This document shows, in pieces, positions 1 through 64,000 of a stretch of DNA of 64,000 bases (the first letter of the stretch is position 1; each line of letters opens with the position of its first letter). The stretch comes from an uncultured Klebsiella sp. GTDB taxonomy: Bacteria > Verrucomicrobiota > Verrucomicrobiia > Limisphaerales > SXTU01. The notes under the pieces are model-generated. The model was not told the origin of the DNA. It did no database searches and saw nothing but the letters and a program-made list of their open reading frames with translations. The translations under genes were made by a program, and so were the position numbers. The stretch covers positions 5,503 to 69,502 of the forward strand of contig CAZQEW010000001.1 in the NCBI GenBank assembly GCA_964591495.1. The letters run 5' to 3'.

Positions 1-1305
1 CTTCAGCTTTTGTTTCAGATAGCGACGGAATTGGGGCAGGTGGGCGGTGCTCGTGAACAGGATTTGCCTGCCTTGGGCATGGACCTTTAGCAGCAGATCA
101 TGAAATAGCCGGGCGGCCGTCTCGTTGATGCTCAACACGTGTTTTAGGTCAAAGGCCACTGCGTCCACCCCGGCCATGCCTGAGAACAGGTCGTGCAGGA
201 AAACCTCGGCCGTGGACAGCACGAGATTTCCCTGCAGTTGATAAAGGTGAAAACGGTCTCCGTGGGCGGTGAGGACCCGCTTCTCCGCGGGCGTTCGGAG
301 TCTGTTCGAACTGACGGCGGCGGCCGTGAACTTCAGGCGGATTACGGAGTTGCTGGCGTGCGGGTTGTTGAACAGGTGCAGGTCAAAAAAACGGGAAAGG
401 TCATCACACACGCGCAGCCCGCGGACGCTGTTACCCCGGCTGTCCAAACGCGGCGAAAAGACTCCTATGCCAAGCTGGCCGGGGAGCACCGCAATCACTC
501 CGCCGGCCACGCCGCTTTTGGCCGGCATGCCGACGCGATACAACCATTCGCCAGCGTAGTCATACATGCCACAAGAACCCATCACGCTCAGAACGCTTTC
601 GACGTATTCGCCGCGAATCGCCTGCTTGCCTGTGACAGGGTTGACGCCGCGGTTGGCCAGGGTGGCAGCCATGACCGCAAGGTGGCGGCAATTGACCGAA
701 ACGGAGCACTGCTTGAAATAGAGATCCACCACCGGTTCCGGTGGCTCGGTCAGGATGTCGAAGTTCCGGAGCAGGTGGCCAATGGCGCGGTTGCGATGGC
801 CGGTTTCACTCTCCGAGCGATAGACCTCCTCATCCAAGGCCAAAGCCTCCCCGGCGTAGAGCGCGAACATGTCCAACATCCGCCGGAGCCGCACGGTGGG
901 CTGCTTCCCGGCGATCAAACCGGCGGCGGCAATCGCCCCGGCGTTGATCATCGGGTTTCTGGGCCGACCCGTTCCGGGCTCGAGGCTGATGGCGTTGAAC
1001 GCATCTCCCGTGGGTTCCACTCCAACTTTTTTCAACACTTCCGCCCGCGTGTTGTCCTCCAGCGCCAACCCATATACGAACGGTTTGGAGATGGACTGGA
1101 TGGTAAAGCTTTGCCGTGAGTCCCCCACCTCGTAGACATGGCCGCCGGTGGTCGCGAGGCAGATGCCAAACCAGTCCGGGTTGGCCTTCGCCAGTTCAGG
1201 AATGTAAGTGGCTACTTGGCCCTCCTTCAGCTCCGCATGCCGGTGGTGAATCTCCTTAAGATAATCATTAATGGGTGAGGTCTGAGCCGGTTCTTGAATC
1301 ATCAT
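1..1305 (-). CDS. glsA: Glutaminase A with C-terminal STAS-like domain (3' end lies beyond window start)
   Basis: Absent from the supplied ORF track because there is no stop in the window. Manual reverse translation from ATG at complement(1305..1303) gives MMIQEPAQTSPINDYLKEIHHRHAELKEGQVATYIPELAKANPDWFGICLATTGGHVYEVGDSRQSFTIQSISKPFVYGLALED...RPRNPMINAGAIAAAG...GMPAKSGVAGGVIAVLPG. These are the conserved glutaminase blocks, including S-x-x-K (SISK). The tail (FHLYQLQGNLVLSTAEVFLHDL...AFDLKHVLSINETAARLF) looks like a STAS fold. The + strand ORF 193..1119 is its antisense shadow. Confidence 0.85.
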   Translation of the reverse strand, partial: MMIQEPAQTSPINDYLKEIHHRHAELKEGQVATYIPELAKANPDWFGICLATTGGHVYEVGDSRQSFTIQSISKPFVYGLALEDNTRAEVLKKVGVEPTGDAFNAISLEPGTGRPRNPMINAGAIAAAGLIAGKQPTVRLRRMLDMFALYAGEALALDEEVYRSESETGHRNRAIGHLLRNFDILTEPPEPVVDLYFKQCSVSVNCRHLAVMAATLANRGVNPVTGKQAIRGEYVESVLSVMGSCGMYDYAGEWLYRVGMPAKSGVAGGVIAVLPGQLGIGVFSPRLDSRGNSVRGLRVCDDLSRFFDLHLFNNPHASNSVIRLKFTAAAVSSNRLRTPAEKRVLTAHGDRFHLYQLQGNLVLSTAEVFLHDLFSGMAGVDAVAFDLKHVLSINETAARLFHDLLLKVHAQGRQILFTSTAHLPQFRRYLKQKLK

Positions 1306-1710
1306 GCGAGCAAAATAGGAATTGGCTGCCCGGTAACCGAAGCAGCGTCCATGCCGACAACGGATCATCGACTAAATCCATTACAAAACTTCGTGGTTCA
1401 CCGCCGGAAAAGTAAATCGCCCTGATGATCCGGCTTCTTTTAATGCAGGTTGGGTAAAAAACGACACCGATGCGGCGCTTCCCAAGCCGGCGGCAAGCGT
1501 AGGTTGATTGGTCACAAAATGTCCTGGCTCACATTTTGAATTTCCACTGTCACTTGGCTCTCGCCTTTCTCGGCCGGCCATCCTGCGTCACTTTTGGGCC
1601 TGGCTGTCCCGCGTTGTTGGCAATGATCGCCCGGTATCCCAAAATGACTTGCCCGGTTTGAACGCCTCCTGCTTGCTCTTGAATCTGCTCTTACTCTTAA
1701 TCCACGCCGC

Positions 1711-3090
1711 GTGAAGAAACGCCGCCAATCCATTCTCCCCAAACTCCGCCGCGTCCTGGCGCCCGATGAACTTTGCCTGGACGAAGCGACCCGCACCGCC
1801 CACGCGGGCGACAAGTGGTTCGCCACGCATCTGCCGGACATCGTCGCGCTGCCGAAGACGCCCGCGGCCGTCGCCGCCGTGCTGCGGCTCGCGCACGAGC
1901 ACCGCATTCCCGTCACGCCGCGCGGAGCCGGCTACGGTTACGTGGGGGGCTGCGTGCCGGTGCGCGGCGGCATCGCGCTCTCGGTTGCGCGGATGAACCG
2001 CATCAAGGAAATCAACCCGCGCGACTTCGTGGCCGTGGTCGAGCCGGGCGTCCTCACAGCGACGCTGCAGGCCGCCGCCGAAAAGCGCGGCCTGTATTAT
2101 CCGCCCGACCCCGCCAGTCGCGCCGACTGCTCACTCGGCGGCAACATTGCCACCAACGCGGGCGGCCCGCGCTGCCTCAAATACGGCGTCACCCGTGACT
2201 ACGTGCTCGGCCTCGAGGTTGCGCTGGCCGACGGGCGGCTCGTGCGCCTCGGCAGCCGCTGCCACAAGAACAAGACCGGCTTCGACCTGCACCGTGTCTT
2301 CGTCGGCTCGGAGGGGCTGCTCGGCGTCGTGACCGAGGCCACCTTGAAGCTGCTGCCCCGGCCACCTTACCGAGCCCTGCTTGGGGTTGGCTTCGACACC
2401 GCGCACGGCGCGGCGCGTTCGCTGGCCGCCATCTTCAAGGCCGGCTTCCTTCCCTGCGCGTTGGAAATCGCCGACGAGTTCACCCTGGCTGCCGCTTACA
2501 AGCGCACGAAGAGCGAGCAGCTGGCCGGCTGCCGGGCGATGCTGTTTGTGGAGCTGGATGGTCAGGAGCGTTCCGTGCGCTCGGAGTTGAAGGCGGTCGA
2601 GCGGCTCGTCGCCGCGCACCGGCCGGCGTTCGTGAATCGTGCCTTTGGTGCCCTGGCGGTCGAGGCGCTTTGGGGTTTGCGGCGGGAGTTCAGTTACAGC
2701 CTCCGTGACACCGGGCTCACGAAGCTCAACGAGGACATCACGGTTCCGCGCGGCCGGCTGGAGGATCTGTTCAAGTTCGCCGCGCGGCTGCAGAAAAAGC
2801 ACGGCCTGCCCGTTGCCTGCTTCGGCCACGCCGGCGACGGCAACATCCACGTGAACGTCATGGTGGATTATGCCCAGCCCGGCAACCGCGCCCGGGCGGA
2901 TGCCGCGCTGGATGATCTTTTCCGCCAGATCATCGGGTGGGGCGGCGTCATCACGGGCGAGCACGGCATCGGCCTCGCGAAAAAGCCGTGGTGGCCGCTC
3001 GCGGCGAATGAAGACGTGCGCGCGCTCCACCGTTCGCTGAAGCGGGCACTCGACCCGCGCGGCATCCTGAATCCCGGCAAGTTCGTCTGA
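1711..3090 (+). CDS. FAD-linked oxidase, GlcD / D-lactate dehydrogenase family
   Basis: ORF 1711..3090 (GTG start). VALPKTPAAVAAVLRLAHEHRIPVTPRGAGYGYVGG matches the PCMH-type FAD-binding block. The C-terminal GGVITGEHGIGLAKK is typical of the GlcD family. Confidence 0.8.
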   Translation: MKKRRQSILPKLRRVLAPDELCLDEATRTAHAGDKWFATHLPDIVALPKTPAAVAAVLRLAHEHRIPVTPRGAGYGYVGGCVPVRGGIALSVARMNRIKEINPRDFVAVVEPGVLTATLQAAAEKRGLYYPPDPASRADCSLGGNIATNAGGPRCLKYGVTRDYVLGLEVALADGRLVRLGSRCHKNKTGFDLHRVFVGSEGLLGVVTEATLKLLPRPPYRALLGVGFDTAHGAARSLAAIFKAGFLPCALEIADEFTLAAAYKRTKSEQLAGCRAMLFVELDGQERSVRSELKAVERLVAAHRPAFVNRAFGALAVEALWGLRREFSYSLRDTGLTKLNEDITVPRGRLEDLFKFAARLQKKHGLPVACFGHAGDGNIHVNVMVDYAQPGNRARADAALDDLFRQIIGWGGVITGEHGIGLAKKPWWPLAANEDVRALHRSLKRALDPRGILNPGKFV

Positions 3091-3161
3091 ACCGACCGCC
3101 ACGCTGTTTCGCCCCGAACTTTTTCCTCCCGTCCGCCGTCCAACGCCCTCACAATCCAACC

Positions 3162-4184
3162 ATGCACACGTCGCCCGCCCTCAACCGCCGTCAGTTCGCC
3201 CTCGCCACCACCGCGTTCGTCATCGGCGCGGGTTCCGGCCTTGCCGCCGAGAAAAAGGGCTTCACCACGGAGAAGTCCGCCGCCGGCCTCGTGGTGAAAT
3301 ACAACGGCCAGCTCTTCACCGAATACGTCACGCTCTCCGAAAACAAGCCGATCCTCTGGCCCATCATCGGACCGACCGGCAAGGAAATGTCCCGCCGCTA
3401 CCCGATGGACAAGGTGGAGGGCGAGCAGCATGACCATCCCCACCACCGTTCGTTTTACTTCGGTCACCAGAACATTGGCGGGCTGGAGTTCTGGCATGAC
3501 GCTTCCTCGTTCGAATCGCTCAAGGCCAAGCCGGATGCCTACAAGGCGAAGCTCGCCAACCTCGGCGTCACCAAGCATCGCGAGTTCACGGAGGTCACGG
3601 CCAGTGCGGACAAGGCCGTCATTGCCGTGGCCAACGACTACGTCGCCTTCGAGGGCGGCCGGAAGATCATGGAGGACACGCGCCGTTTCACGTTCCGCGC
3701 TGATGCCGACTCCCGCACGGTCGACGTCGAAATCGTTTTCCACAACAGCACCAAGGAGCCGGTGGTCTTTGCCGACATGAAGGACGCGGGCTTCAGCGTG
3801 CGGCTGCCCACCTCGATGGCCCTGACCTCCAAGCAGGGCGGCAAAATCATCAACAGCGAGGGCATCACCGACAAGGACACCTGGTCCAAGCGCGCCAAAT
3901 GGGTGGACTACCACGGCCCTGTCGGCGGCGAGCACCTGGGCGTCGCGTTCATGGATCACCCGACGAGCTTCCGCCATCCGACGCCCTGGCATGTGCGCGA
4001 CTACGGCCTGTTCACCGCGAATGCCTTTGGCAGCAAGAGCCTGGACAAGAACCTGCCCGACGCCGCCCACACGCTCAAACCCGGGGAGAAACTCAAGCTC
4101 CGGTTCCGCGTCATCTTCCACAAGGGTGATGAAAAGGCGGCACGGATCGCCGAACGCTACGCGCAGTTTGCGAAGGAGCCCTAG
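3162..4184 (+). CDS. Secreted PmoA-family (DUF6807-like) protein
   Basis: ORF 3162..4184. It has a Tat-like signal (NRRQFALATTAFVIGAG). The His-rich block YPMDKVEGEQHDHPHHRSFYFGH resembles PmoA/DUF6807 proteins common in Planctomycetes and Verrucomicrobia. The family call is from memory, so the CDS call is stronger than the family call. Confidence 0.6.
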   Translation: MHTSPALNRRQFALATTAFVIGAGSGLAAEKKGFTTEKSAAGLVVKYNGQLFTEYVTLSENKPILWPIIGPTGKEMSRRYPMDKVEGEQHDHPHHRSFYFGHQNIGGLEFWHDASSFESLKAKPDAYKAKLANLGVTKHREFTEVTASADKAVIAVANDYVAFEGGRKIMEDTRRFTFRADADSRTVDVEIVFHNSTKEPVVFADMKDAGFSVRLPTSMALTSKQGGKIINSEGITDKDTWSKRAKWVDYHGPVGGEHLGVAFMDHPTSFRHPTPWHVRDYGLFTANAFGSKSLDKNLPDAAHTLKPGEKLKLRFRVIFHKGDEKAARIAERYAQFAKEP

Positions 4185-4194
4185 GCGGCACCGC

Positions 4195-5520
4195 TCACCG
4201 GCCCGCTGCAGGTTTCCCCATGCTCCCGGCGGGCAGCAGCAGCACCTTGTCCACGCGATGGCCGTCCATGTCGATGACCTCGACGTGATAGCCATGCAGC
4301 TGGAACGCCGCGCCCTCCTCGGGCACGCGGCCCAGATGCTTGAGCACAAAACCGCCAAAAGTCTGGTAGTCCCGCTCCGGCGCGGCATGCAGCTTGAAAT
4401 CCGGCACCGCGCGTTCGAACTCCGCCGCGTCAATCATCCCGTCCACCAGCCATGAGCCGTCCTCGCGCCGCACGGCGCGCGGACGGGCCCGTTCGTCTGG
4501 CGTAGGCAGTTCGCCGATGATCGCCTCCATGATGTCGTGCAGCGACACGAGGCCGATGATGCCGCCGAACTCGTCCGCCACCAGCGCGACGTGTTTGCCG
4601 CACTGCTTGAACTTCTCCAGCAGCCCGCTGGCCGACTGCGTGGCGGGCACGACGAGCGGCGGAACCATCAGGTCACGCACATGGGCCGGAGCGCCGGCGG
4701 CGAGGTTCGCATAAATCGCCTTCACCGACACCACGCCGAGCACGTGGTCGCGGTTGCCCTCATACACGGGAAACGTCGTGTGTCCGCTCACGACGATCTT
4801 GTGCCAGACGGATTCGTGCGGGTCGTTGACGTTGATCCAGATGATCTTCGCGCGCGGGGTCATCAGCTCGCGCACCGGCAGGCGGTCCAATGCCAGCACG
4901 CTGTCCACCATCTCGGACTCGTGCTGGTAGAACACGCCCGCACGCATCCCTTCACGCACCAGCAGCCGCACCTCCTCCTCCGTCACGCCGGCCTCGGGCG
5001 CGGGCTTGATGCGGAGCAATCCCAGCAGCGCGTCCGTGGACCAGCTCAACAGCGTGACCAAGGGCGAGACCAGGTTGGACAGCCAGCGCATTGGTCCCGC
5101 CAGCGCACACGCGATGCCCTCTGGGTTGCCTAGGCCCAGGCGCTTGGGCACAAGTTCGCCGATTACCAGCGTGAAATAGGTGAGGCCGGTGACGACGAGG
5201 GCGAATGCCACTTTGTCCGCCGAGCCCGCGAGCCAGGAGATTTCCTTCAGCGGTCCCGCCAGTTTCTCCGTCAGCGTCGCGCCGCTGAAGGCCGCCGCCA
5301 GGACGCCCACCAGCGTGATGCCCACCTGCACCGTGGAGAGGAACGTGTTGGGAGACTCCGCCAGCTCCAGCGCGGTGCGAGCGTTGGCGTCGCCGTTGTC
5401 CGCCCGCTGGCGCAACCGGCCCTTCCGGGCGGAGACCACGGCCAGTTCGGCCATCGAGAAGACGCCGTTGGCCACCAGCAGGACGAAGATGACCGTCAGT
5501 TCGAACGCCACTGAGTTCAT
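4195..5520 (-). CDS. Hemolysin-family membrane protein (CNNM/DUF21 + CBS pair + CorC_HlyC)
   Basis: ORF 4195..5520. The N-terminal TM region with MAELAVVSARKGRL (DUF21) is followed by a CBS-like region (VRELMTPRAKIIWINVND...) and a C-terminal transporter-associated domain (GSWLVDGMIDAAEFE...GYHVEVIDMDGHRVDKVLL). Confidence 0.85.
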   Translation of the reverse strand: MNSVAFELTVIFVLLVANGVFSMAELAVVSARKGRLRQRADNGDANARTALELAESPNTFLSTVQVGITLVGVLAAAFSGATLTEKLAGPLKEISWLAGSADKVAFALVVTGLTYFTLVIGELVPKRLGLGNPEGIACALAGPMRWLSNLVSPLVTLLSWSTDALLGLLRIKPAPEAGVTEEEVRLLVREGMRAGVFYQHESEMVDSVLALDRLPVRELMTPRAKIIWINVNDPHESVWHKIVVSGHTTFPVYEGNRDHVLGVVSVKAIYANLAAGAPAHVRDLMVPPLVVPATQSASGLLEKFKQCGKHVALVADEFGGIIGLVSLHDIMEAIIGELPTPDERARPRAVRREDGSWLVDGMIDAAEFERAVPDFKLHAAPERDYQTFGGFVLKHLGRVPEEGAAFQLHGYHVEVIDMDGHRVDKVLLLPAGSMGKPAAGR

Positions 5521-5636
5521 GAACGAACCCTAACCGCCCAGCGGCCCGCCGTCACGGCTGCGAAACCGTGCCGGTGCTTTTAACCGGCTCGGTTCACCAG
5601 TTGCCCCACCTGCTGCAGGGGCAGCGGCATTGGTCC

Positions 5637-6626
5637 CTACCGCTTCGCTTTGAGGGTTGCGATCAGGTAGTCCTCGACCTTGGCGTGCTTCACGGCCGGC
5701 GCCCCGGGATAGACCAGTTCGCAGGGGACGCCGATGGCTTTGCACTTTTCCTGCAGCTTCACCCCATAGTTGGCCGTGTGCGTGGGATCTTTTTGCTCCT
5801 GTCCCAGGGCCGGGGCAGAGGAATAGACCATCCAGATGGGCGGATCGTCGGCGGTGACGTGTTCGATGGGGGAATACTTTTTGATCCACGGCAGGACGGA
5901 TTCGCGGGCGGCGAGGAAGGCGGCGAACTGCGTGTCGCGGGTCTTGTTGTCCTTCGAGTCCGGCATGAAGCCGAAGGCGTGGCCGCCGTAGCGGCTGTTG
6001 GGCGTCCATTCCTTGAGCTCTTTTGGGTCCAGGGAAGTTTGCGCGCCAATGACGGCGGCGCACCACAGCCGGGTGGATTCGCGGGCGACCGGGTCAGTGC
6101 TCTTCGGGTCGGCGAGATCGGCGTGGAAGGCGAGCCACAGCGAGGAGCATGCGCCCGCGCTGCCGCCGGTCGCACCGATGCGCTGCTTGTCCAGGTTCCA
6201 CTCCTTGGCCTTGCTGCGGACGAATTGGAGCGCGCGCGCGGCATCGGCGATCGGCCATTCGACCGGCGGCTTCACCCCCGCGAGCTGCGCCTGCGTGCTG
6301 TAGCGGTAGTTGATGGAGACGACGGAGATGCCTGCGGCCAAATACTTCTCCAGTGCGGCGACGGATTTTTTGTCGCCTGCCACCCAGCCACCGCCGTGGA
6401 TGTGGAAGACGACGGGCGTGGGCGTGGCGGAGTCGGCCCGGTAGAAGTCCAGCACCTGCCGCTCGTGCGCGCCGTAGGCGACGTTGGCGTGCGTGGGCGC
6501 GCGCTGTGGGTCGGCGGGCTTGGCGGCGGGTTTGGCCGCTGGGTCGGTTTTCTTCGGTGCGTCAGCCGCGAAGGGCTGGCCGCATAGAACCCCTAAGATT
6601 AAGAGGGAGAGGCAGGCTGGTTTCAT
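5637..6626 (-). CDS. Secreted alpha/beta-hydrolase (HSL-type carboxylesterase/lipase)
   Basis: ORF 5637..6626. It has a signal peptide (MKPACLSLLILGVLCGQPFA), the oxyanion motif HIHGGGW and the nucleophile elbow GGSAG. Confidence 0.8.
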   Translation of the reverse strand: MKPACLSLLILGVLCGQPFAADAPKKTDPAAKPAAKPADPQRAPTHANVAYGAHERQVLDFYRADSATPTPVVFHIHGGGWVAGDKKSVAALEKYLAAGISVVSINYRYSTQAQLAGVKPPVEWPIADAARALQFVRSKAKEWNLDKQRIGATGGSAGACSSLWLAFHADLADPKSTDPVARESTRLWCAAVIGAQTSLDPKELKEWTPNSRYGGHAFGFMPDSKDNKTRDTQFAAFLAARESVLPWIKKYSPIEHVTADDPPIWMVYSSAPALGQEQKDPTHTANYGVKLQEKCKAIGVPCELVYPGAPAVKHAKVEDYLIATLKAKR

Positions 6627-6650
6627 GGTGGGGGGTTGGACGCGGGTTGG

Positions 6651-8225
6651 TTACTGCTTCTTGCCTTTTTTCTCGCCCTTCGCGCCGGGCTGGTCGGCGG
6701 GCAGCCGGCCAGTCTGGCGGATCTTTTCCAACTGAGCGGCCAGCTCGGCCGCGCGCTGATGTTGCTCGGTGACGAGGTTCTTCGTCTCGCCCGGATCGGC
6801 AGCCAGATCGTAAAGCTGGCCGGCGGGATCGTTGCCCATCTCGGTGTTGGTGTTGGCGTTACGCTTTGGGCCTTGGCCGGGGCTGATGTATTTCCAATTC
6901 CCGGCGCGCAGCGACAGCACGCTGGCGCTGGCGACGTGCGATTCGCGGCCCTTGGCCGAGTCACCGAGGAGCGCGGGCAGAATGTTCTGGCTGTCGCGCA
7001 GGTCGGCGGGTTTTGCGCCTGCGAGCGCGGCGAAGGAGGCGTGGAAATCGAGCTGCGAGACGAGTGCGTCCGAGACCCCGGGCTTCACGCGGCCCGGCCA
7101 GCGCACGATGAAGGGCACGCGCGTGCCCGCCTCGAAGTTGCTGTATTTGCCGCCGCGCCATGGTCCGGCGGCCTTGTGCGCGCCGAGCTTCGTGACCGCG
7201 TCGTCCTTGTAGCCGTCGTCGATCACGGGGCCGTTGTCGCTGCTGAAGACGACCATCGTTTTCTCCGAGAGCTTGAGGCGGTCGAGCGCGGCGAGCAGTT
7301 CGCCCACGCACCAGTCCATCTGCACGATGGCGTCGCCGCGCGGCCCCATGCCGGACTTGCCGACGAAGCGCGGGTGCGGCACGCGCGGCACATGGATGTC
7401 CTGCGTGCCGAAATAGAGGAAGAACGGCTGGTCCTTGCTCGCTTCGATGAAACTGATGGCCTGCCGCGTGAAAATGTCCGCCATGTCCTCGTCCTTCCAC
7501 AGGGCGGCGGAGCCACCCTTCATGTAGCCGATGCGGCTGATGCCGTTGATGAGCGCCATGTCGTGGCCGTGGCTGGGGTGCATCTTGAGCAGCTCGGGAT
7601 TGGCCTTGCCGGTGGGCAGGCCGGGAAACGGCTTCTGGTAACTCACTTCGATCGGGTCTTTCGGATCAAGGCCCGCCACGCGGCCGTTGTGGACGTAGAC
7701 GCAAGGCACGCGATCGCCGGTGGCGGCCATGATGAAGCTGAAGTCGAAGCCCGCCTCGCGCGCGCCCGGTTTGATCTCGCCGCTCCAGTCCGGCCCGCCC
7801 TGCGGCCCTAGGCCGAGATGCCACTTGCCCACCGCGCCCGTCGTGTAGCCTGCGCCGCGCAAGGTCAGCGGCAGCGTGCCGCGCTCCGGTTCAAGCACGA
7901 GCCCGGCGTCGCCGGGCAGCACGCCGGTGCCGCGCTTTCGCCACGGATATTCGCCGGTGAACATCGCATAACGCGAGGGCGTGCAGGTGGCGGAGGTGCA
8001 ATGACCATCCATGAAGCGGAGACCTTCACGCGCCAGTCGGTCCACGTTGGGCGTCTTCACGGCGGTTGCGCCATAGCACCCCGTGTCACCCCAGCCGAGG
8101 TCGTCAATGTAGATGAGCAGGATGTTCGGCTTCGCTGGCGCGGCAGAAGAACGGCTGCCAAGGGGCGTCAGGAACGCAAGGAGAACGAAGCAGACAATCT
8201 GCGGTAAACGCATGGTGTGGAGCAT
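6651..8225 (-). CDS. Arylsulfatase (formylglycine-dependent sulfatase family)
   Basis: The ORF track gives 6651..8345. The likely start is an internal Met (complement 8225 or 8213) just before the signal peptide MRLPQIVCFVLLAFLTPLG. The sulfatase signature is C-T-P-S-R (TCTPSRYAMFTG), with a metal-binding N-terminus NILLIYIDDLGWGD. Confidence 0.85.
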   Translation of the reverse strand: MLHTMRLPQIVCFVLLAFLTPLGSRSSAAPAKPNILLIYIDDLGWGDTGCYGATAVKTPNVDRLAREGLRFMDGHCTSATCTPSRYAMFTGEYPWRKRGTGVLPGDAGLVLEPERGTLPLTLRGAGYTTGAVGKWHLGLGPQGGPDWSGEIKPGAREAGFDFSFIMAATGDRVPCVYVHNGRVAGLDPKDPIEVSYQKPFPGLPTGKANPELLKMHPSHGHDMALINGISRIGYMKGGSAALWKDEDMADIFTRQAISFIEASKDQPFFLYFGTQDIHVPRVPHPRFVGKSGMGPRGDAIVQMDWCVGELLAALDRLKLSEKTMVVFSSDNGPVIDDGYKDDAVTKLGAHKAAGPWRGGKYSNFEAGTRVPFIVRWPGRVKPGVSDALVSQLDFHASFAALAGAKPADLRDSQNILPALLGDSAKGRESHVASASVLSLRAGNWKYISPGQGPKRNANTNTEMGNDPAGQLYDLAADPGETKNLVTEQHQRAAELAAQLEKIRQTGRLPADQPGAKGEKKGKKQ

Positions 8226-8310
8226 ACTTCGGGGCAGACGCACGGAACCAGCCCGAAGGTAACGCGGTGCGCACTTGCCGCCTGCGCGCTTCGCCCTACC
8301 CTGTGCGCCC

Positions 8311-8850
8311 ATGAGCATTGCAACCAGGACAGGCGACAACGGCACGACCGGCCTGATGTATAATCGGCGCGTGTCGAAGTGCCACCCGCGCGTGGAGGCC
8401 TACGGCACGGTGGACGAGTTGAACGCCGCGCTCGGCCTGGCGCGCGCGTCCGCACAGCAGGCCTTCGTGGCGGACAACCTGCTTGTCATCCAGAAGGACC
8501 TCGTGACCCTCATGGGCGAACTCGCGACAGGGACGGACGATCTGCCGCGTTATGCGAAGGACGGATTCACCCTCGTGAGCGCCGAGTTGACGGCTAAACT
8601 GAACAAACTGGTCGCTGAGATCGAGGCGCAGAGCGTGACGTTCAAGGGCTGGGCCACCCCGGGAGCGACGCTGAACAGCGCCGCGCTCGATGTCGCGCGC
8701 ACGGTATGCCGCCGGGCCGAGCGGCGCGTTTGTGCGCTGCACGAGGTCGGACAGCTCCATAACCCGGAAATCATCATCTATCTGAATCGCCTGGCTGACC
8801 TGCTCTGGCTCTTCGCCCGCTGGGTGGAGACCAAGGCGGGATTGCAGTAA
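8311..8850 (+). CDS. ATP:cob(I)alamin adenosyltransferase, PduO type
   Basis: The track ORF 8275..8850 begins at TTG. ATG at 8311 gives MSIATRTGDNGTTGLMYNRRVSKCHPRVEAYGTVDELNAALG, the classic PduO-type N-terminus. Confidence 0.85.
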   Translation: MSIATRTGDNGTTGLMYNRRVSKCHPRVEAYGTVDELNAALGLARASAQQAFVADNLLVIQKDLVTLMGELATGTDDLPRYAKDGFTLVSAELTAKLNKLVAEIEAQSVTFKGWATPGATLNSAALDVARTVCRRAERRVCALHEVGQLHNPEIIIYLNRLADLLWLFARWVETKAGLQ

Positions 8851-8891
8851 GCAGTTTTCAGCTGGGCTGGGGCTGTGATTAGAATTGACCC

Positions 8892-9524
8892 ATGCCATCC
8901 GTAACCATTGCTGGTCCGGCCGGTTCCCTGGAAGGCCGGTTTCATCGCGCGGCCTTGCCGCACGCACCCATCGCGCTGGTGCTGCATCCGAATCCCAAGT
9001 TCGGGGGCACGATGAACACGCTGGTGGTGTATTCGCTGTTCACCACCTTTCAGGACGCGGGCTTCAGCGTGTTGCGGTTCAACTTCCGCGGCGTCGGCCG
9101 CAGCGCGGGCGAATTCTCCGGCGGGGCAGGGGAGCTGGCGGATGCCGAGGCGGCCTGGGCGTGGCTGTGCGCGGAGTGTCCCCAAGCGAAGGCGAAGTGG
9201 GTGGCGGGGTTTTCCTTCGGTTCCTGGATTGGGCTGCAACTGCTGGCCAAGGCCGGCGGCTTCGATGGCTTCGTGGTAGTGGCGCCACCGGCAAACAACC
9301 TCGACTTCGGCTGCGTGAAGGAATGGCGGACGCCAGGCCTCATCGTGCACGGCTCGGCGGATGCGCTGGTGCCCGAGGTGGTGGTGAAGGAACTGGCGGC
9401 CCGGCCCTGTGCGCCGGGTGTGGTGGTGGATTACGCGCCCGTGGCGGGTGCGAGCCATTTCTTCGACACGGGGCAGGAAGAGTTGGTGCGCGTGGTGCGC
9501 AAACGCATCACGCGCGGCGGCTGA
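8892..9524 (+). CDS. Alpha/beta hydrolase (COG2945-like)
   Basis: ORF 8892..9524. IALVLHPNPKFGGTMNTLVV...FNFRGVGRSAGEF...GFSFGSW (G-x-S-x-G) ...HGSADALV is a small single-domain hydrolase pattern. Confidence 0.7.
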   Translation: MPSVTIAGPAGSLEGRFHRAALPHAPIALVLHPNPKFGGTMNTLVVYSLFTTFQDAGFSVLRFNFRGVGRSAGEFSGGAGELADAEAAWAWLCAECPQAKAKWVAGFSFGSWIGLQLLAKAGGFDGFVVVAPPANNLDFGCVKEWRTPGLIVHGSADALVPEVVVKELAARPCAPGVVVDYAPVAGASHFFDTGQEELVRVVRKRITRGG

Positions 9525-10242
9525 AGACGCAGAACAGTTCATCGCCTACGCGCCGGGTGCTGGCGAGCCGCAGTTGAAAGGCGTCGGCCAGATTGGCAAA
9601 GCCGGGTCCGTCCGCGATGGTGGGCGCCCTCCGCCCGCCAATGAGGCGCGGGCACAGAGTGAGATGCAGCTCATCCACGAGGCCCGCCCGGAAGAGCGCT
9701 TCATTAAGCTCGCCGCCGCCCTCGCACAGCAGGCGCTTCACGTTCCACTCGCGGCGGAGCCAGCGCAGCGCGTTGGCGAAGTCCACTTCCTCGTCGCCGG
9801 TCACTTTGACCGCGTCGGACACGGCACGGAGTTTGGTCAAGGCAGCGGCGGGCGCGCGTTTGCTTGTCAGCAGGAGGATGGGGGAGAAGCGGTGCTGGAA
9901 GATTTCCGCGTGTGGGTTGACTGAGCCGGACCCGGATACGATGACCCGCAGGTTCTGCTCCGCGAGCCCGCGCTTGAGCCGCAGCTTGCGGAAGCGCTCC
10001 GCGCCGGGGCCGAGCGTGTAGTTGTTCAGGTCCACGGTGCGCGCGCCGCTCATCACGGCGTCGGCCGTGGCGCGGAGTTCGTAGAGGTGATCGTGGTCGC
10101 GGCGGCTGCTGAAGGTGGCGACGGCGCGGTTGGCCGAGGCGATCTTGCCGTCGGCAGACATCGCCATGTTCACGAGAACAAAGGGAAGTAAGCCCGTTCC
10201 GGTCCTGGAGTTGCGAGATTCGAGCTGGCTGCGGGTGCGCAT
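9508..10242 (-). CDS. RibD C-terminal-domain reductase (diaminohydroxyphosphoribosylaminopyrimidine reductase family)
   Basis: The track ORF 9508..10383 overlaps the queA 3' end. The internal ATG at complement(10242) gives MRTRSQLES...PFVLVNMAMSADGKIA...RLLCEGGGELNEALFRAGLVDELHLTLCPRLIGG, the RibD_C/DHFR-like signature. Confidence 0.75.
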   Translation of the reverse strand: MRTRSQLESRNSRTGTGLLPFVLVNMAMSADGKIASANRAVATFSSRRDHDHLYELRATADAVMSGARTVDLNNYTLGPGAERFRKLRLKRGLAEQNLRVIVSGSGSVNPHAEIFQHRFSPILLLTSKRAPAAALTKLRAVSDAVKVTGDEEVDFANALRWLRREWNVKRLLCEGGGELNEALFRAGLVDELHLTLCPRLIGGRRAPTIADGPGFANLADAFQLRLASTRRVGDELFCVFSRRA

Positions 10243-10282
10243 GGGCGGGTGAACAGATAGCGCGAATCGCCGCGCGCGAAAC

Positions 10283-11356
10283 TCAAATGATGAGCGTCGC
10301 ATCCCCGTAGCTGAAGAAGCGGTAGCGTTCGCGCACGGCTTCGGCGTAGGCGGCGAGGATGAATTCACGCCCGCGCAGTTCACCGGGCGCGGCGAAGGCG
10401 CTCACGAGCATGAGCAGCGTGGATTGGGGCAGGTGGAAATTGGTGAGCAGACCATCGATGACGCGGAACCGGTAGGGAGGGTAAATGAAGATGCGGGTGC
10501 GGCCCTGCAACGCCGTGAGCTGCGACTCGCAGCCGGGAAGCTGCGCGGCGCTCTCGAGCACACGCACCGTGGTGGTGCCGACGGCGATGACGCGCCGGCC
10601 CTCGCGTTTCGCAGCGTTGATGGCGTCTGCGGTGGCTGCGGGCAATTCGAAGCGTTCTTCATGCATCGGGTGATCCGCAATGTTCTCCGCCTTGACCGGG
10701 GCGAAGGTGCCGAGCCCGACGTGCAGGGTGACAAAGTGAACTTGCACGCCGCGTGCGCGGACTTGGTCGAGCAGTTCGGGCGTGAAGTGGAGGCCTGCCG
10801 TCGGGGCGGCGACGGATCCGTCTGCCTGCGCATACACGGTCTGATATCGCGCGTCATCGGCGGCTCCGGCTGCGCGCTCAATGTAGGGCGGCAGCGGAAT
10901 TTCACCGAGCGAGTCCAGCTCGTCCAAGATCTGCGGGGTGCCGGTGAACCGGACTTGGCAGTGACCTTCGGGGTTTTTTGCCAGAATTACAGCCCGGATG
11001 GCCGATGGTGCGCCGGTGTTGGTGCGCAGGTTAATCTCCGTGCCGGGGCGGACGCGTTTGCCGGGTCGCAGCAGCGTCCACCACTCATTTCGGGCGGTTT
11101 CTTCGACAAGCAGGAGTTCCACCTCCCCGCCGGTCGTCGGTTTGAGGCCGCGTAACCGCGCCCTGAGCACGCGGGAATTGTTCAACACGAGCAAATCACC
11201 AGCTCGGAGCAGGTCCGGCACCTCGCGGAAGGACCGGTGCGCCAGGCGATGGTCTGCCCGATGCATCACCATCAGGCGCGAGCCATCCCGAGCCGCAGTT
11301 GGGGTTTGGGCGATCAGCTCCGGGGGTAGCGTAAAGTCGAAATCAGCCGTGCGCAC
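10283..11356 (-). CDS. queA: S-adenosylmethionine:tRNA ribosyltransferase-isomerase
   Basis: ORF 10283..11356. MRTADFDFTLPPELIAQTP...LPPYI...AAPTAGLHFT...VTLHVGLGTF.PV...AVGTTTVR.LES...NFHLPQSTLLMLVSAF are full-length QueA blocks. Confidence 0.92.
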   Translation of the reverse strand: MRTADFDFTLPPELIAQTPTAARDGSRLMVMHRADHRLAHRSFREVPDLLRAGDLLVLNNSRVLRARLRGLKPTTGGEVELLLVEETARNEWWTLLRPGKRVRPGTEINLRTNTGAPSAIRAVILAKNPEGHCQVRFTGTPQILDELDSLGEIPLPPYIERAAGAADDARYQTVYAQADGSVAAPTAGLHFTPELLDQVRARGVQVHFVTLHVGLGTFAPVKAENIADHPMHEERFELPAATADAINAAKREGRRVIAVGTTTVRVLESAAQLPGCESQLTALQGRTRIFIYPPYRFRVIDGLLTNFHLPQSTLLMLVSAFAAPGELRGREFILAAYAEAVRERYRFFSYGDATLII

Positions 11357-11587
11357 GGGACCAGTGGGGCAAGAGTGGTAAAGGATTCAGGAGAAAGTCA
11401 GGCCGAAATGCGTGGTCTCTCGGTTTGGTAAGATAAAACGACACAAGGTATTCGTTAAAGTTCCCTCTTGGCATCGTTGGGAAACGCCAATAATTCGTTC
11501 AGAAAAGTTTGCGCCCGGGATTATCTGCATTCGCAGGGATAGTGTAACCACTTGATTATCAAATGTTAATACGATTTTAAAATAAAA

Positions 11588-11654
11588 GTGGGTTCCTTGT
11601 TGACCCGTGTGGGGTGAAAGGAATACAAAGTGGGGCGCAGTGGGTTGCTGTGGG
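11588..11654 (+). promoter_or_regulatory. Array of five phased GTGGG direct repeats (putative MraZ operator) in the AT-rich dcw promoter region
   Basis: GTGGG starts at 11588, 11609, 11630, 11640 and 11650 (spacings 21, 21, 10, 10 bp). Two copies have the form AAAGTGGG. The array lies 35 nt upstream of the mraZ ATG, inside the AT-rich stretch at about 11380-11600 (..cttgattatcaaatgttaatacgattttaaaataaaa..). Confidence 0.6.
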
Positions 11655-11688
11655 TTAATGTTGTTTGGGTGGCCCATTGGCATGGCAA

Positions 11689-12150
11689 ATGTCTGCAATA
11701 ACCGAAACTGGGCGTGTCACCTTCAAGGGTGAATACGACTTCGGCTTGGATGACAAGCGGCGGGTGCAAATCCCCGCCAAATGGCGTCCAGCCGAGGGCA
11801 CGGTCCTTTCGGTGCATGTCTGGAAAGCCGAGGGCCAGCAGCATCCCTGTTTGCTGGTCTTGCCGCCCGCTACGGCGCGGAAGCTGGAGGAAAAACTAGA
11901 AGGCATGTCCTTCAGTGACCCAAAGGCCGAGGCACTCCGGCGCCTGCTGGGCGCGGATTGTGACGATCTGACATTGGACTCGGTCGGGCGCATTTGCCTC
12001 CCGGAGAAGCTGGCGAACAAGGCCCAGCTTGGCAAGAAGGCCATTCTGGTCGGCCTGTTCGACCGGTTTCAAATCTGGAATCCCGAGCACTACCGCGACA
12101 CGAACGTGAGCGATGAGGTGGTGCGCCCGGATGCCATCAAACTGATTTAA
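11689..12150 (+). CDS. mraZ: Transcriptional regulator MraZ
   Basis: The track ORF 11665..12150 contains an ATG at 11689 giving MSAITETGRVTFKGEYDFGLDDKRRVQIPAKWR...LDSVGRICLPEKL. These are two SpoVT/AbrB-like MraZ half-domains with the DxxxR motif. The gene is first in the dcw cluster. Confidence 0.85.
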   Translation: MSAITETGRVTFKGEYDFGLDDKRRVQIPAKWRPAEGTVLSVHVWKAEGQQHPCLLVLPPATARKLEEKLEGMSFSDPKAEALRRLLGADCDDLTLDSVGRICLPEKLANKAQLGKKAILVGLFDRFQIWNPEHYRDTNVSDEVVRPDAIKLI

Positions 12151-12152
12151 CC

Positions 12153-12701
12153 ATGGGCCTCCTCAAACTGCTCAACACCGGCAAAAGCCTCGTGGGCTTA
12201 AAGGACAAGCTCATCACGAAAGTGCCGCTCGGCGAGGTGGTTCCGAATTTCAACACCCGGCCTGGGGCGATGAGCCGCATGGCCTCGGCGGTGCGGGGGC
12301 GACGACGGGGCGGCGACTCGTTCGCTGACGAGGCCCGTCCGGCAGCACGCCCTGGTGGGCCCAAGATCCGCAGCACGGTCGCTCCCGATCCAACGCTGCC
12401 CAAGAACCCCTTTGCGCGCCCCGTCCCCAAGCGGCGTCAGCCGAAAACCGACGAGGCGTTGCTGGTCCGGGAGCAGGCTCCGTTTGCGACCCGTGTCGAA
12501 TCGGCCTTCGTGCCGCCCTCTGCGGCGAAGAGCTGGGCTACGCGGCTGCGGCTGGTCCGGGACTCGGTCCGGCAACCGGTTACACGCAAGCTCAAAGTGC
12601 CCGCCCGTCTGGTGAAAGCATTCGGCGAGCAGGCGGCGGCGGTCCGGCGGCGGGTGCCGCGCGGCCCCCTTGCAGCCCGGCGGCAACTGGCGGCGGCGTG
12701 A
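12153..12701 (+). CDS. Hypothetical Arg/Pro/Ala-rich protein inserted between mraZ and rsmH
   Basis: ORF 12153..12701 (182 aa). Its ATG lies 2 nt after the mraZ stop, and third-codon positions are GC-rich like flanking genes. The N-terminus MGLLKLLNTGKSLVGLKDKLITKV looks amphipathic and the rest is low-complexity and basic. I recognised no family. Confidence 0.5.
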   Translation: MGLLKLLNTGKSLVGLKDKLITKVPLGEVVPNFNTRPGAMSRMASAVRGRRRGGDSFADEARPAARPGGPKIRSTVAPDPTLPKNPFARPVPKRRQPKTDEALLVREQAPFATRVESAFVPPSAAKSWATRLRLVRDSVRQPVTRKLKVPARLVKAFGEQAAAVRRRVPRGPLAARRQLAAA

Positions 12702-12715
12702 TCGGCGCATGAAAC

Positions 12716-13648
12716 GTGACCAGCTTCATCCACAACCCGGTGATGGTGGAGGAAGTGTTGGCCGCGCTCCGGCCGGGGGCGGGCGGGACGTTCGCCGACG
12801 GGACACTGGGTTCGGGTGGGCACGCGGCAGCGGTGCTGCGGGCCAGCGCACCGACTGGATGGCTCTTTGGCTGCGATCGCGATGGCGACGCCCTTGAGGC
12901 GGCGCGCGCGCGGCTGGCGGCGGAGTTCGCGGGCCGGTTCGAGCTGCGGCGCGGGAACTTTGCGGAACTGTCGGGCTGGATCCCGGCGGGTGGGTGTGAC
13001 GGGGTGCTGCTGGATCTCGGCGTGAGCTCCCCGCAGCTGGACCGGGCGGAACGCGGGTTCAGCTTCCAGCAGGACGGACCGCTGGACATGCGGATGGATG
13101 CGCGGCAGGCGCTGACGGCGGCGGAGCTGGTCAACTCCGCGAGCGCCGACGAATTGGCTAAGATTTTCCGGGACTACGGTGATGAGCCGGATGCGCGGCG
13201 GATGGCGCGGGCCATTGAGCGCGACCGGCAGGTGCGGCGGTTTGAGACCACGCGGCAGTTGGCGGAGCTGATGGAACGAATCTCGCCGCGGCACGGGCGC
13301 AAGGCGCATCCGGCCACGCGCGTGTTCCAGGCGTTGCGCATCGCGGTGAATGACGAGATCGGCTCGCTGCGGCGCGGGCTGGCAGGTGCGGTGCGGTTGC
13401 TCAAGCCCGGCGGGCGGCTCGCGGTGATCACGTTCCACTCGCTTGAAGACCGCGTGGTGAAGGAATTCGGGCGCGAGCTCGCGAGGGACTACGTGGTGCC
13501 CGGCGAAGTGGACGTGCCGGAGCTGCGGCAGCCGCGGGCGCCGGTGCTCCGGTTGGTGACGCGGAAGGCGATCTGCGCCGGCGACGCGGAAGTTGCGGCG
13601 AACCCGCGGGCGCGCAGCGCCCAACTGCGGGTGTTTGAGAAGATTTAG
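12716..13648 (+). CDS. rsmH: 16S rRNA (cytosine1402-N4)-methyltransferase
   Basis: ORF 12716..13648 (GTG start). HNPVMVEEVL...FADGTLGSGGHA...DLGVSSPQLD...RGFSF..DGPLDMRM...SLEDR.VK are canonical RsmH/MraW motifs. Confidence 0.92.
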   Translation: MTSFIHNPVMVEEVLAALRPGAGGTFADGTLGSGGHAAAVLRASAPTGWLFGCDRDGDALEAARARLAAEFAGRFELRRGNFAELSGWIPAGGCDGVLLDLGVSSPQLDRAERGFSFQQDGPLDMRMDARQALTAAELVNSASADELAKIFRDYGDEPDARRMARAIERDRQVRRFETTRQLAELMERISPRHGRKAHPATRVFQALRIAVNDEIGSLRRGLAGAVRLLKPGGRLAVITFHSLEDRVVKEFGRELARDYVVPGEVDVPELRQPRAPVLRLVTRKAICAGDAEVAANPRARSAQLRVFEKI

Positions 13649-13659
13649 GGCGGCGGAAT

Positions 13660-14097
13660 ATGGCAAAAAATCGAAAAAACAGCGCAGGCGGCGGGGTCCG
13701 GTTCGGCCCGGCGGTGAAGGCCTTTTTCCTCTGCCTGGTCATCGGCTCGCTGGCGGTCTGCTACGTATGGCAGAAGCGGCAGATTTACTCCCTCGGAGTC
13801 AAGACGGAGCAGCTCGAAAAACGGCTCGCCCAGCTCAAGCGTGAAAACGAGATGCGCCGCCAGCAGATGGCGATGCTGCAATCTCTGCCCTACCTCGATG
13901 CGCGCGTGAAGGAGCTTAAGCTGGGCCTGGGCGTGCCCACGCCCGACCAGATTCTCACGCTGGTCGAGGGGCAGGTGGTGCGCACCGCCCCGCGTCAGGC
14001 CCCGGCCCCCGTCCTCACGGCGATGGCATTCCCGGCCGAGAAGACCTACCTCGCCTACGCCACGAAGCCGCTGCCGCCCCCCGCCCGTAAACGCTGA
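13660..14097 (+). CDS. ftsL: Cell division protein FtsL-like (bitopic, coiled coil)
   Basis: ORF 13660..14097. It has a short basic N-terminus, one TM (AVKAFFLCLVIGSLAVCYVW) and then a heptad-like region (LGVKTEQLEKRLAQLKRENEMRRQQMAML). Its position between rsmH and ftsI fits FtsL. Confidence 0.7.
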   Translation: MAKNRKNSAGGGVRFGPAVKAFFLCLVIGSLAVCYVWQKRQIYSLGVKTEQLEKRLAQLKRENEMRRQQMAMLQSLPYLDARVKELKLGLGVPTPDQILTLVEGQVVRTAPRQAPAPVLTAMAFPAEKTYLAYATKPLPPPARKR

Positions 14098-14115
14098 CCG
14101 CTCCACCAATCCACT

Positions 14116-14181
14116 ATGAACCTCACAGCCATCCGCCACGAAGACGACGAGTCCGACTTCGAAATGAGCTTTGCCGCCTGA
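14116..14181 (+). CDS. Candidate 21-aa acidic micro-ORF overlapping the ftsI start
   Basis: Found by hand, since it is below the track cutoff: atgaacctcacagcc...gccgccTGAtg encodes MNLTAIRHEDDESDFEMSFAA. Its TGA (14179..14181) shares one nucleotide with the ftsI ATG (14181..14183). 17 of 21 third positions are G/C. Confidence 0.25.
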   Translation: MNLTAIRHEDDESDFEMSFAA

Positions 14182-16313
14182 TGTCCGCCCGGGTGACAGA
14201 CCAGGAAGTCACGCTCCAGCCGTTCCAAAACCGACGGCTGGTGCTGATGGTATTCCTGTTGTTTGTCGCCTTCTGCGGTCTCGGCTACCGGCTCGTGGAC
14301 CTTCAGGTCCTCCAGCATGAGGCGTTGAAGGCCAAGGCGGTGGCTCAGGTCCGCCAAACCCGGATGCTGGAGCCCCGGCGTGGCGACATCCGGGACGCGC
14401 GCGGCACCCTCCTCGCCACCAGCCGCCCGGTAAAGACGGTCTTTGCTGATCCGGTCCTCATTGGGGACCATCAGGCGGTGATCGCCCGCGCGCTCGCGCC
14501 GATCTTCCAGGTTCCGGAGGCCGAGCTGCACAAGCGCCTGCTGCCGCAGATCAACATGCGCACGAATCCGGTCGCCTCGCTCGACGGCATGCTGCTCACG
14601 AATCGTCACATCGTCGTCGTGGACGGTTACGTTGCAGTGCCCCGCGGCGTGCTGCACACAAACCGCTTCATCGCGTTGCACAATGGTGCGGTCACGACCA
14701 ACTACTACGCCGTCGCCACCAACTCGCCGCTCGTCCTCTCCAACAGCTACGTAGTCATCACCAACCAGCTTGTCGTCACGACGAACCGCCACGTCGTGCT
14801 TGCGCACAAGGTCCCGCTGGAGCAGTGGACGCAGATCACCGCCGCGATGGCCAAACTCGCTTTCGGCGTGGATGAGAAGAAGCTCCCGCGCAAGGAAAAG
14901 GCCTTCTACCGCGAGCTGCGCGCGAAGGCCATCAACTGCGACCCGGTGGATGACCAGATCCGCATTTACCCGAACCAATCCCTCGCTGCCCATGTGCTCG
15001 GCTTCATGGGCCCGGTCACCCGCACCAACGCGACCACCGGGGCCGTGTTCACCCAGACCGTCGGTCTCGACGGCCTGGAACGCACCCTCAACGACAAGCT
15101 CAGCGGCACGCGTGGATGGCTCGAAACCGAAGTCGGCGGCAACCGCGCCGAGCTTGTGATGAACCGCCAGCAGGAGGTGGAAGCCCAGGACGGTCTCAAC
15201 GCGGTGCTCACGCTCGATGCCGCCATGCAGCACATCCTCGAAACGGAGCTGGGCGAGATCATGGCGAAGTTCAACCCCGTCAGCGCCACCGCCATCGTCT
15301 TGCGCCCGCGCACCGGCGAAATCCTCGCGATGGGTTCGCGGCCCACCTACGACCCCAATCAGCCGGGCAAGACCCCCGTCGCCGCGCTCAAAAACCGCAT
15401 GATTGTGGACAGCTACGAGCCAGGCTCGACCGCCAAAATCATCTCCATCGGGGCCGCTTTGAACGAGGGCCTGGCGACGTTGGGGGAGCGGATCGATTGC
15501 GAGCGCGGCACCTGGTTCTACCGGGGCCGGCCGCTTCACGACCATGACCCGCTGGGCGTTTTGTCAGTCGAGGAAGTCATGATGAAGTCCTCCAACATCG
15601 GGTCCGCGAAAATCGGTCTGCGGCTCGGAGACGCCGGGTTGTTCCGCTATCTGACCGCGTTCGGCTTTGGCGAACGCACCGGAGTGCTGCTGCCGGGCGA
15701 GGCGCGCGGTCAGCTCATCCCGTTGAAAAGGTGGGATGGCATCACCGGCTCACGCGTGTCCATCGGCCACTCGGCGGCCGCGACACCGCTCCAGATGGCG
15801 ATGGCGATGGCGGCCATCGCCAACGGCGGCAAGCTCATGCGCCCGCTGCTCTTGGACCGCCTCGAAGACGCCGATGGCAAGGTCGTCTTGAAGAACCAGC
15901 CGCAGGTCGTGCGACAAGTCTTCAAGCCGGAAATCTCGAAGCAAGTTGTCGAGACCCTCAAGCGCGTCGTGTCCACCGATGGCACCGCCGCCGGTGCGCG
16001 CCTCGGCTACTACACCGCCGCTGGCAAGACCGGCACGGCGCAGAAGCTGGTCAACGGCGAATACAGCCACGCCAAGTATTTCTCTTCCTTCATTGGCTTC
16101 TTCCCGGCGGACAACCCGGAACTGCTCATCTACGTAGCCGTGGATGAACCGGAGAAAGCCAAAGGATATTACGGCGGCATCGTGGCCGCGCCGGCATTCA
16201 AGAACATCGCCCTGCGCGCGGCGAACCACCTTAACATCCGGCCGGAGACGGCCGTGGGCGAACCCGTGACCGGCTTGGCGCAGGCGCCGCTGGCCAACAA
16301 CCGGACCAATTGA
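14181..16313 (+). CDS. ftsI: Penicillin-binding protein 3 / FtsI (class B transpeptidase) with lineage-specific N-terminal-module insertion
   Basis: ORF 14181..16313. It has a TM anchor (LVLMVFLLFVAFCGLGY) and transpeptidase motifs S-T-A-K (EPGSTAKI), S-S-N (MMKSSNIG) and K-T-G-T (AGKTGTA). Residues about 126-208 are an atypical TN-repeat insertion. Confidence 0.92.
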   Translation: MSARVTDQEVTLQPFQNRRLVLMVFLLFVAFCGLGYRLVDLQVLQHEALKAKAVAQVRQTRMLEPRRGDIRDARGTLLATSRPVKTVFADPVLIGDHQAVIARALAPIFQVPEAELHKRLLPQINMRTNPVASLDGMLLTNRHIVVVDGYVAVPRGVLHTNRFIALHNGAVTTNYYAVATNSPLVLSNSYVVITNQLVVTTNRHVVLAHKVPLEQWTQITAAMAKLAFGVDEKKLPRKEKAFYRELRAKAINCDPVDDQIRIYPNQSLAAHVLGFMGPVTRTNATTGAVFTQTVGLDGLERTLNDKLSGTRGWLETEVGGNRAELVMNRQQEVEAQDGLNAVLTLDAAMQHILETELGEIMAKFNPVSATAIVLRPRTGEILAMGSRPTYDPNQPGKTPVAALKNRMIVDSYEPGSTAKIISIGAALNEGLATLGERIDCERGTWFYRGRPLHDHDPLGVLSVEEVMMKSSNIGSAKIGLRLGDAGLFRYLTAFGFGERTGVLLPGEARGQLIPLKRWDGITGSRVSIGHSAAATPLQMAMAMAAIANGGKLMRPLLLDRLEDADGKVVLKNQPQVVRQVFKPEISKQVVETLKRVVSTDGTAAGARLGYYTAAGKTGTAQKLVNGEYSHAKYFSSFIGFFPADNPELLIYVAVDEPEKAKGYYGGIVAAPAFKNIALRAANHLNIRPETAVGEPVTGLAQAPLANNRTN

Positions 16314-16314
16314 C

Positions 16315-16560
16315 TTGAACGCCATTGAAACAGACACACTGACAGCGACAGCACCCACCTTGGGAAGCCGCCGCGCGAGCGCCCTCCGTCGCGCGCCCGC
16401 CGGATCGCTGGTGCTGGCCCAGAGCTGGGTGCCGGTGTCTGTCTCCCGACCGCTGCACGCGGACCTGCGTCAGAGCACGCTGCGCGCCGCGCAAGCCTTC
16501 ACCCTGTTGTCGAGCGAGCTGGCCACCCGACGTGGCGAGGCGAAACCACCCACCGCCTGA
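16315..16560 (+). CDS. Hypothetical small protein (81 aa, TTG start) filling the ftsI-murE gap
   Basis: Track ORF 16315..16560. It starts 1 nt after the ftsI stop and ends 4 nt before the murE ATG. About 78% of third positions are G/C by my count. It has no recognisable motif, so it may be a non-coding spacer. Confidence 0.3.
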   Translation: MNAIETDTLTATAPTLGSRRASALRRAPAGSLVLAQSWVPVSVSRPLHADLRQSTLRAAQAFTLLSSELATRRGEAKPPTA

Positions 16561-16564
16561 CACC

Positions 16565-18067
16565 ATGCTCTTGAAACAACTTGTCGAGGGCCTGCCGATG
16601 CTGCGTTCGGAAGGCCCACTGGAGCGAACGGTGGCGGGAGTTACCGCTGACTCCCGCCGCCTTTCGCCGGGCATGGTCTTCGTGGCCGTGCCGGGCGAAA
16701 ACCACGACGGTCATGACTTCATCAGCACGGCGATTGACCGGGGGGCCGCCGCCGTCATCTGCGAGCGCAACGGCTTTTCCTCCGGGCGCGCGACGAAGGT
16801 CAAGGTTGCTGATGCGCGTGCCGCCTTGGCCATCGCCGCGGCGAATTTTCACGGGCATCCGAGCCGCAAACTCAAGGTCATCGGCGTCACCGGCACGAAC
16901 GGCAAGACCACGGTGAGCTTCATGGTGAAGCACATCCTTGAGGCCGCCGGAATTCACGCCGGCTTGCTGGGCACCATCCGCTACGAGATTGGGGACCGCG
17001 TGCTGCCCGCCCAGCGCACCACGCCGGAGTCGTCCGAGATTCAGTCGTTCATGGCGCAGATGATTCGGGCGGGCTGCGAGGCCTGCGTGATGGAGGTCAG
17101 CTCGCACGCGCTCGCGCAGAAACGCGTGCACGGCGTTGACTTTGACCTCGGCATTTTCACAAACCTCACGCAGGACCATCTCGACTTCCACGGCGACATG
17201 GAGAGCTACTACGAGGCGAAGAAGCAGCTCTTCACCTCGATTCAGTCCGGCACCAAGCCCGGCGCGGCGGTGCTGAACATTGACGACTCCTTCGGCTCCC
17301 GGCTCGCGCGCGAGACGAGCGCCGAAGTGCAACTCACATATGGCCTCGACGAGGCGGCGAAGCTGCGGGCGACGGACTTCAAACTCGGCCATGGCGAGAC
17401 CCGCTTCACCGCTGAGACCCCGGCGGGCCGGTTCCCCGTGACGATGCCGCTCATCGGGCGGCACAACATTTACAACGCGCTGGCTGCTATCGGCGCTGGC
17501 ATCGCGCTGCGCTTGCCCATCGCAAGGATTCAGGCGGCGCTGCGCACCATGCCTCCCGTGCCGGGCCGGCTCGAACGCATTTCCGGCGGGCAGCCCTTCA
17601 GTGTGTTCGTGGACTACGCGCACACCGACGACGCGCTCCAGCACGTCCTCCGCACCGTGCGGGAGATCACCCCTGGCCGCGTGCTGCTCGCCTTCGGCTG
17701 CGGTGGGGCACGCGACACCGACAAGCGCGCGAAGATGGGCAAGGCCGCCGCGCTGCTCGCGGACTACACCATCATCACCAGTGACAACCCGCGCCGGGAA
17801 TCGCCCGCTTCTATTGCTGCGCAGATCGAGTCTGGCTTTCGCACGGTTCGTCCCGATCAGTTCAGCGTGCAACTCGACCGCGCGCGGGCCATTCGCCAGT
17901 TGCTCCGCCTCGCCCAGCCCGGTGACACCGTGCTCATCGCCGGCAAGGGGCATGAGACCTACCAGGAATTCGAGGACACAGTCGTCCCGTTTGATGACCG
18001 CGTGCATGCGGAGGAAGCGCTGGAAGAACTTGGCTGGACTGAACACCCGTTGGCCAAAGCCGCTTAA
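16565..18067 (+). CDS. murE: UDP-N-acetylmuramoyl-L-alanyl-D-glutamate--2,6-diaminopimelate ligase
   Basis: The track ORF 16532..18067 contains an ATG at 16565 giving MLLKQLVEGL.... Mur ligase P-loop GVTGTNGKTT is present, and the DNPR motif (TSDNPRRE) indicates meso-DAP specificity. Confidence 0.92.
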   Translation: MLLKQLVEGLPMLRSEGPLERTVAGVTADSRRLSPGMVFVAVPGENHDGHDFISTAIDRGAAAVICERNGFSSGRATKVKVADARAALAIAAANFHGHPSRKLKVIGVTGTNGKTTVSFMVKHILEAAGIHAGLLGTIRYEIGDRVLPAQRTTPESSEIQSFMAQMIRAGCEACVMEVSSHALAQKRVHGVDFDLGIFTNLTQDHLDFHGDMESYYEAKKQLFTSIQSGTKPGAAVLNIDDSFGSRLARETSAEVQLTYGLDEAAKLRATDFKLGHGETRFTAETPAGRFPVTMPLIGRHNIYNALAAIGAGIALRLPIARIQAALRTMPPVPGRLERISGGQPFSVFVDYAHTDDALQHVLRTVREITPGRVLLAFGCGGARDTDKRAKMGKAAALLADYTIITSDNPRRESPASIAAQIESGFRTVRPDQFSVQLDRARAIRQLLRLAQPGDTVLIAGKGHETYQEFEDTVVPFDDRVHAEEALEELGWTEHPLAKAA

Positions 18068-18069
18068 AC

Positions 18070-18321
18070 ATGGCCCGCAACGCAAAAGAAGAAATGGCCT
18101 GGAAGCCGCGCCGAATGCGCACGGAGGATGTGCAGGCCCGGGTGGCGCATTTGCAGCGCAACCTGCCGCCGGTGGTGCAGGAAGTGTTCGGTGGCGAGGA
18201 ACCCCGCGCGACAGGTCTCGTGAAGAAGGTTGAGCCGCAACCCAATCCCGTGACGCCAAAGAAAAAATCCAAGTTCGCCGTGCTGCTCTGGGAGCCGCGC
18301 GGTGACGGAGCCGGCCGCTAA
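18070..18321 (+). CDS. Hypothetical small protein (83 aa)
   Basis: ORF 18070..18321. Its ATG lies 2 nt after the murE stop, and its TAA directly abuts the ATG of the next gene (taaATG at 18319..18324). It is Lys/Pro-rich (PNPVTPKKKSKF). I recognised no family. Confidence 0.45.
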   Translation: MARNAKEEMAWKPRRMRTEDVQARVAHLQRNLPPVVQEVFGGEEPRATGLVKKVEPQPNPVTPKKKSKFAVLLWEPRGDGAGR

Positions 18322-19053
18322 ATGGAAACTCGCCCACATCTGCTCGGAGTGGTGGCCGGCTTGGCCTTGGCCGCCGGTCTGGTCTTTGCCTCGCTCGTGG
18401 TGGCGCGCACCTGGCAGCGCATCGCCGAGTCGCAGGCGATCTCCGTCACCGGTTCAGCCCGGCGGCTCGTGAAGTCGGACCTGATCGTATGGACCGGAAG
18501 TTTTTCCACCGAAGCCAAAACATTGCTGGCTGCCCAGCAAGCGCTCAAGGCCGACCTGGTCAAGGTCGAGGCCTTCCTGAAAATGCAGGCGGTGACGAAC
18601 TATCAGGTTGGCCCGATTGGAATTCAGGAACTGCGCCAGCGCGTGAACAGCGACGAAGGCGTGCGGATCGTTGGCTACAATCTAAGCCAGAACGTGACGG
18701 TGACCTCGCCCGAAGTGGAGCGCATCGCCGCGCTGGACCAGCAGACCGCGAAGCTGGTCGAACAAGGCGTGCAGTTCACCACCAGCGCCCCGCGTTACAT
18801 CTACACCAAGGCGGGCGAGGCAAAGATCGAAATGCTCGCTGAGGCCACCAAGGACGCGCGGGCCCGGGCGGAGCAGATTGCCTCTCAAGGCGGGCGCACG
18901 GTGAAGGAACTCCGGGCGGCAAGGATGGGAGTCTTCCAGATTACGCCTCTTTACTCGACCCGCGGACATTCCAGCTGGGAGGGGGAGAACGACATGAGTT
19001 CCTTGGACAAGAGCATCATGGCGGTGGTGAACGCGACTTTCTCGATGAACTGA
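18322..19053 (+). CDS. SIMPL-domain (DUF541) membrane-anchored protein
   Basis: ORF 18322..19053. An N-terminal TM (LLGVVAGLALAAGLVFASLVV) is followed by ISVTGSARRLVKSDLIVWTGSFSTEAKTLLAAQQALKADLVKVEAFLK...AKIEMLAEATKDARARAEQIA, the pattern of SIMPL/BP26-like proteins. Confidence 0.72.
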   Translation: METRPHLLGVVAGLALAAGLVFASLVVARTWQRIAESQAISVTGSARRLVKSDLIVWTGSFSTEAKTLLAAQQALKADLVKVEAFLKMQAVTNYQVGPIGIQELRQRVNSDEGVRIVGYNLSQNVTVTSPEVERIAALDQQTAKLVEQGVQFTTSAPRYIYTKAGEAKIEMLAEATKDARARAEQIASQGGRTVKELRAARMGVFQITPLYSTRGHSSWEGENDMSSLDKSIMAVVNATFSMN

Positions 19054-19065
19054 AGCCACAACACC

Positions 19066-19302
19066 ATGAGCACCACCGGCACCCCCCAGCAGTCAGCCCG
19101 TCCGCTCCGCAACGTGGATCTTTGCCGTCAGGTCAGCGCGCTGCGCGCGGAGCCGCCCGTTGCTCCTCCCCCCGTTTTCCCCGATGCCGACCCGGGGCCA
19201 GCCGCGCTGAGCGCCAACGCCGCTCTGCGACAGCTGTTTCGCCGCCCGGTGACGGTGCCTTGGCTGGCCGGTTCCGGGGCTTATCGCTCGCTTGCCGAAT
19301 AA
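19066..19302 (+). CDS. Hypothetical small protein (78 aa) overlapping the murF start
   Basis: ORF 19066..19302. Its TAA (19300..19302) shares a nucleotide with the murF ATG (19302..19304), forming TAATG. GC3 is about 74% by my count, versus about 63% for the alternative extended murF frame over the same DNA. I recognised no family. Confidence 0.4.
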   Translation: MSTTGTPQQSARPLRNVDLCRQVSALRAEPPVAPPPVFPDADPGPAALSANAALRQLFRRPVTVPWLAGSGAYRSLAE

Positions 19303-20765
19303 TGGACCCACGCACGCTCAAGTTTGTTGCCGAGGCCACGGCCGGAGAAATCCTCCGTGGCAGTGCGGACCTGCCGCTGCGGCGCGTGTGCACGGATTCG
19401 CGGCAGGCGCAGCCGGGTGACTTGTTCATCGCCATCGCCGGCGAGAAGTTTGATGGGCACGCATTCATCACCGAGGTCGCGGCGAAGGGCGTTGCGGCCG
19501 TCGTGGTCGAGCGCGCTCGTGCGGGCGAATTCCGGTTGCCGCCCATTGCCAACGACACTACGGACGGTGGCGGGAAGCCACCAGCACTGGTCGTCGTCGC
19601 CAACACTCGCGTGGCTTACGCCCAGCTCGCCGCGCGCTACCGGCAGGATTTCGACATGCCGGTCATCGCCGTTGGCGGGTCGAATGGCAAGACGACCACG
19701 AAGGAACTCATAGCGGCCGTGCTCCGCGAACGAGGCCCGGCGCTGTGGAGCGAGGCGAGCTTCAACAATGATATCGGCGTGCCGCACACCCTGCTGCGGT
19801 TGGAGCGACAGCACCGGGGCGCAGTGTTGGAGGTTGGCACGAACCATCCGGGTGAACTCGCGCCCCTCGTGAAGCTCATCCAGCCGCGCTACGGCGTCAT
19901 CACGAGCATCGGCCGGGAGCACCTGGAATTCTTCGGCGATGTGAACGGCGTGGCGCAGGAGGAAGGCTGGCTGGCCGAGCTGTTGCCCGCGGACGGGGTG
20001 CTTTTCGTGAACGGGGACTGCGCCGAGATGGACGCCGTTGCGGCGCGGACGCGGGCGCGGGTGGTGCGCGTCGGGTTTGGGCCGCGCAACGACTGGCGCG
20101 CGGCCGAAGTCCGGCTCGATGAACGGGGCGTCGCCTTTCAGGTGAGCAGCCCGCACGCGGCCTTTAGCGGCGCGTATCGCATCGGGCTGCTGGGACGGCA
20201 TCAGGTTTTGAATGCACTGCTGGCAGGGGCTGTAGGAGCCGAGGTCGGTCTGAGCAGTGATCAAGTCAGGCGGTCTTTGGCGGGATGCACCCCGCCAAAG
20301 ATGCGCCTGCAACTTTGGGAGGTGAACGGCGTGCGGGTGCTCGACGACGCCTACAATGCGAACGCGGATTCGATGCTTGCGGCTTTGCAGACATTGCACG
20401 ACCTGCCGTGCGCGGGCCGCCGCGTGGCGGTGCTGGGTGACATGGCGGAACTGGGGGGGCACAGTGTCGCAGCCCATGTTGAAGTGGGCCGGCGCACGGC
20501 TGAGTTGGGCGTCAACCGCCTGTTTGCCGTGGGCAAGATGGCCGGACACGTCGCGGGCGCGGCCAGGGCCGCTGGCTTGAGTGCGGTCACGGAAATTCCC
20601 GAGGTGGCCAGCGCGGGGGCAGCCGTTCTCCGCGAGCTGCGGTCGGGGGATCTGGTGCTGTTGAAGGCTTCCCGATCAACCCGGCTGGAACGGGTGGGCG
20701 AGGTCATCCGTGGCGGAATGACAGCCGCTGCCGGGTCGAATCCACCCGGAGCCCAACTCAACTGA
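19302..20765 (+). CDS. murF: UDP-N-acetylmuramoyl-tripeptide--D-alanyl-D-alanine ligase
   Basis: The track ORF 19122..20765 has an implausible Arg-rich extension. ATG at 19302 gives MDPRTLKFVAEATAGEILRG...DSRQAQPGDLFIAIAGEKFDGHAFI and P-loop GGSNGKTTTKE. Confidence 0.92.
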   Translation: MDPRTLKFVAEATAGEILRGSADLPLRRVCTDSRQAQPGDLFIAIAGEKFDGHAFITEVAAKGVAAVVVERARAGEFRLPPIANDTTDGGGKPPALVVVANTRVAYAQLAARYRQDFDMPVIAVGGSNGKTTTKELIAAVLRERGPALWSEASFNNDIGVPHTLLRLERQHRGAVLEVGTNHPGELAPLVKLIQPRYGVITSIGREHLEFFGDVNGVAQEEGWLAELLPADGVLFVNGDCAEMDAVAARTRARVVRVGFGPRNDWRAAEVRLDERGVAFQVSSPHAAFSGAYRIGLLGRHQVLNALLAGAVGAEVGLSSDQVRRSLAGCTPPKMRLQLWEVNGVRVLDDAYNANADSMLAALQTLHDLPCAGRRVAVLGDMAELGGHSVAAHVEVGRRTAELGVNRLFAVGKMAGHVAGAARAAGLSAVTEIPEVASAGAAVLRELRSGDLVLLKASRSTRLERVGEVIRGGMTAAAGSNPPGAQLN

Positions 20766-20770
20766 GGACC

Positions 20771-20932
20771 ATGAGCGTGAAAAACCACCGGGACCAGCAG
20801 CGCGCGGCCAGGAAGCTGGCACGGGAGCTGGCCAACAATGCACGCCGGCCGGGCTTCCTGGTGCGTCTGTGCCACTGGGAGGAACTGTGCTCCCGGCAAG
20901 GTTTCTTAACGCTGCGATACCGGCGCGATTAG
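20771..20932 (+). CDS. Candidate 53-aa basic small ORF filling the murF-mraY gap
   Basis: Found by hand, since it is below the track cutoff: MSVKNHRDQQRAARKLARELANNARRPGFLVRLCHWEELCSRQGFLTLRYRRD. Its ATG lies 5 nt after the murF stop and its TAG lies 3 nt before the mraY ATG. 42 of 53 third positions are G/C. Confidence 0.3.
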   Translation: MSVKNHRDQQRAARKLARELANNARRPGFLVRLCHWEELCSRQGFLTLRYRRD

Positions 20933-20935
20933 CAG

Positions 20936-22090
20936 ATGATCTATTACCTCGCCCAATGGCTGCAGGAGCAGGTGGCAGGCACCGCGTGGGCCGATGCCCT
21001 CTCGGCGCTGCGGGTGTTTCGTTACATCACCGTGCGCAGCGCCGGGGCGGCGATCTCGGCATTGCTATTGAGTCTGTGGCTCGGGCCGCTGGTCATCGCG
21101 TGGTTGAAGGAACTCAAGTTCGGTCAGGAGTATCTGGACAAAGCGCAGGAGGCAGGCACCACCACCAACCAGGTTTTCACCAAGAAGGGCGTGCCCGGCA
21201 TGGGCGGCATCCTCATCGTGCTGGTCGTGGATCTGACCGCGTTGATCTGGGCGCAGTGGAATGAGTTCATCGTTCTGACACTGGTGTCGCTGCTGGTGCT
21301 CGCCGCCCTCGGGTTTTACGACGACTACAAGAAGCTGACCGAGCAGAAGAGCGCGGGTGCCGCGGAAAACGTGAAGCTCATCGTGCAGTTCGGGCTGGCG
21401 GGCTTCATCGCCTGGATGCTTTGGCTGATGCCGGAGACCAGGGCGCTGATCGCTGAAATACAGGTGCCCTTCTTCAAGCACGCGGTGCTGACCGATGCGG
21501 CCTGGATCGGGGCCGCCATCACGGTTTGTGCCATCGTCGGCAGCAGCAATGCGGTGAACATCACCGACGGACTCGACGGATTGGCCATCGGCTGCACGCT
21601 GATCGTGACAACGGTGTTCCTGATCTTCACCTACATCGCTGGCAACGCGATCATTGCCAAGTATCTCTTTGTGCCCCACGTGCCCGGGGCGGGGGAACTC
21701 ACCGTTTTCTGCGCCGCGATGCTGGGGGCAAGTCTGGGATTTCTCTGGTTCAACTGTCATCCGGCGCAGGTTTTCATGGGCGATACCGGTTCGCTTGCGC
21801 TCGGTGGCGTGCTCGGGATCATGGCGGTGCTGATCCACCAGCCGTTTGTGCTGGTGATTGCGGGCGGGGTCTTTGTGGCGGAGATCGGCTCGGTGATGAT
21901 TCAGCGTGGCTGGTTCAAATACACGCGGCGGCTCTACGGCAAGGGCAACGAGCGGCGCGTATTCCTGATGGCGCCTGTGCATCATCATTTTCAGAAGCTC
22001 GGCTGGTATGAATCCCAGGTTGTCACGCGCTTTTACATCCTATGCATCGTCTGCGCGGTGCTTGCGCTGGCGACGCTCAAGTTGCGTTAA
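20936..22090 (+). CDS. mraY: Phospho-N-acetylmuramoyl-pentapeptide-transferase
   Basis: ORF 20936..22090. It is polytopic, with NAVNITDGLDGLA, GDTGSLALGG and APVHHHF motifs. Confidence 0.95.
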   Translation: MIYYLAQWLQEQVAGTAWADALSALRVFRYITVRSAGAAISALLLSLWLGPLVIAWLKELKFGQEYLDKAQEAGTTTNQVFTKKGVPGMGGILIVLVVDLTALIWAQWNEFIVLTLVSLLVLAALGFYDDYKKLTEQKSAGAAENVKLIVQFGLAGFIAWMLWLMPETRALIAEIQVPFFKHAVLTDAAWIGAAITVCAIVGSSNAVNITDGLDGLAIGCTLIVTTVFLIFTYIAGNAIIAKYLFVPHVPGAGELTVFCAAMLGASLGFLWFNCHPAQVFMGDTGSLALGGVLGIMAVLIHQPFVLVIAGGVFVAEIGSVMIQRGWFKYTRRLYGKGNERRVFLMAPVHHHFQKLGWYESQVVTRFYILCIVCAVLALATLKLR

Positions 22091-23527
22091 ATGTTCAGGC
22101 TTCAAGACAAAGCAGTGTTGGTGATCGGCCTCGGCCTCAGCGGCGCGGCGGCGGCCCGACTGCTGGTTTCGCGCGGGGCGCACGTCACGGCGATGGACAA
22201 CTCCGACACGCCCGCACTGCGACGCGAGGCGGAGGAGTTGCGCGGCCTTGGCGTGCGGGTGGAGTTGGACCTGCGTCTCCCGCCGGCCGGGCCTTTTGAC
22301 CTCGCGGTGGTCAGCCCGGGCGTGCCGCTGCATTCATCGCTCGTCAAGGACCTGCGCCAGCGTGAGGTTCCCGTCATCGGGGAGTTGGAACTCGGCTGGC
22401 AGCAGGCCGTCTGCCTCAACGTCTCCGTCACCGGCACGAACGGAAAAACCACGACGACCGAGCTCATCGAGCACGTCCTCACGCATTGCCACAAGCGCAC
22501 GCTCGCGGCGGGCAACATCGGCAAGCCGCTGTGCTCCGTTGCCGAAGATTCAAAGCAGCTCGACTACCTCACGCTCGAAGTCAGCTCGTTTCAGCTCGAG
22601 ACGATTCGCTTCTTCCGTCCGGCGGTCGCGGTGTTGCTGAACCTCACGCCCGACCACCTCGACCGGCATCACACCATGGCCGACTACGCGCGGGCCAAGG
22701 CGCGCCTCTTCGAGAACCAGCAACCGTTCGACTGGGCCATCGTGCAGACCGAGGCGCTTGCAATGCTCCGCTCGCTCGGCGTGAAGGTGCCGTCCAAGCT
22801 CATCACCTTCAGCGCACAGAACCGGCGCGCGGACATCCATCTCGACCGCTCGCTCATCATCAGCCGCATGGAAGATTGGGTGGGCCCTCTGATAGACATG
22901 GAGAAGACCCACTTGCGCGGTCCGCACAACGCCGAGAACGTGATGGCCGCGCTTGCCGTCGGGCGTGTATTGCGGCTGCCGTTGGACGAGATGGTCGCGG
23001 CCATAATGAGCTTCAAACCGGGAGCGCACCGTTGTGAACTCATCGCGGAAATCAACGGCATCAAGTTTGTCAACGACTCGAAAGCCACCAACCTGGATGC
23101 CGTGGCCAAGGCACTGCAGACCATTCCGGCCTCGCAACCCGGGGAAACGAACGTCCTGCTCATCGCGGGCGGGCGCGACAAGGGCCTCGACTACCATGAC
23201 CTCGGACCACTGTTGGCGCAGCGCGTCAAGCATGCGATTCTGGTCGGCGAGGCACGGGAAAAACTGCGCGCCGCGTGGAGCCTCTTTACCCCTTGCACGC
23301 TCGCGGATTCATTGTTAGAAGCGGTCAACGAAGCCGTGAAAAATGCGGCCCCCGGGGACGTTGTTTTGCTGTCTCCGGCCTGTTCGAGCTTCGATTTGTT
23401 CCGTGACTATCGCCACCGGGGTGAAGTGTTTCGACAAGCGGTTGAGCAGTTGCAGCGCACAACTAATGGCGGTGTCGCGGATAATGCCCCTATGAGTGGG
23501 GGCGGCTGGGGCAGCCGGCAGCAGTGA
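22091..23527 (+). CDS. murD: UDP-N-acetylmuramoylalanine--D-glutamate ligase
   Basis: ORF 22091..23527 (taaATG junction with mraY). It has an N-terminal Rossmann motif VIGLGLSGAAAA, P-loop VTGTNGKTTTTE, and NDSKATN. It carries a short extra C-terminal tail. Confidence 0.92.
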   Translation: MFRLQDKAVLVIGLGLSGAAAARLLVSRGAHVTAMDNSDTPALRREAEELRGLGVRVELDLRLPPAGPFDLAVVSPGVPLHSSLVKDLRQREVPVIGELELGWQQAVCLNVSVTGTNGKTTTTELIEHVLTHCHKRTLAAGNIGKPLCSVAEDSKQLDYLTLEVSSFQLETIRFFRPAVAVLLNLTPDHLDRHHTMADYARAKARLFENQQPFDWAIVQTEALAMLRSLGVKVPSKLITFSAQNRRADIHLDRSLIISRMEDWVGPLIDMEKTHLRGPHNAENVMAALAVGRVLRLPLDEMVAAIMSFKPGAHRCELIAEINGIKFVNDSKATNLDAVAKALQTIPASQPGETNVLLIAGGRDKGLDYHDLGPLLAQRVKHAILVGEAREKLRAAWSLFTPCTLADSLLEAVNEAVKNAAPGDVVLLSPACSSFDLFRDYRHRGEVFRQAVEQLQRTTNGGVADNAPMSGGGWGSRQQ

Positions 23528-23641
23528 ACAGCGCGACAGCGGATCGAGCGTAAAAAATTTAACGAGACATAAGCAAAAAATTTCGCCGGGGAATGGCCAG
23601 CTCCGGGGATCAGACAACGCAGCCACCAAAGCACACACCAC

Positions 23642-24586
23642 ATGAGCACTCCCAATCCGATTAACCCCCAAGGCTCCCTGCTCGAGCAGAAAGCCAAGCG
23701 GAAGAACAACCTGCCCGTTATCGTCGCCATCTTCCTCGGCATCCACGCCGTGGTCCTCGGCGGCATCCTGATGGCCGGGTGCAAGCCTGAACCCAAAGTT
23801 GAGGCCAAGAAGCCCGCACCGGAACCCGCCCTCCCGCCCATCACCCCTCCGGCTGATCTAGGTTCACCGGTCGCGCCTGTGCCCGGCACTCCGCCTGGCG
23901 GGGTAGCCGCGCCAGGATCCTTGCCGCCCATCGGCAGCTCGCCGGCCGCCGGAATTGCCTCGCCCGCTCCGGGAGCACCAGGGCTGGCCCCGTTGCCCAG
24001 CACGCCGACCCCGCCGCCAGTCGCGCCCATCGTCCCACCGGTCGTTACGCCGCCGCCCGTCGTGCCTGAACCTGCGCCTGCCGCTCCCGCCGTGCCTGCC
24101 GGTGAGGCGAAGGTGCACGTCGTTGCCAAGAACGATTCCTTTTACTCCATGTCCAAAAAATACGGCGTGAGCATGAAGGCCATTGAGGCTGCCAACCCCG
24201 GAGTGGATTCCACCAAGCTGAAGCTCGGCCAGAAGGTGAACATTCCCCCGGCTGCCCCCAAGGCCGCCAAGAGCGGCGGCGCAGCCAGCGGTGCAGCCAC
24301 ACCATCGGATGCCGACGGCGTTTACACCGTTAAGTCAGGGGACGTGCTGGGCAGCATTGCCAAAAAGTTTGGCACTTCAGTCGCGAAGCTTCGCGAGGCG
24401 AACCAGCTCAAGACGGACCAAATCAAAGTGGGTCAGAAGCTCAAGGTGCCGGCCGGTGGCGCGAAGGCGTCCAGTGTGCCGTCGCCCAGCGTGGCTCCCG
24501 CTCCGAAGGCCGATGTCGTTCCGGCCCTGCCGCCGACGCTTCCGCCGCTCGGCGAGCCAGCTCCGGCTCCCGCCCCCAAGCTCTAA
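23642..24586 (+). CDS. Bitopic Pro-rich protein with two C-terminal LysM domains
   Basis: ORF 23642..24586. It has a TM (LPVIVAIFLGIHAVVLGGILMAG), a Pro/Ala-rich linker of about 100 aa, then two LysM repeats (HVVAKNDSFYSMSKKYGVSMKAIEAANPGVDSTKLKLGQKVNIP and YTVKSGDVLGSIAKKFGTSVAKLREANQLKTDQIKVGQKLKVP). Confidence 0.8.
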   Translation: MSTPNPINPQGSLLEQKAKRKNNLPVIVAIFLGIHAVVLGGILMAGCKPEPKVEAKKPAPEPALPPITPPADLGSPVAPVPGTPPGGVAAPGSLPPIGSSPAAGIASPAPGAPGLAPLPSTPTPPPVAPIVPPVVTPPPVVPEPAPAAPAVPAGEAKVHVVAKNDSFYSMSKKYGVSMKAIEAANPGVDSTKLKLGQKVNIPPAAPKAAKSGGAASGAATPSDADGVYTVKSGDVLGSIAKKFGTSVAKLREANQLKTDQIKVGQKLKVPAGGAKASSVPSPSVAPAPKADVVPALPPTLPPLGEPAPAPAPKL

Positions 24587-24789
24587 GCGGGCAAAGCCAC
24601 TTAACCTATCACCCCAATCACCGATGCGCCGGCTGACTGGCGAAGAAGGAAGCAAACTGGGACACTCAGTCTCGGCCAGCTTCGTCGCCTCGGCCGGGCT
24701 CGGTTTAGGTGGGTGTGTAAGCCGCCCTGGTAAACGGTTGGGTGGGTATGGCTGCGCATGCATTCTCGTTTGCTGATTAACTCAAGCCT

Positions 24790-25923
24790 ATGAGCCTTCG
24801 TCGCACCGCCACGCTGTTCGCCTTCTGCGTCGCCGCCCTGCTCGCGCTGGGCTTGGTGATGCTTTACAGCGCGAGCATGACGCAGCAGGGCGAGGCCTAC
24901 CTGATCAAGCAATCCCGTTTCGCTGCGTTGGGTGTGGCGGCCTGCTTCGTGTGCGCCGCGATGGATTACCGTTGGCTGCGGAAGCTCGTCTGGCCCGGCC
25001 TGGTCATTGCCTGCGTGCTGCTGGCCTACGCGATGATCAAGGGCCGGGAAATCAACGGCGCGAAGCGGTGGATTGAGTTCCCCGGCTTCACCTTTCAACC
25101 CTCGGAACTCGCCAAGGTCATCGTCGTGGCAATGCTCGCCCACTACGCCAGCCTTTACCGCGAGCGCATGCAGGAGTTCTGGCGCGGGCTCGTGATTCCG
25201 GGCGCGCTCGCCGGGTGCGCGCTCGTGCTGGTGCTCGCGGGCAAGGATTTCGGCACCACCCTGTTGCTCGGATTGGTCGTGTGGCTTCTGCTGCTGATTG
25301 CTGGCGCACGGCCGATGTATCTCGTCCCGCTGGGCGTCGCGGCCTTCGCCGTGATTTGCGTGCTCATGATGAGCAATGAGAACCGCCGCACCCGAATCGA
25401 CGCCTGGCTGCATCCCGAGAAATATGAGAAGTCCGTCGCCTACCAGCAGTTGCAGGCGAAGTATGCGCTCGGTGCGGGCGGCGTGGCGGGCGTGGGGCTT
25501 GGCGATGGCCGGCAGAAAACGGGCTTCGTGCCCGAACACCACACGGACTTCATCTTCTCGGTCATTGGCGAGGAATTCGGCCTCGCGGCCACGCTCGGTC
25601 TGCTCGCGCTTTACGGCCTGCTCTGCTGGTGCGGCTTCAACATCGCGTGGCGCGCGAGCGACCTGTTCGGCCAGCTCCTCGTCATCGGCATCACCTTCCT
25701 CATCGGCGTGCAGGTTTTCATCAACGTCGGGGTCGTCACCATGGTCCTGCCGAACAAGGGCCTGCCGCTGCCCTTCATCAGCTATGGCGGCTCGAATCTT
25801 GTGGTGCTCCTGGCTTCTGCCGGCCTCGTCCTCTCGGTGGCGCGCCGCGCGCACGACAAACCCATCACGGTCGCCGCTCCGCTCGACGACAACCCCTTCA
25901 CCGCTCTCCCGCGCCCGACCTGA
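24790..25923 (+). CDS. ftsW: SEDS-family peptidoglycan glycosyltransferase FtsW
   Basis: ORF 24790..25923. It is polytopic, with GAKRWI.F.GFTFQPSELAK and TDFIFSVIGEEFG...LPNKGLPLPFISYGGSN (FtsW/RodA signature). Confidence 0.9.
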   Translation: MSLRRTATLFAFCVAALLALGLVMLYSASMTQQGEAYLIKQSRFAALGVAACFVCAAMDYRWLRKLVWPGLVIACVLLAYAMIKGREINGAKRWIEFPGFTFQPSELAKVIVVAMLAHYASLYRERMQEFWRGLVIPGALAGCALVLVLAGKDFGTTLLLGLVVWLLLLIAGARPMYLVPLGVAAFAVICVLMMSNENRRTRIDAWLHPEKYEKSVAYQQLQAKYALGAGGVAGVGLGDGRQKTGFVPEHHTDFIFSVIGEEFGLAATLGLLALYGLLCWCGFNIAWRASDLFGQLLVIGITFLIGVQVFINVGVVTMVLPNKGLPLPFISYGGSNLVVLLASAGLVLSVARRAHDKPITVAAPLDDNPFTALPRPT

Positions 25924-27152
25924 TGCAATCCGCTGCGGACAAACCTCTCGTCGCCATCGCCTGCGGTGGCACGGGCGGCCACCTCTTTCCGGGTATGGCG
26001 GTCGCACAGGAACTGGTCCGCCGCGCCTGTGACGTGCTGGTGCTGGTTTCGCCCAAGGAAGTGGACCAGCAGGCGGTTCGGGCCGCGCGTGATGTGCAGG
26101 TCGCCACACTTCCTGCGGTCGCCCTGCAAGGCAACCCGATCGCATTCGCCCGCGCGTCCTTTGCTTCGTATCAGGCCGCCAAACAACTTTTTGTTTCGCG
26201 TTCACCCCGGGCCGTGCTGGCGATGGGCGGGTTCACCAGTGCGCCGCCCGTGCTGGCCGGAAAAAAACTTGGGGCCAGGACTTTCCTTCACGACTCGAAC
26301 ACCGTTCCCGGTCGTGCCAACCGTTGGTTGGCCCATGTGGTGGATGAGGCGTTTGTTGGGTTCCCGCAGGCGGCGCACCGGCTTTGGATTCAGCGCCATG
26401 CTGTCACGGGCACGCCGGTGCGGGAGCAATTCGCGCCGGCGGATCCCTCGAGTTGTCGCATGGCGCTGGGCCTTGATGCGCATCGACCCACGATCGTCAT
26501 AACCGGTGGCAGCCAGGGGGCAACCGGCTTGAACGACCTCGTCCTCGCGGCCGTGCCCGAGTTGGCCGCACGTCACTCAGACTTGCAGTTTCTGCACCTG
26601 ACCGGCCCAAACGACGTGGAAAGGGCGCGGGCAGTTTACGCACGGTGCAAAGCCCGGGCCGTGGTGCAGCCCTTTCTCACGGAAATGGAACTGGCGCTGG
26701 GCGCGGCCACCCTGACCATCAGCCGGGCGGGCGCCTCCTCTCTGGCTGAATTGGCCGCGATGCGCGTGCCGGCCATCCTCGTGCCGTTGCCGACCTCGGC
26801 TGATGACCATCAACTGCACAACGCGCGTGCCTTCGCTGACACCGGTGCAGCGCGGTTGGTCCCGCAGCGCACCACTTCGCCAGCCGGACTGATTGCGCTC
26901 GTCAGCAGCCTGCTCACTGATGCCGGTGCACGGGGGCAGATGAAGGCTGCCCTTGCCCAGTGGCACCAGCCAGCGGCGGCGGCGGACATTGCGGAGCGCA
27001 TCCTGCGCGCGTGTGGCTTGCCAGCCTTGGCTCAGACGGATGACGAGGGCGCCGAGTGGCGCCCGCCCGCCCGCTTTGCCAAGTCCGGATCAAGGCGCGG
27101 AACCGGGGCCGTTGCTGCGGTTCGTGACCAGTTGGAATCGGCACCCTCATGA
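25923..27152 (+). CDS. murG: UDP-N-acetylglucosamine--N-acetylmuramyl-(pentapeptide) pyrophosphoryl-undecaprenol GlcNAc transferase
   Basis: The in-frame ATG at 25923 overlaps the ftsW TGA (TGATG). It gives MQSAADKPLVAIACGGTGGHLFPGMAVAQEL and later GGSQGA...RAGASSLAELAA. The track ORF 25629..27152 is an artefactual upstream extension. A C-terminal tail of about 50 aa extends beyond typical MurG. Confidence 0.9.
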   Translation: MQSAADKPLVAIACGGTGGHLFPGMAVAQELVRRACDVLVLVSPKEVDQQAVRAARDVQVATLPAVALQGNPIAFARASFASYQAAKQLFVSRSPRAVLAMGGFTSAPPVLAGKKLGARTFLHDSNTVPGRANRWLAHVVDEAFVGFPQAAHRLWIQRHAVTGTPVREQFAPADPSSCRMALGLDAHRPTIVITGGSQGATGLNDLVLAAVPELAARHSDLQFLHLTGPNDVERARAVYARCKARAVVQPFLTEMELALGAATLTISRAGASSLAELAAMRVPAILVPLPTSADDHQLHNARAFADTGAARLVPQRTTSPAGLIALVSSLLTDAGARGQMKAALAQWHQPAAAADIAERILRACGLPALAQTDDEGAEWRPPARFAKSGSRRGTGAVAAVRDQLESAPS

Positions 27153-28108
27153 TCTGCGCTGAGAGCATCACGACGCCTGCGTCTGCGGCACTTGCTGCGG
27201 AACTCGGCACGTTGCTGGACCCCGCGTCGGTTCTGCGACGGGACGAGCCGCTCGCCAAGCGCACCACCCTGCGCGTGGGTGGCCCGGCGGAGGTTTATGT
27301 TGAGCCAGCGAATGAGCTCGAGCTGGCAAAAGTTCTGCGCTTTTGCCGCGACCGGGACGTGCCGTTCTTCCTCCTTGGGCGGGGCTCCAACCTGCTCATC
27401 CGTGACGGCGGCATCCGCGGCGTTGTGATCCACCTCGGTGCCCCCGCCTTTTCGCGGATTGAAGTGGAAGGCGAACAGCTCCGCTGCGGCGCGGGCGCGA
27501 AGCTGAAGGACATCGCGCTTACGGCGAAGCGCCACGAAATCGGGGGGCTCGAATTTTTCGAGGGTATCCCCGGGAACCTGGGGGGCGCCCTTCGCATGAA
27601 CGCGGGTGCGATGAACGGTTGGACCTTTGATGCGGTTGAGTCGCTCCGCTTCATGGACTACGCCGGTGCGGTCCATGAGTGTTCCGCCCGCGAGGTGGAG
27701 ACGACCTACCGCAGTTGCCCGTTGCTCAAGTCTGCCGTCGCCCTTGGCGCAGTGCTGAAGGGCCGGCCCGCGCCCCGCGAGCAGATCGAGGTGAAACTTG
27801 CCGAGTGTCAGCAAAAGCGTTGGACCTCCCAGCCCAAGGAACCAAGCGCCGGCTGCGTCTTCAAGAACACCAAGGTCAGCCCGGCAGGCAAACTCATTGA
27901 TGAGCTGGGACTCAAGGGCACGCGCGTCGGTGGTGCGGTGGTGTCGGACATCCACGGCAACTTCATCATCAATGACGGCACTGCCACCGCTCGGGATGTG
28001 CTGGCGCTCATTGCACTCATCCGCCGCACGGCCCGTGAGCGGCGTGGCGTCGAACTGGAAACTGAAGTCGAAATCGTGGGGGAGGACTTGCCATGTCTGA
28101 CAAACTGA
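27149..28108 (+). CDS. murB: UDP-N-acetylenolpyruvoylglucosamine reductase
   Basis: ORF 27149..28108 (ATGA overlap with murG). TTLRVGGPAEVYVEP...LLGRGSNLLIRDGGIRGVVI...GSVFKN-like SAGCVFKN. Confidence 0.9.
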   Translation: MICAESITTPASAALAAELGTLLDPASVLRRDEPLAKRTTLRVGGPAEVYVEPANELELAKVLRFCRDRDVPFFLLGRGSNLLIRDGGIRGVVIHLGAPAFSRIEVEGEQLRCGAGAKLKDIALTAKRHEIGGLEFFEGIPGNLGGALRMNAGAMNGWTFDAVESLRFMDYAGAVHECSAREVETTYRSCPLLKSAVALGAVLKGRPAPREQIEVKLAECQQKRWTSQPKEPSAGCVFKNTKVSPAGKLIDELGLKGTRVGGAVVSDIHGNFIINDGTATARDVLALIALIRRTARERRGVELETEVEIVGEDLPCLTN

Positions 28109-29001
28109 ACATCACGGTCATGTTGGGCGGCCCGAGCGCCGAGCGCGAAGTGTCGCTGCGCACCGGCGCTGCGGTGGTTGCGGCGTTGCGCGCCAACGGC
28201 CACATCGTCCACGAACTGGACCCCCCGGGCGCAGGGCAGTGGACCCTGCCCGCCGGCACGCAGGTGGTTTTCCTCGCGTTGCACGGCACTTACGGCGAGG
28301 ACGGGACGGTTCAGCGTGAGCTGGAGGCGATGAAGGTGCCCTACACCGGGTGCGGTCCCGAGGCGAGCCGGCTCGCCTTCGACAAGGTGCTGACCAAGCA
28401 AAAGTGCATTGCCCACGGAGTGCCCACGGCAAAGTCCATGACCTTCCAGACCCCGGATGCCCCTTGGCCGGCTGGCTGGCAAACGCCTGTCGTGCTCAAG
28501 CCGGTGCGGCAGGGCAGCAGCGTGGGTTTGCAGTTCGTGGACGCCCCGAATGAGTTTTCCGCAAAGCTCGCTGAATCCCTCAGGTTTGACTCCGAGGTCC
28601 TCATGGAGGAGCGGATCATCGGCCGCGAGACGACCGTGGGCATTCTCGCCGGGCGCGCCCTGCCGGTGGTCGAGGTGCGGCCCAAACAGGGAAGCTACGA
28701 CTACGCGAACAAATATACCGCCGGGGCCACGGAGTATTTCTGTCCGGCGGATTTCGATGCGGCGACCACGGCGCGCATCCAGGACGCGGCCTACGCGGCG
28801 TTCAGCGCGATTGGCGGCCGAGATTATGCGCGTGTGGATGTGATGGTGCGCGCCAATGGCGATCCGGTGGTGCTGGAAGTCAACACGTTGCCCGGCATGA
28901 CCGCCACCAGTCTGCTTCCGAAGGCTGCGGCCGCTGCCGGCCTCAGCTACAACGAACTCTGCCAGCTGATGGTGGACCTCGCGCTCCGGCGCGGCGTGTA
29001 G
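28093..29001 (+). CDS. ddl: D-alanine--D-alanine ligase
   Basis: ORF 28093..29001 (16-nt overlap with murB). VMLGGPSAEREVSLRTG...LHGTYGEDGTVQ..LE...PYTG...KP...GSSVG...EVNTLPGMT. Confidence 0.9.
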   Translation: MSDKLNITVMLGGPSAEREVSLRTGAAVVAALRANGHIVHELDPPGAGQWTLPAGTQVVFLALHGTYGEDGTVQRELEAMKVPYTGCGPEASRLAFDKVLTKQKCIAHGVPTAKSMTFQTPDAPWPAGWQTPVVLKPVRQGSSVGLQFVDAPNEFSAKLAESLRFDSEVLMEERIIGRETTVGILAGRALPVVEVRPKQGSYDYANKYTAGATEYFCPADFDAATTARIQDAAYAAFSAIGGRDYARVDVMVRANGDPVVLEVNTLPGMTATSLLPKAAAAAGLSYNELCQLMVDLALRRGV

Positions 29002-29024
29002 GCCATTCAAACCTTCGCCCAGTC

Positions 29025-29999
29025 ATGCTCCAAAACATCACCCGGCTGCTCAAAGGGAACCGCCGCCTGCACCGCGAGAATCAGAACGTGCTCCGCGTGA
29101 AGCTTCGCACCGACCAGCTGCAGGCTGCGCGGGCGCGCTTCGTCATGCAGGGGCTGACCGTTCTGTTCGTCGCGGCGGTAGTTCTGTTCCTGGGCTGGCG
29201 CGGGGTGGACTGGGCGGTGCGTGAGTTTGTCATGGAAAACCCCGCGTTCGCGACCAAGGTCATTGATTTGCAGACGGATGGCATTCTCACCGTTGAGTCG
29301 CTCCGCAACATCGCTGGCGTCCGGGTGGGCCAGAACCTGATGAGTCTTGACCTTGCCCGCATCAAGCGGGATCTCGAATTGCGTGACTACATCCAGTCCG
29401 CCGCCGTCGAGCGCGTGCTGCCGGACACCCTCCGCATCCGAGTGATGGAACGCGTGCCGGTGGCCCAGACAGTTGTCACCCGACAGGAGAACGGACGATT
29501 CGCTCATCTGCCGCACCTGCTGGATGCCGGAGGGTTTGTGATGGTGCCGCCGAACCGGGCCATGGTCGCCGATCCCACCGCCCTGCAAATCGATTGGCTC
29601 CCGGCCCTCGTGGGGGTGAATCCGGTTGACCTCAAGCCCGGCCGGCAGGTTGAGTCTGCGCAAGTCCGGGCTGCTTTGCGGCTGCTCCAGCACTTCGAGC
29701 GTTCCTCCATGTTTGGCCGGTCGGACATCCGGCGCGTGGACGTCTCAGGCATCGAGGTGCTGACCGTCACGACTGCGACCGGTGGCGAGATCACCTTTGC
29801 CTCGAACCGGGATTTCGATGCCCAGCTCCGCCGCTGGCGGGCCGTGCAGGACGTTGCCACCCAGCAGGGCAAAGTTATCTCCACGCTCGACGTTTCCATC
29901 TCGCAGAACCTGCCGGCCCGGTGGGTCGAGGCCAGCACCGTGCCGGCTCCGCCCGCCAAACCGGCCAAACCCGCGCCCTACCGGAGGAAAAATGCTTAA
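29025..29999 (+). CDS. ftsQ: Cell division protein FtsQ (POTRA domain)
   Basis: ORF 29025..29999. It has a TM (GLTVLFVAAVVLFLGW) and POTRA-like IDLQTDGILTVESLRNIAGVRVGQNLMSLDL..IKRDLE....IQSAAVERVLPDTLRIRVMERVPVA. Confidence 0.78.
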   Translation: MLQNITRLLKGNRRLHRENQNVLRVKLRTDQLQAARARFVMQGLTVLFVAAVVLFLGWRGVDWAVREFVMENPAFATKVIDLQTDGILTVESLRNIAGVRVGQNLMSLDLARIKRDLELRDYIQSAAVERVLPDTLRIRVMERVPVAQTVVTRQENGRFAHLPHLLDAGGFVMVPPNRAMVADPTALQIDWLPALVGVNPVDLKPGRQVESAQVRAALRLLQHFERSSMFGRSDIRRVDVSGIEVLTVTTATGGEITFASNRDFDAQLRRWRAVQDVATQQGKVISTLDVSISQNLPARWVEASTVPAPPAKPAKPAPYRRKNA

Positions 30000-31221
30000 C
30001 CTCTTCTTTCCCGACAAAGCCACTGTCATCGTCGGTCTGGAGATCGGCACCGCGAAAGTCGCCGCCGTTGTGGGCGAAGTCACCGAATCGGGCGGCGTCA
30101 ATGTCATCGGCATCGGCCAATGCCCGTCCCGGGGTGTGCGCAAAGGCGAGGTGGTCGACGCCGACCTCGCGGCCGAGGATGTCAGAAACGCCATCGTCGA
30201 GGCCGAAAAGTCAGCCGACGTGGAAATCGCCAGCGTGTATCTGAGCGTGACCGGTGGCCACCTGACCAGCCTCAACACACACGGCGTTTTTACCGCTGCT
30301 TCCGACGATCACGAGATTTCCCCCCCGGACGTGGGCGAAGTGCTGGCCAATGCCAAGGTTTTCAACCGGCCCTCCGAGAACACGGTGCTGCATGCGATTC
30401 GCCAGCATTTCACGCTCAACGGCCAGGCCGGCATCGCGGATCCCGTCGGGATGCTTGGCGGCAAGCTGGAACTGGACATGCACGTCGTCCACGGCGTCAC
30501 GACACGCCTGCAGAACCCGGTGCGCGTGGTCAAGGGATTGAACCTGGAAGTGGAAGAGTTGGTTTTCAGCGGACTCGCGTCCTCCCTCGCCTTGCTCGAC
30601 AATGAACAGAAGCAGATGGGGGTGCTGGTCGTGGATTTCGGCGCGGGCACGACAGAATACGTGGTCTATGCCGACGGCGTCATCAAGCACACCGGCATCC
30701 TGGCCGTGGGCGGCGATCACGTGACGAACGACCTCAGCTACGGGCTGCGCATGGCCCCCGCGCGCGCCGCGATGCTCAAAAAGGAGCACGGTGCCGCGAC
30801 CATCGAGGGGGCGGCAGGGCAGACGCTTACGCTCACCAACGAGAACGGCTTCCCCGACCGCCGCGTGAATTTGGAGCATCTGCGGCGCATCATGGTTGCG
30901 CGGCTGGAGGAGACTTTCGAACTGATTGACGAGGACATCGGTGAAAAGGGTTTCCACGACCAGCTTCGGGCGGGCGTCTGTCTCTGCGGCGGCGGCGCAC
31001 GGATCCGGGGCATCGACGGACTGGCCTCGGACATCTTCGCCATGCCCGCCTGTGTGGGGCGGACCAGCGCCGTTGGCGGCCTGCGCTCCGCAACGGACGA
31101 TCCCGAACTTGCCACCGCCGTCGGACTCGTGAAATACGGTGCGATCCGGCAAAAGGCCCAGCGTCCGGGCGGAATTGTAGGCAAGCTCAAACACCTGGCC
31201 GGTTCCTTCGGGATTCTTTGA
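29992..31221 (+). CDS. ftsA: Cell division protein FtsA
   Basis: The in-frame ATG at 29992 within track ORF 29782..31221 overlaps the ftsQ end by 8 nt. MLNLFFPDKATVIVGLEIGTAKVAAVVGEV...VVDFGAGTTEYVVY...LCGGGARIRGI (actin-fold phosphate motifs). Confidence 0.9.
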   Translation: MLNLFFPDKATVIVGLEIGTAKVAAVVGEVTESGGVNVIGIGQCPSRGVRKGEVVDADLAAEDVRNAIVEAEKSADVEIASVYLSVTGGHLTSLNTHGVFTAASDDHEISPPDVGEVLANAKVFNRPSENTVLHAIRQHFTLNGQAGIADPVGMLGGKLELDMHVVHGVTTRLQNPVRVVKGLNLEVEELVFSGLASSLALLDNEQKQMGVLVVDFGAGTTEYVVYADGVIKHTGILAVGGDHVTNDLSYGLRMAPARAAMLKKEHGAATIEGAAGQTLTLTNENGFPDRRVNLEHLRRIMVARLEETFELIDEDIGEKGFHDQLRAGVCLCGGGARIRGIDGLASDIFAMPACVGRTSAVGGLRSATDDPELATAVGLVKYGAIRQKAQRPGGIVGKLKHLAGSFGIL

Positions 31222-31254
31222 CTTCCAGCTTGGGAAATTAACTCGCCCATCACC

Positions 31255-32607
31255 ATGACCACGATTGAATCCAACCCCGCTCCCGGCCCGGTCAAGAAAC
31301 AGCTCACCATCAAGGTGTTTGGCGTAGGCGGCTGCGGCGGCAACGTGGTCTCGCACATTGCCCGGGCGGGCTTCAGCGGCACGCAGTTGATCGTGCTCAA
31401 CACCGATTCGCAGGCGCTGTCGCAGTGCCCGCTGCCGCACAAGTTCAACCTCGGATTGAAGCTCAACGGCGGCCTCGGTGCCGGCGGTGACCCTGAGCGC
31501 GGCCGGGCGGCGGCGGAAGAAGACGAGGCACGCCTGCGCGAGCTGTGCACGGGCGTGGACATGGTTTTCATCTGCGCTGGCCTGGGTGGCGGCACGGGCA
31601 CGGGAGCGGGGCCGGTGCTTGCTCGCGTTGCCAAGGAATGCGGCGCGCTGTCGCTGGCATTCGTCACGCTGCCGTTTGATTGCGAAGGGCCGAAGCGGAT
31701 GCGGCAGGCGCGGCTGGGCCTGGAGGAATTCAAGGCTGCCGCCGACGGCGTCATCTGCCTGCCGAACCAGAAGGTCTTCAAGCTGATTGACGAGAACACC
31801 AGTGTTATTGAGACCTTCTCCACGACGAACGAGCTGCTGGCGCAGGGCGTGCGCGGGATCTGGCAGCTCGTCACGCGGCCGGGCTTCATCAACCTTGATT
31901 TCGCCGACCTCTGCGCCGTGGTGCGGGACCGTCATTCCGAAAGCTCGTTCGCCAGCGCCGAAGCCGCCGGCCCGCATCGTGCGAAGGAGGTTGTTGAGAA
32001 ACTCATGGCGAACCCGCTGCTCGACGGGGGGGCTGCGCTTGGCGAGTCGGATGCGCTGCTGGTCAGCCTCATGGGCGGGCCTGCGCTAACCATGGCCGAA
32101 GTCAACCGCGTGATGGAACAGATCAACCGGCATGCCGACAACGCCCACCTCATCATGGGCGCGGCCATCGAAGATGCGCTGGGAGATCGGATGACCGTGA
32201 CGCTTGTCGCTGCGCGCCGTCGGTCGCACGCCGCAGACCTGCCGAAGGATGTTGAGCCGGAGCCGGCGGCGGACCCTGGCATTGCCCCTTCGCCACGCGG
32301 CAATTCGGACGTTGAGCTGCTCGGCGCGGCCATCGCCAGCAAGCCGGTCATGCGCGCGGCGGCCACGAAGCCGGAGGCTGGGCGCGGGGTGGTTGGATTC
32401 GCCGCTCCCGAGCCGGAAGCCTCGCCGGTTGCCACCCTTGCGAGCACCCGCTCCTGGCGCTCCCGCAAGAAGGCCAAGGTGGTGCACCCCGAGCTTCAGT
32501 TGGAAACCGTCACCAAGGGCCCCTTCGAGCACAGCGAGCCGACGCTGCGCAATGGTGTGGACCTCGACGTGCCGACCTTCGTGCGGCGGGGCATGCCGAT
32601 GAACTAG
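31255..32607 (+). CDS. ftsZ: Cell division GTPase FtsZ
   Basis: ORF 31255..32607. IKVFGVGGCGGNVV and the tubulin signature GLGGGTGTGAGPV are present, followed by a long disordered linker and the C-terminal peptide DLDVPTFVRRG. Confidence 0.95.
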   Translation: MTTIESNPAPGPVKKQLTIKVFGVGGCGGNVVSHIARAGFSGTQLIVLNTDSQALSQCPLPHKFNLGLKLNGGLGAGGDPERGRAAAEEDEARLRELCTGVDMVFICAGLGGGTGTGAGPVLARVAKECGALSLAFVTLPFDCEGPKRMRQARLGLEEFKAAADGVICLPNQKVFKLIDENTSVIETFSTTNELLAQGVRGIWQLVTRPGFINLDFADLCAVVRDRHSESSFASAEAAGPHRAKEVVEKLMANPLLDGGAALGESDALLVSLMGGPALTMAEVNRVMEQINRHADNAHLIMGAAIEDALGDRMTVTLVAARRRSHAADLPKDVEPEPAADPGIAPSPRGNSDVELLGAAIASKPVMRAAATKPEAGRGVVGFAAPEPEASPVATLASTRSWRSRKKAKVVHPELQLETVTKGPFEHSEPTLRNGVDLDVPTFVRRGMPMN

Positions 32608-32675
32608 CCCGATTGGGCCGTGTGCCGCCCCGGAGGACTTCCCTTCATCCCGGCTTTGCGGCACTGTCCGCCCGC

Positions 32676-34835
32676 ATGAAAGCCCAGTCCGCCTCCCTGG
32701 CCGGCCTAACCTGCGTGGCCGCGCTGCTGCTCAGTTGCGCCAGCCCTACGCCCGCGCCCAAACTCACCATGTCCACCCGCCTCGCGTATCCCGCCACTGC
32801 CAAACAAGACGTCGTGGACGATTACCATGGGGTGAAAGTCGCCGACCCTTATCGCTGGCTGGAGGATGACAACGCGGCTGAGACCAAGGCCTGGGTCACC
32901 GCGCAGAACAAGGTGACGTTCCATTACCTCGACCAAATCCCCGAGCGCGCCAAGCTCCGCGAGCGGCTCACGAAGCTCTGGAACTTCGAGCGCTACGGCA
33001 TCCCGTTCAAGCAGGGCGGCCGCTACTTCTTCTCGAAGAACGACGGCCTTCAGAACCAGTCCGTGCTCTACGTGGCCGATTCGCTCGACGCCACGCCCCG
33101 TGTGCTGCTCGACCCGAACAAGCTTTCCTCCGACGGCACGGTCGCGCTCTCCGGCTACCGCATCAGCGAGGACGGCAATCTGATGGCCTACGGCCTCTCG
33201 ACCAGCGGCTCGGACTGGAACGAGTGGAAGGTGCGCGACGTGCGGACGGGCGCGGATTTGAGCGATCATTTGAAGTGGGTGAAATTCTCCGGGGCAAGCT
33301 GGACCAAGGACGGCAAAGGTTTCTTCTACTCGCGTTACGACGCGCCCAAGGAAGGCGACGCGCTCAAGGGCGTGAACAAGTTCCAAAAGCTCTACTTCCA
33401 CAAAATCGGCACGCCACAGAGCGACGACGTGCTCATCTACGAACGCCGCGACCAGCCGGACTGGGGCTTCGGCGGCAGCGTCACGGACGACGGGCGTTTC
33501 CTCATCATCTCCATCTGGCAGGGCACCGACCCGCGGAACCGCGTTTACTACCGCGACCTCACCCGGCCCGACGCGCCTATCGTGAAGCTGCTCGACGACT
33601 ACGACGCGGACTACAGCTTCGTGGACAACGACGGCGGCGTGTTCTGGTTTTACACCGACCTGAAGGCCCCGCGCGGCCGCGTCATCGCGATTGACACCGC
33701 CAACCCCGACCGCGCGCAGTGGAAGGAAGTCATTCCGCAGGCCACCGAGACGCTCAAGGGCGTGAACCTCGTCGGCGACCAGTTCATCTGCACCTACCTC
33801 AAGGACGCACGCGGGCAGGTGAAGCGCTTCGCCCGCGATGGCAAACCGCTCGGGGAAGTGGCCTTGCCCGGACTCGGCAGCGTGGGCGGCTTCGGCGGCA
33901 AGCGCACGGACAAGGAAACTTTCTACTCGTTCACCAGCTTCACCACGCCCGGCACGATTTACCGCTACGACGTGACGAGCGGCGCGAGCAGCGTCTTCCG
34001 CGCGCCGCGGGTGGACTTCGACTCTGCGCGCTACGAGACCAAACAGGTCTTCTACCCAAGCAAGGACGGCACGCGCGTGCCGATGTTCCTCACGCACAAG
34101 AAGGGCCTGAAGCTCGACGGCTCCAACCCGACGTATCTCTACGGCTACGGCGGCTTCAACATTTCGCAGACACCGGGCTTCAGCGTGAGCATGGCCGTGT
34201 GGCTCGAACTCGGCGGCGTCTATGCCGTGGCGAACCTGCGCGGCGGCGGCGAATACGGCGAGGACTGGCACCAGGCCGGGACCAAGCTGAAAAAGCAGAA
34301 CGTCTTCAACGACTTCATCGCGGCGGCGGAGTGGCTCATCGCGAAGAAATACACGTCACCCGCGCGGCTGGCCATCGCCGGCGGCAGCAACGGCGGCCTG
34401 CTCGTGGGCGCGTGCATGACCCAGCGGCCCGACCTCTTCGGCTGCTGCCTCCCCGCCGTGGGCGTGATGGACATGCTGCGCTTCCACAAGTTCACCATCG
34501 GCTGGGCGTGGACCAGCGACTACGGCAGCAGCGAAAAGGCCGACGAATTCAAGGCGCTCTATGCCTACTCGCCCTACCACAACCTAAAGCCCGGCGTGCG
34601 CTACCCCGCGACGCTCGTGACCACCGCCGACCACGACGACCGCGTGGTCCCGGCGCACAGCTTCAAGTTCGCGGCGCGGTTGCAGGAGTGCCAGAGCACG
34701 CTCGGCGCGCCCGTGCTCATCCGCATCGAGACCAAGGCCGGTCACGGTGCGGGCAAGCCCACGGCCAAGCTCATCGAGGAGGCGGCGGACAAGCTGGGCT
34801 TCGTGGTGCGGGAGCTGGCGGTGGAGATGAAGTGA
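32676..34835 (+). CDS. Prolyl oligopeptidase (S9A), lipoprotein
   Basis: The track ORF 32613..34835 contains an ATG at 32676 giving the signal/lipobox MKAQSASLAGLTCVAALLLSC. YPATAKQDVVDDYHGVKVADPYRWLED is the classic POP N-terminus, with catalytic GGSNGGLLVGA ... DHDDRV ... GHG. Confidence 0.9.
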   Translation: MKAQSASLAGLTCVAALLLSCASPTPAPKLTMSTRLAYPATAKQDVVDDYHGVKVADPYRWLEDDNAAETKAWVTAQNKVTFHYLDQIPERAKLRERLTKLWNFERYGIPFKQGGRYFFSKNDGLQNQSVLYVADSLDATPRVLLDPNKLSSDGTVALSGYRISEDGNLMAYGLSTSGSDWNEWKVRDVRTGADLSDHLKWVKFSGASWTKDGKGFFYSRYDAPKEGDALKGVNKFQKLYFHKIGTPQSDDVLIYERRDQPDWGFGGSVTDDGRFLIISIWQGTDPRNRVYYRDLTRPDAPIVKLLDDYDADYSFVDNDGGVFWFYTDLKAPRGRVIAIDTANPDRAQWKEVIPQATETLKGVNLVGDQFICTYLKDARGQVKRFARDGKPLGEVALPGLGSVGGFGGKRTDKETFYSFTSFTTPGTIYRYDVTSGASSVFRAPRVDFDSARYETKQVFYPSKDGTRVPMFLTHKKGLKLDGSNPTYLYGYGGFNISQTPGFSVSMAVWLELGGVYAVANLRGGGEYGEDWHQAGTKLKKQNVFNDFIAAAEWLIAKKYTSPARLAIAGGSNGGLLVGACMTQRPDLFGCCLPAVGVMDMLRFHKFTIGWAWTSDYGSSEKADEFKALYAYSPYHNLKPGVRYPATLVTTADHDDRVVPAHSFKFAARLQECQSTLGAPVLIRIETKAGHGAGKPTAKLIEEAADKLGFVVRELAVEMK

Positions 34836-34890
34836 GCTCCGCACCGAACGACACGTTGTCAGCCCGTTCTCCTTCGTTTAGGTTGCCGAC

Positions 34891-35136
34891 ATGGTCATCA
34901 CGCTGCCCGACCACCTCAAGCCGCTCCACGGCCTGAGCGAACGCCAAATCCTCGAGGATTTGGCCGTGTCCTTCTACGCCGCGCGGCGGGTCACGCTGGT
35001 GCAGGCGGCGGATTTGGCAAGGAAGAGCCTGTTCGATTTCCAAGCCCTGCTGCGTGACCGCCGCATCCCGCTGCACTACGACGAGGCGGATTTGGAGCAA
35101 GACCTCACCGTCCTGCGCGAACTGCCGCCCAAGTGA
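34891..35136 (+). CDS. UPF0175-family antitoxin
   Basis: ORF 34891..35136 (81 aa). SERQILEDLAVSFYAARRVTLVQAADLARKSLFDFQALLRDRRIPLHY matches the UPF0175 pattern. It is paired with, and overlaps (GTGA), a PIN-like gene. Confidence 0.72.
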   Translation: MVITLPDHLKPLHGLSERQILEDLAVSFYAARRVTLVQAADLARKSLFDFQALLRDRRIPLHYDEADLEQDLTVLRELPPK

Positions 35137-35615
35137 TTGTCGTCGCGGACACGTCCGTCATCCTCAACCTGTGCCGTGTCCAGCACGAGCACCTGCTGCC
35201 GCCGCTGTTTGGCCGCGTGCTCATTCCACACGAGGTCGCGACTGAATTTGTGCGGTTGGCGGGAGTGGATGTCCGTTTCGCTGGACTGCAACTACCCGCG
35301 TGGATCGAACAAATGACTGCGCCTCCCCCACCGGCGGTCGTCATTCAGGCGAACCTCGACACAGGGGAGACGGCGGCAATTTCCCTTTGCCTCGTCAATT
35401 GTGCTGACGCGTTGCTGATGGACGAGACCCTTGGCCGTGCAGTGGCGGCCCAGCTTGGACTCAAGGCCGTGGGCATTCTCGGCATCGTCCTGGCGGCTCG
35501 GCGGCAGGGGTTGATCGGTGCAGTTGAGCCGGTGCTGGATCGTTTGGAACGAGATGCGGGCTTCTGGATTGCGCCCAGTCTTCGCCAGCGAGTCTTGGCG
35601 CTGGCTGGCGAGTGA
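35133..35615 (+). CDS. DUF3368-family PIN-like toxin
   Basis: ORF 35133..35615 (160 aa). MIVVADTSVILNLCRV...LIPHEVATEF...DTGETAAISL...LLMDETLGRAVAAQLGLKAVGILGIVLAA is a PIN-like acidic-residue pattern typical of DUF3368 partners of UPF0175. Confidence 0.72.
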   Translation: MIVVADTSVILNLCRVQHEHLLPPLFGRVLIPHEVATEFVRLAGVDVRFAGLQLPAWIEQMTAPPPPAVVIQANLDTGETAAISLCLVNCADALLMDETLGRAVAAQLGLKAVGILGIVLAARRQGLIGAVEPVLDRLERDAGFWIAPSLRQRVLALAGE

Positions 35616-35652
35616 GTGCGATGCTTGCTGGCTTGTGCCGGCGGCTTTGCCC

Positions 35653-36432
35653 TCAGCCTCTTGGCCGCAGGCCCACGAGACACCGCGCGGCGAAGAGGCG
35701 CGGGCACGCGGACAGCACGCCGTCCAGTTTGCGCAAGGCCCCGAGCAGGCCCGCCGGATACATCGCCGGCTTGCTGAACCCGCCGCACAGCACGTAGTGG
35801 AACGCGCTGAACGCCTCGCGGTGGAAAACCTCCCAGCCCTCCGGCCAGCCTGGCCGTTCGTCCCGGAAGAACAGCCGCGTGGCATTGCCCTGCGCCGCGT
35901 AGTAATCGCGCGGGCGCGGCAGCTCCGTCGCGAAGTTGATGGGCGCATTGATCGCCACCGGCTCGTGATGGAGCAGGCCATAGACGGGCCAGCTCGCCAG
36001 GCTGATGTAGGGATCGAAGACGATGACGCGCCCGCGCGGGTGCAGGGCGCGCCGTGCCTCGCGCAGGAACGCCCCCGGCGCGCGCAGGTGGTGAAAGACA
36101 TCGAAGAGGATCAGGTGCGACAGGCTCCCGTCCGCGAACGGCAGCTCATAGCCGTCACATACCACGTCCAGCCAGGGATTGGGAAAGAGGTCGGTGGCAA
36201 TGCTCTGCGGCAGGTGGGCCTTGAGATTCCCCACGCCGGAACCGATCTCGACGATGGCCCCCGGCAGCGACGTGTCGATCTGCGCGAGGATGCGCTGGTA
36301 AAACCCCGCGTAGATCTCGCGCAACAGCGGCTTGCCCTGCCACGCCCGGAGGTTGGCCTCGATCTCAATCTGATGCTGTTCGAGGGCGATGCTCACGGCC
36401 GGATTGAACCACGGATGAACGCGGATGAACAC
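35653..36432 (-). CDS. Class I SAM-dependent methyltransferase
   Basis: This is the C-terminal 259 codons of track ORF 35653..36879; the upstream part is an Arg/Gly-rich artefact overlapping the next gene. The proposed start is GTG at complement(36432). SAM motif I is IVEIGSGVGNL and the post-I/II region is LPFADGSLSHLILFDVFHHL...LHPRGRVIVFDP. Confidence 0.68.
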   Translation of the reverse strand: MFIRVHPWFNPAVSIALEQHQIEIEANLRAWQGKPLLREIYAGFYQRILAQIDTSLPGAIVEIGSGVGNLKAHLPQSIATDLFPNPWLDVVCDGYELPFADGSLSHLILFDVFHHLRAPGAFLREARRALHPRGRVIVFDPYISLASWPVYGLLHHEPVAINAPINFATELPRPRDYYAAQGNATRLFFRDERPGWPEGWEVFHREAFSAFHYVLCGGFSKPAMYPAGLLGALRKLDGVLSACPRLFAARCLVGLRPRG

Positions 36433-36488
36433 GGATTTGCGCCGGCCGCCCGGCGGGGGCAAGCCTTCCGCCCGGGGCGCGTCCGCGC

Positions 36489-37037
36489 CTAATGCTCCCC
36501 CTTGGGCGGCGTGACCAGCCGGTCGATATACGCCAGCAGCAGCGCGGAAATCACGAACGTCATGTGGATGATCACCTGCCACATCATCACCTTGTCCGTC
36601 AGCCGCTCGGCGTTGATGAAGGACTTGAGCAAATGGATGGAGGAGATGCCGATCAGCGCCATGGCCAGCTTCACCTTCAGCACGCCCGCGTTCACATGCG
36701 AGAGCCACTCGGGCTGGTCCGGGTGGTTCTCGAGATGCAGCCGCGAGACAAAGGTCTCGTAGCCGCCGACGATGACCATCACCAGCAGGTTCGCGATCAT
36801 CACCACGTCGATCAGCCCCAGCACCATCAGCATGATATCCGTCTCCTGGATGGAAGTGGTCTTCAGCACCAAGTGCCACAGCTCCCCCATGAACTGATAC
36901 ACATACACCGCCTGCGCCACGATCAGGCCCAGGTAGAGCGGGGCCTGCAACCAGCGGCTCAGGAAGATGAGGCTGTTGAGCGACTGCAACGCGCGGCTAC
37001 GCGCGGCACTGGACGAAATCTCATTGGGCGCGGACAT
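36489..37037 (-). CDS. UPF0114 / YqhA-family inner-membrane protein
   Basis: ORF 36489..37037. [22 protein letters not shown]...[32 protein letters not shown]...[18 protein letters not shown] are characteristic YqhA/TIGR00645 blocks. Confidence 0.8.
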
Positions 37038-37088
37038 GGCGCGCGCTTAATGCCGTCACCCGCCCAGCGCGTCAAGGGGAGAGTCGGG

Positions 37089-38483
37089 TCAACGGATAAA
37101 CTTCATCCTTCGCGCGGCGAAGGCGGTCATGCGGAGGAGGAGCAGACCGTGCTTCCAGCGCTCGATGTTCGTGTCGCCATACGTGCGGGCCTTGTAGCGG
37201 ATGGGCAGGTCGAGGATGCGAAGGTTCAGCTTCGCCGCGCCGAAGAGCAGGTCGAAGTCGCCGAAGGGGTCGAACTCGCCGAAGTAACTGCGGTTCGCGG
37301 CGATGAGCTCGTAGTCCTGGCGGAAGAGGACCTTGGTGCCGCAGAGGGTGTCCTTGATGCGCTGGCCGAGAATCCACGAGAAGGCGTGGCTGAAGAAGTG
37401 GTTGCCGATCATGTTCAGGAAGCGCATGGCTTCCTGCTCCATCGGGTAAACAAGGCGCACGCCGTTGACGAAGTCCGCCGCGCCACTGCGGGCGACCTCG
37501 TAGAACTTGGGCAGCTCCTCCGGCGGCATGGTGAGGTCGGCATCGAGGACCATGAGAAGGTCCCCGGTGGCGGCGGCGAAGGCTTCGCGGCACGCGCCGC
37601 CCTTGCCCTTACTCTGCTGCTTAAGAATCTTGATGTTGCGCTGGGGATACTTGGCGGCGACGCGTTGGATTTCGTCCCAGGTGTGGTCCTTGGAGTGGCC
37701 CTCGATGAAGATGACTTCGGTGCCTTTGCCCAGCTCCGGCGTGCGGAGGACGGCGGCCTCGATGTTGCCGGCCTCGTTGCGCGCGGGGATGACGACGGAG
37801 CAGGTGTAATGGCGGTCGGCCGGCACGGCGGGGCGCGGGCGCGCGACCATGAAGATGGCGAGGGAGAGGTGGCGGAGCAGGGGACCCACCCAGCGGTTCA
37901 GGAGCGGGGCGATGAGGGGCGTGTCCAGCGGCCAGAGGATGCGGGTGTCCTGCTTGACGAGTTCCCAGCCGGCGAGGTGGAGGAGGTTCCGCATGTCGCC
38001 AGCCGAGAGCCAGTTCTGCTGCTGCGTGGGCGCCTTCCAGCCAATCGACTCCGCGAGGGTGAGAATCGGTTTCCAGAGGTTGTTGAAGACATTCAGCACG
38101 AGGCGGGTCTTCGGGTGCGCGACGGCGCGCAGTTTCTCCAGGACGGCCTGCACATCCGGCAGGTCGTTCACCAGATCCGACAGGATGATGTAGTCGAAGG
38201 GTTCGCCGCTGGTGAAGTCGAGCGCGTCGGCGACGCGGAATTCGAGCTGCGGATGGCGTTGCTTGGCGAGCTCGACCATCGCGGGGCTGAAGTCCACCCC
38301 GACGCCGCGGGCGGGCTTCACGGCGGCGAGGGTGTCGCCGAGGCCGCAGCCGATTTCGAGCACACGCTGGCCGGGCGGAACGAGGAAGGCGAAGTGGCGG
38401 TTGAGCAGCGTGTGGTAGGCGCGTTGCGCCTCCTGGACGCGGTGCGGGGCGCGCTGCTCGTAGAAGTCGCGTCGGCTGGTCAT
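37089..38483 (-). CDS. Bifunctional class I SAM methyltransferase / family-2 glycosyltransferase fusion
   Basis: ORF 37089..38483 (464 aa). The N-terminal half has VLEIGCGLGDTL...GVDFSPAMVELAK (MTase). The C-terminal half has CSVVIPARNEAGNI...IFIEGHSKD...VLDADLTMPPEEL (GT2 DxD region). Confidence 0.8.
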   Translation of the reverse strand: MTSRRDFYEQRAPHRVQEAQRAYHTLLNRHFAFLVPPGQRVLEIGCGLGDTLAAVKPARGVGVDFSPAMVELAKQRHPQLEFRVADALDFTSGEPFDYIILSDLVNDLPDVQAVLEKLRAVAHPKTRLVLNVFNNLWKPILTLAESIGWKAPTQQQNWLSAGDMRNLLHLAGWELVKQDTRILWPLDTPLIAPLLNRWVGPLLRHLSLAIFMVARPRPAVPADRHYTCSVVIPARNEAGNIEAAVLRTPELGKGTEVIFIEGHSKDHTWDEIQRVAAKYPQRNIKILKQQSKGKGGACREAFAAATGDLLMVLDADLTMPPEELPKFYEVARSGAADFVNGVRLVYPMEQEAMRFLNMIGNHFFSHAFSWILGQRIKDTLCGTKVLFRQDYELIAANRSYFGEFDPFGDFDLLFGAAKLNLRILDLPIRYKARTYGDTNIERWKHGLLLLRMTAFAARRMKFIR

Positions 38484-38608
38484 GGGCGGCCACTGGCTAC
38501 CGGAAACAAGGCGGACTGGCCAGCGGCAAATGCCGGGCAGGCAAGGACTGATAGACTTAGGAAATGAAAGGTTCCGCGCCAGACCGGATGCGATGGAGGC
38601 TTTTCAGA

Positions 38609-38905
38609 TTACTTCCATGACTTTGCCCAGAGCTTCCGAGAGTCGGGATCAGGGTGTGATTTGCGAAACTCCTCGTCGCTCATGATCTTTGCCAGTAGTG
38701 CCTCGTAATTGCGATAAGGACTGTCCTTTCGCCTCTCAAAACGAATTCTCCCGACTTCAGTCCAGTCGTCGTCTGGAAATAGCAATTCGTAGGGAAGTTC
38801 TTCGTAGGGAATCGACGCATCATAAAAACTGCGCGTCGCGAAGTGCCACCGACGGCCTTTGGCATCCCTGCGTCGTTTCTTTGAGTAACTCCAAGACTCT
38901 TTCAT
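38609..38905 (-). CDS. Hypothetical protein in low-GC islet (orphan)
   Basis: The track ORF 38609..38971 overlaps the topB stop. The internal ATG at complement(38905) gives MKESWSYSKKRRRDAKGRRWHFATRSFYDASIPYEELPYELLFPDDDWTEVGRIRFERRKD.... Its codon third positions are markedly A/T-richer than in neighbouring genes. I recognised no family. Confidence 0.45.
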   Translation of the reverse strand: MKESWSYSKKRRRDAKGRRWHFATRSFYDASIPYEELPYELLFPDDDWTEVGRIRFERRKDSPYRNYEALLAKIMSDEEFRKSHPDPDSRKLWAKSWK

Positions 38906-38951
38906 CAACCGGAGTGAAGAGCTCGAAAGCCTTTGTGCTTCGTCGGTTCTG

Positions 38952-41762
38952 CTACCGCTCGGGGAAGTCAAACTCCACCTTGCCCTTGTCCGCGAGCTTG
39001 AGCTGGGCGGTGAAGGGCTTGCCGGCCTTGGAGATGAACTTGTCGAGCGGGTCGGTCTTGCCGGTGGCGAGGAGCTTCTTCACCTGCGCGCGGTCCACGG
39101 GCTGTTGGAGCACGACCTTGCCGGTCTTGAAGGTGCATTTCTTCGTCTCGAGCTGGCTGCGCTCGCAGAGGTAGGACTCCGGTCCCTCGAAGACGTTGCC
39201 CTTGCACTTGGGGCATTTGCCGAGCGGCTCCTGGCCGGTGAAGTCGAGCTTGGGCTGCGGGGCCTCGTCCTTCTTCGCGCCCTTCGCCGGGAACTTCTTC
39301 TCCCGCGGGGCAAACTCGAAGCCGACCTTGCCGTTGTCGAGCTTGAGGAAGGCTTCGAACTTGCGGCCCGTCTTCTTGGAGACGAAGCCCTTGAGCAGGT
39401 CGGTCCGGCCCTCGGCCAGCAGCTTGGTGATCTGGGCCTTCTCGATGGGCTGCTGGAGGATGATGGCGCCGGTCTTGAAGTCGCACTTGCGGTCCTTGCC
39501 GGTGGCGTGCTCGCAAGAGTAGTTCATGCCATTCTCGAAAACGCGGCCGGCGCACTTGGGGCACTTGCCGAGCGGCTCCTTGCCGGTGAAGTCCACGGGC
39601 GCGGCGTTCTCGTCGTCCTTCTGGTCGTCGCCGAAATCGAACTTGGCCTCGCCCTCGGGGGAGAGCTTCATCACGGCGGCGAAGGGGAAGCCCTGCTTGC
39701 TGCGGAAGCCTTGCAGCGGGCCGACCTGCTTCTCGCGGAGCAGGGTCTCGACTTCTTCGAGCTCGAAGGCCCGGCCGAGGATGACCTTCCACATGTTCCA
39801 GTCGCACTTCTGGCACTGGAACTTCTTGTAGTTCTCGTGGACCTCGCCGCCGCACTTGGGGCAGGGGGCCTTGAGCTTGCCGAAGTCGCCGGGAATGGTG
39901 TCGTGCTCGTAGGCCTTGGTCTGCGCGACGATGCGCTCGGTGAGCGCGCGGATCTCGGCCATGAACCGCTCGCGCTCGAGCTGGCCGCGCTGGATCTGCC
40001 GGAGCTTGAACTCCCAGTCGCCGGTCAGCTCGGGCCGGGTCAGCTCCTGGATGCTGAGCCCGTTGAGGAGGGCGATGAGCGTGAAGGCTTTCGCGCTGGG
40101 CACCAGCTCGCGCTGGTTGCGATGGATGTATTGCTCGTAGATCAGGCCTTCGATGATGGCGGCGCGCGTGGCCGGCGTGCCGAGGCCGCGCTCGCTCATG
40201 GCCTCGCGGAGTTCGTCGTCCTCGACAAGCTTGCCGGCGCCCTCCATGGCGGAGAGGAGCGTGGCTTCCGTGTAGCGCGGCGGGGGCTTGGTCTGGCTGC
40301 CCTTGACCTCGACATCGGAGGTCTTGACCTGCTCGCCCTGCTGCACGGGCACGAGGCTGGGCGCGTCGTCGTCGCCGGCGGCTTCCTTGCCGTAAACTTC
40401 GAGCCAGCCGGCCTTCACAAGCACCTTGCCGGCGCTCTTGAACGGCTCGCCCTCGACGCGTGTGATGCGGGTCGTCTCCAGAAACTCCGCCGCCGGGAAA
40501 AACACGGCGAGGAAGCGGCGCGTGACCAGGTCGTAGAGTTTCTGCTCCGGCTCGGACAAGCCCTTGGGCAGCACGCCGGTGGGGATGATGGCGAAGTGGT
40601 CGGAGATTTTCGCGTTGTTGAAGATGCGCTTGTTCGGGCGCACCCAGTCGTTCGTGAGAATCTTCTCGGCCGGGACGCTGTAGCCGGCCAGGTCGCGCAG
40701 CGAGTCGAGGGTCTTCTTCACCGTGCCGAGGTAATCTTCCGGCAGCGCGCGCGAATCCGTTCTCGGGTAGGTGAGGACCTTGTGCTTCTCGTAGAGTGCC
40801 TGGGCGATCTGAAGGGTCATCCGCGCCGGGAACCCGAATTTCTGGTTGGCTTCGCGCTGCAGGGTGGTGAGGTCGTAGAGCGCGGGCGCGATCTGCGTGG
40901 TGGGCTTGCTTTCCTCGGTGACGATGCCCGGCTTGCCAAGGCACTTGGCGCGCAGCGCGTCGGCCTGCGCCTTGGTCCAAAGCCGTTCAGCCTTCAGCTC
41001 TGCGTCGGCATCTTTCGCGTCGGGCTTCTTGAATTTCTCGTCAAACCAGCGGCCCTGATACGGTCCGGCCTGGGCTTCGAACGTGCCGATGACCTCCCAG
41101 TAGTCGCGGGCGACGAACTTGCGGATCTTGTCCTCGCGCTCGACCACGATGGCCAGCGTCGGGGTCTGCACGCGGCCGACGGTGGTCAGGTTGAAGCCGC
41201 CGGTCTTGTTGTTGAACGCGGTCATCGCGCGCGTGCCGTTGATGCCGATGAGCCAGTCGGCTTCGGCGCGGCTCTCCGCGGCAGCGGCCAGGGGCTGCAG
41301 CTCGGCGTCCGAGCGGAGGCGCGCGAAGCCCTCGCGGATGGACGCGGGCGTCATGGACTGGAGCCAGAGCCGCTGGATGGGCTGCTTGGCCTTGGTGTAT
41401 TCCGTGATGCGGCGGAAGATGAGTTCCCCTTCGCGCCCGGCGTCGCAGGCGTTGATGAGCGCGTCCACGTCCTTGCGCTTGATGAGGCGCTGAAGGGTCT
41501 TGAGGCGGGCCTCGGACTTTTCGATGGGGTTGAGCGCGAAGCGGGGCGGGAGATGCGGCAGGTGGGCGAAGGTCCACTTGCCTTTCTTCACATCGTGTTC
41601 CTCGGGGACGCCGAGCTCCAGCAGGTGGCCGACGGCCGACGAGATGACGTGGGTGTCGCTCTCGTAGAACTCGCCGGACTTGTCTTTTTGGAAGCCGCCG
41701 AGCGCCTTGGCGATGTCGCCGGCGACGGATGGCTTTTCCGCGATGATGAGCGCTTTGCCCAT
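38952..41762 (-). CDS. topB: Type IA DNA topoisomerase, topoisomerase III-like, with three C-terminal zinc-ribbon/Topo_C repeats
   Basis: ORF 38952..41762 (936 aa). Toprim motifs are ALIIAEKPSVA and NACDAGREGELIFRRI, close to the Topo III pattern ATDAGREGE. The catalytic Tyr region is LTYPRTDSRALPEDY. The C-terminus has 3 units of C-P-K-C-G/A/K...C followed by QQP(I/V)..AQ(I/V)KKLL..G.TD.L. Confidence 0.9.
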   Translation of the reverse strand: MGKALIIAEKPSVAGDIAKALGGFQKDKSGEFYESDTHVISSAVGHLLELGVPEEHDVKKGKWTFAHLPHLPPRFALNPIEKSEARLKTLQRLIKRKDVDALINACDAGREGELIFRRITEYTKAKQPIQRLWLQSMTPASIREGFARLRSDAELQPLAAAAESRAEADWLIGINGTRAMTAFNNKTGGFNLTTVGRVQTPTLAIVVEREDKIRKFVARDYWEVIGTFEAQAGPYQGRWFDEKFKKPDAKDADAELKAERLWTKAQADALRAKCLGKPGIVTEESKPTTQIAPALYDLTTLQREANQKFGFPARMTLQIAQALYEKHKVLTYPRTDSRALPEDYLGTVKKTLDSLRDLAGYSVPAEKILTNDWVRPNKRIFNNAKISDHFAIIPTGVLPKGLSEPEQKLYDLVTRRFLAVFFPAAEFLETTRITRVEGEPFKSAGKVLVKAGWLEVYGKEAAGDDDAPSLVPVQQGEQVKTSDVEVKGSQTKPPPRYTEATLLSAMEGAGKLVEDDELREAMSERGLGTPATRAAIIEGLIYEQYIHRNQRELVPSAKAFTLIALLNGLSIQELTRPELTGDWEFKLRQIQRGQLERERFMAEIRALTERIVAQTKAYEHDTIPGDFGKLKAPCPKCGGEVHENYKKFQCQKCDWNMWKVILGRAFELEEVETLLREKQVGPLQGFRSKQGFPFAAVMKLSPEGEAKFDFGDDQKDDENAAPVDFTGKEPLGKCPKCAGRVFENGMNYSCEHATGKDRKCDFKTGAIILQQPIEKAQITKLLAEGRTDLLKGFVSKKTGRKFEAFLKLDNGKVGFEFAPREKKFPAKGAKKDEAPQPKLDFTGQEPLGKCPKCKGNVFEGPESYLCERSQLETKKCTFKTGKVVLQQPVDRAQVKKLLATGKTDPLDKFISKAGKPFTAQLKLADKGKVEFDFPER

Positions 41763-42338
41763 GAGTAGCGCGGGCTTCTACACGAGCGCGGGGCGGAAAG
41801 GCAACAGGAGTTTTCTTCGCCCGACCGACGGAAGGCCCCGGCGACACTGACCGGTGAGGGGGGTTCGTAGGCGTTTCCCCTAGTTTGGTCAGGCGGCCGC
41901 CGTATCGCGAAATGGGGTGTCCGCCAATGGTTACGCGGGCTCCTCTTTGCCAGACTCTGGCCAAAACCATTTCGCATCGCTCGGTGCGCCCTCAGTTTTT
42001 TGACTGTCGGCCAATCCGGAGCACGCGATACGGTCGGCTGCCAACCTATGAACACCTTGCGTCTCGTTCCACTCGCCAGCGGGAACCATGATTCGACCGG
42101 CCTCTGCCCCGACGACCCGATGATCCAGGCGGTGCGGTGGCCAGGGATAATTGCCGAGTCGCCGCTCCAACCGGAAACGGAGGAAACCTGCTTCTCCGGG
42201 GTGGAAATTCTGCCTGACTACGCCCATTGCGGCATCAACGAGTAGGCCACCTGAGTGCCTGCACAACAGCGTTGGTGATGGGAGGCTTGGCAAAAGTTGC
42301 TTGTCCGCCATCGGTGCAGCCGTTAACCAAGCCGCGCC

Positions 42339-43091
42339 ATGAATCAACTCGATCTAAAAGGTAAGAACGGAATCGTCACGGGAGGCGCACGCGGAATCGG
42401 TTTCGCCATCGCCACCCGGCTGCTGCAATCAGGCGCGCGCGTTTGTCTTTGGGATCGCGACGCTGAGGCGCTTAAGCAGGCGCAGGAAAAGCTCAGCGCG
42501 CTCGGCAGCGTGTTCACCCAGACGTTGGACCTGACTGATCCGGATGCGGTGTTGGCCGCTGCGGCCGCGACCAAGGCCCAGTGCGGTTCGATCGAACTGC
42601 TCGTCAACAACGCCGGCATCGCGGGCGTGAACGGGAAACTCTGGGAATACACGCCCGACCAATGGCGCGCGGTCGTCGATACCAACCTCAACGCCGTCTT
42701 TTATGTCTGCCGCGCCGTCGTGCCGGTCATGCTGGAGAAGCAATATGGCCGCATCGTCAACATCGCCTCCATCGCCGGCAAGGAGGGCAACCCCAATGCC
42801 TCGCACTACAGCGCAGCCAAGGCCGGCGTTATCGGCCTGACCAAATCACTCGGCAAGGAGCTCGCGCAGAACGGCATCCTCGTGAACTGCATCACCCCGG
42901 CGGTCATTCAGACGGACATCCTCAAGCAGGTGGCACAGTATCACATCGACTACATGCTCTCGAAGATCCCGATGGGCCGCTTCGGCAAGGTGGACGAGGC
43001 CGCAGCGCTGGTCGCTTGGCTTTGCTCGGATGACTGCTCGTTTACCACGGGCGGAGTGTTCGATCTTTCCGGCGGCCGGGCCACGTATTGA
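42339..43091 (+). CDS. Short-chain dehydrogenase/reductase (FabG-like)
   Basis: ORF 42339..43091. TGGARGIGFAIA (TGxxxGxG), NNAG, and the catalytic S...YSAAK motif (HYSAAKAG). Confidence 0.85.
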   Translation: MNQLDLKGKNGIVTGGARGIGFAIATRLLQSGARVCLWDRDAEALKQAQEKLSALGSVFTQTLDLTDPDAVLAAAAATKAQCGSIELLVNNAGIAGVNGKLWEYTPDQWRAVVDTNLNAVFYVCRAVVPVMLEKQYGRIVNIASIAGKEGNPNASHYSAAKAGVIGLTKSLGKELAQNGILVNCITPAVIQTDILKQVAQYHIDYMLSKIPMGRFGKVDEAAALVAWLCSDDCSFTTGGVFDLSGGRATY

Positions 43092-43167
43092 TCCGTCGTC
43101 GTCGGCTGCCTGACCGGCTGCCCGCTCCGGCGTTGAATTGTCGCCGGTCGCGCCGCAACCTCCGGCC

Positions 43168-44568
43168 ATGAGTGCAGCGCGACAGTTCGACTTCGATGTG
43201 GCGGTCATTGGCGGCGGCAGCGCGGGCTATGCGGCGGCCAGCGCCACGGCACGCGGCGGTCGGCGCACGGCGGTGATCGAAGGCGGCCGGGAAGTCGGCG
43301 GACTGTGCATCCTGCGTGGCTGCATGCCGACGAAGGCGCTGCTCTACGCCGCCGAGGTCAAACATCTCGCCGAGCACGCCGCCACGTGGGGCATCCAGGT
43401 GCCGGAAGTCCGTTACGACTTCGCGCAGGTAATGGCGCGCAAGAATGCGATGATCGCCGACTTCGCCGGCTACCGACGGCAGCAGTTGGAGAGCGGCCGA
43501 TTTCAGTTGGTCCGCGAACATGCCCGCTTCGTGGACCCGCACACGGTCGAGCTGTCGGGCGGTGGGCGGCTCACGAGCGAGCACTTCATCATCAGCACGG
43601 GCTCCGTGGTTTCGCCGCTCCCGGTGCCACAACTGGCCGCAATTGGCTGCCTTACCAGCGACGACGCGCTCGCGCTGGAGCGGCTGCCCAAGTCGATCAT
43701 CGTGCTCGGCGGCGGCGCGGTGGCGGTCGAATTCGCGCAGTTCTTTGCACGCTTCGGCGTCCGCGTGACCCTGCTCCAGCGCAGCCCGCACCTGCTCCGC
43801 GACTTTGATGCCGATGCCGCCGAAGTGGTGGAAACCGTCTTCCGCCGCGAAGGCATTGAGCTGTTTACCGGCACGCGGCTGGTGGACGCGCGGGCTGCGG
43901 ACGGGTTGAAACAGATCACCTTCGAGCACGCCGGCCAGACACGCACGGTGAGCGCGGAGGAGATCTTCCACGGACTGGGCCGCTCGCCGAATACCGCCGG
44001 CCTGAACCTATCCGCCGCCGGCGTGACGCTGGCCGCGGGCGGACGCATCGTGACCGACGCGCAGATGCGCACGGCGGTCCCCCACATTTTTGCGGCGGGC
44101 GACTGTGCGGGGCCGCATGAAATCGTCCACCTCGCCATCCAGCAGGGCGAGACGGCGGCGCATACGCTCCTGGGCGCGCGACCGGCGCGCGCGATGGACT
44201 ACCGGCTGCTCATCAGCGTGGTGTTCACGGACCCTCAGGTCGCCTGCGTGGGACTGTCGGAAGGCCAGGCGCGCGCGCAGGGCCGCGATTTCCTGGTGGC
44301 CAGTTACCCCTTCAACGACCACGGCAAGTCCCTGCTGATGGAGGCCAAGGACGGCTTTGTCAAACTTCTCGCCGACCCGCGCACGGGCGAGATTCTGGGC
44401 GGCTCGTGTGTGGGTCCGGCCGGCGGCGAGCTCATTCACGAGATTGTCGCGGCGATGGCGAAGCGCATGACCGTGGCCGAGCTGGCGGCCTTGCCCCATT
44501 ACCACCCGACGCTGGCAGAAATCTGGACCTACCCGGCCGAGGAGCTGGCGGCGCAGGTTGCCGGTTGA
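43168..44568 (+). CDS. Class I pyridine nucleotide-disulfide oxidoreductase (dihydrolipoyl dehydrogenase / mercuric-reductase-like)
   Basis: The track ORF 43138..44568 starts at TTG. ATG at 43168 gives MSAARQFDFDVAVIGGGSAGYAAA (FAD GxGxxG). It has a redox-active CxxxxC (GGLCILRGCMPTK), a second Rossmann motif (VLGGGAVAVEFA) and a C-terminal dimerisation HPT motif (YHPTLAE). Confidence 0.85.
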   Translation: MSAARQFDFDVAVIGGGSAGYAAASATARGGRRTAVIEGGREVGGLCILRGCMPTKALLYAAEVKHLAEHAATWGIQVPEVRYDFAQVMARKNAMIADFAGYRRQQLESGRFQLVREHARFVDPHTVELSGGGRLTSEHFIISTGSVVSPLPVPQLAAIGCLTSDDALALERLPKSIIVLGGGAVAVEFAQFFARFGVRVTLLQRSPHLLRDFDADAAEVVETVFRREGIELFTGTRLVDARAADGLKQITFEHAGQTRTVSAEEIFHGLGRSPNTAGLNLSAAGVTLAAGGRIVTDAQMRTAVPHIFAAGDCAGPHEIVHLAIQQGETAAHTLLGARPARAMDYRLLISVVFTDPQVACVGLSEGQARAQGRDFLVASYPFNDHGKSLLMEAKDGFVKLLADPRTGEILGGSCVGPAGGELIHEIVAAMAKRMTVAELAALPHYHPTLAEIWTYPAEELAAQVAG

Positions 44569-44632
44569 CATCGGCCGCAAACCGGCTACCAGTCCACCGC
44601 TTTGTGCAGCAAACATTAATTCCGACTTGAAC

Positions 44633-45247
44633 ATGGACTCCCAATCGAACCGCGTTATCTCCGTGGGCGCCGACGTGCCCGACTTCACGATGGAAACCTA
44701 CGAGCCATCCAGTGGTTCGTTTGGCAAGTTCGCCCTGGCCGAACAGAAGACCCAGGGCAAGTGGACCGTGTTGGTCTTCTACCCGGCGGACTTCACCTTC
44801 GTCTGTCCCACGGAGCTGGCCGACCTCGCGGTTCACCATGCTGAAATCGAGGCCCTCGGCGTTAAGGTTGTTTCCGTTTCGTCCGACACCAAGTTCGCCC
44901 ACCTGGCGTGGCGCAATTCCGAGAAGCTGCTCGAAGGGGTGAAGTATACCATGGCCGCCGATCCCACCGGCCGCGTCAGCCGGATGTTCGGAGTATATGA
45001 CGAGGGCTCTGGCCTCGCATTGCGCGGCACCTTCCTCATCAGCCCCGCGGGCAAGCTGGTGTCGTCTGAAGTCAACTTCTACAACGTGGGCCGTGACATG
45101 GGTGAGCTGCTCCGCAAGCTCAAGGCCAACACTTATCTCGAGAAGAATCCCGCCGAAGCCTGCCCGGCCAAATGGACGCCGGGCCAGAAGACGCTCAAGC
45201 CGTCCGAGAAGATGGTGGGCAAGGTTTTTGAAGCGCTCAACCAGTAG
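44633..45247 (+). CDS. Typical 2-Cys peroxiredoxin (AhpC/Prx1 family)
   Basis: The ATG at 44633 lies within track ORF 44558..45247. The peroxidatic Cys motif is FYPADFTFVCPTEL, and the resolving Cys lies in EACPAKWTPG. Confidence 0.9.
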   Translation: MDSQSNRVISVGADVPDFTMETYEPSSGSFGKFALAEQKTQGKWTVLVFYPADFTFVCPTELADLAVHHAEIEALGVKVVSVSSDTKFAHLAWRNSEKLLEGVKYTMAADPTGRVSRMFGVYDEGSGLALRGTFLISPAGKLVSSEVNFYNVGRDMGELLRKLKANTYLEKNPAEACPAKWTPGQKTLKPSEKMVGKVFEALNQ

Positions 45248-45272
45248 CCTCGACAAAGCCACTCATCGAGTG

Positions 45273-45300
45273 GCGCGGATTTGCATCCGCGCCCTTTTGT
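45273..45300. terminator. Bidirectional intrinsic terminator between convergent genes
   Basis: GCGCGGAT-ttgc-ATCCGCGC (8-bp perfect stem, 45273..45292) is followed by ccttttgttt. It lies between the peroxiredoxin stop (45247) and the molybdoenzyme stop (45302). Confidence 0.6.
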
Positions 45301-45301
45301 T

Positions 45302-47569
45302 TCAACCACGCTCCACTGTCACGCGGGCGTTGTAATCCGGCACACCGCCGCCGGCGTCCACGATGCCCCGCGGGATGAGGTGGTTCGCCTCCGGCCAGTG
45401 GACTTGCAGGTTGCCGCGCGCGATTGGCGCCAGGAAAACCGTGGCCGGGTAGGTGCCGAGTTCGTTCCGCAAGGTTACGCGGTCGCCCTGCGCGAGCGAG
45501 AGTTCCGTGGCGTCCTCCGCCGCCATCAGCACCGCGTCGCGTGGCGCGCCGTTAAGCGGATCCACCTCGGCGTAAATGAGCGAGTTGAACTGCTTGCCGC
45601 GCCGGGTTGAGAGCATGAACTGGCGGTTGGCGATGGCCGATTGGCGGTTGAGGAGAAGCGAGCCGCCGGGGGCCTTGACGGGTTCGCTCGGGAGCGCGAC
45701 GGCCTTGAAGTGTGCCTTGCCATCCACCGTCGCGAACTTGCCGTCCGCGCACAGGTGCGCCCCGCCATATTGGAACGCATCGCCGGTTTCCTTCAGGTGC
45801 TGCACGCCGTCGTAGAACGGGACGACGCGCGCGATTTCCTCGCGCATCTGCCAGCCGGTTTCGCAGCCGAGCTGGGCGGCGCGCTCGGGGTAAGTCGCAG
45901 CCGCCAGTTCGCGGAGGATTTTCCATTCGGCCTTAGCCTCGCCGACCTGTCGCGGGATTTCCGGGCTGAACGCGACGCGGCGCTCGGTGGTGGTCTCGTG
46001 GCCGCCATCGTCCTGCTCGTAACGCGTCTTGGCAGGCAGCAGCAGCACGGCTTCCTTGGCCGGGATGAACATCTGGTCGGTGAGGATGATGTCCTGGTGC
46101 ACGCGCAGCGGAACATTCGCCATCGCGGTGCGGACGTGCTCGGGGTCCGGCAAGGTGCGGAGGAAATTTCCGCCGAGGCAGTAGAGCAAATCGAGCTCGC
46201 CCCGCCCGGCGGCCTCGACCATTTCCACCGACGTGATGCCGGGCCAATCCGGCACGGGGAAACCGTATTGCTCGGAAAGCTTCTTCGCGTTTTCCGCGTT
46301 GACCGGTTTGCCGCCGGGGAAGGCGGTCGAGTAAGCGCCCATCTCCGCGCCGCCCTGCACGCTGCTGTGGCCGCGGATGGGCATGAGGCCGCACTTGTCG
46401 CGGCCGACCCAGCCCTTCAGTAGGCCGAGGTTCAGCACCATGCTCACGCCGTCTGCGCCGTAATTGTGCTGCGTGATGCCCATGCTCCAGACGAGCACGG
46501 CGTTCTTCGCATCGCGCACCAGCCCGGCGAATTCCTCCATGCTGCGCCACGGCAGGCCCGCGTGCTTCTCCAACGTGGCCCAATCCAGCTTCGCGCAGGC
46601 GGCCTTGAGGGATTCATACTCGGCGGTGTGCTCGCGGATGAAGGTTTCGTCCACCCAGCCCTTCTCGATGAGGATCTTGATGACACCGTAGAGGAATGCG
46701 ATGTCGCCGCCCTGCGTGACGGGGAACCAGTAGTCCGCGATGTCCGTGCCGAAGAGCGCGCTGCTCGCCGTGCTGGGCACCCAGTAGCGCTTCATGCCCG
46801 GCTCGAGATAGGGGTTCACCATCACGATCTTGGTCCCGAGCAGCTTCGCCTCGTGCAGATACTTCGTGGTGACGGGCTGGTCGTTGGCCGGGTTCGCGCC
46901 GAAGAAGATGATGAGGTCGGTGCCATACCAATCCTTGTAGGAACATGTCGTGGCGGCGACGCCGACCGCGTGCTTCATCGCGCTGGTGCTGGGCGCGTGG
47001 CAGAGGCGCGCGGCGTTGTCCACGTTGTTGGTGCCGAGGAAGCGCGCCGCCTTCTGTGCCATGTAGTAAATCTCGTTGGTCACGCCGCGCGCGGTGACAA
47101 ACATCGCCCAGCGCTTCGGCGTGGTGGCACGGAGCTTCTTCGCCATGAGTGCGTAGGCCTCGTCCCACGAGATGCGCCTGAAGCCCGGCGCGTTGCCTTC
47201 GCGCAGCATCGGATAGGGCAGCCGACCCAGCTCGCGGAGCTGCGCGTTGTCGAGCGTCTTGAGATTCGCGACGTTCTCCAACTGCTTCACGTCGAGCGCC
47301 GGCATCGTGTTCAGCCGGAGCAGATTCAGCCGCGTCATGCACAGGTGCGGCCCCTTGATGGTCCAGTCGTGCAGGCCGGCGACGCCCAGCGCACAGCCGT
47401 CACACACGCCCTTGGTCAGCACCTTGTAGGCGTATCCCAGGTTGTCGCGGTTCCGCCACACGATGCCCAACATGTCGCGGAAATGCTTGGGCTTGGTGAC
47501 GCCGACGCCGAAGGGCAGGACGCGCGCAAGGCGGTCCTTCCAGGTTTTTTCAATGCGGTGCGTCAGCAT
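45302..47569 (-). CDS. FdhF/YdeP-family molybdopterin oxidoreductase
   Basis: ORF 45302..47569 (755 aa). The N-terminus KPKHFRDMLGIVWRNRDNLGYAYKVLTKGVCDGCALG is characteristic of the YdeP/Fdh-alpha-like family, followed by molybdopterin-binding blocks. There is no internal stop, so no Sec recoding. Confidence 0.82.
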   Translation of the reverse strand: MLTHRIEKTWKDRLARVLPFGVGVTKPKHFRDMLGIVWRNRDNLGYAYKVLTKGVCDGCALGVAGLHDWTIKGPHLCMTRLNLLRLNTMPALDVKQLENVANLKTLDNAQLRELGRLPYPMLREGNAPGFRRISWDEAYALMAKKLRATTPKRWAMFVTARGVTNEIYYMAQKAARFLGTNNVDNAARLCHAPSTSAMKHAVGVAATTCSYKDWYGTDLIIFFGANPANDQPVTTKYLHEAKLLGTKIVMVNPYLEPGMKRYWVPSTASSALFGTDIADYWFPVTQGGDIAFLYGVIKILIEKGWVDETFIREHTAEYESLKAACAKLDWATLEKHAGLPWRSMEEFAGLVRDAKNAVLVWSMGITQHNYGADGVSMVLNLGLLKGWVGRDKCGLMPIRGHSSVQGGAEMGAYSTAFPGGKPVNAENAKKLSEQYGFPVPDWPGITSVEMVEAAGRGELDLLYCLGGNFLRTLPDPEHVRTAMANVPLRVHQDIILTDQMFIPAKEAVLLLPAKTRYEQDDGGHETTTERRVAFSPEIPRQVGEAKAEWKILRELAAATYPERAAQLGCETGWQMREEIARVVPFYDGVQHLKETGDAFQYGGAHLCADGKFATVDGKAHFKAVALPSEPVKAPGGSLLLNRQSAIANRQFMLSTRRGKQFNSLIYAEVDPLNGAPRDAVLMAAEDATELSLAQGDRVTLRNELGTYPATVFLAPIARGNLQVHWPEANHLIPRGIVDAGGGVPDYNARVTVERG

Positions 47570-47620
47570 GCCGGCGGAAGGTTTCCCGGTTCCTCACAAA
47601 AACTCAACGCGCAGGTTTAA

Positions 47621-47656
47621 AGAAAAACGCCGCCTGCCGGTGAACGGCAGACGGCG
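47621..47656 (-). terminator. Intrinsic terminator downstream of the hydroxyacid dehydrogenase gene
   Basis: On the minus strand, CGCCGTCTGCCG-ttca-CGGCAGGCGGCG (12-bp stem with one G.U) is followed by TTTTTCT. It lies 19 nt after the stop at 47675. Confidence 0.6.
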
Positions 47657-47674
47657 CGTCAGAAGTGCCGATGA

Positions 47675-48592
47675 CTATTTTTTGCCCTTCTTCGGGCCGC
47701 GGCCCTTGAAGGTCAGTTCGGCGATGCCGGACTTGTCGAGTTCGCCGAGGCCCACCTTCACCATCTTGCTGTATTGCCCGTAGGTGGCGGCGGCGAGCGG
47801 GAGATCCAGTTTCTGCTCCTTGGCCAGGCCGAGGGCGATGCCGCTGTCCTTGGCGGCGTGCGCGGCGCTGAAGAAGCAGGAGTGGTCGCGGTTCATCATG
47901 TCCTCGCCGTCCGTGACGAGCACGCGGCTGTTCGCGCCGGTCTGGCTGAAGACTTCCATGACGGTCTTGAGGTCAAGGCCGAGGGCGTTGGCGAGGCCGA
48001 GGCCTTCGGCGAGGCCGGCCGTGTTGATGTTCATCACCATGTTGACGAGCGCCTTGACCTGCGCGGCCTTGCCGGCGGTGCCGATGTAGCGCAGCAGTTT
48101 GCCCTCGTCCGAGAGCTTCACGAGCAGGTCTTTGACCTGGTTGAAGGTCGCCTCGTCGCCGCCGCACATGAGGTAGAGCGTGCCAGCGCGGGCTTGGTTG
48201 ATGCTGGAGGCCATGCAGGCTTCCAGGGAGGCGGCTTTAACCTTCTTGGCGAGCTTCGCAACCTCGACGTGGGTCTTGGGCGAGATGGTGGCGCAGTTGA
48301 TGAAGACCTTGCCGGCGGCCGAGTCCTTGCACTTGAGGAGGTTGTCCTTCGGGTTGGTGAAAATGTTGAGCATCGCCTTGTCATCGGTGACGACGGTGAT
48401 GATTACGTCCGCGAGGGCGGTGACGCGGGCGAGCGAGACGCAGGCTTCGCAGCCGATCTCCTGCGCGAGCTTCTGGGCGGATTCCGGCCGCACGTCATAC
48501 ACGGCGGTGACGGGGTAACCCACTTCCTTGAGGCGGCGGGCCATGTTCGCGCCCATCCGGCCGACTCCGACGAATCCAATTTTTGCTGCCAT
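47675..48592 (-). CDS. NAD(P)-dependent beta-hydroxyacid dehydrogenase (3-hydroxyisobutyrate dehydrogenase family)
   Basis: ORF 47675..48592. The N-terminal motif is KIGFVGVGRMGANMARRL (GxGxxG), followed by a 6PGDH-like NAD-binding region and a helical domain. Confidence 0.8.
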   Translation of the reverse strand: MAAKIGFVGVGRMGANMARRLKEVGYPVTAVYDVRPESAQKLAQEIGCEACVSLARVTALADVIITVVTDDKAMLNIFTNPKDNLLKCKDSAAGKVFINCATISPKTHVEVAKLAKKVKAASLEACMASSINQARAGTLYLMCGGDEATFNQVKDLLVKLSDEGKLLRYIGTAGKAAQVKALVNMVMNINTAGLAEGLGLANALGLDLKTVMEVFSQTGANSRVLVTDGEDMMNRDHSCFFSAAHAAKDSGIALGLAKEQKLDLPLAAATYGQYSKMVKVGLGELDKSGIAELTFKGRGPKKGKK

Positions 48593-48735
48593 AAGTGTCT
48601 GTGGTTTGCGTTTGTGCCGCCACCCGAGGGGCGGAGCGATTGCTGACGGGCCGCGACTTTAGAGCAAGGACCGGGCGCTCCAAGTCCAAAGTTGCCGGGC
48701 TTGCCTTGCGTGCCGGGTTTTGTATCCTGTCAACC

Positions 48736-49830
48736 ATGCGAACGACCTCGTTTGACGCCACCACCCATGAACGCCTCGCCGCCCTTGGGCAGCGCGTGCT
48801 CAACGGCGGGCGCATCGACCGCGCTGACGCGCTCTGGCTGTTCGGCCTGGAGGACACCGCGGACATCTTCGAGCTGATGGCCTGGGCCAACCGCATCCGC
48901 GAACGCTACAAGGGCAACAAGATCCACCTCTGCTCCATCGTCAACGCCAAGGCCGGCGCTTGCTCGGAGAACTGCAGTTTCTGCGCCCAGTCCGCCTTCC
49001 ACCAGACCGGCTCGCCGCGTTACGGGTTTGTGGACCCCGAGCCGGTGCAGAACGCGCTCTCCGAAGCGCAGAAGAACGGCGTCACCGCCGTCGGCCTTGT
49101 CGCGGCGTGGCGTGGTCTCAATGAAGGCCCCATGCTCGACGAAGTCTGCGACCGCATCGCCGAGATGAAGGCCAGCGGCAAATCCCGGCCTGACGCCTCC
49201 CTCGGCTTGATCAAGAGCCAGAAAGTGGCGGACCGCCTCAAGGCCGCCGGCCTCGAATGCTACGGCCACAACCTTGAAAGCTCCCGCCGCTTCTTCCCGC
49301 AGCACTGCACCACGCACTCGTTCGAGGACCGGTTGGAAACCATCGCCTATCTGAAGAAGGCCGGCATCAAGATCTGCTCCGGCGGCATCATTGGCATGGG
49401 CGAGACCCGCGAGGACCGCTGCGACCTCGCCCTGTCCCTGCGCGAGATCGGCGCAAACGTCTGTCCCATCAACATTCTCAACCCCATCAAGGGCACGCCC
49501 TTCGAGCACAACCCGCCGCTGCCGCCGATGGAAATCCTCAAAACCATCGCCTGCTTCCGCTTCATCCTGCCCCGGCAGGAAATCATGATCGCCGGGGGCC
49601 GCACCGTCAATCTGCGGGACCTTCAAAGCATGATCTTTGCGGCCGGCGCCAGCGCGCTCATGGTGGGCAATTATCTCACCACCCTGAACCAGCCCGTGGA
49701 AAAGGATCTCCAGATGCTCAAGGATCTGGGCTTGGACCCGAGCTGGGAAGGTCACGATTTTGCCGATCAGGAGGAGGGTGGTTGTGGCTGCGGCAATAAT
49801 TCCTGCGACCCCGCGGCGGTTACGGCCTGA
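48736..49830 (+). CDS. bioB: Biotin synthase
   Basis: The ATG at 48736 lies within track ORF 48595..49830. It has the radical-SAM motif CSENCSFCAQS and the later blocks YGHNLESS, KICSGGIIGMGET. Confidence 0.9.
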   Translation: MRTTSFDATTHERLAALGQRVLNGGRIDRADALWLFGLEDTADIFELMAWANRIRERYKGNKIHLCSIVNAKAGACSENCSFCAQSAFHQTGSPRYGFVDPEPVQNALSEAQKNGVTAVGLVAAWRGLNEGPMLDEVCDRIAEMKASGKSRPDASLGLIKSQKVADRLKAAGLECYGHNLESSRRFFPQHCTTHSFEDRLETIAYLKKAGIKICSGGIIGMGETREDRCDLALSLREIGANVCPINILNPIKGTPFEHNPPLPPMEILKTIACFRFILPRQEIMIAGGRTVNLRDLQSMIFAAGASALMVGNYLTTLNQPVEKDLQMLKDLGLDPSWEGHDFADQEEGGCGCGNNSCDPAAVTA

Positions 49831-49845
49831 GCCGGGGGACCGCCG

Positions 49846-51234
49846 TCATCGGGCAGCCAGATGCTGCACGATCAGGGTCGCGGTGCGCGCAGCCGCCCCC
49901 TGGTTCCGTTCCACGACGCGTCGGGCATTCGCGCCCAGTCGGGCCCGGCGGGCTTCATCCGTCAGCAGCGCGATCAAGGTGGCTTCCAGCACCGCCTCAT
50001 CCGGCACCTGCACCGCGGCATCGTTGGCCACGAAGTCAGCGGCAATCGGCCGGAAGTTTTCCATGTGCGGACCGAAGATCATCGGCTTGCCCAGCGCGCC
50101 CGGCTCGATGGGGTTTTGCCCGCCCGTAGCGGTGAGGCTCTTCCCCACAAAGACGACCGTGGCACGGGTATAAAAGCTCATCAGCTCGCCCGTGGTGTTC
50201 ACCAGCAGACAGTCCACTGCGCCGGGGGTGAAGGTCTTGCCCTCCGCTAGGTCGGTGCGCAGTGCGAACCGAATGCCGACTCCGCGGAGCTCCTCGACGA
50301 CGGCCTTCGTGCGCTCGAAGTGGCGGGGCACGAGCACGAGGAACAGGCCCGGGCAGCGGTTGCGCAGACGCGCGAGCATCGCGGCCAGCAGGCGCTCCTC
50401 GCCGTCGTGCGTGCTGCCGGCCACCAGCACGGGGGCGTCCTCGGGCACGCCCAACTGACGGAGGAGGGCCGGAGCGTTGCAGCGGGCGGGGTCGGGCGGG
50501 CGCACGGCGTCGAATTTCACATTGCCCGTGACGGTGACGGCCGCGGGCTGGCAGCCGAGCGCGCGCAGCCGGGCGGCGTCGGGCTCGTTCTGCGCCCCCA
50601 CGCCGGCAAACGCTCCGAACAGCCCGCGGAACAGGAACCCGGCGCGCTGGTAGCGGGGGAAGGAACGGTCTGAAATCCGGGCGTTCGCCAGAAACAGCGG
50701 GAGCCCCAGCGCCTGTGCCTGCCAGAGAAAGTTCGGCCACAGCTCAGCCTCGACCAGCACCACGGCCGCCGGACGCACGGCGCGCAGCGCGCGGCGCACC
50801 ACCCACGGGAAGTCGACCGGATAGTAAAGGCGGGCGACGTCCGCCGGCAGTTTCTTCTCCGCCTCGCCCATGCCGGTGGTGGTGGTGGTGGTGATGAGGA
50901 AACGCCACCCGGGCAGTTGCGGCCGGAGTGTGGCCACGAGCTGCGCGCAGACGCCGACCTCGCCGACGCTGACGGCGTGCAGCCAGAGAACTTTCGCGCC
51001 CGCGAGGGGCTGAAGTTTTTCCGGAGCGATGCGGCCGAACCGCTCCCCGAAGCCGCGCCGCCAGCCGCCGCGGCGCCACATTTTCCAGAAATAATACGGC
51101 GCACTGAGCGCGAAGAAGACCGCGAACAGCACGTTGTAAAGCAGGCGCACGGGCGGCAGGTTGAAACAAAACCACCGCCCGTTACCAAGCCTAAAAGCGG
51201 GCGGGGGCGGGCCACCGCTGCGGGCTGGAATCAA
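49846..51234 (-). CDS. waaA: 3-deoxy-D-manno-octulosonic acid (Kdo) transferase
   Basis: ORF 49846..51234 starts at TTG; GTG at complement(51150), VRLLYNVLF.., is a plausible true start. WLHAVSVGEV...ELWPN...ANARIS.RS...GNVKFD...STHDGEE...LVPRH.ER...GGQNPIEP align by eye with E. coli WaaA blocks. Confidence 0.85.
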   Translation of the reverse strand: MIPARSGGPPPPAFRLGNGRWFCFNLPPVRLLYNVLFAVFFALSAPYYFWKMWRRGGWRRGFGERFGRIAPEKLQPLAGAKVLWLHAVSVGEVGVCAQLVATLRPQLPGWRFLITTTTTTGMGEAEKKLPADVARLYYPVDFPWVVRRALRAVRPAAVVLVEAELWPNFLWQAQALGLPLFLANARISDRSFPRYQRAGFLFRGLFGAFAGVGAQNEPDAARLRALGCQPAAVTVTGNVKFDAVRPPDPARCNAPALLRQLGVPEDAPVLVAGSTHDGEERLLAAMLARLRNRCPGLFLVLVPRHFERTKAVVEELRGVGIRFALRTDLAEGKTFTPGAVDCLLVNTTGELMSFYTRATVVFVGKSLTATGGQNPIEPGALGKPMIFGPHMENFRPIAADFVANDAAVQVPDEAVLEATLIALLTDEARRARLGANARRVVERNQGAAARTATLIVQHLAAR

Positions 51235-51285
51235 GTCTTGAGCAAATTCCCGGCGCTGCTAGGGTCTCGCACGTAGTCCGTAGGA

Positions 51286-52257
51286 ATGAGCGAAGGCAAA
51301 AAATCACTGAAGATGGTCTCGTGCGGCCGGTGTGCCGCCAAGAACTTCATTCCCAGCGACCTCCCGCCGTTCGAGACGCAGCCCTGCACCAAATGCGGCG
51401 GGCCGGTGATGATCACGGTCAAGCTGCGCCAGTTCGAGCTGCGCGGCGTCATTGCCTCCGGCGGCATGGGCACCGTCTTCCGCTCCTTCGACATGAACCT
51501 CAACCGCGAGGTCGCGGTGAAGCTGATGAAGCCGGAAATGGCCGCCGATCCCATCCAGGTCGAGGCCTTCAAACGCGAGGCGCGCGCGTGCGCCGGCCTG
51601 AACCACTCGAACATCATCCACATCTACGCCTTCGACGAGGCCGAGGGGCAGAAGTATCTCGTCATGGAACTGGCGGACAATGGCACCTTCGACGGCCGCA
51701 TCGAGGAGAATGGCCGCGTGGACGAACTGCTCGTGCTGGACGTGGGCATCAAGATCGCCTCCGCGCTGGATTGCGCCAACCGCCACGGCCTCCTGCACCT
51801 CGACATCAAGCCCGGGAACATCCTTTTCAACAACGACGAACCTCCCGAGCCCAAGCTCGTGGACTTCGGCCTCGCGCAAAGCGCCGAGGGCGGGCGCGAC
51901 CCCGATGCCGGCGTCTTCGGCACTCCCTACTACATCGCCCCGGAACGCATCTCGCTGGGCACGGAAGATTTCCGGTCGGACATGTATTCGCTCGCGGGCA
52001 CCCTCTATCATGCCCTCACCGGCCACGTCCCCTTCGAGGCCCCCACGGTCAACGAGGTGGCCATGGCTCATGTCGAGCAGCCCCTCAAGCCCCCCATCGA
52101 GGAGCTGCCGGACATCGAGGAAAAGACCAACGAGGCCATCGTCACCGCGATGGCGAAGAATCCCGACGACCGCTACCAGAGCTACGACCAGTTCATCATG
52201 GAGCTCACGGCGGCGCGCAGCCACCTGCTGATCAAGAAATACGGCGGCGGCGAGTGA
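51286..52257 (+). CDS. Ser/Thr protein kinase with N-terminal zinc ribbon
   Basis: ORF 51286..52257 (323 aa). The zinc ribbon is CGRC...17 aa...CTKC. Hanks motifs are GGMGTVF (G-loop), VAVKLM (VAIK), HLDIKPGNILF (HRD-like), DFG, and GTPYYIAPE (APE). Confidence 0.85.
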   Translation: MSEGKKSLKMVSCGRCAAKNFIPSDLPPFETQPCTKCGGPVMITVKLRQFELRGVIASGGMGTVFRSFDMNLNREVAVKLMKPEMAADPIQVEAFKREARACAGLNHSNIIHIYAFDEAEGQKYLVMELADNGTFDGRIEENGRVDELLVLDVGIKIASALDCANRHGLLHLDIKPGNILFNNDEPPEPKLVDFGLAQSAEGGRDPDAGVFGTPYYIAPERISLGTEDFRSDMYSLAGTLYHALTGHVPFEAPTVNEVAMAHVEQPLKPPIEELPDIEEKTNEAIVTAMAKNPDDRYQSYDQFIMELTAARSHLLIKKYGGGE

Positions 52258-52268
52258 GCCGCGGTGCG

Positions 52269-53345
52269 CTATTTTTCCACGGGCTTGCCGGCGGCCTTCC
52301 AACCCTTGAAGCCGGGGGCGAGGTCAATCACGGAGCGGAAACCTAGCTTCTTCATTTCGGCCGCGGCATTGGCGCTGCGGCTCCCGGCGGCGCAGTGGAC
52401 GAGGTAGGTCTTGGACTTGTCCAGCCCGGACACCTTCTTTTCAAAGCTGTCGTCCAGCACGTCCAGGTTCACCGCGCCGGGGAGGTGGCCGGCCTTGAAC
52501 TCGTCCGCCGTCCGCACGTCGAGCACGGTGTATTTCTTTTCCAGCCACAGCTGCTCAAACTCCGCGACGCCCACGCGCTTGAAGCCGACCGGGTCCGTGG
52601 TTGCGGCGACGGCCAGCGGTTTCACCGGCTGCGCAAGCGCCCACTTCACCGCGTTCAGCAGCAGCCGGTCAAATGGCTCCGTGCCGAACTCCCCCGGGTG
52701 GCCGAGTGATGTGTAGAAGACCGCCGCGCCGTGGTGGCTGCGGGTCCACGCCACCGGCTCGGCGGGCTTGCCCTCGACGCTGCCCATGAGCAGCACGGTC
52801 GCGCCGGGCGGCAGCGGGCTGTTCCGGTAGAGCGAGCCGGGGCTGGCGAACTCCTTGGCGACGCCTTGGAGAATCGGGTGAGCCGCCGCGTCCGGAGCCA
52901 CGCGGACGGTGGTGGCGAGCTGGTTGTTGTGATGGTTCTGATAGTTGCCGCCGAGCACCTCGCGGTCCCACTCATTCCAGTTCTCGAACGCGTGGCTCGC
53001 CGTGCGCAGGCCGATGATGGGCTTGCCCGAGGCGGCGAACTTCTTGAAGTGGGCGAGCTGCTCTTCCGGCAGCGTCATGCGGCGGATGAAGAGGATGGCG
53101 AGGTCGGCGGTGTCGAGCGCCTCCAGGCCTGCGATGGTCTGCGCCTTCGGGTCGGCGGGCCGCGCCAGATACACGCACTTGGCGCCGAGCTGCGCTTCGA
53201 GTTTCTGCTTCAGCCCCGGCAGCGTCTCGGCGGACTTGTATTCGAACTCGCCGCTGACCAGCACGATGGTCGGGGCCTTCGCCGGCGCGGCGACACCCGG
53301 AAGTGTGAACCAAGCAACCAGGACGGCGGATAAAAGGGCTTTCAT
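52269..53345 (-). CDS. Secreted ThuA-like domain fused to C-terminal rhodanese domain
   Basis: The track ORF 52269..53408 contains an ATG at complement(53345) giving the signal peptide MKALLSAVLVAWFTLPGVAAPA. A ThuA-like core (ILFIRRMTLPEEQ...GLRTASHAF...VFYTSLGH) is followed by a rhodanese domain (VLDVRTADEFKAGHLPGAVNLD...YLVHCAAGSRS, with the active-site loop C-A-A-G-S-R). Confidence 0.72.
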   Translation of the reverse strand: MKALLSAVLVAWFTLPGVAAPAKAPTIVLVSGEFEYKSAETLPGLKQKLEAQLGAKCVYLARPADPKAQTIAGLEALDTADLAILFIRRMTLPEEQLAHFKKFAASGKPIIGLRTASHAFENWNEWDREVLGGNYQNHHNNQLATTVRVAPDAAAHPILQGVAKEFASPGSLYRNSPLPPGATVLLMGSVEGKPAEPVAWTRSHHGAAVFYTSLGHPGEFGTEPFDRLLLNAVKWALAQPVKPLAVAATTDPVGFKRVGVAEFEQLWLEKKYTVLDVRTADEFKAGHLPGAVNLDVLDDSFEKKVSGLDKSKTYLVHCAAGSRSANAAAEMKKLGFRSVIDLAPGFKGWKAAGKPVEK

Positions 53346-53531
53346 CGTGGGGGAGTGATACGGAGGCAAAACGCGGGTGTCCAGCCGCAAGCCGGAGCGG
53401 GAATGCAACTGGCCGAAGCGGGAGCGGGATCAGGAGTAGGCGCGGGGGTGAGAGGGGGCAATTGGCTTCCACTTCTGCTCCTCTGATTTTCCCCGCCTGA
53501 CATCCGTCCGCGCGCCCGCTACGCTGGATCC

Positions 53532-54356
53532 GTGTCCGCCACCATCCAAACGCTTGGGCTCATCGCCGGGAACCGCACGCTGCCGCTGCTGCTGGCGCGG
53601 CAGGCGCGGACCATGGGGATCACGCGCCTCGTGGCGGTCGCGTTCGAGGGCGAGACGGATCCCGCGCTGGCGAAGCTGGTGGACGACATCGTGTGGCTGC
53701 GCGTCGGGCAGTTGGGGAAGATGATTGCCGCCTTCACCGACCGGGGCGTGAAGCAGTGCGTCATGGCCGGGCAGATTGCGCCAAAGAACCTCTTTGACCT
53801 CCGCCCGGACCTGCGGGCCGTGGCGCTGCTCCTGCGGCTGAAGGAGAAGAACGCCCACACCATCTTTGGCGGCATCGCGGAGGAGCTGAAGAAGGACGGC
53901 GTCGAGCTCATTTCCGCCGTGCCGTGGCTGCAACCGCTCATGGCCGGGCCGGGCTTTCACCTTGGCCGGGCGTTGAGCGAAGCGGAGGCCGCGGACGTGG
54001 GCTTTGGGTTTCGCATCGCAAAGGAGGTCTCGCGCCTCGAAATCGGCCAGACCGTCGTGGTCAAGCGCGGGACGGTTTTGGCGGTGGAGGGATTCGAGGG
54101 CACGGACAAGGCACTCGCCCGGGGCGGGGAACTGGCCGGCAAGGAAGGCGGGGCGGTGGCCGTGAAGGTTGCCAAGGAGCAGCACGATTTGCGTTTCGAC
54201 ATCCCATGCGTCGGGCCCCGCACGCTGGAAGTGTGCGCCAGCAGCGGGGTGCGGGTGCTCGCCTTCGAGTGCGGGCGCACACTGCTGTTGGAGCAGGACG
54301 AGGTGGAGCGACTGGTGCGGCAGCACGGGCTGACGCTGCTGACCGTCCAAGTCTGA
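53532..54356 (+). CDS. lpxI: UDP-2,3-diacylglucosamine pyrophosphatase LpxI (DUF1009)
   Basis: ORF 53532..54356 (GTG start). LGLIAGNRTLPLLLARQAR...VMAGQI.PKNLFDLRPD...GQTVVVKRGTVLAVEGFEGTDKALARGGEL...VKVAKEQHDLRFDIPCVG matches LpxI-family blocks. Confidence 0.8.
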   Translation: MSATIQTLGLIAGNRTLPLLLARQARTMGITRLVAVAFEGETDPALAKLVDDIVWLRVGQLGKMIAAFTDRGVKQCVMAGQIAPKNLFDLRPDLRAVALLLRLKEKNAHTIFGGIAEELKKDGVELISAVPWLQPLMAGPGFHLGRALSEAEAADVGFGFRIAKEVSRLEIGQTVVVKRGTVLAVEGFEGTDKALARGGELAGKEGGAVAVKVAKEQHDLRFDIPCVGPRTLEVCASSGVRVLAFECGRTLLLEQDEVERLVRQHGLTLLTVQV

Positions 54357-54465
54357 GATGCGCCATGCCGGACCTTGACACTGTGGAGGTCGGCTCCCAC
54401 GATGCCCGCGCTTGGCCCTCAGGAAGTTTTCCCCGGCAGCAGCGAACGCCGGAGTGGGCCTGATT

Positions 54466-56157
54466 ATGAACCGACCGCTCCAGCCTGTTCATCGCCTGCC
54501 CTTTGCATCGTTCTGGTGGGGGGCGCTGGCATTATCCCTCGCGATCATCCTCTCGCCGGCGGCCGTTCCCTCGCCGATGACCGGGCTGTCTGGTCGCTCG
54601 TTTGCCGAGTTGCTGGCCTCCGCGGAAAAAGGTGATCCCATCGCCCAGCGCCTCGTGGCCAATGCCTATCTCACGGGCGAAGGCGCCAAGCCGGACCTGA
54701 CCGAAGCCGTGAAGTGGATCCGCCGCGCTGCCGAACAGCGGGATCCCGTGGCCGAATACACGCTGGGCATCCTGTATGACGCCGGCCAAGGTCTGCCGAA
54801 GAGCCTGACCGAGGCGGTCAAATGGTATGAGCGCGCAGCCAAGCAGGGACTGCCCGATGCCCAATACAATCTTGGCATCTGCTATTCCAAGGGCGAGGGC
54901 GTGCCCCTTGACCTGCGCACCGCCACGGAGTGGTTCCGCCGGGCCGCCATCCAAGGCGATGCCCAAGCCCAGGCGCGCTATGGCCTGGCGTGCCTGAGTG
55001 GCAAGGGGGTGGAGCGCAACCTGGTGGAAGCCGTGTCATGGCTGCGCAAGGCGGCTTATCAGGAAGTCCCCACCGCCCAGTTTTATCTCGGCCGTCTCTA
55101 CCAGGAAGGGGAGGGCGTGCCGCAGGAACTGGACACGGCGGTGAAGTGGTTCCGCAAATCAGCAGCGCAAGGCCTGCCGGACGCGCAGTTCGCCCTCGGG
55201 CGTGCGTTGCTGGCCGGCGAGGGAACCGACCGCAGCCAGGCCGAGGGGCGGGACTGGATCGAGAAGTCCGCAGCCCAGCAGTATGAGCCCGCCGTGCAAT
55301 ACCTGGCGCAGGTCACCCGCGGTTCCGCCAGCCCGAACGCGGCTTCGGCAGCGCCCATCCCACAGTCACCGATGACGATGGCGGCCGCCCGCACCGCCAA
55401 CCCGGAGTCGCCCGGCTCGAACACCGGTGCCGCGCCGCGGGCTGATGCCTTCAGCCTTGGGGCCGCGCCGGCTCCCAGTTCGCCCGCCGCGAGTGTCGCT
55501 TCAAATGCGGGATTTCGGGAACCGCTCCCGGCTCCGGTCCTTCCGGCCATGACCGCTCCCGCGCCGTCTCCGGCCGTGTCACCCACCAATGGGCCCATCA
55601 CGCCGCCCAGCACTCCCAAGGCCGCTGCACCTGAGCCGAAGGAGGCTTCGTTGCCGCCGTTTACACCTCCCGCCCGAGAGCCGCAACCCGCCCCGCCCAC
55701 GCCGGATATTTTTACCCTGCCGCCTACCGGCAAAGAGGCGGTGGTCCCGCCCAGCTTTGCCACGGACGCGCCTCGCTCAAAGGAGTCGGAACCGGTGCGC
55801 TCGCGCGAACCGGTGCCGGTTGCAGCCGCCCCGGCGGCCGAAAGCCAGGGCTCCGGCGGGCTCATGTTCATCGCCGCCATAAGCACGGGCATCTCGGCCT
55901 TAATCCTCGTGCTGGGTGTTTATGTCGCCGTTGTCTTCAAGGCGCGGCTTCATGGTCTCGAAGCTGAGCTGAAGAAAGCCCAGTTCGAGCTCTCGAAGGC
56001 CAACGTGAACCTCTCCGCCATGATGCATCAGGTCGAGCAACTTGCGCTCATGGCCCCGCCTGACGCGGCTGCCACCGCCAAAGCCAGCTTGGCCGAGTGG
56101 AATCCCGAATCCACCCAGTCGCACGCCAGCAGCTTCAAGGTGCACCGTTCGAAGTGA
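54466..56157 (+). CDS. Sel1-repeat (SLR/TPR-like) protein with Pro/Ala-rich linker, C-terminal TM and coiled coil
   Basis: The ATG at 54466 lies within track ORF 54412..56157. It has about six Sel1 units (e.g. AVKWYERAAKQGLPDAQYNLGICYSKGEGVP), a Pro/Ala-rich region of about 170 aa, a TM (GLMFIAAISTGISALILVLGVYVAVVF), then LHGLEAELKKAQFELSKANV. Confidence 0.8.
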   Translation: MNRPLQPVHRLPFASFWWGALALSLAIILSPAAVPSPMTGLSGRSFAELLASAEKGDPIAQRLVANAYLTGEGAKPDLTEAVKWIRRAAEQRDPVAEYTLGILYDAGQGLPKSLTEAVKWYERAAKQGLPDAQYNLGICYSKGEGVPLDLRTATEWFRRAAIQGDAQAQARYGLACLSGKGVERNLVEAVSWLRKAAYQEVPTAQFYLGRLYQEGEGVPQELDTAVKWFRKSAAQGLPDAQFALGRALLAGEGTDRSQAEGRDWIEKSAAQQYEPAVQYLAQVTRGSASPNAASAAPIPQSPMTMAAARTANPESPGSNTGAAPRADAFSLGAAPAPSSPAASVASNAGFREPLPAPVLPAMTAPAPSPAVSPTNGPITPPSTPKAAAPEPKEASLPPFTPPAREPQPAPPTPDIFTLPPTGKEAVVPPSFATDAPRSKESEPVRSREPVPVAAAPAAESQGSGGLMFIAAISTGISALILVLGVYVAVVFKARLHGLEAELKKAQFELSKANVNLSAMMHQVEQLALMAPPDAAATAKASLAEWNPESTQSHASSFKVHRSK

Positions 56158-56200
56158 CGGTTTCGTTTCCCCGGTGCGCCGAGCGGCGCGGTCGGTCGGC

Positions 56201-56707
56201 TTACAGTCCCGGCGTCACAAAAATGGTGCGGGTGGGCGGCTGGGCCAGCGTCCGCCACGACGTCAAGCTGCCCTTCTGAAACGTGAGTTCCGCCGCTACG
56301 AATTCGCGCACGTCCAGGCTGCGGTCCAGCGTCCGGTCCAGAAACGTCGAGCCATCCGGCCGGAGCATGGTCTGGTAACGCCACACGAGGTAGTTGTCCG
56401 ACGTGGTGCCGTGATACAGCCAGACTGTGCGCTCTCCGGTCGCATCCCCGCTGCGCAGCACTTGGGCGGGCTTGCCCCAGGCAATATAGACCGCGGCCTC
56501 GCTCATGCCGGTTTTCAGCCGACCCTCGTCCACGGCGGCGCGCAATTCGGCGGACAGTGCGGCGTAGGCTGCCGCCTTTTCCTGCCGGCGCGTGGCCACG
56601 GTGGAAGGGGTGGTGCAACCGAGGGCCGCGACGACCAGCAGCCAGCCCGCGAAGCGAACTAGGCGCGGGGAGTTCACCCGGGCGGAGGTTGCGATGCAGG
56701 CGATCAA
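56201..56707 (-). CDS. Putative lipoprotein (SmpA/OmlA-BamE-like fold suspected)
   Basis: ORF 56201..56707. Its TTG start overlaps the upstream gene's TGA (TTGA); GTG at complement(56680) would give an ideal signal peptide. The lipobox is LLVVAALGC. The GMSEAAVYIAWGKP motif is reminiscent of SmpA/OmlA, but the functional call is weak. Confidence 0.55.
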   Translation of the reverse strand: MIACIATSARVNSPRLVRFAGWLLVVAALGCTTPSTVATRRQEKAAAYAALSAELRAAVDEGRLKTGMSEAAVYIAWGKPAQVLRSGDATGERTVWLYHGTTSDNYLVWRYQTMLRPDGSTFLDRTLDRSLDVREFVAAELTFQKGSLTSWRTLAQPPTRTIFVTPGL

Positions 56708-57843
56708 GCCAAAGTCACAACCTTCCTGCCCTGATGCGACTCCAGCGCGGCGGCGAAGATTTCATGGCTTTGCACCGCTTCGTCCGGCGTGGCGCAGCCG
56801 AAGCGGCCGTTGAGGAAGCCGTTGCGTTCGGCGATGTAGGCCGCCCACATCTGCAGGAAGCAATCGGGGAAACCGGCCTCGAAGATGCCCCCGGTGATGA
56901 CGGGGAATGGGACCTGGTGGCCAAGGTCCACGCGCTGCCACACCTGCTCCTTGCCGCGCGCGAAGGTCCACAGGCTCTTCGGCTCCGCCGTGCTGAAGCG
57001 GAGGCCGCCGTCGGTGCCGAGCACTTCCACCCACCAGGTGTTGGTCGCGCCGGGGGCGAGGCGCTTCATCTCCAGGCGCATCGGGATGTCGCGCTGGTCG
57101 CCGATGTCCACGTCTGTGTGCAGCAGGGCGTTGTCCCAGGTGTCGCACGCGGCCATGCCACCTTTGCCGTCGGGGCGCTGCGGGTAAATCTTCTGGAGCT
57201 GCGCGAAGACGCGCTTCGGCTTCCAGCCGAGCCGCAAGGGCACGTGCGCCACGTGCATGCCGAGGTCGCCCATCACGCCGACTTCGCCGCAGAACTTGTT
57301 CTGCCGTTTCCAGTTGATGGGCTTGGTGGGGTCGAGGTCGCTCGCGTGCCAGAAGCAGGAATGGATTTCGAGCAGCTTGCCGAGTTTGGCCAATGCGTCG
57401 CCCGAGCACGCGGCGATGACCCGTTGCGTGCAGGGCAGGAAGGGGAATTCCGAGCTGCACCGGACGAACCGGCCGGACTTGGCCGCCGCGTCCCGGATGA
57501 CGCGGGCCGCGCGCAGATCAATGCCAAAGGGCTTTTCCGCCAGCAGATCCTTGCCCGCCGCGAGCACGTCGAGATAGATGGCCTCGTGGAGGTTGTGCGG
57601 CACGGCCACATAAACCACGTCCACGTCCGGCGAGGCGAGCAGTTCCTTGTGATTCTTGGTGAACAGCTTGACCGTGGGCACCTTGCGGAACCAGTCCAGC
57701 AGCTTGTCCTGCAGGTCGCAGACCGCCACCAGCTCCGCCCGCGCGGGGAAATCCTCGAGCACGAACCATCGTCCAAAGGCGCTCGCCGCCTCACGTCCCA
57801 TCAAGCCGCCGCCAATGATGCCAATGCGCACTGTGTCTTTCAT
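56704..57843 (-). CDS. Gfo/Idh/MocA-family NAD(P)-dependent oxidoreductase
   Basis: The in-frame ATG at complement(57843) lies within track ORF 56704..58470; the upstream part is antisense to pgk. MKDTVRIGIIGGGLMGREAA...VDVVYVAVPHNLH...GKDLLAEKP. Confidence 0.85.
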   Translation of the reverse strand: MKDTVRIGIIGGGLMGREAASAFGRWFVLEDFPARAELVAVCDLQDKLLDWFRKVPTVKLFTKNHKELLASPDVDVVYVAVPHNLHEAIYLDVLAAGKDLLAEKPFGIDLRAARVIRDAAAKSGRFVRCSSEFPFLPCTQRVIAACSGDALAKLGKLLEIHSCFWHASDLDPTKPINWKRQNKFCGEVGVMGDLGMHVAHVPLRLGWKPKRVFAQLQKIYPQRPDGKGGMAACDTWDNALLHTDVDIGDQRDIPMRLEMKRLAPGATNTWWVEVLGTDGGLRFSTAEPKSLWTFARGKEQVWQRVDLGHQVPFPVITGGIFEAGFPDCFLQMWAAYIAERNGFLNGRFGCATPDEAVQSHEIFAAALESHQGRKVVTLA

Positions 57844-57911
57844 GTTGTGCGGATAGGGAAGGGGACGCGGCAGGCCTTGGCAAACAGAAAGCCGGCGGGC
57901 AAAACCCCGAA

Positions 57912-57939
57912 TTGACTGGTTCTGGCCCTCAAGTATGCT
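57912..57939 (+). promoter_or_regulatory. Candidate sigma70-type promoter of pgk-tpiA-secG
   Basis: TTGACT (57912..57917), a 16-nt spacer, then TATGCT (57934..57939). The pgk ATG is at 57952, and no Shine-Dalgarno is visible in the intervening ccgcgtctcttt. Confidence 0.35.
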
Positions 57940-57951
57940 CCGCGTCTCTTT

Positions 57952-59208
57952 ATGGCGAAACTGACCATCCGAGACCTGAATGTGCGTGGCAAGCGCGTCT
58001 TCGTGCGCGTGGACTATAACGTCCCCATGGAGGACAAAGACGGCCAGATGGTCATCAACGATGCCACCCGCATCAAGGAAACCCTCCCGACCCTTGACCT
58101 GCTCATTGCCGGTGGCGCGAAGATCATCCTCGCCGCCCACCTCGGCCGGCCCAAGGGCAAGCGTGAGCCGTCGATGTCGCTCCGGCCCGTGGCGGCCAAG
58201 CTCGCGGACCTCATCAACCGGCCCGTGGCGTTCGTGGACGACTGCATCGGTGAAAAGGTCGAGCAGACCGCCGGGCTGCTGAAGGAAGGCGACATTCTCC
58301 TGCTGGAGAACACCCGCTACTACGATCAGGAAGAGGCCAATGATCCCGCGTTTGCCGCCCAGCTCGCGAAGGTCGCGGACGTTTATGTCAACGACGCCTT
58401 CGGCGCGGCGCACCGGGCGCACGCGAGCACCGAGGGCGTGGCGCGTATCGTCGGCCAGCGCGGCGGTCAATGCGCGGCGGGACTGCTCATGGAACGCGAG
58501 CTAAAGTTTTTGGGCGACGAGCTGGAAAGCCCGGCGCGCCCGTTCGTGGTCATCCTCGGCGGCGCGAAAGTGTCGGACAAAATCCTCGTCATCGACCGGC
58601 TCCTGGAGAAGGCGGACACGATCCTCATCGGCGGCGCGATGGCCTACACCTTCAAGCTCGCGATGGGTTACGGCGTGGGCAAGTCACTCGTCGAACCGGA
58701 TGCGACCAGGACCGCCGTGCGCGCGCTTGCCAAGGCCGCCGACCGCGGCGTGAAGTTCCTGTTGCCCACGGACAACGTCGTCGCCACGCCCGTGGACACC
58801 GGCAAACTCAACAAGAAGGGCAAACCCGTCTTCGAGTTCACCAACCCGAAGGTCAACAGCGGCGCGGACATCGCGGATGCTGACGAGGGTTTCGACATCG
58901 GTCCCGCCACGGCCGCGCGCTACGCGGACATCGTGCGCGGTGCCAAGACCGTGCTGTGGAACGGCCCGATGGGGATGTTCGAGGACAAGCGTTTTGCCGA
59001 AGGCACGAACGTCGTCGCGCGCGCGGTTGTGGACGCCACACAGCACAACGGCGCGAAGACCATCATCGGCGGCGGTGACAGCGTGAAGGCGCTGAACAAG
59101 GCCGGCCTCGGCGACAAAGTGACGTTCATGAGCACCGGCGGTGGCGCGAGTCTGGAATTCCTCGAAGGCAAAGAACTGCCCGGCGTCGCGGCGTTGACCA
59201 ACAAGTAA
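57952..59208 (+). CDS. pgk: Phosphoglycerate kinase
   Basis: ORF 57952..59208. [10 protein letters not shown]...RI...LPT...HLGRPKG...NTRY...[15 protein letters not shown]...[14 protein letters not shown]. Confidence 0.95.
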
Positions 59209-59246
59209 CCGATCTCCCGTTTAACACCTCAACCCCATTTTCTGCT

Positions 59247-60011
59247 GTGGACAAGGAACGCAAACTCATCATCGCCGGCAACTGGAAGATGAATAAAACC
59301 GTCGCCGAGGGGCTGGCCCTCGTGGACGGCCTCAAGCGCGAGCTCTCGAGCGTGAAGGAAGTGGACATTGTCGTCTGCCCCCCATTCACCGCGTTGGAGT
59401 CGGTGTCCAAGGCCATCGAAGGCTCCACCCTCCGGCTCGGCGCGCAGAACATGAGCGAAAACAACTTCGGCGCGCACACCGGTGAGATCTGCGCCGGAAT
59501 GCTCAAGGAATTCCTCGTTCGCTACGTCATTCTCGGCCATTCCGAGCGCCGGCAGTTCCAGCTTGAGGGCGATCCGCTTATCGCGAAAAAGGCCGCCGCG
59601 GCGCTGGCTGCCTCGCTCAAGCCCATCGTCTGCGTGGGCGAGAAGCTGGAAGACCGGGAAGCCGGAAAAACCGAGCAGGTTGTTGAGACCCAGGTGCGCG
59701 GGAGCCTCGCCGGGCTGACCAAGGCGCAGATGGAGGAAACCATCATCGCTTACGAGCCCGTCTGGGCCATCGGCACCGGTAAGACCGCCACCTCGCAGCA
59801 GGCCCAGGATGTGCATGCGTTCATCCGCCGCGTGCTGACCGCGATGTTTGATGAGGCCACTGCCCGCCGGGTCCGCATCCAATACGGTGGCAGCGTGAAG
59901 CCCAGCAACGCCCGTGAGTTGATGAGCCAGCCGGACGTGGACGGAGCCCTCGTTGGGGGCGCGTCGCTGACCGTGCGGGACTTCGCCGACATCATTAAGA
60001 ATTCCATCTGA
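59247..60011 (+). CDS. tpiA: Triosephosphate isomerase
   Basis: ORF 59247..60011 (GTG start). IIAGNWKMNKT...ILGHSERR...CVGE...IAYEPVWAIGTGKTAT...YGGSVKP. Confidence 0.95.
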   Translation: MDKERKLIIAGNWKMNKTVAEGLALVDGLKRELSSVKEVDIVVCPPFTALESVSKAIEGSTLRLGAQNMSENNFGAHTGEICAGMLKEFLVRYVILGHSERRQFQLEGDPLIAKKAAAALAASLKPIVCVGEKLEDREAGKTEQVVETQVRGSLAGLTKAQMEETIIAYEPVWAIGTGKTATSQQAQDVHAFIRRVLTAMFDEATARRVRIQYGGSVKPSNARELMSQPDVDGALVGGASLTVRDFADIIKNSI

Positions 60012-60043
60012 ACCTGACCGCTGACCGTTAAACGACCAAAACT

Positions 60044-60544
60044 ATGAGTTTCGTTGCCGGACTTTTGACCGCTGTCCTCGTGTTGGACAGCCTCTTCCTC
60101 ATTCTGCTCATCCTCGTCCAGTTGCCCAAGAAGGAAGCCGGGGTCGGCCAAGCCTTCGGCGGAGGTGCCACTGACGCCCTGTTCGGCGCCGGCACGGGCA
60201 ACGCGCTGACGAAGATGACCAAGTATGCCGCCGCGGTTTTCCTCTCGCTCTGCCTGGTGCTTTACGTGATGGGCGGGCAGGCCCGCAAGGCTGCCAGCGG
60301 CGTGCGCGAACAGTTGAAAAAGGAAGGCGCGGCCTCGGTGCTTCCTCCGACCAAGTCAGCGCCGCCGACCGTGACCCCGCCCGCCCCGGCCGCCGTCCCT
60401 CCCCCGTCTTCCATCCTGTCAAATGCGGTGGCCACCAACCTGCCGGTGGTGACCAATGCCGTCGCGCCGAAGGTGACCATCGTCAGCAACGCGTCCCCGG
60501 CGGTTAAGATTGCGCCCTCGACAAACGCGCCGGCGAAAAAATAA
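60044..60544 (+). CDS. secG: Preprotein translocase subunit SecG with Pro/Ala-rich C-terminal extension
   Basis: ORF 60044..60544. LLILVQLPKKEAGVGQAFGGGATDALFG..G....LTKMT is the SecG signature, and pgk-tpiA-secG is a conserved synteny. The tail beyond the second TM is about 90 aa. Confidence 0.85.
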   Translation: MSFVAGLLTAVLVLDSLFLILLILVQLPKKEAGVGQAFGGGATDALFGAGTGNALTKMTKYAAAVFLSLCLVLYVMGGQARKAASGVREQLKKEGAASVLPPTKSAPPTVTPPAPAAVPPPSSILSNAVATNLPVVTNAVAPKVTIVSNASPAVKIAPSTNAPAKK

Positions 60545-60554
60545 CTTCGGCGTC

Positions 60555-62294
60555 ATGCCGTCCGCGAAACACGCCCTTGGAAAGCCTCCAAGGGCGTTTC
60601 GTTTTCCAGTTCCTGCTCGTGATCCTGATTCTGTTCCTTTCCCGTCAATCGATTGGAGCAGGATTAGGATCAGGATCACGAGCAAGAGTTTCGCGCTGAC
60701 GCACCTCCTTGGCCTGCTGCTGGCACTGGGCTTGGCCGGCTGCACCCGCTCCGAGCCGCCCGCCGACCTCACCATCATCAACGGCGCGGAACCCGAGTCG
60801 CTCGACCCGGCCATCATCACGGGCCAGCCGGACATGCGCGTGGTGAAGTGTCTTTACGAGGGACTCACGCGGTTGGAGGGCACCAACGCTACACCCGTTC
60901 CCGCACTCGCGGATCGCTGGGACATCTCGCCCGACGGCACGGTTTACACCTTTCACCTCCGCAGTAACGCCGTGTGGTCCACCGGCCAGCCTATCACGGC
61001 GGAGGACGTGGTCTGGTCGTGGCGTCGCGCGCTTGATCCGGGCACGGCGGCGGATTACGCGGGGCAACTTTACTTCATCAAGCACGCCGAGGAATACAAC
61101 ACGGGCCGGACCAATGCGGCGACCGGCAAGCCCTTCACCGCGGAAGATGTCGCCGTCCGCGCGCTGGACCCCAGCACGGTGCGCGTGGAACTCATCGCGC
61201 CGACGGCGTTCTTCCTCGACCTCGTCGCGTTTCCGACGATGGCCGTGGTGCCGCGCGGTTGGATCGAGAAGCACGGCGACCGCTGGTTGATGACGCAGCC
61301 GCTGCCCGTGACCGGTCCCTACCTGCTCGACCACTGGCGCGTGAACGACAAGATCCGCGTGCGCCGCAATCCCCGGCACTGGGATGCGGCCAACGTGCGC
61401 AGTGCGGTGGTGGACTTCCTCCCGCTCGATTCCGCCAACACCGCGCTCAACCTCTACGAGACCGGCGCAGCCGACGTGGTCTGGGACAAGAATCTCGTGC
61501 CCAACGAGCTGATGGACGCCCTCCGCAAACGGCCCGACTGCCACTTCTTCGACTACCTCGGCACTTATTTCGTGCGCTTCAACGTCACGCGCAAGCCGTT
61601 CGATGATCCGCGCGTCCGCAAGGCTCTCGCGCTCGCGGTGGACAAGCAGCGCATCGTCGAGAACATCACGCGCAGCGGCGAGAAGGTCGCCTCGCACTTC
61701 ACGCCCAAGGGCATGGTCATTTACCAGCCGCCGGAGGGGCTCGGCCGCGATCTGGAGCTTGCGCGCAAGCTGCTGGCCGAAGCGGGCTTTCCCGGCGGCA
61801 AGGGCTTTCCGCCGTTCCAATACCTCTTCAAGACCGGCAAGACTGACGAGCAGATCGCCGTCGAGCTGCAGGCGATGTGGCAGAAGGAACTCGGCATCAA
61901 GATGGAGCTGCGCCAGACCGAGTGGAAGGTGTATCTCGCCGCACAATCCAAGCTGGAATACGACCTTAGCCGCAGCAGTTGGATCGGCGATTACAACGAC
62001 CCGAACACGTTCCTCGACATGTTCATGGCCAACAACGGCAACAACCGCACGGGCTGGAAAAACGACCGCTACGATGAGCTGATCCGCGAGGGCAACCGCC
62101 AGACCGACCCCAAGAAGCGCGAGGCCTTGCTCCAGCAGGCCGAGCTGATCCTCATCCGCGACGAGCTGCCCATCGCGCCCCTGTATTTTTACTCCGGGGT
62201 AAATTTCTTCGACCCCAAGCGCATTGAGGGCATCCACTTCAACCTGCTGGATGAGCACCCGGTCTACTTGATTCGGAAGCGCGCTGCCAAATGA
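60555..62294 (+). CDS. ABC transporter substrate-binding lipoprotein, family 5 (OppA/DppA-like); start codon uncertain
   Basis: The frame matches track ORF 60510..62294. The lipoprotein signal is KSFALTHLLGLLLALGLAGC, and the mature part INGAEPESLDPAIITGQPDMRVVKCLYEGLTRL... is typical of SBP_bac_5. The only canonical in-frame starts (60510, 60555) lie upstream of or inside the secG terminator. Near-cognate ATT/ATC codons at 60663, 60669 and 60675 would give a normal-length signal peptide. Confidence 0.8.
   Translation: MPSAKHALGKPPRAFRFPVPARDPDSVPFPSIDWSRIRIRITSKSFALTHLLGLLLALGLAGCTRSEPPADLTIINGAEPESLDPAIITGQPDMRVVKCLYEGLTRLEGTNATPVPALADRWDISPDGTVYTFHLRSNAVWSTGQPITAEDVVWSWRRALDPGTAADYAGQLYFIKHAEEYNTGRTNAATGKPFTAEDVAVRALDPSTVRVELIAPTAFFLDLVAFPTMAVVPRGWIEKHGDRWLMTQPLPVTGPYLLDHWRVNDKIRVRRNPRHWDAANVRSAVVDFLPLDSANTALNLYETGAADVVWDKNLVPNELMDALRKRPDCHFFDYLGTYFVRFNVTRKPFDDPRVRKALALAVDKQRIVENITRSGEKVASHFTPKGMVIYQPPEGLGRDLELARKLLAEAGFPGGKGFPPFQYLFKTGKTDEQIAVELQAMWQKELGIKMELRQTEWKVYLAAQSKLEYDLSRSSWIGDYNDPNTFLDMFMANNGNNRTGWKNDRYDELIREGNRQTDPKKREALLQQAELILIRDELPIAPLYFYSGVNFFDPKRIEGIHFNLLDEHPVYLIRKRAAK
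60566..60607 (+). terminator. Intrinsic terminator after secG
   Basis: ACGCCCTTGGA (60571..60581), loop aagcc, TCCAAGGGCGT (60587..60597), followed by ttcgttttcc. Confidence 0.65.
60614..60684 (+). promoter_or_regulatory. Perfect 16-bp inverted repeat (long hairpin) covering the presumed translation-initiation region of the downstream lipoprotein gene
   Basis: The arm tgctcgtgatcctgat (60614..60629) is the exact reverse complement of atcaggatcacgagca (60669..60684). Further inward pairing is interrupted. The 3' arm region contains three AGGAT units (aggattaggatcaggatc). Confidence 0.5.
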
Positions 62295-62312
62295 CGGACT
62301 CCCGGCCGCGGC

Positions 62313-63611
62313 TCACTTGACCTCCGGCTTCAGCACGGGCCGCGTCGCATCGATGCCCCATACGATCACGCTGTAGAGAAACAGCGAGCCCGCACACAAC
62401 AGGAACACGTTGCGTTGGCCGGTGCCGCCCTGCTTGCCCAGTTCGAGCATGTAAGGCACGAGCATTGAGATGGCCGACGCGCCGAAGTTTCCCCACATGT
62501 TGCCCCAGCCGAAGGCCGCCGCCGTCGCACGGCCGCCTACATCCTGCATGAACGCCCAGATCGCCGGGTTGCCCATGTCCACGGCAAAGGAGACGACGCA
62601 GCAGCAGGCCACCACGCCCCAAGCCGAATCCAGCTGCAGGCAGACCACATACGCCGCGCCCGCCACCAAGCCGGAGAGGCTCATCGGGAGCACACGCCCC
62701 CAGCGCAGGCCCAGCCGCCGCACGCTCAAGTCGGCCACCCAGCCACCCGCGAGCTGTCCGAACATGCCAAAGGCGAGCACCAGCGTAACCATGCGCCCGC
62801 CCTGCAAGTCCTCGACGTGCTTTTGCTCTTTGAGATACGTCGGCAGCCAGGTCACGAGAAAGGCCCAGCCAATGTTGACCAGCATCTGGCCGGCGGCGTT
62901 GAGCCACAGGTTCCGGCTGCGGCAGAACGCGCCGAGCATGCCCAGCAGCTCGCCGGTGGGGATGGGCTTCTCCACCGGCGGTTCGCCGATGAGCTTGCGC
63001 TCCGCCTCATTGCAGTCGGGATGTTCTTGGGGCCGATCGCGGACGATGTGCCAGTAGAGCGCGGCGATGATCAAACCCACAACGCAGTCCACATAGAGCG
63101 GCCGCCGCCAGTGGCCCAGCTCAATCACCATCCAGGCGGTGAGAAACGGGGCAAGCGTTCCGCCAATGCGTCCGCCGAAGGCGACCAACGCGCTGGACCG
63201 CGCGCGGGCCTGCAACGGAATCCAGCGGCGAATGATCGCGCCGCTGGTTGGATAGGCACCTGCCTCCGCCGCTCCGCAGAGCAGCCGCATGACGAGCAGC
63301 CCGGTGCAGCTGGACATGAGGCCGGTCATGCCCGTGAACACCGACCAGAGGACAATGTAGGCCGTGAGCATCCTACGCGCGCCGAAGCGGTCGCTGGCCC
63401 AGCCGGTGGGGACTTGGAACAGGGCATAGGAGAAGAAGAACGCGCCGAGGATGCGTCCGATCTCCTCTTTCGACAGCGGCACGTCTGATTTGAACGACGC
63501 CGACTTCACGATTTCAGCGAGACAAATCCGGTCGAGGTAGAGGATGAACGCCATCAACATGCTGACGGCGATGATGCGGTGGCGGACGTTCGTGGGGTGA
63601 TCCGAGGACAT
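62313..63611 (-). CDS. MFS transporter (anion:cation symporter / hexuronate-type)
   Basis: ORF 62313..63611. It is a 12-TM pattern, with N-terminal blocks LYLDRICLAE..., GWASDRFGARR (MFS motif A-like). Confidence 0.85.
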   Translation of the reverse strand: MSSDHPTNVRHRIIAVSMLMAFILYLDRICLAEIVKSASFKSDVPLSKEEIGRILGAFFFSYALFQVPTGWASDRFGARRMLTAYIVLWSVFTGMTGLMSSCTGLLVMRLLCGAAEAGAYPTSGAIIRRWIPLQARARSSALVAFGGRIGGTLAPFLTAWMVIELGHWRRPLYVDCVVGLIIAALYWHIVRDRPQEHPDCNEAERKLIGEPPVEKPIPTGELLGMLGAFCRSRNLWLNAAGQMLVNIGWAFLVTWLPTYLKEQKHVEDLQGGRMVTLVLAFGMFGQLAGGWVADLSVRRLGLRWGRVLPMSLSGLVAGAAYVVCLQLDSAWGVVACCCVVSFAVDMGNPAIWAFMQDVGGRATAAAFGWGNMWGNFGASAISMLVPYMLELGKQGGTGQRNVFLLCAGSLFLYSVIVWGIDATRPVLKPEVK

Positions 63612-63636
63612 GAAGAGTGGGTGTCGGGCGTGCGCT

Positions 63637-64000
63637 TCAGGATTGGCTGGGAACTCGGACGAATTTCTCCGCTGCCTGCATCAAACCGCGCATGTAGCCG
63701 TAGGCAAAGAGCCGGCCCAACATGGTGTAGCCCGGTTCGCCGTCGTCCTCACCGATGAGTTGTGGGACATGGTCGGGCCGCATCGGGCCGGCGAAGCCCG
63801 CCTCGCGATACGCAGCCATCGCGGCGACCATGTCCGTCGGGCCGTTGTCGTGGAAGGTCTCGATGAAGTGCGCTGGCCCGGTGCCCCGCACATCGCGGAA
63901 GTGAACGTAGCGGATCTGTGGGCCAAGCCGGCGGATGGTTGCTGGGATGTCCACGCCCATCGCAGCAAAAGTGCCCTGACAAAAGCAAATGCCGTTGTGC
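63637..64000 (-). CDS. uxuA: Mannonate dehydratase, C-terminal part (5' end beyond window end)
   Basis: The track ORF 63637..63960 continues open to the window edge in the same frame (..HNGICFCQGTFAAMGVDIPATIRRLGPQIRYVHFRDVRG...FHDNGPTDMVAAMAAYREAGFAGPMRPDHVP...GYMRGL), matching the UxuA C-terminus. Confidence 0.8.
   Translation of the reverse strand, partial: HNGICFCQGTFAAMGVDIPATIRRLGPQIRYVHFRDVRGTGPAHFIETFHDNGPTDMVAAMAAYREAGFAGPMRPDHVPQLIGEDDGEPGYTMLGRLFAYGYMRGLMQAAEKFVRVPSQS

What the first reader, a model, noticed from the sequence alone, without database searches (positions are those of the whole stretch)
14116..20932. Every gap between canonical dcw genes is filled by a translationally coupled small ORF
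Between ftsL and mraY, every space between known genes is exactly occupied by an ORF with no recognisable family. These are 14116..14181 (21 aa, TGATG overlap with ftsI), 16315..16560 (81 aa, 1 nt after ftsI and 4 nt before murE), 18070..18321 (83 aa, 2 nt after murE, taaATG into the next gene), 19066..19302 (78 aa, TAATG overlap with murF), and 20771..20932 (53 aa, 5 nt after murF and 3 nt before mraY). With the 182-aa ORF after mraZ, this means no non-coding gap exceeds 18 nt over about 11.8 kb (mraZ to murD). My hand counts give 74-81% G/C at third positions for these ORFs, as in the flanking genes. The pattern is either a family of undescribed micro-proteins stoichiometrically coupled to Mur/Fts enzymes, or spacers kept open so ribosomes traverse them to maintain translational coupling. 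Two of the five fall below the 60-aa ORF-track cutoff and would be missed by standard annotation.
Basis: partly seen in the sequence, partly recalled or inferred. Interest (0 to 1): 0.65.

Follow-up and report, generated by a model that had tools for sequence, protein, structure and literature searches.

The report
Five small genes inside dcw operon
In this uncultured freshwater Verrucomicrobium, every space between the cell-wall and division genes from ftsL to mraY holds a real, conserved small protein gene (21-83 aa) whose start and stop touch its neighbours; none has a described family and their functions are unknown.

Summary
All five ORFs are at the stated coordinates, their GC3 is 0.73-0.80, and no gap from mraZ to murD exceeds 18 nt.

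They are genes, not chance ORFs. In up to 13 related Limisphaerales/Pedosphaera contigs (MurE 78-93% identical), each ORF keeps its start, stop, frame and junction geometry. Indels are multiples of three. Divergence is concentrated at third codon positions: dN/dS is 0.06-0.32 against the closest relative, and dS equals that of the flanking genes. Only the annotated frame is stop-free in all relatives.

The five are unrelated to each other. They have no Pfam, NCBIfam, PDB or Rfam match.
- s21, s81, s83 and s78 occur only in this genus-level clade. An exhaustive search of 1.84 billion proteins found 19 hits, all of them the same ORFs in relatives.
- s53 belongs to an order-wide family of about 50-70 aa, always between murF and mraY.

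Relatives that lack these ORFs join the canonical genes directly, so a kept-open spacer is not required.

Four of the five are already called "hypothetical protein" in public data. Only s21 is missed.

Function is inferred only. The most likely reading is accessory or regulatory peptides made by termination-reinitiation.

The parts
14116..14181 (+). s21: 21-aa acidic ORF (MNLTAIRHEDDESDFEMSFAA). Its stop overlaps the ftsI ATG (TGATG).
   Evidence: It is intact in 9 distinct relatives, always with an ATG start and the TGATG overlap, and has two independent 3-nt indels. Minimum changes by codon position are 9/4/21 (p=0.001). Positions 9-16 stay D/E-rich. dN/dS against L162 is 0.06. It is not in any public protein set.
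16315..16560 (+). s81: 81-aa basic ORF between ftsI and murE. It has a variable, disordered N-terminal part and a conserved C-terminal core of about 55 aa (RRAPxRSLVLAQSWVPxSVS...RQSTLRAAxAFTLLSSELATRRG).
   Evidence: In 8 of 9 close relatives an NTG start lies 1-2 nt after the ftsI stop and the ORF ends 4 nt before the murE ATG. Lengths are 74-111 aa and the frame is always kept. dN/dS is 0.22-0.6, and 0.31 against L162. It is the only stop-free frame in 8/8 relatives. Ten further family members appear among 1.84e9 representatives. AF2 predicts a helix at 47-75 with block-mean pLDDT of about 87-90 over residues 51-70.
18070..18321 (+). s83: 83-aa basic ORF starting 2 nt after the murE stop. 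Conserved N-terminus (MARxxxEEMAWKPRRLRKEDVQARVAHLQKNLP) and C-terminal KSKFAVLLWEPR, with a variable middle.
   Evidence: It is present in L162, L001, L081, L004, L170, L171, L173 and L168. A diverged ORF at the same position in L082 was matched by eye only; tblastn and HMM searches did not recover it. Indels are multiples of three. dN/dS is 0.12-0.46, and 0.19 against L162. It is the only frame stop-free in all relatives.
18322..19053 (+). SIMPL/DUF541 gene (243 aa) inserted between s83 and s78. It is context, not one of the five.
   Evidence: Pfam PF04402, E=1.4e-24. It is present at the murE-murF junction in L082, L168, L170, L006, L009 and L013. It is absent in L162, L001, L081, L171 and L173, where s83 and s78 are adjacent.
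19066..19302 (+). s78: 78-aa Pro-rich ORF whose TAA overlaps the murF ATG (19302).
   Evidence: It is 78 aa with no indels in L162, L001 and L081, and 76 aa in L173. It is also in L171, where the gene caller gave a shorter 65-aa TTG-start call. The TAATG overlap is kept in 4/4. dN/dS is 0.15-0.24. Codon-position differences against L001 are 17/13/38.
20771..20932 (+). s53: 53-aa basic ORF between murF and mraY. It belongs to an order-wide family with motif PxFLxRLxGW...[RH]xD-stop.
   Evidence: Close relatives are 53-70% identical with dN/dS 0.12-0.33. The family HMM hits 18 related loci at E<1e-4, always between murF and mraY on the + strand. There are 30 protein clusters in public data, all labelled 'hypothetical protein' from Verrucomicrobia. 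The C-terminal Asp is invariant despite GAT/GAC and stop-codon variation. AF2 predicts two helices, pLDDT 68.
12153..12701 (+). orf182: 182-aa very basic ORF between mraZ and rsmH.
   Evidence: It is 94% identical in L162 and 69-76% in L001, L004, L171 and L173. dN/dS is 0.09-0.22. Only the first 29-41 aa are kept in L002, L083 and L082. The first 18 aa are recognisable in distant relatives.
13660..14097 (+). ftsL-like gene (145 aa)
   Evidence: Weak DivIC/FtsL_2 Pfam matches, plus its position and conservation.
14181..16313 (+). ftsI (PBP3, 710 aa)
   Evidence: PBP_dimer and Transpeptidase domains on the orthologue in L162. It is 83-95% identical in close relatives.
16565..18067 (+). murE (500 aa)
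   Evidence: Three Mur ligase Pfam domains.
19302..20765 (+). murF (487 aa)
   Evidence: Three Mur ligase Pfam domains. The ATG is placed by the TAATG overlap.
20936..22090 (+). mraY (384 aa)
   Evidence: Glycos_transf_4 on the orthologue. It is 89-98% identical in relatives.
11556..11583 (+). The only + strand sigma-70-like promoter match in 11000-25000. It lies in the AT-rich region upstream of mraZ.
   Evidence: GC falls to 0.45 at 11400-11700. Terminator-like sites are not more frequent than chance.

Best explanation
The five ORFs are genuine protein-coding genes of five unrelated, undescribed small-protein families. They are embedded in the mraZ-to-murD transcription unit of a Limisphaerales/Pedosphaera-like Verrucomicrobium.

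Shown:
- Each is kept as an intact ORF in related species.
- Its peptide sequence is under purifying selection, weaker than on the Mur/Fts enzymes.
- Its start lies 0-20 nt after the upstream stop, and its stop lies within 4 nt of, or overlaps, the downstream start.
- s21, s81, s83 and s78 are confined to one genus-level clade. s53 belongs to a family spread across the order, always between murF and mraY.

Inferred:
- The genome shows no Shine-Dalgarno enrichment and the junctions are stop/start contacts. So the ORFs are probably translated by termination-reinitiation, which passes ribosomes from gene to gene. Any DNA inserted at a junction would then survive best if it is itself a tightly abutting ORF.
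- The peptides are soluble. Four are basic and one is acidic, and the two that were modelled (s53 and s81) are partly helical or disordered. They most likely act as small accessory or regulatory partners of the neighbouring enzymes.
- s53 would partner MurF or MraY.
- The acidic s21 would act as a leader peptide tuning how many ribosomes reach ftsI.

Period-three divergence, with dS equal to the flanks:
- Against L162, dN/dS is s21 0.06, s81 0.31, s83 0.19, s78 0.24 and s53 0.32, compared with 0.02-0.15 for the canonical genes.
- dS is 0.33-0.69 for all.

Frame and strand:
- Only the annotated frame is stop-free in every relative for s81, s83, s78 and s53.
- The antisense shadow frame has stops in 6/8, 3/5, 3/4 and 1/4 relatives.
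- For s21, minimum changes by codon position are 9/4/21 (p=0.001), with two 3-nt indels.

s53 family:
- 30 public protein clusters, all hypothetical, 51-69 aa.
- 18 syntenic loci.
- C-terminal conservation is at the amino-acid level.

Chance and operon context:
- The exact-fill probability is about 3e-8 jointly.
- Across the order, 29 of 68 dcw gaps of 60-400 nt are bridged by one tight ORF, against 4.8 expected.
- The scan found no internal + strand sigma-70-like promoter, and terminator-like sites are at chance level.
- SD-like motifs occur upstream of 4/43 genes, against a 13% background. None is visible upstream of any cluster gene.
- No ORF has a transmembrane segment.
Against: - There is no expression, ribosome-profiling or peptide evidence.
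- All relatives are metagenome assemblies.
- Sample sizes for s78 (5-6 sequences) and s53 within the close clade (4-6) are small, and pairwise dN/dS values are not independent.
- s81 and s78 have atypical codon-position GC (GC2 0.62-0.65), and one gene caller skipped s81.
- The functional part is pure inference.
- AF2 models are low to moderate confidence. No partner prediction could be run.
- 39 of 68 comparable gaps in the order are not bridged by a single tight ORF, so relay translation is not obligatory.
- The SD analysis used crude start assignments.
Confidence: 0.72

Rival explanations
1. Pure relay spacers. The ORFs exist only so that ribosomes traverse GC-rich inserts and reinitiate on the next gene. 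The peptides themselves are functionless by-products.
For: - The stop/start geometry is the most rigidly conserved feature.
- The N-terminal part of s81 and the middle of s83 vary freely in sequence and length but never lose the frame.
- In L082 and L083 the extra 113 nt between s53 and mraY is again filled by a tightly abutting ORF of about 35 aa.
- The gap upstream of ftsW is open from a conserved ATG to 13 nt before ftsW, in three genomes, with little peptide conservation.
- The genome is poor in SD motifs.
Against: - dN/dS is 0.06-0.5, and conserved peptide blocks persist through many synonymous changes.
- s53 keeps its motif across an order, and keeps it where it no longer abuts mraY.
- Lineages without the inserts simply juxtapose the canonical genes, so nothing forces the spacer to exist.
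- 39 of 68 comparable gaps are not bridged.
Confidence: 0.15
2. Chance ORFs or gene-caller artefacts in GC-rich non-coding spacers, or shadows of antisense genes.
For: - At 64-70% GC, some + frame is open over 90% of such a gap in 55-89% of shuffles.
- Long antisense ORFs overlap s81, s83 and s78.
- The antisense frame that shares third positions shows similarly low pN/pS.
Against: - Starts and stops are conserved to the nucleotide across 78-93% relatives.
- Indels occur only in multiples of three.
- Divergence has a period of three.
- Antisense frames are interrupted in most relatives.
- The joint exact-fill probability is about 3e-8.
- No Rfam match suggests an RNA element instead.
Confidence: 0.04
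3. Regulatory leader peptides (uORFs). The act of translating them, not the released peptide, controls the downstream gene. s21's acidic run (EDDESDFE) would cause intrinsic ribosome destabilisation and so gate ftsI. s53's invariant C-terminus would act at termination to gate mraY.
For: - s21 has 6 acidic residues within positions 9-16 of a 21-codon ORF. Acidity is conserved by D/E interchange in 9 sequences, and the stop overlaps the ftsI ATG in all.
[quoted passage not shown] A nascent chain occupying the exit tunnel stabilises the translating ribosome (bioRxiv 10.1101/2021.02.02.429294). That risk is greatest near the N-terminus is my own recollection, not checked in those papers.
- s53 ends in an invariant Asp-stop, 3 nt before the mraY ATG in most lineages.
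- In more distant relatives the same ftsL-ftsI gap holds a conserved RNA hairpin instead. This suggests the junction is a regulatory point.
Against: - There is no experimental evidence.
- The non-acidic parts of s21 (IRH, FEMSFAA) are equally conserved.
- s53 keeps its sequence in L082 and L083, where its stop is 113 nt from mraY.
- s81, s83 and s78 show no arrest-like features.
Confidence: 0.2

Closest known systems
Operon-embedded small subunit genes such as cydX (cydABX) and kdpF (kdpFABC) of E. coli (own knowledge)
   Same: Very short ORFs sit inside an enzyme operon, abut or overlap neighbouring genes, are easily missed by annotation, and are expressed with their partners.
   Different: CydX and KdpF are single-pass membrane peptides with demonstrated binding to their complexes. 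The five ORFs here have no hydrophobic segment, no sequence similarity to them, and no demonstrated partner.
Acidic leader peptides acting by intrinsic ribosome destabilisation, e.g. MgtL (PMC9718836; bioRxiv 10.1101/2021.02.02.429294; the MgtL example is own knowledge)
   Same: s21 is a very short ORF with a dense D/E run early in the chain, lying directly upstream of and coupled to a downstream gene.
   Different: There is no homology and no proline interspersion. The coupling is by a TGATG overlap rather than an attenuator structure. The effect is untested.
Small bitopic divisome proteins FtsL/FtsB/DivIC encoded in dcw clusters
   Same: They are small proteins encoded in the dcw cluster next to ftsI.
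   Different: FtsL/FtsB have a transmembrane helix and a periplasmic coiled coil. The window has its own ftsL (13660-14097). The five ORFs lack transmembrane segments and give no Pfam match.
Natural Mur ligase fusions (MurE-MurF chimeras; PMC10214165, abstract only)
   Same: Tight physical or genetic linkage of neighbouring dcw products. In one metagenome contig (L130) the s53-family ORF is in frame with MurF with no intervening stop.
   Different: Here the linkage is translational abutment of separate ORFs, not fusion. The L130 case is a single unverified contig.
Taxonomically restricted (orphan or possibly de novo) genes
   Same: Four of the five have no homologue outside a genus-level clade among 1.84e9 representative proteins. 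They are short, partly disordered, fast evolving and rich in indels. Two have non-genic-like GC2.
   Different: Outgroups have no spacer at these junctions at all. So there is no syntenic non-coding precursor to demonstrate de novo birth, and the origin of the inserted DNA is unknown.

Membership tests
Any curated protein family (Pfam-A, NCBIfam) or solved structure | Significant profile match | tested here: not met
   There were no Pfam hits at E<=1 for s21, s81, s83, s78, s53 or orf182, and no NCBIfam hits. PDB profile searches for s53 and s81 gave a best E of 0.5-0.6.
Any Rfam RNA family (alternative to coding) | Covariance-model match in 11000-24000 | tested here: not met
   No matches at E<=1.
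Uncharacterised murF-mraY small-protein family (clusters P0001-P0030, all 'hypothetical protein') | Length 50-70 aa, basic N-terminus, core P-x-F-L-x-R-L, C-terminal [RH]-x-D-stop | tested here: met
   s53 aligns over its full length. P27, F29, L30 and L33 are nearly invariant and D53 is invariant. The profile hits have E down to 5e-19.
Uncharacterised murF-mraY small-protein family | Position on the + strand between murF and mraY, stop about 3 nt before the mraY ATG | tested here: met
   In the window, s53 starts 5 nt after the murF stop and ends 3 nt before mraY. The layout is the same in 18 loci.
Protein-coding gene under purifying selection (all five) | Frame, start and stop conserved; indels in multiples of three; third-position-biased divergence; dN/dS<1; other frames interrupted | tested here: met
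Protein-coding gene (all five) | Direct evidence of translation (ribosome footprints, peptides) | not testable with these tools
   No expression data are available for these uncultured genomes.
Termination-reinitiation (translationally coupled) operon genes | Stop and next start overlap or lie within a few nucleotides; no independent SD | tested here: met
   Distances are -1 to 5 nt at 8 of the 10 junctions flanking the five ORFs. The other two are 18 nt before s21 and 12 nt before s78. This is conserved in relatives. SD-like motifs are not enriched (with crude start calls).
Termination-reinitiation operon genes | Polar effect of upstream premature stops on downstream translation | not testable with these tools
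   This needs reporter genetics.
IRD-type acidic leader peptide (for s21) | Dense D/E run within the first ~20 residues of a short ORF preceding the regulated gene | tested here: met
   EDDESDFE at residues 9-16. Acidity is conserved in 9 sequences.
IRD-type acidic leader peptide (for s21) | Demonstrated premature translation abortion that alters downstream expression | not testable with these tools
   This needs in vitro translation or reporter assays.
De novo originated gene (s21, s81, s83, s78) | Restricted taxonomic distribution | tested here: met
   There are 19 hits among 1.84e9 representatives, all the same ORFs in the clade. There are none in 6-frame translations of about 140 more distant dcw loci.
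De novo originated gene | Orthologous non-coding sequence in outgroups | tested here: not met
   Outgroups have 2-30 nt at these junctions, so no precursor sequence is visible.
SIMPL/DUF541 (gene 18322-19053) | Pfam PF04402 match above the gathering score | tested here: met
   88 bits against a cutoff of 25.2, E=1.4e-24.

The most novel reading that the evidence does not exclude
In this SD-poor, GC-rich lineage the dcw operon is translated as a ribosome relay. That relay makes gene junctions a nursery for new genes. Any DNA inserted there must become a tightly abutting ORF to avoid polarity, is therefore translated from the outset, and then acquires function.

On this reading:
- s21, s81, s83 and s78 are young products of the process.
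- s53 is an old product that became a fixed MurF/MraY partner.
- s21 additionally works as an acidic, ribosome-destabilising leader that sets the FtsL:FtsI ratio. It would replace the RNA hairpin found at the same junction in sister lineages.
Probability: 0.15. Interest if true: 0.75.

Novelty: new member of a known kind. Interest (0 to 1): 0.45.

Why it matters
The dcw cluster is one of the most studied and most conserved gene arrays in bacteria, and its gene list is usually treated as closed.

Here a whole genus-level clade carries five extra conserved peptides, or six with orf182, interleaved with ftsL, ftsI, murE, murF and mraY. One of them, s53, is conserved across an order and always sits at the MurF-MraY handover. 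That is the step where the cytoplasmic peptidoglycan precursor passes to the membrane.

If these peptides bind or regulate their neighbours, they would be new lineage-specific modulators of cell-wall synthesis and division in Verrucomicrobiota.

The set also offers a clean comparative case for how small genes arise and persist inside an essential operon. It shows as well that a 21-codon ORF under clear selection is still invisible to standard pipelines.

Tried and rejected
- Word-indexed search with the concatenated peptides. It returned only P0031, a 295-aa ORF on a 0.84x-coverage contig. Its PD-(D/E)XK domain is truncated (model positions 1-75 of 247) before the s81 core. I judged it a chimeric assembly. 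The exhaustive phmmer search was used instead.
- s81 core as a repeat or mobile element. There are no other copies in the window or in any locus.
- Paralogy among the five. hhalign probabilities are at most 7%.
- Antisense genes. These were rejected because of stops in relatives.
- RNA element instead of coding. There is no Rfam hit, and the period-three divergence argues against it.
- A frameshifted ftsW at 23642-24776. This was wrong. 23642-24586 is a separate conserved gene, a LysM protein by Pfam on its orthologues, and ftsW is 24790-25923.
- A universal rule that every dcw gap in the order is bridged by one tight ORF. Only 29 of 68 are.
- Conservation of the s53 C-terminus as a nucleotide-level initiation signal for mraY. 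This was rejected because codons and stop codons vary synonymously.
- Fold searches on the AF2 models. These were not run, because one- or two-helix models at pLDDT 63-68 would give meaningless matches.
- HMMs of s21, s81, s83 and s78 found nothing in about 140 distant loci.

Full report
**What the window is.** MurE, MurF and the rest of the cluster place the window in uncultured Limisphaerales/Pedosphaera-type Verrucomicrobiota. MurE is 92% identical to MAG JBAYGL010000202 and 93% to a Logan contig from SRR22077903.

The + strand reads, in order:
- mraZ (11665-12150)
- orf182 (12153-12701)
- rsmH (12716-13648)
- ftsL (13660-14097)
- s21 (14116-14181)
- ftsI (14181-16313)
- s81 (16315-16560)
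- murE (16565-18067)
- s83 (18070-18321)
- a SIMPL/DUF541 gene (18322-19053)
- s78 (19066-19302)
- murF (19302-20765)
- s53 (20771-20932)
- mraY (20936-22090)
- murD (22091-23527)

The only + strand promoter-like site lies in the AT-rich stretch before mraZ. Terminator-like sites are at chance level.

**Checking the observation.**
- The murF ATG is at 19302.
- Tight packing stops at murD. The next gaps are 114 and 203 nt.

An open frame across a GC-rich gap is not remarkable in itself; it appears in 55-89% of dinucleotide shuffles. An ORF that both starts within 20 nt of the upstream stop and ends within 8 nt of the downstream start appears in only 1-10% of shuffles per gap. The joint probability is about 3e-8.

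**Are they genes?** I assembled related dcw loci from three sources:
- species-representative genomes;
- JGI metagenomes;
- exact-protein look-ups.

Thirteen contigs have MurE 78-93% identical to the window: L001-L004, L081-L083, L155, L162, L168, L170, L171 and L173.

In these contigs:
- s21 is intact in all nine distinct sequences. It always has an ATG start and a TGATG overlap with ftsI, and shows two independent 3-nt indels.
- s81 is present in all 13 contigs that cover the junction. In 8 of the 9 measured, an NTG start lies 1-2 nt after the ftsI stop and the ORF ends 4 nt before the murE ATG. Lengths range from 74 to 111 aa, and the frame of the conserved C-terminal core is never lost.
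- s83 starts 1-3 nt after the murE stop. s78 ends in TAATG with murF. s53 starts 2-6 nt after the murF stop.

Against the closest relative, L162, dN/dS is 0.06 (s21), 0.31 (s81), 0.19 (s83), 0.24 (s78) and 0.32 (s53). Synonymous divergence is 0.33-0.69, the same as in the flanking genes, whose dN/dS is 0.02-0.15. Wider comparisons give 0.12-0.6.

Across all six frames, only the annotated one is free of stops in every relative for s81, s83, s78 and s53, and it has the lowest pN/pS. The antisense frame that shares third positions mimics the ratio but is interrupted in most relatives. For s21, the minimum number of changes by codon position is 9/4/21 (p=0.001).

**How widely they occur.** The five are unrelated to each other (hhalign). 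They match nothing in Pfam, NCBIfam, PDB sequences or Rfam.

An exhaustive phmmer scan of 1.84 billion representative proteins, using s81+s83+s78+s21 as the query, gave 19 hits. All were 31-110 aa and at least 44% identical, that is, the same ORFs in clade members: ten s81, six s83, three s78 and no s21. HMMs found none of these four in about 140 more distant Pedosphaerales dcw loci. In those loci ftsI-murE and murE-murF are usually 2-30 nt apart.

s53 is different. A family with the core P-x-F-L-x-R-L-x-G-W and a C-terminal [RH]-x-D lies between murF and mraY in 18 loci with MurF only 47-66% identical. In most of them the stop is 3 nt before the mraY ATG. The family forms 30 public clusters, all annotated as hypothetical Verrucomicrobia proteins.

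The invariant terminal Asp is encoded by GAT or GAC and followed by TAA, TAG or TGA. So the constraint is on the peptide, not on the nucleotides.

**Presence and absence.**
- L083 has murE overlapping murF, with no s83, SIMPL or s78.
- L162, L001, L081, L171 and L173 have s83 and s78 adjacent, without SIMPL.
- The window, L082, L168 and L170 have SIMPL after s83.
- In L082 and L083, s53 no longer abuts mraY. The extra 113 nt is filled by another tightly abutting ORF of about 35 aa.

Across the order, 29 of 68 dereplicated dcw gaps of 60-400 nt are bridged by a single tight ORF, against 4.8 expected. The other 39 are not bridged.

**What they are likely to do.** None has a hydrophobic segment. 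s21 is strongly acidic (pI 4.1), and the other four are basic (pI 10.4-11.7).
- AF2 gives s53 two helices (pLDDT 68).
- AF2 gives s81 a disordered N-terminal half and one confident helix at 47-75.

No gene in the cluster has a visible Shine-Dalgarno motif. Such motifs are not enriched upstream of 43 crude gene calls in the window.

The best-supported reading is therefore that these are real small proteins expressed by termination-reinitiation within the operon. The geometry is conserved because it is how they and their downstream genes receive ribosomes. Their peptide sequences are conserved because the peptides, or their nascent chains, do something.

Binding to neighbouring enzymes is inference only.
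- The sole hint is one contig (L130) in which the s53-family ORF is in frame with MurF.
- For s21, the conserved D/E run early in a 21-codon ORF that overlaps the ftsI start fits the published phenomenon of intrinsic ribosome destabilisation (PMC9718836; bioRxiv 10.1101/2021.02.02.429294). This is a hypothesis, not a finding.

**Rivals.**
- Pure spacers. This reading is contradicted by peptide-level constraint and by relatives that do without the inserts.
- Chance or antisense ORFs. This reading is contradicted by frame conservation.
- Leader-peptide control. This remains open for s21, and less so for s53.

**Status in public data and novelty.** The exact s81, s83, s78, s53 and orf182 sequences are already in NCBI, JGI, ENA and Logan protein sets as hypothetical proteins. 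s21 is not.

I found no description of such ORFs in the two dcw and Verrucomicrobia papers I opened or screened. That is a limited search.

The kind of thing, small proteins embedded in an enzyme operon and translationally coupled, is known. These families, and their one-per-junction arrangement in the dcw cluster, are not described. I rate the finding as a new member of a known kind, of moderate interest.

Noticed in passing
L113:4307-4381, L117:731-805, L085:5004-5078 and about 35 other loci (not in the window): In more distant Pedosphaerales, the ftsL-ftsI gap carries a conserved hairpin RNA-like element of about 65 nt (TTTTGGCCGCCGC...GAGGAACCGAT...GGGCGGCTGGCCTTTT), just upstream of the ftsI ATG. 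It is sometimes present in two tandem copies. RNAalifold gives 20 pairs, 7 of them with compensatory changes, and an invariant GAGGAACCGA loop. It has no Rfam match and is absent from the window, which has s21 at that junction instead.
   Followed up: partly
window 18322-19053: The SIMPL/DUF541 gene at the murE-murF junction is a presence/absence polymorphism. It is present in the window, L082, L168, L170, L006, L009 and L013, and absent in the closest relative L162 and in L001, L081, L171, L173 and L083. Its identity tracks the housekeeping genes (86% in L082), which suggests repeated loss.
   Followed up: partly
window 12153-12701: orf182 after mraZ is a very basic (pI 12), conserved gene with dN/dS 0.09-0.22. 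Only its first 29-41 residues survive in L002, L083 and L082. Its first 18 residues (MGLLKLLNTGKSLVGLKD) are recognisable in distant relatives. It has no Pfam or NCBIfam match.
   Followed up: partly
L130:1467-3035: The s53-family ORF is in frame with MurF with no intervening stop (...LRGAPEN-MNRKKNANRR...PGFLVRLIGWRR...FRHD*). This may be a natural fusion or an assembly error. An A9 run lies just downstream of the junction.
   Followed up: partly
L082:8607-8717 and L083:8605-8712: Where s53 is 113 nt from mraY, a second ORF of about 35 aa (MGFEINIWIKIVRRSRIGPP... / METESKIRLKITSRSRVGRP...) starts 2-3 nt after the s53 stop and ends 3 nt before mraY.
   Followed up: no
window 24624-24776: A 50-aa ORF (MRRLTGEEGS...) runs from a conserved ATG to 13 nt before the ftsW ATG (24790). 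Its first ~10 residues are conserved in L082 and L083. The rest is not conserved but stays open through to ftsW in all three.
   Followed up: no
window 23642-24586: A 314-aa membrane-anchored protein is inserted between murD and ftsW. Its orthologues in L171 and L173 hit Pfam LysM. It is preceded by a 114-nt AT-richer gap that is not bridged by an ORF.
   Followed up: partly
L161:1388-1577 (protein P0031): A copy of the s81 core, 73-79% identical, sits inside a 295-aa ORF whose PD-(D/E)XK domain is truncated. The contig is 1.8 kb at 0.84x coverage and has no dcw genes. It is most likely a chimeric assembly, but that is not proven.
   Followed up: partly
protein P0044 (72 aa): A called protein joins a MurE C-terminal fragment (TIITSDNPRRESPAAIAAQ) to the C-terminal half of s78. 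This may be a deletion variant or a misassembly.
   Followed up: no
window 14181-16313 (FtsI residues ~120-200): FtsI carries an insertion rich in repeated T-N-containing motifs (e.g. LTNRHIVVV, HTNRFIAL, VTTNYYAVATN, VVTTNRHVV) between the membrane anchor and the PBP dimer domain. Distant relatives align only from about residue 200.
   Followed up: no
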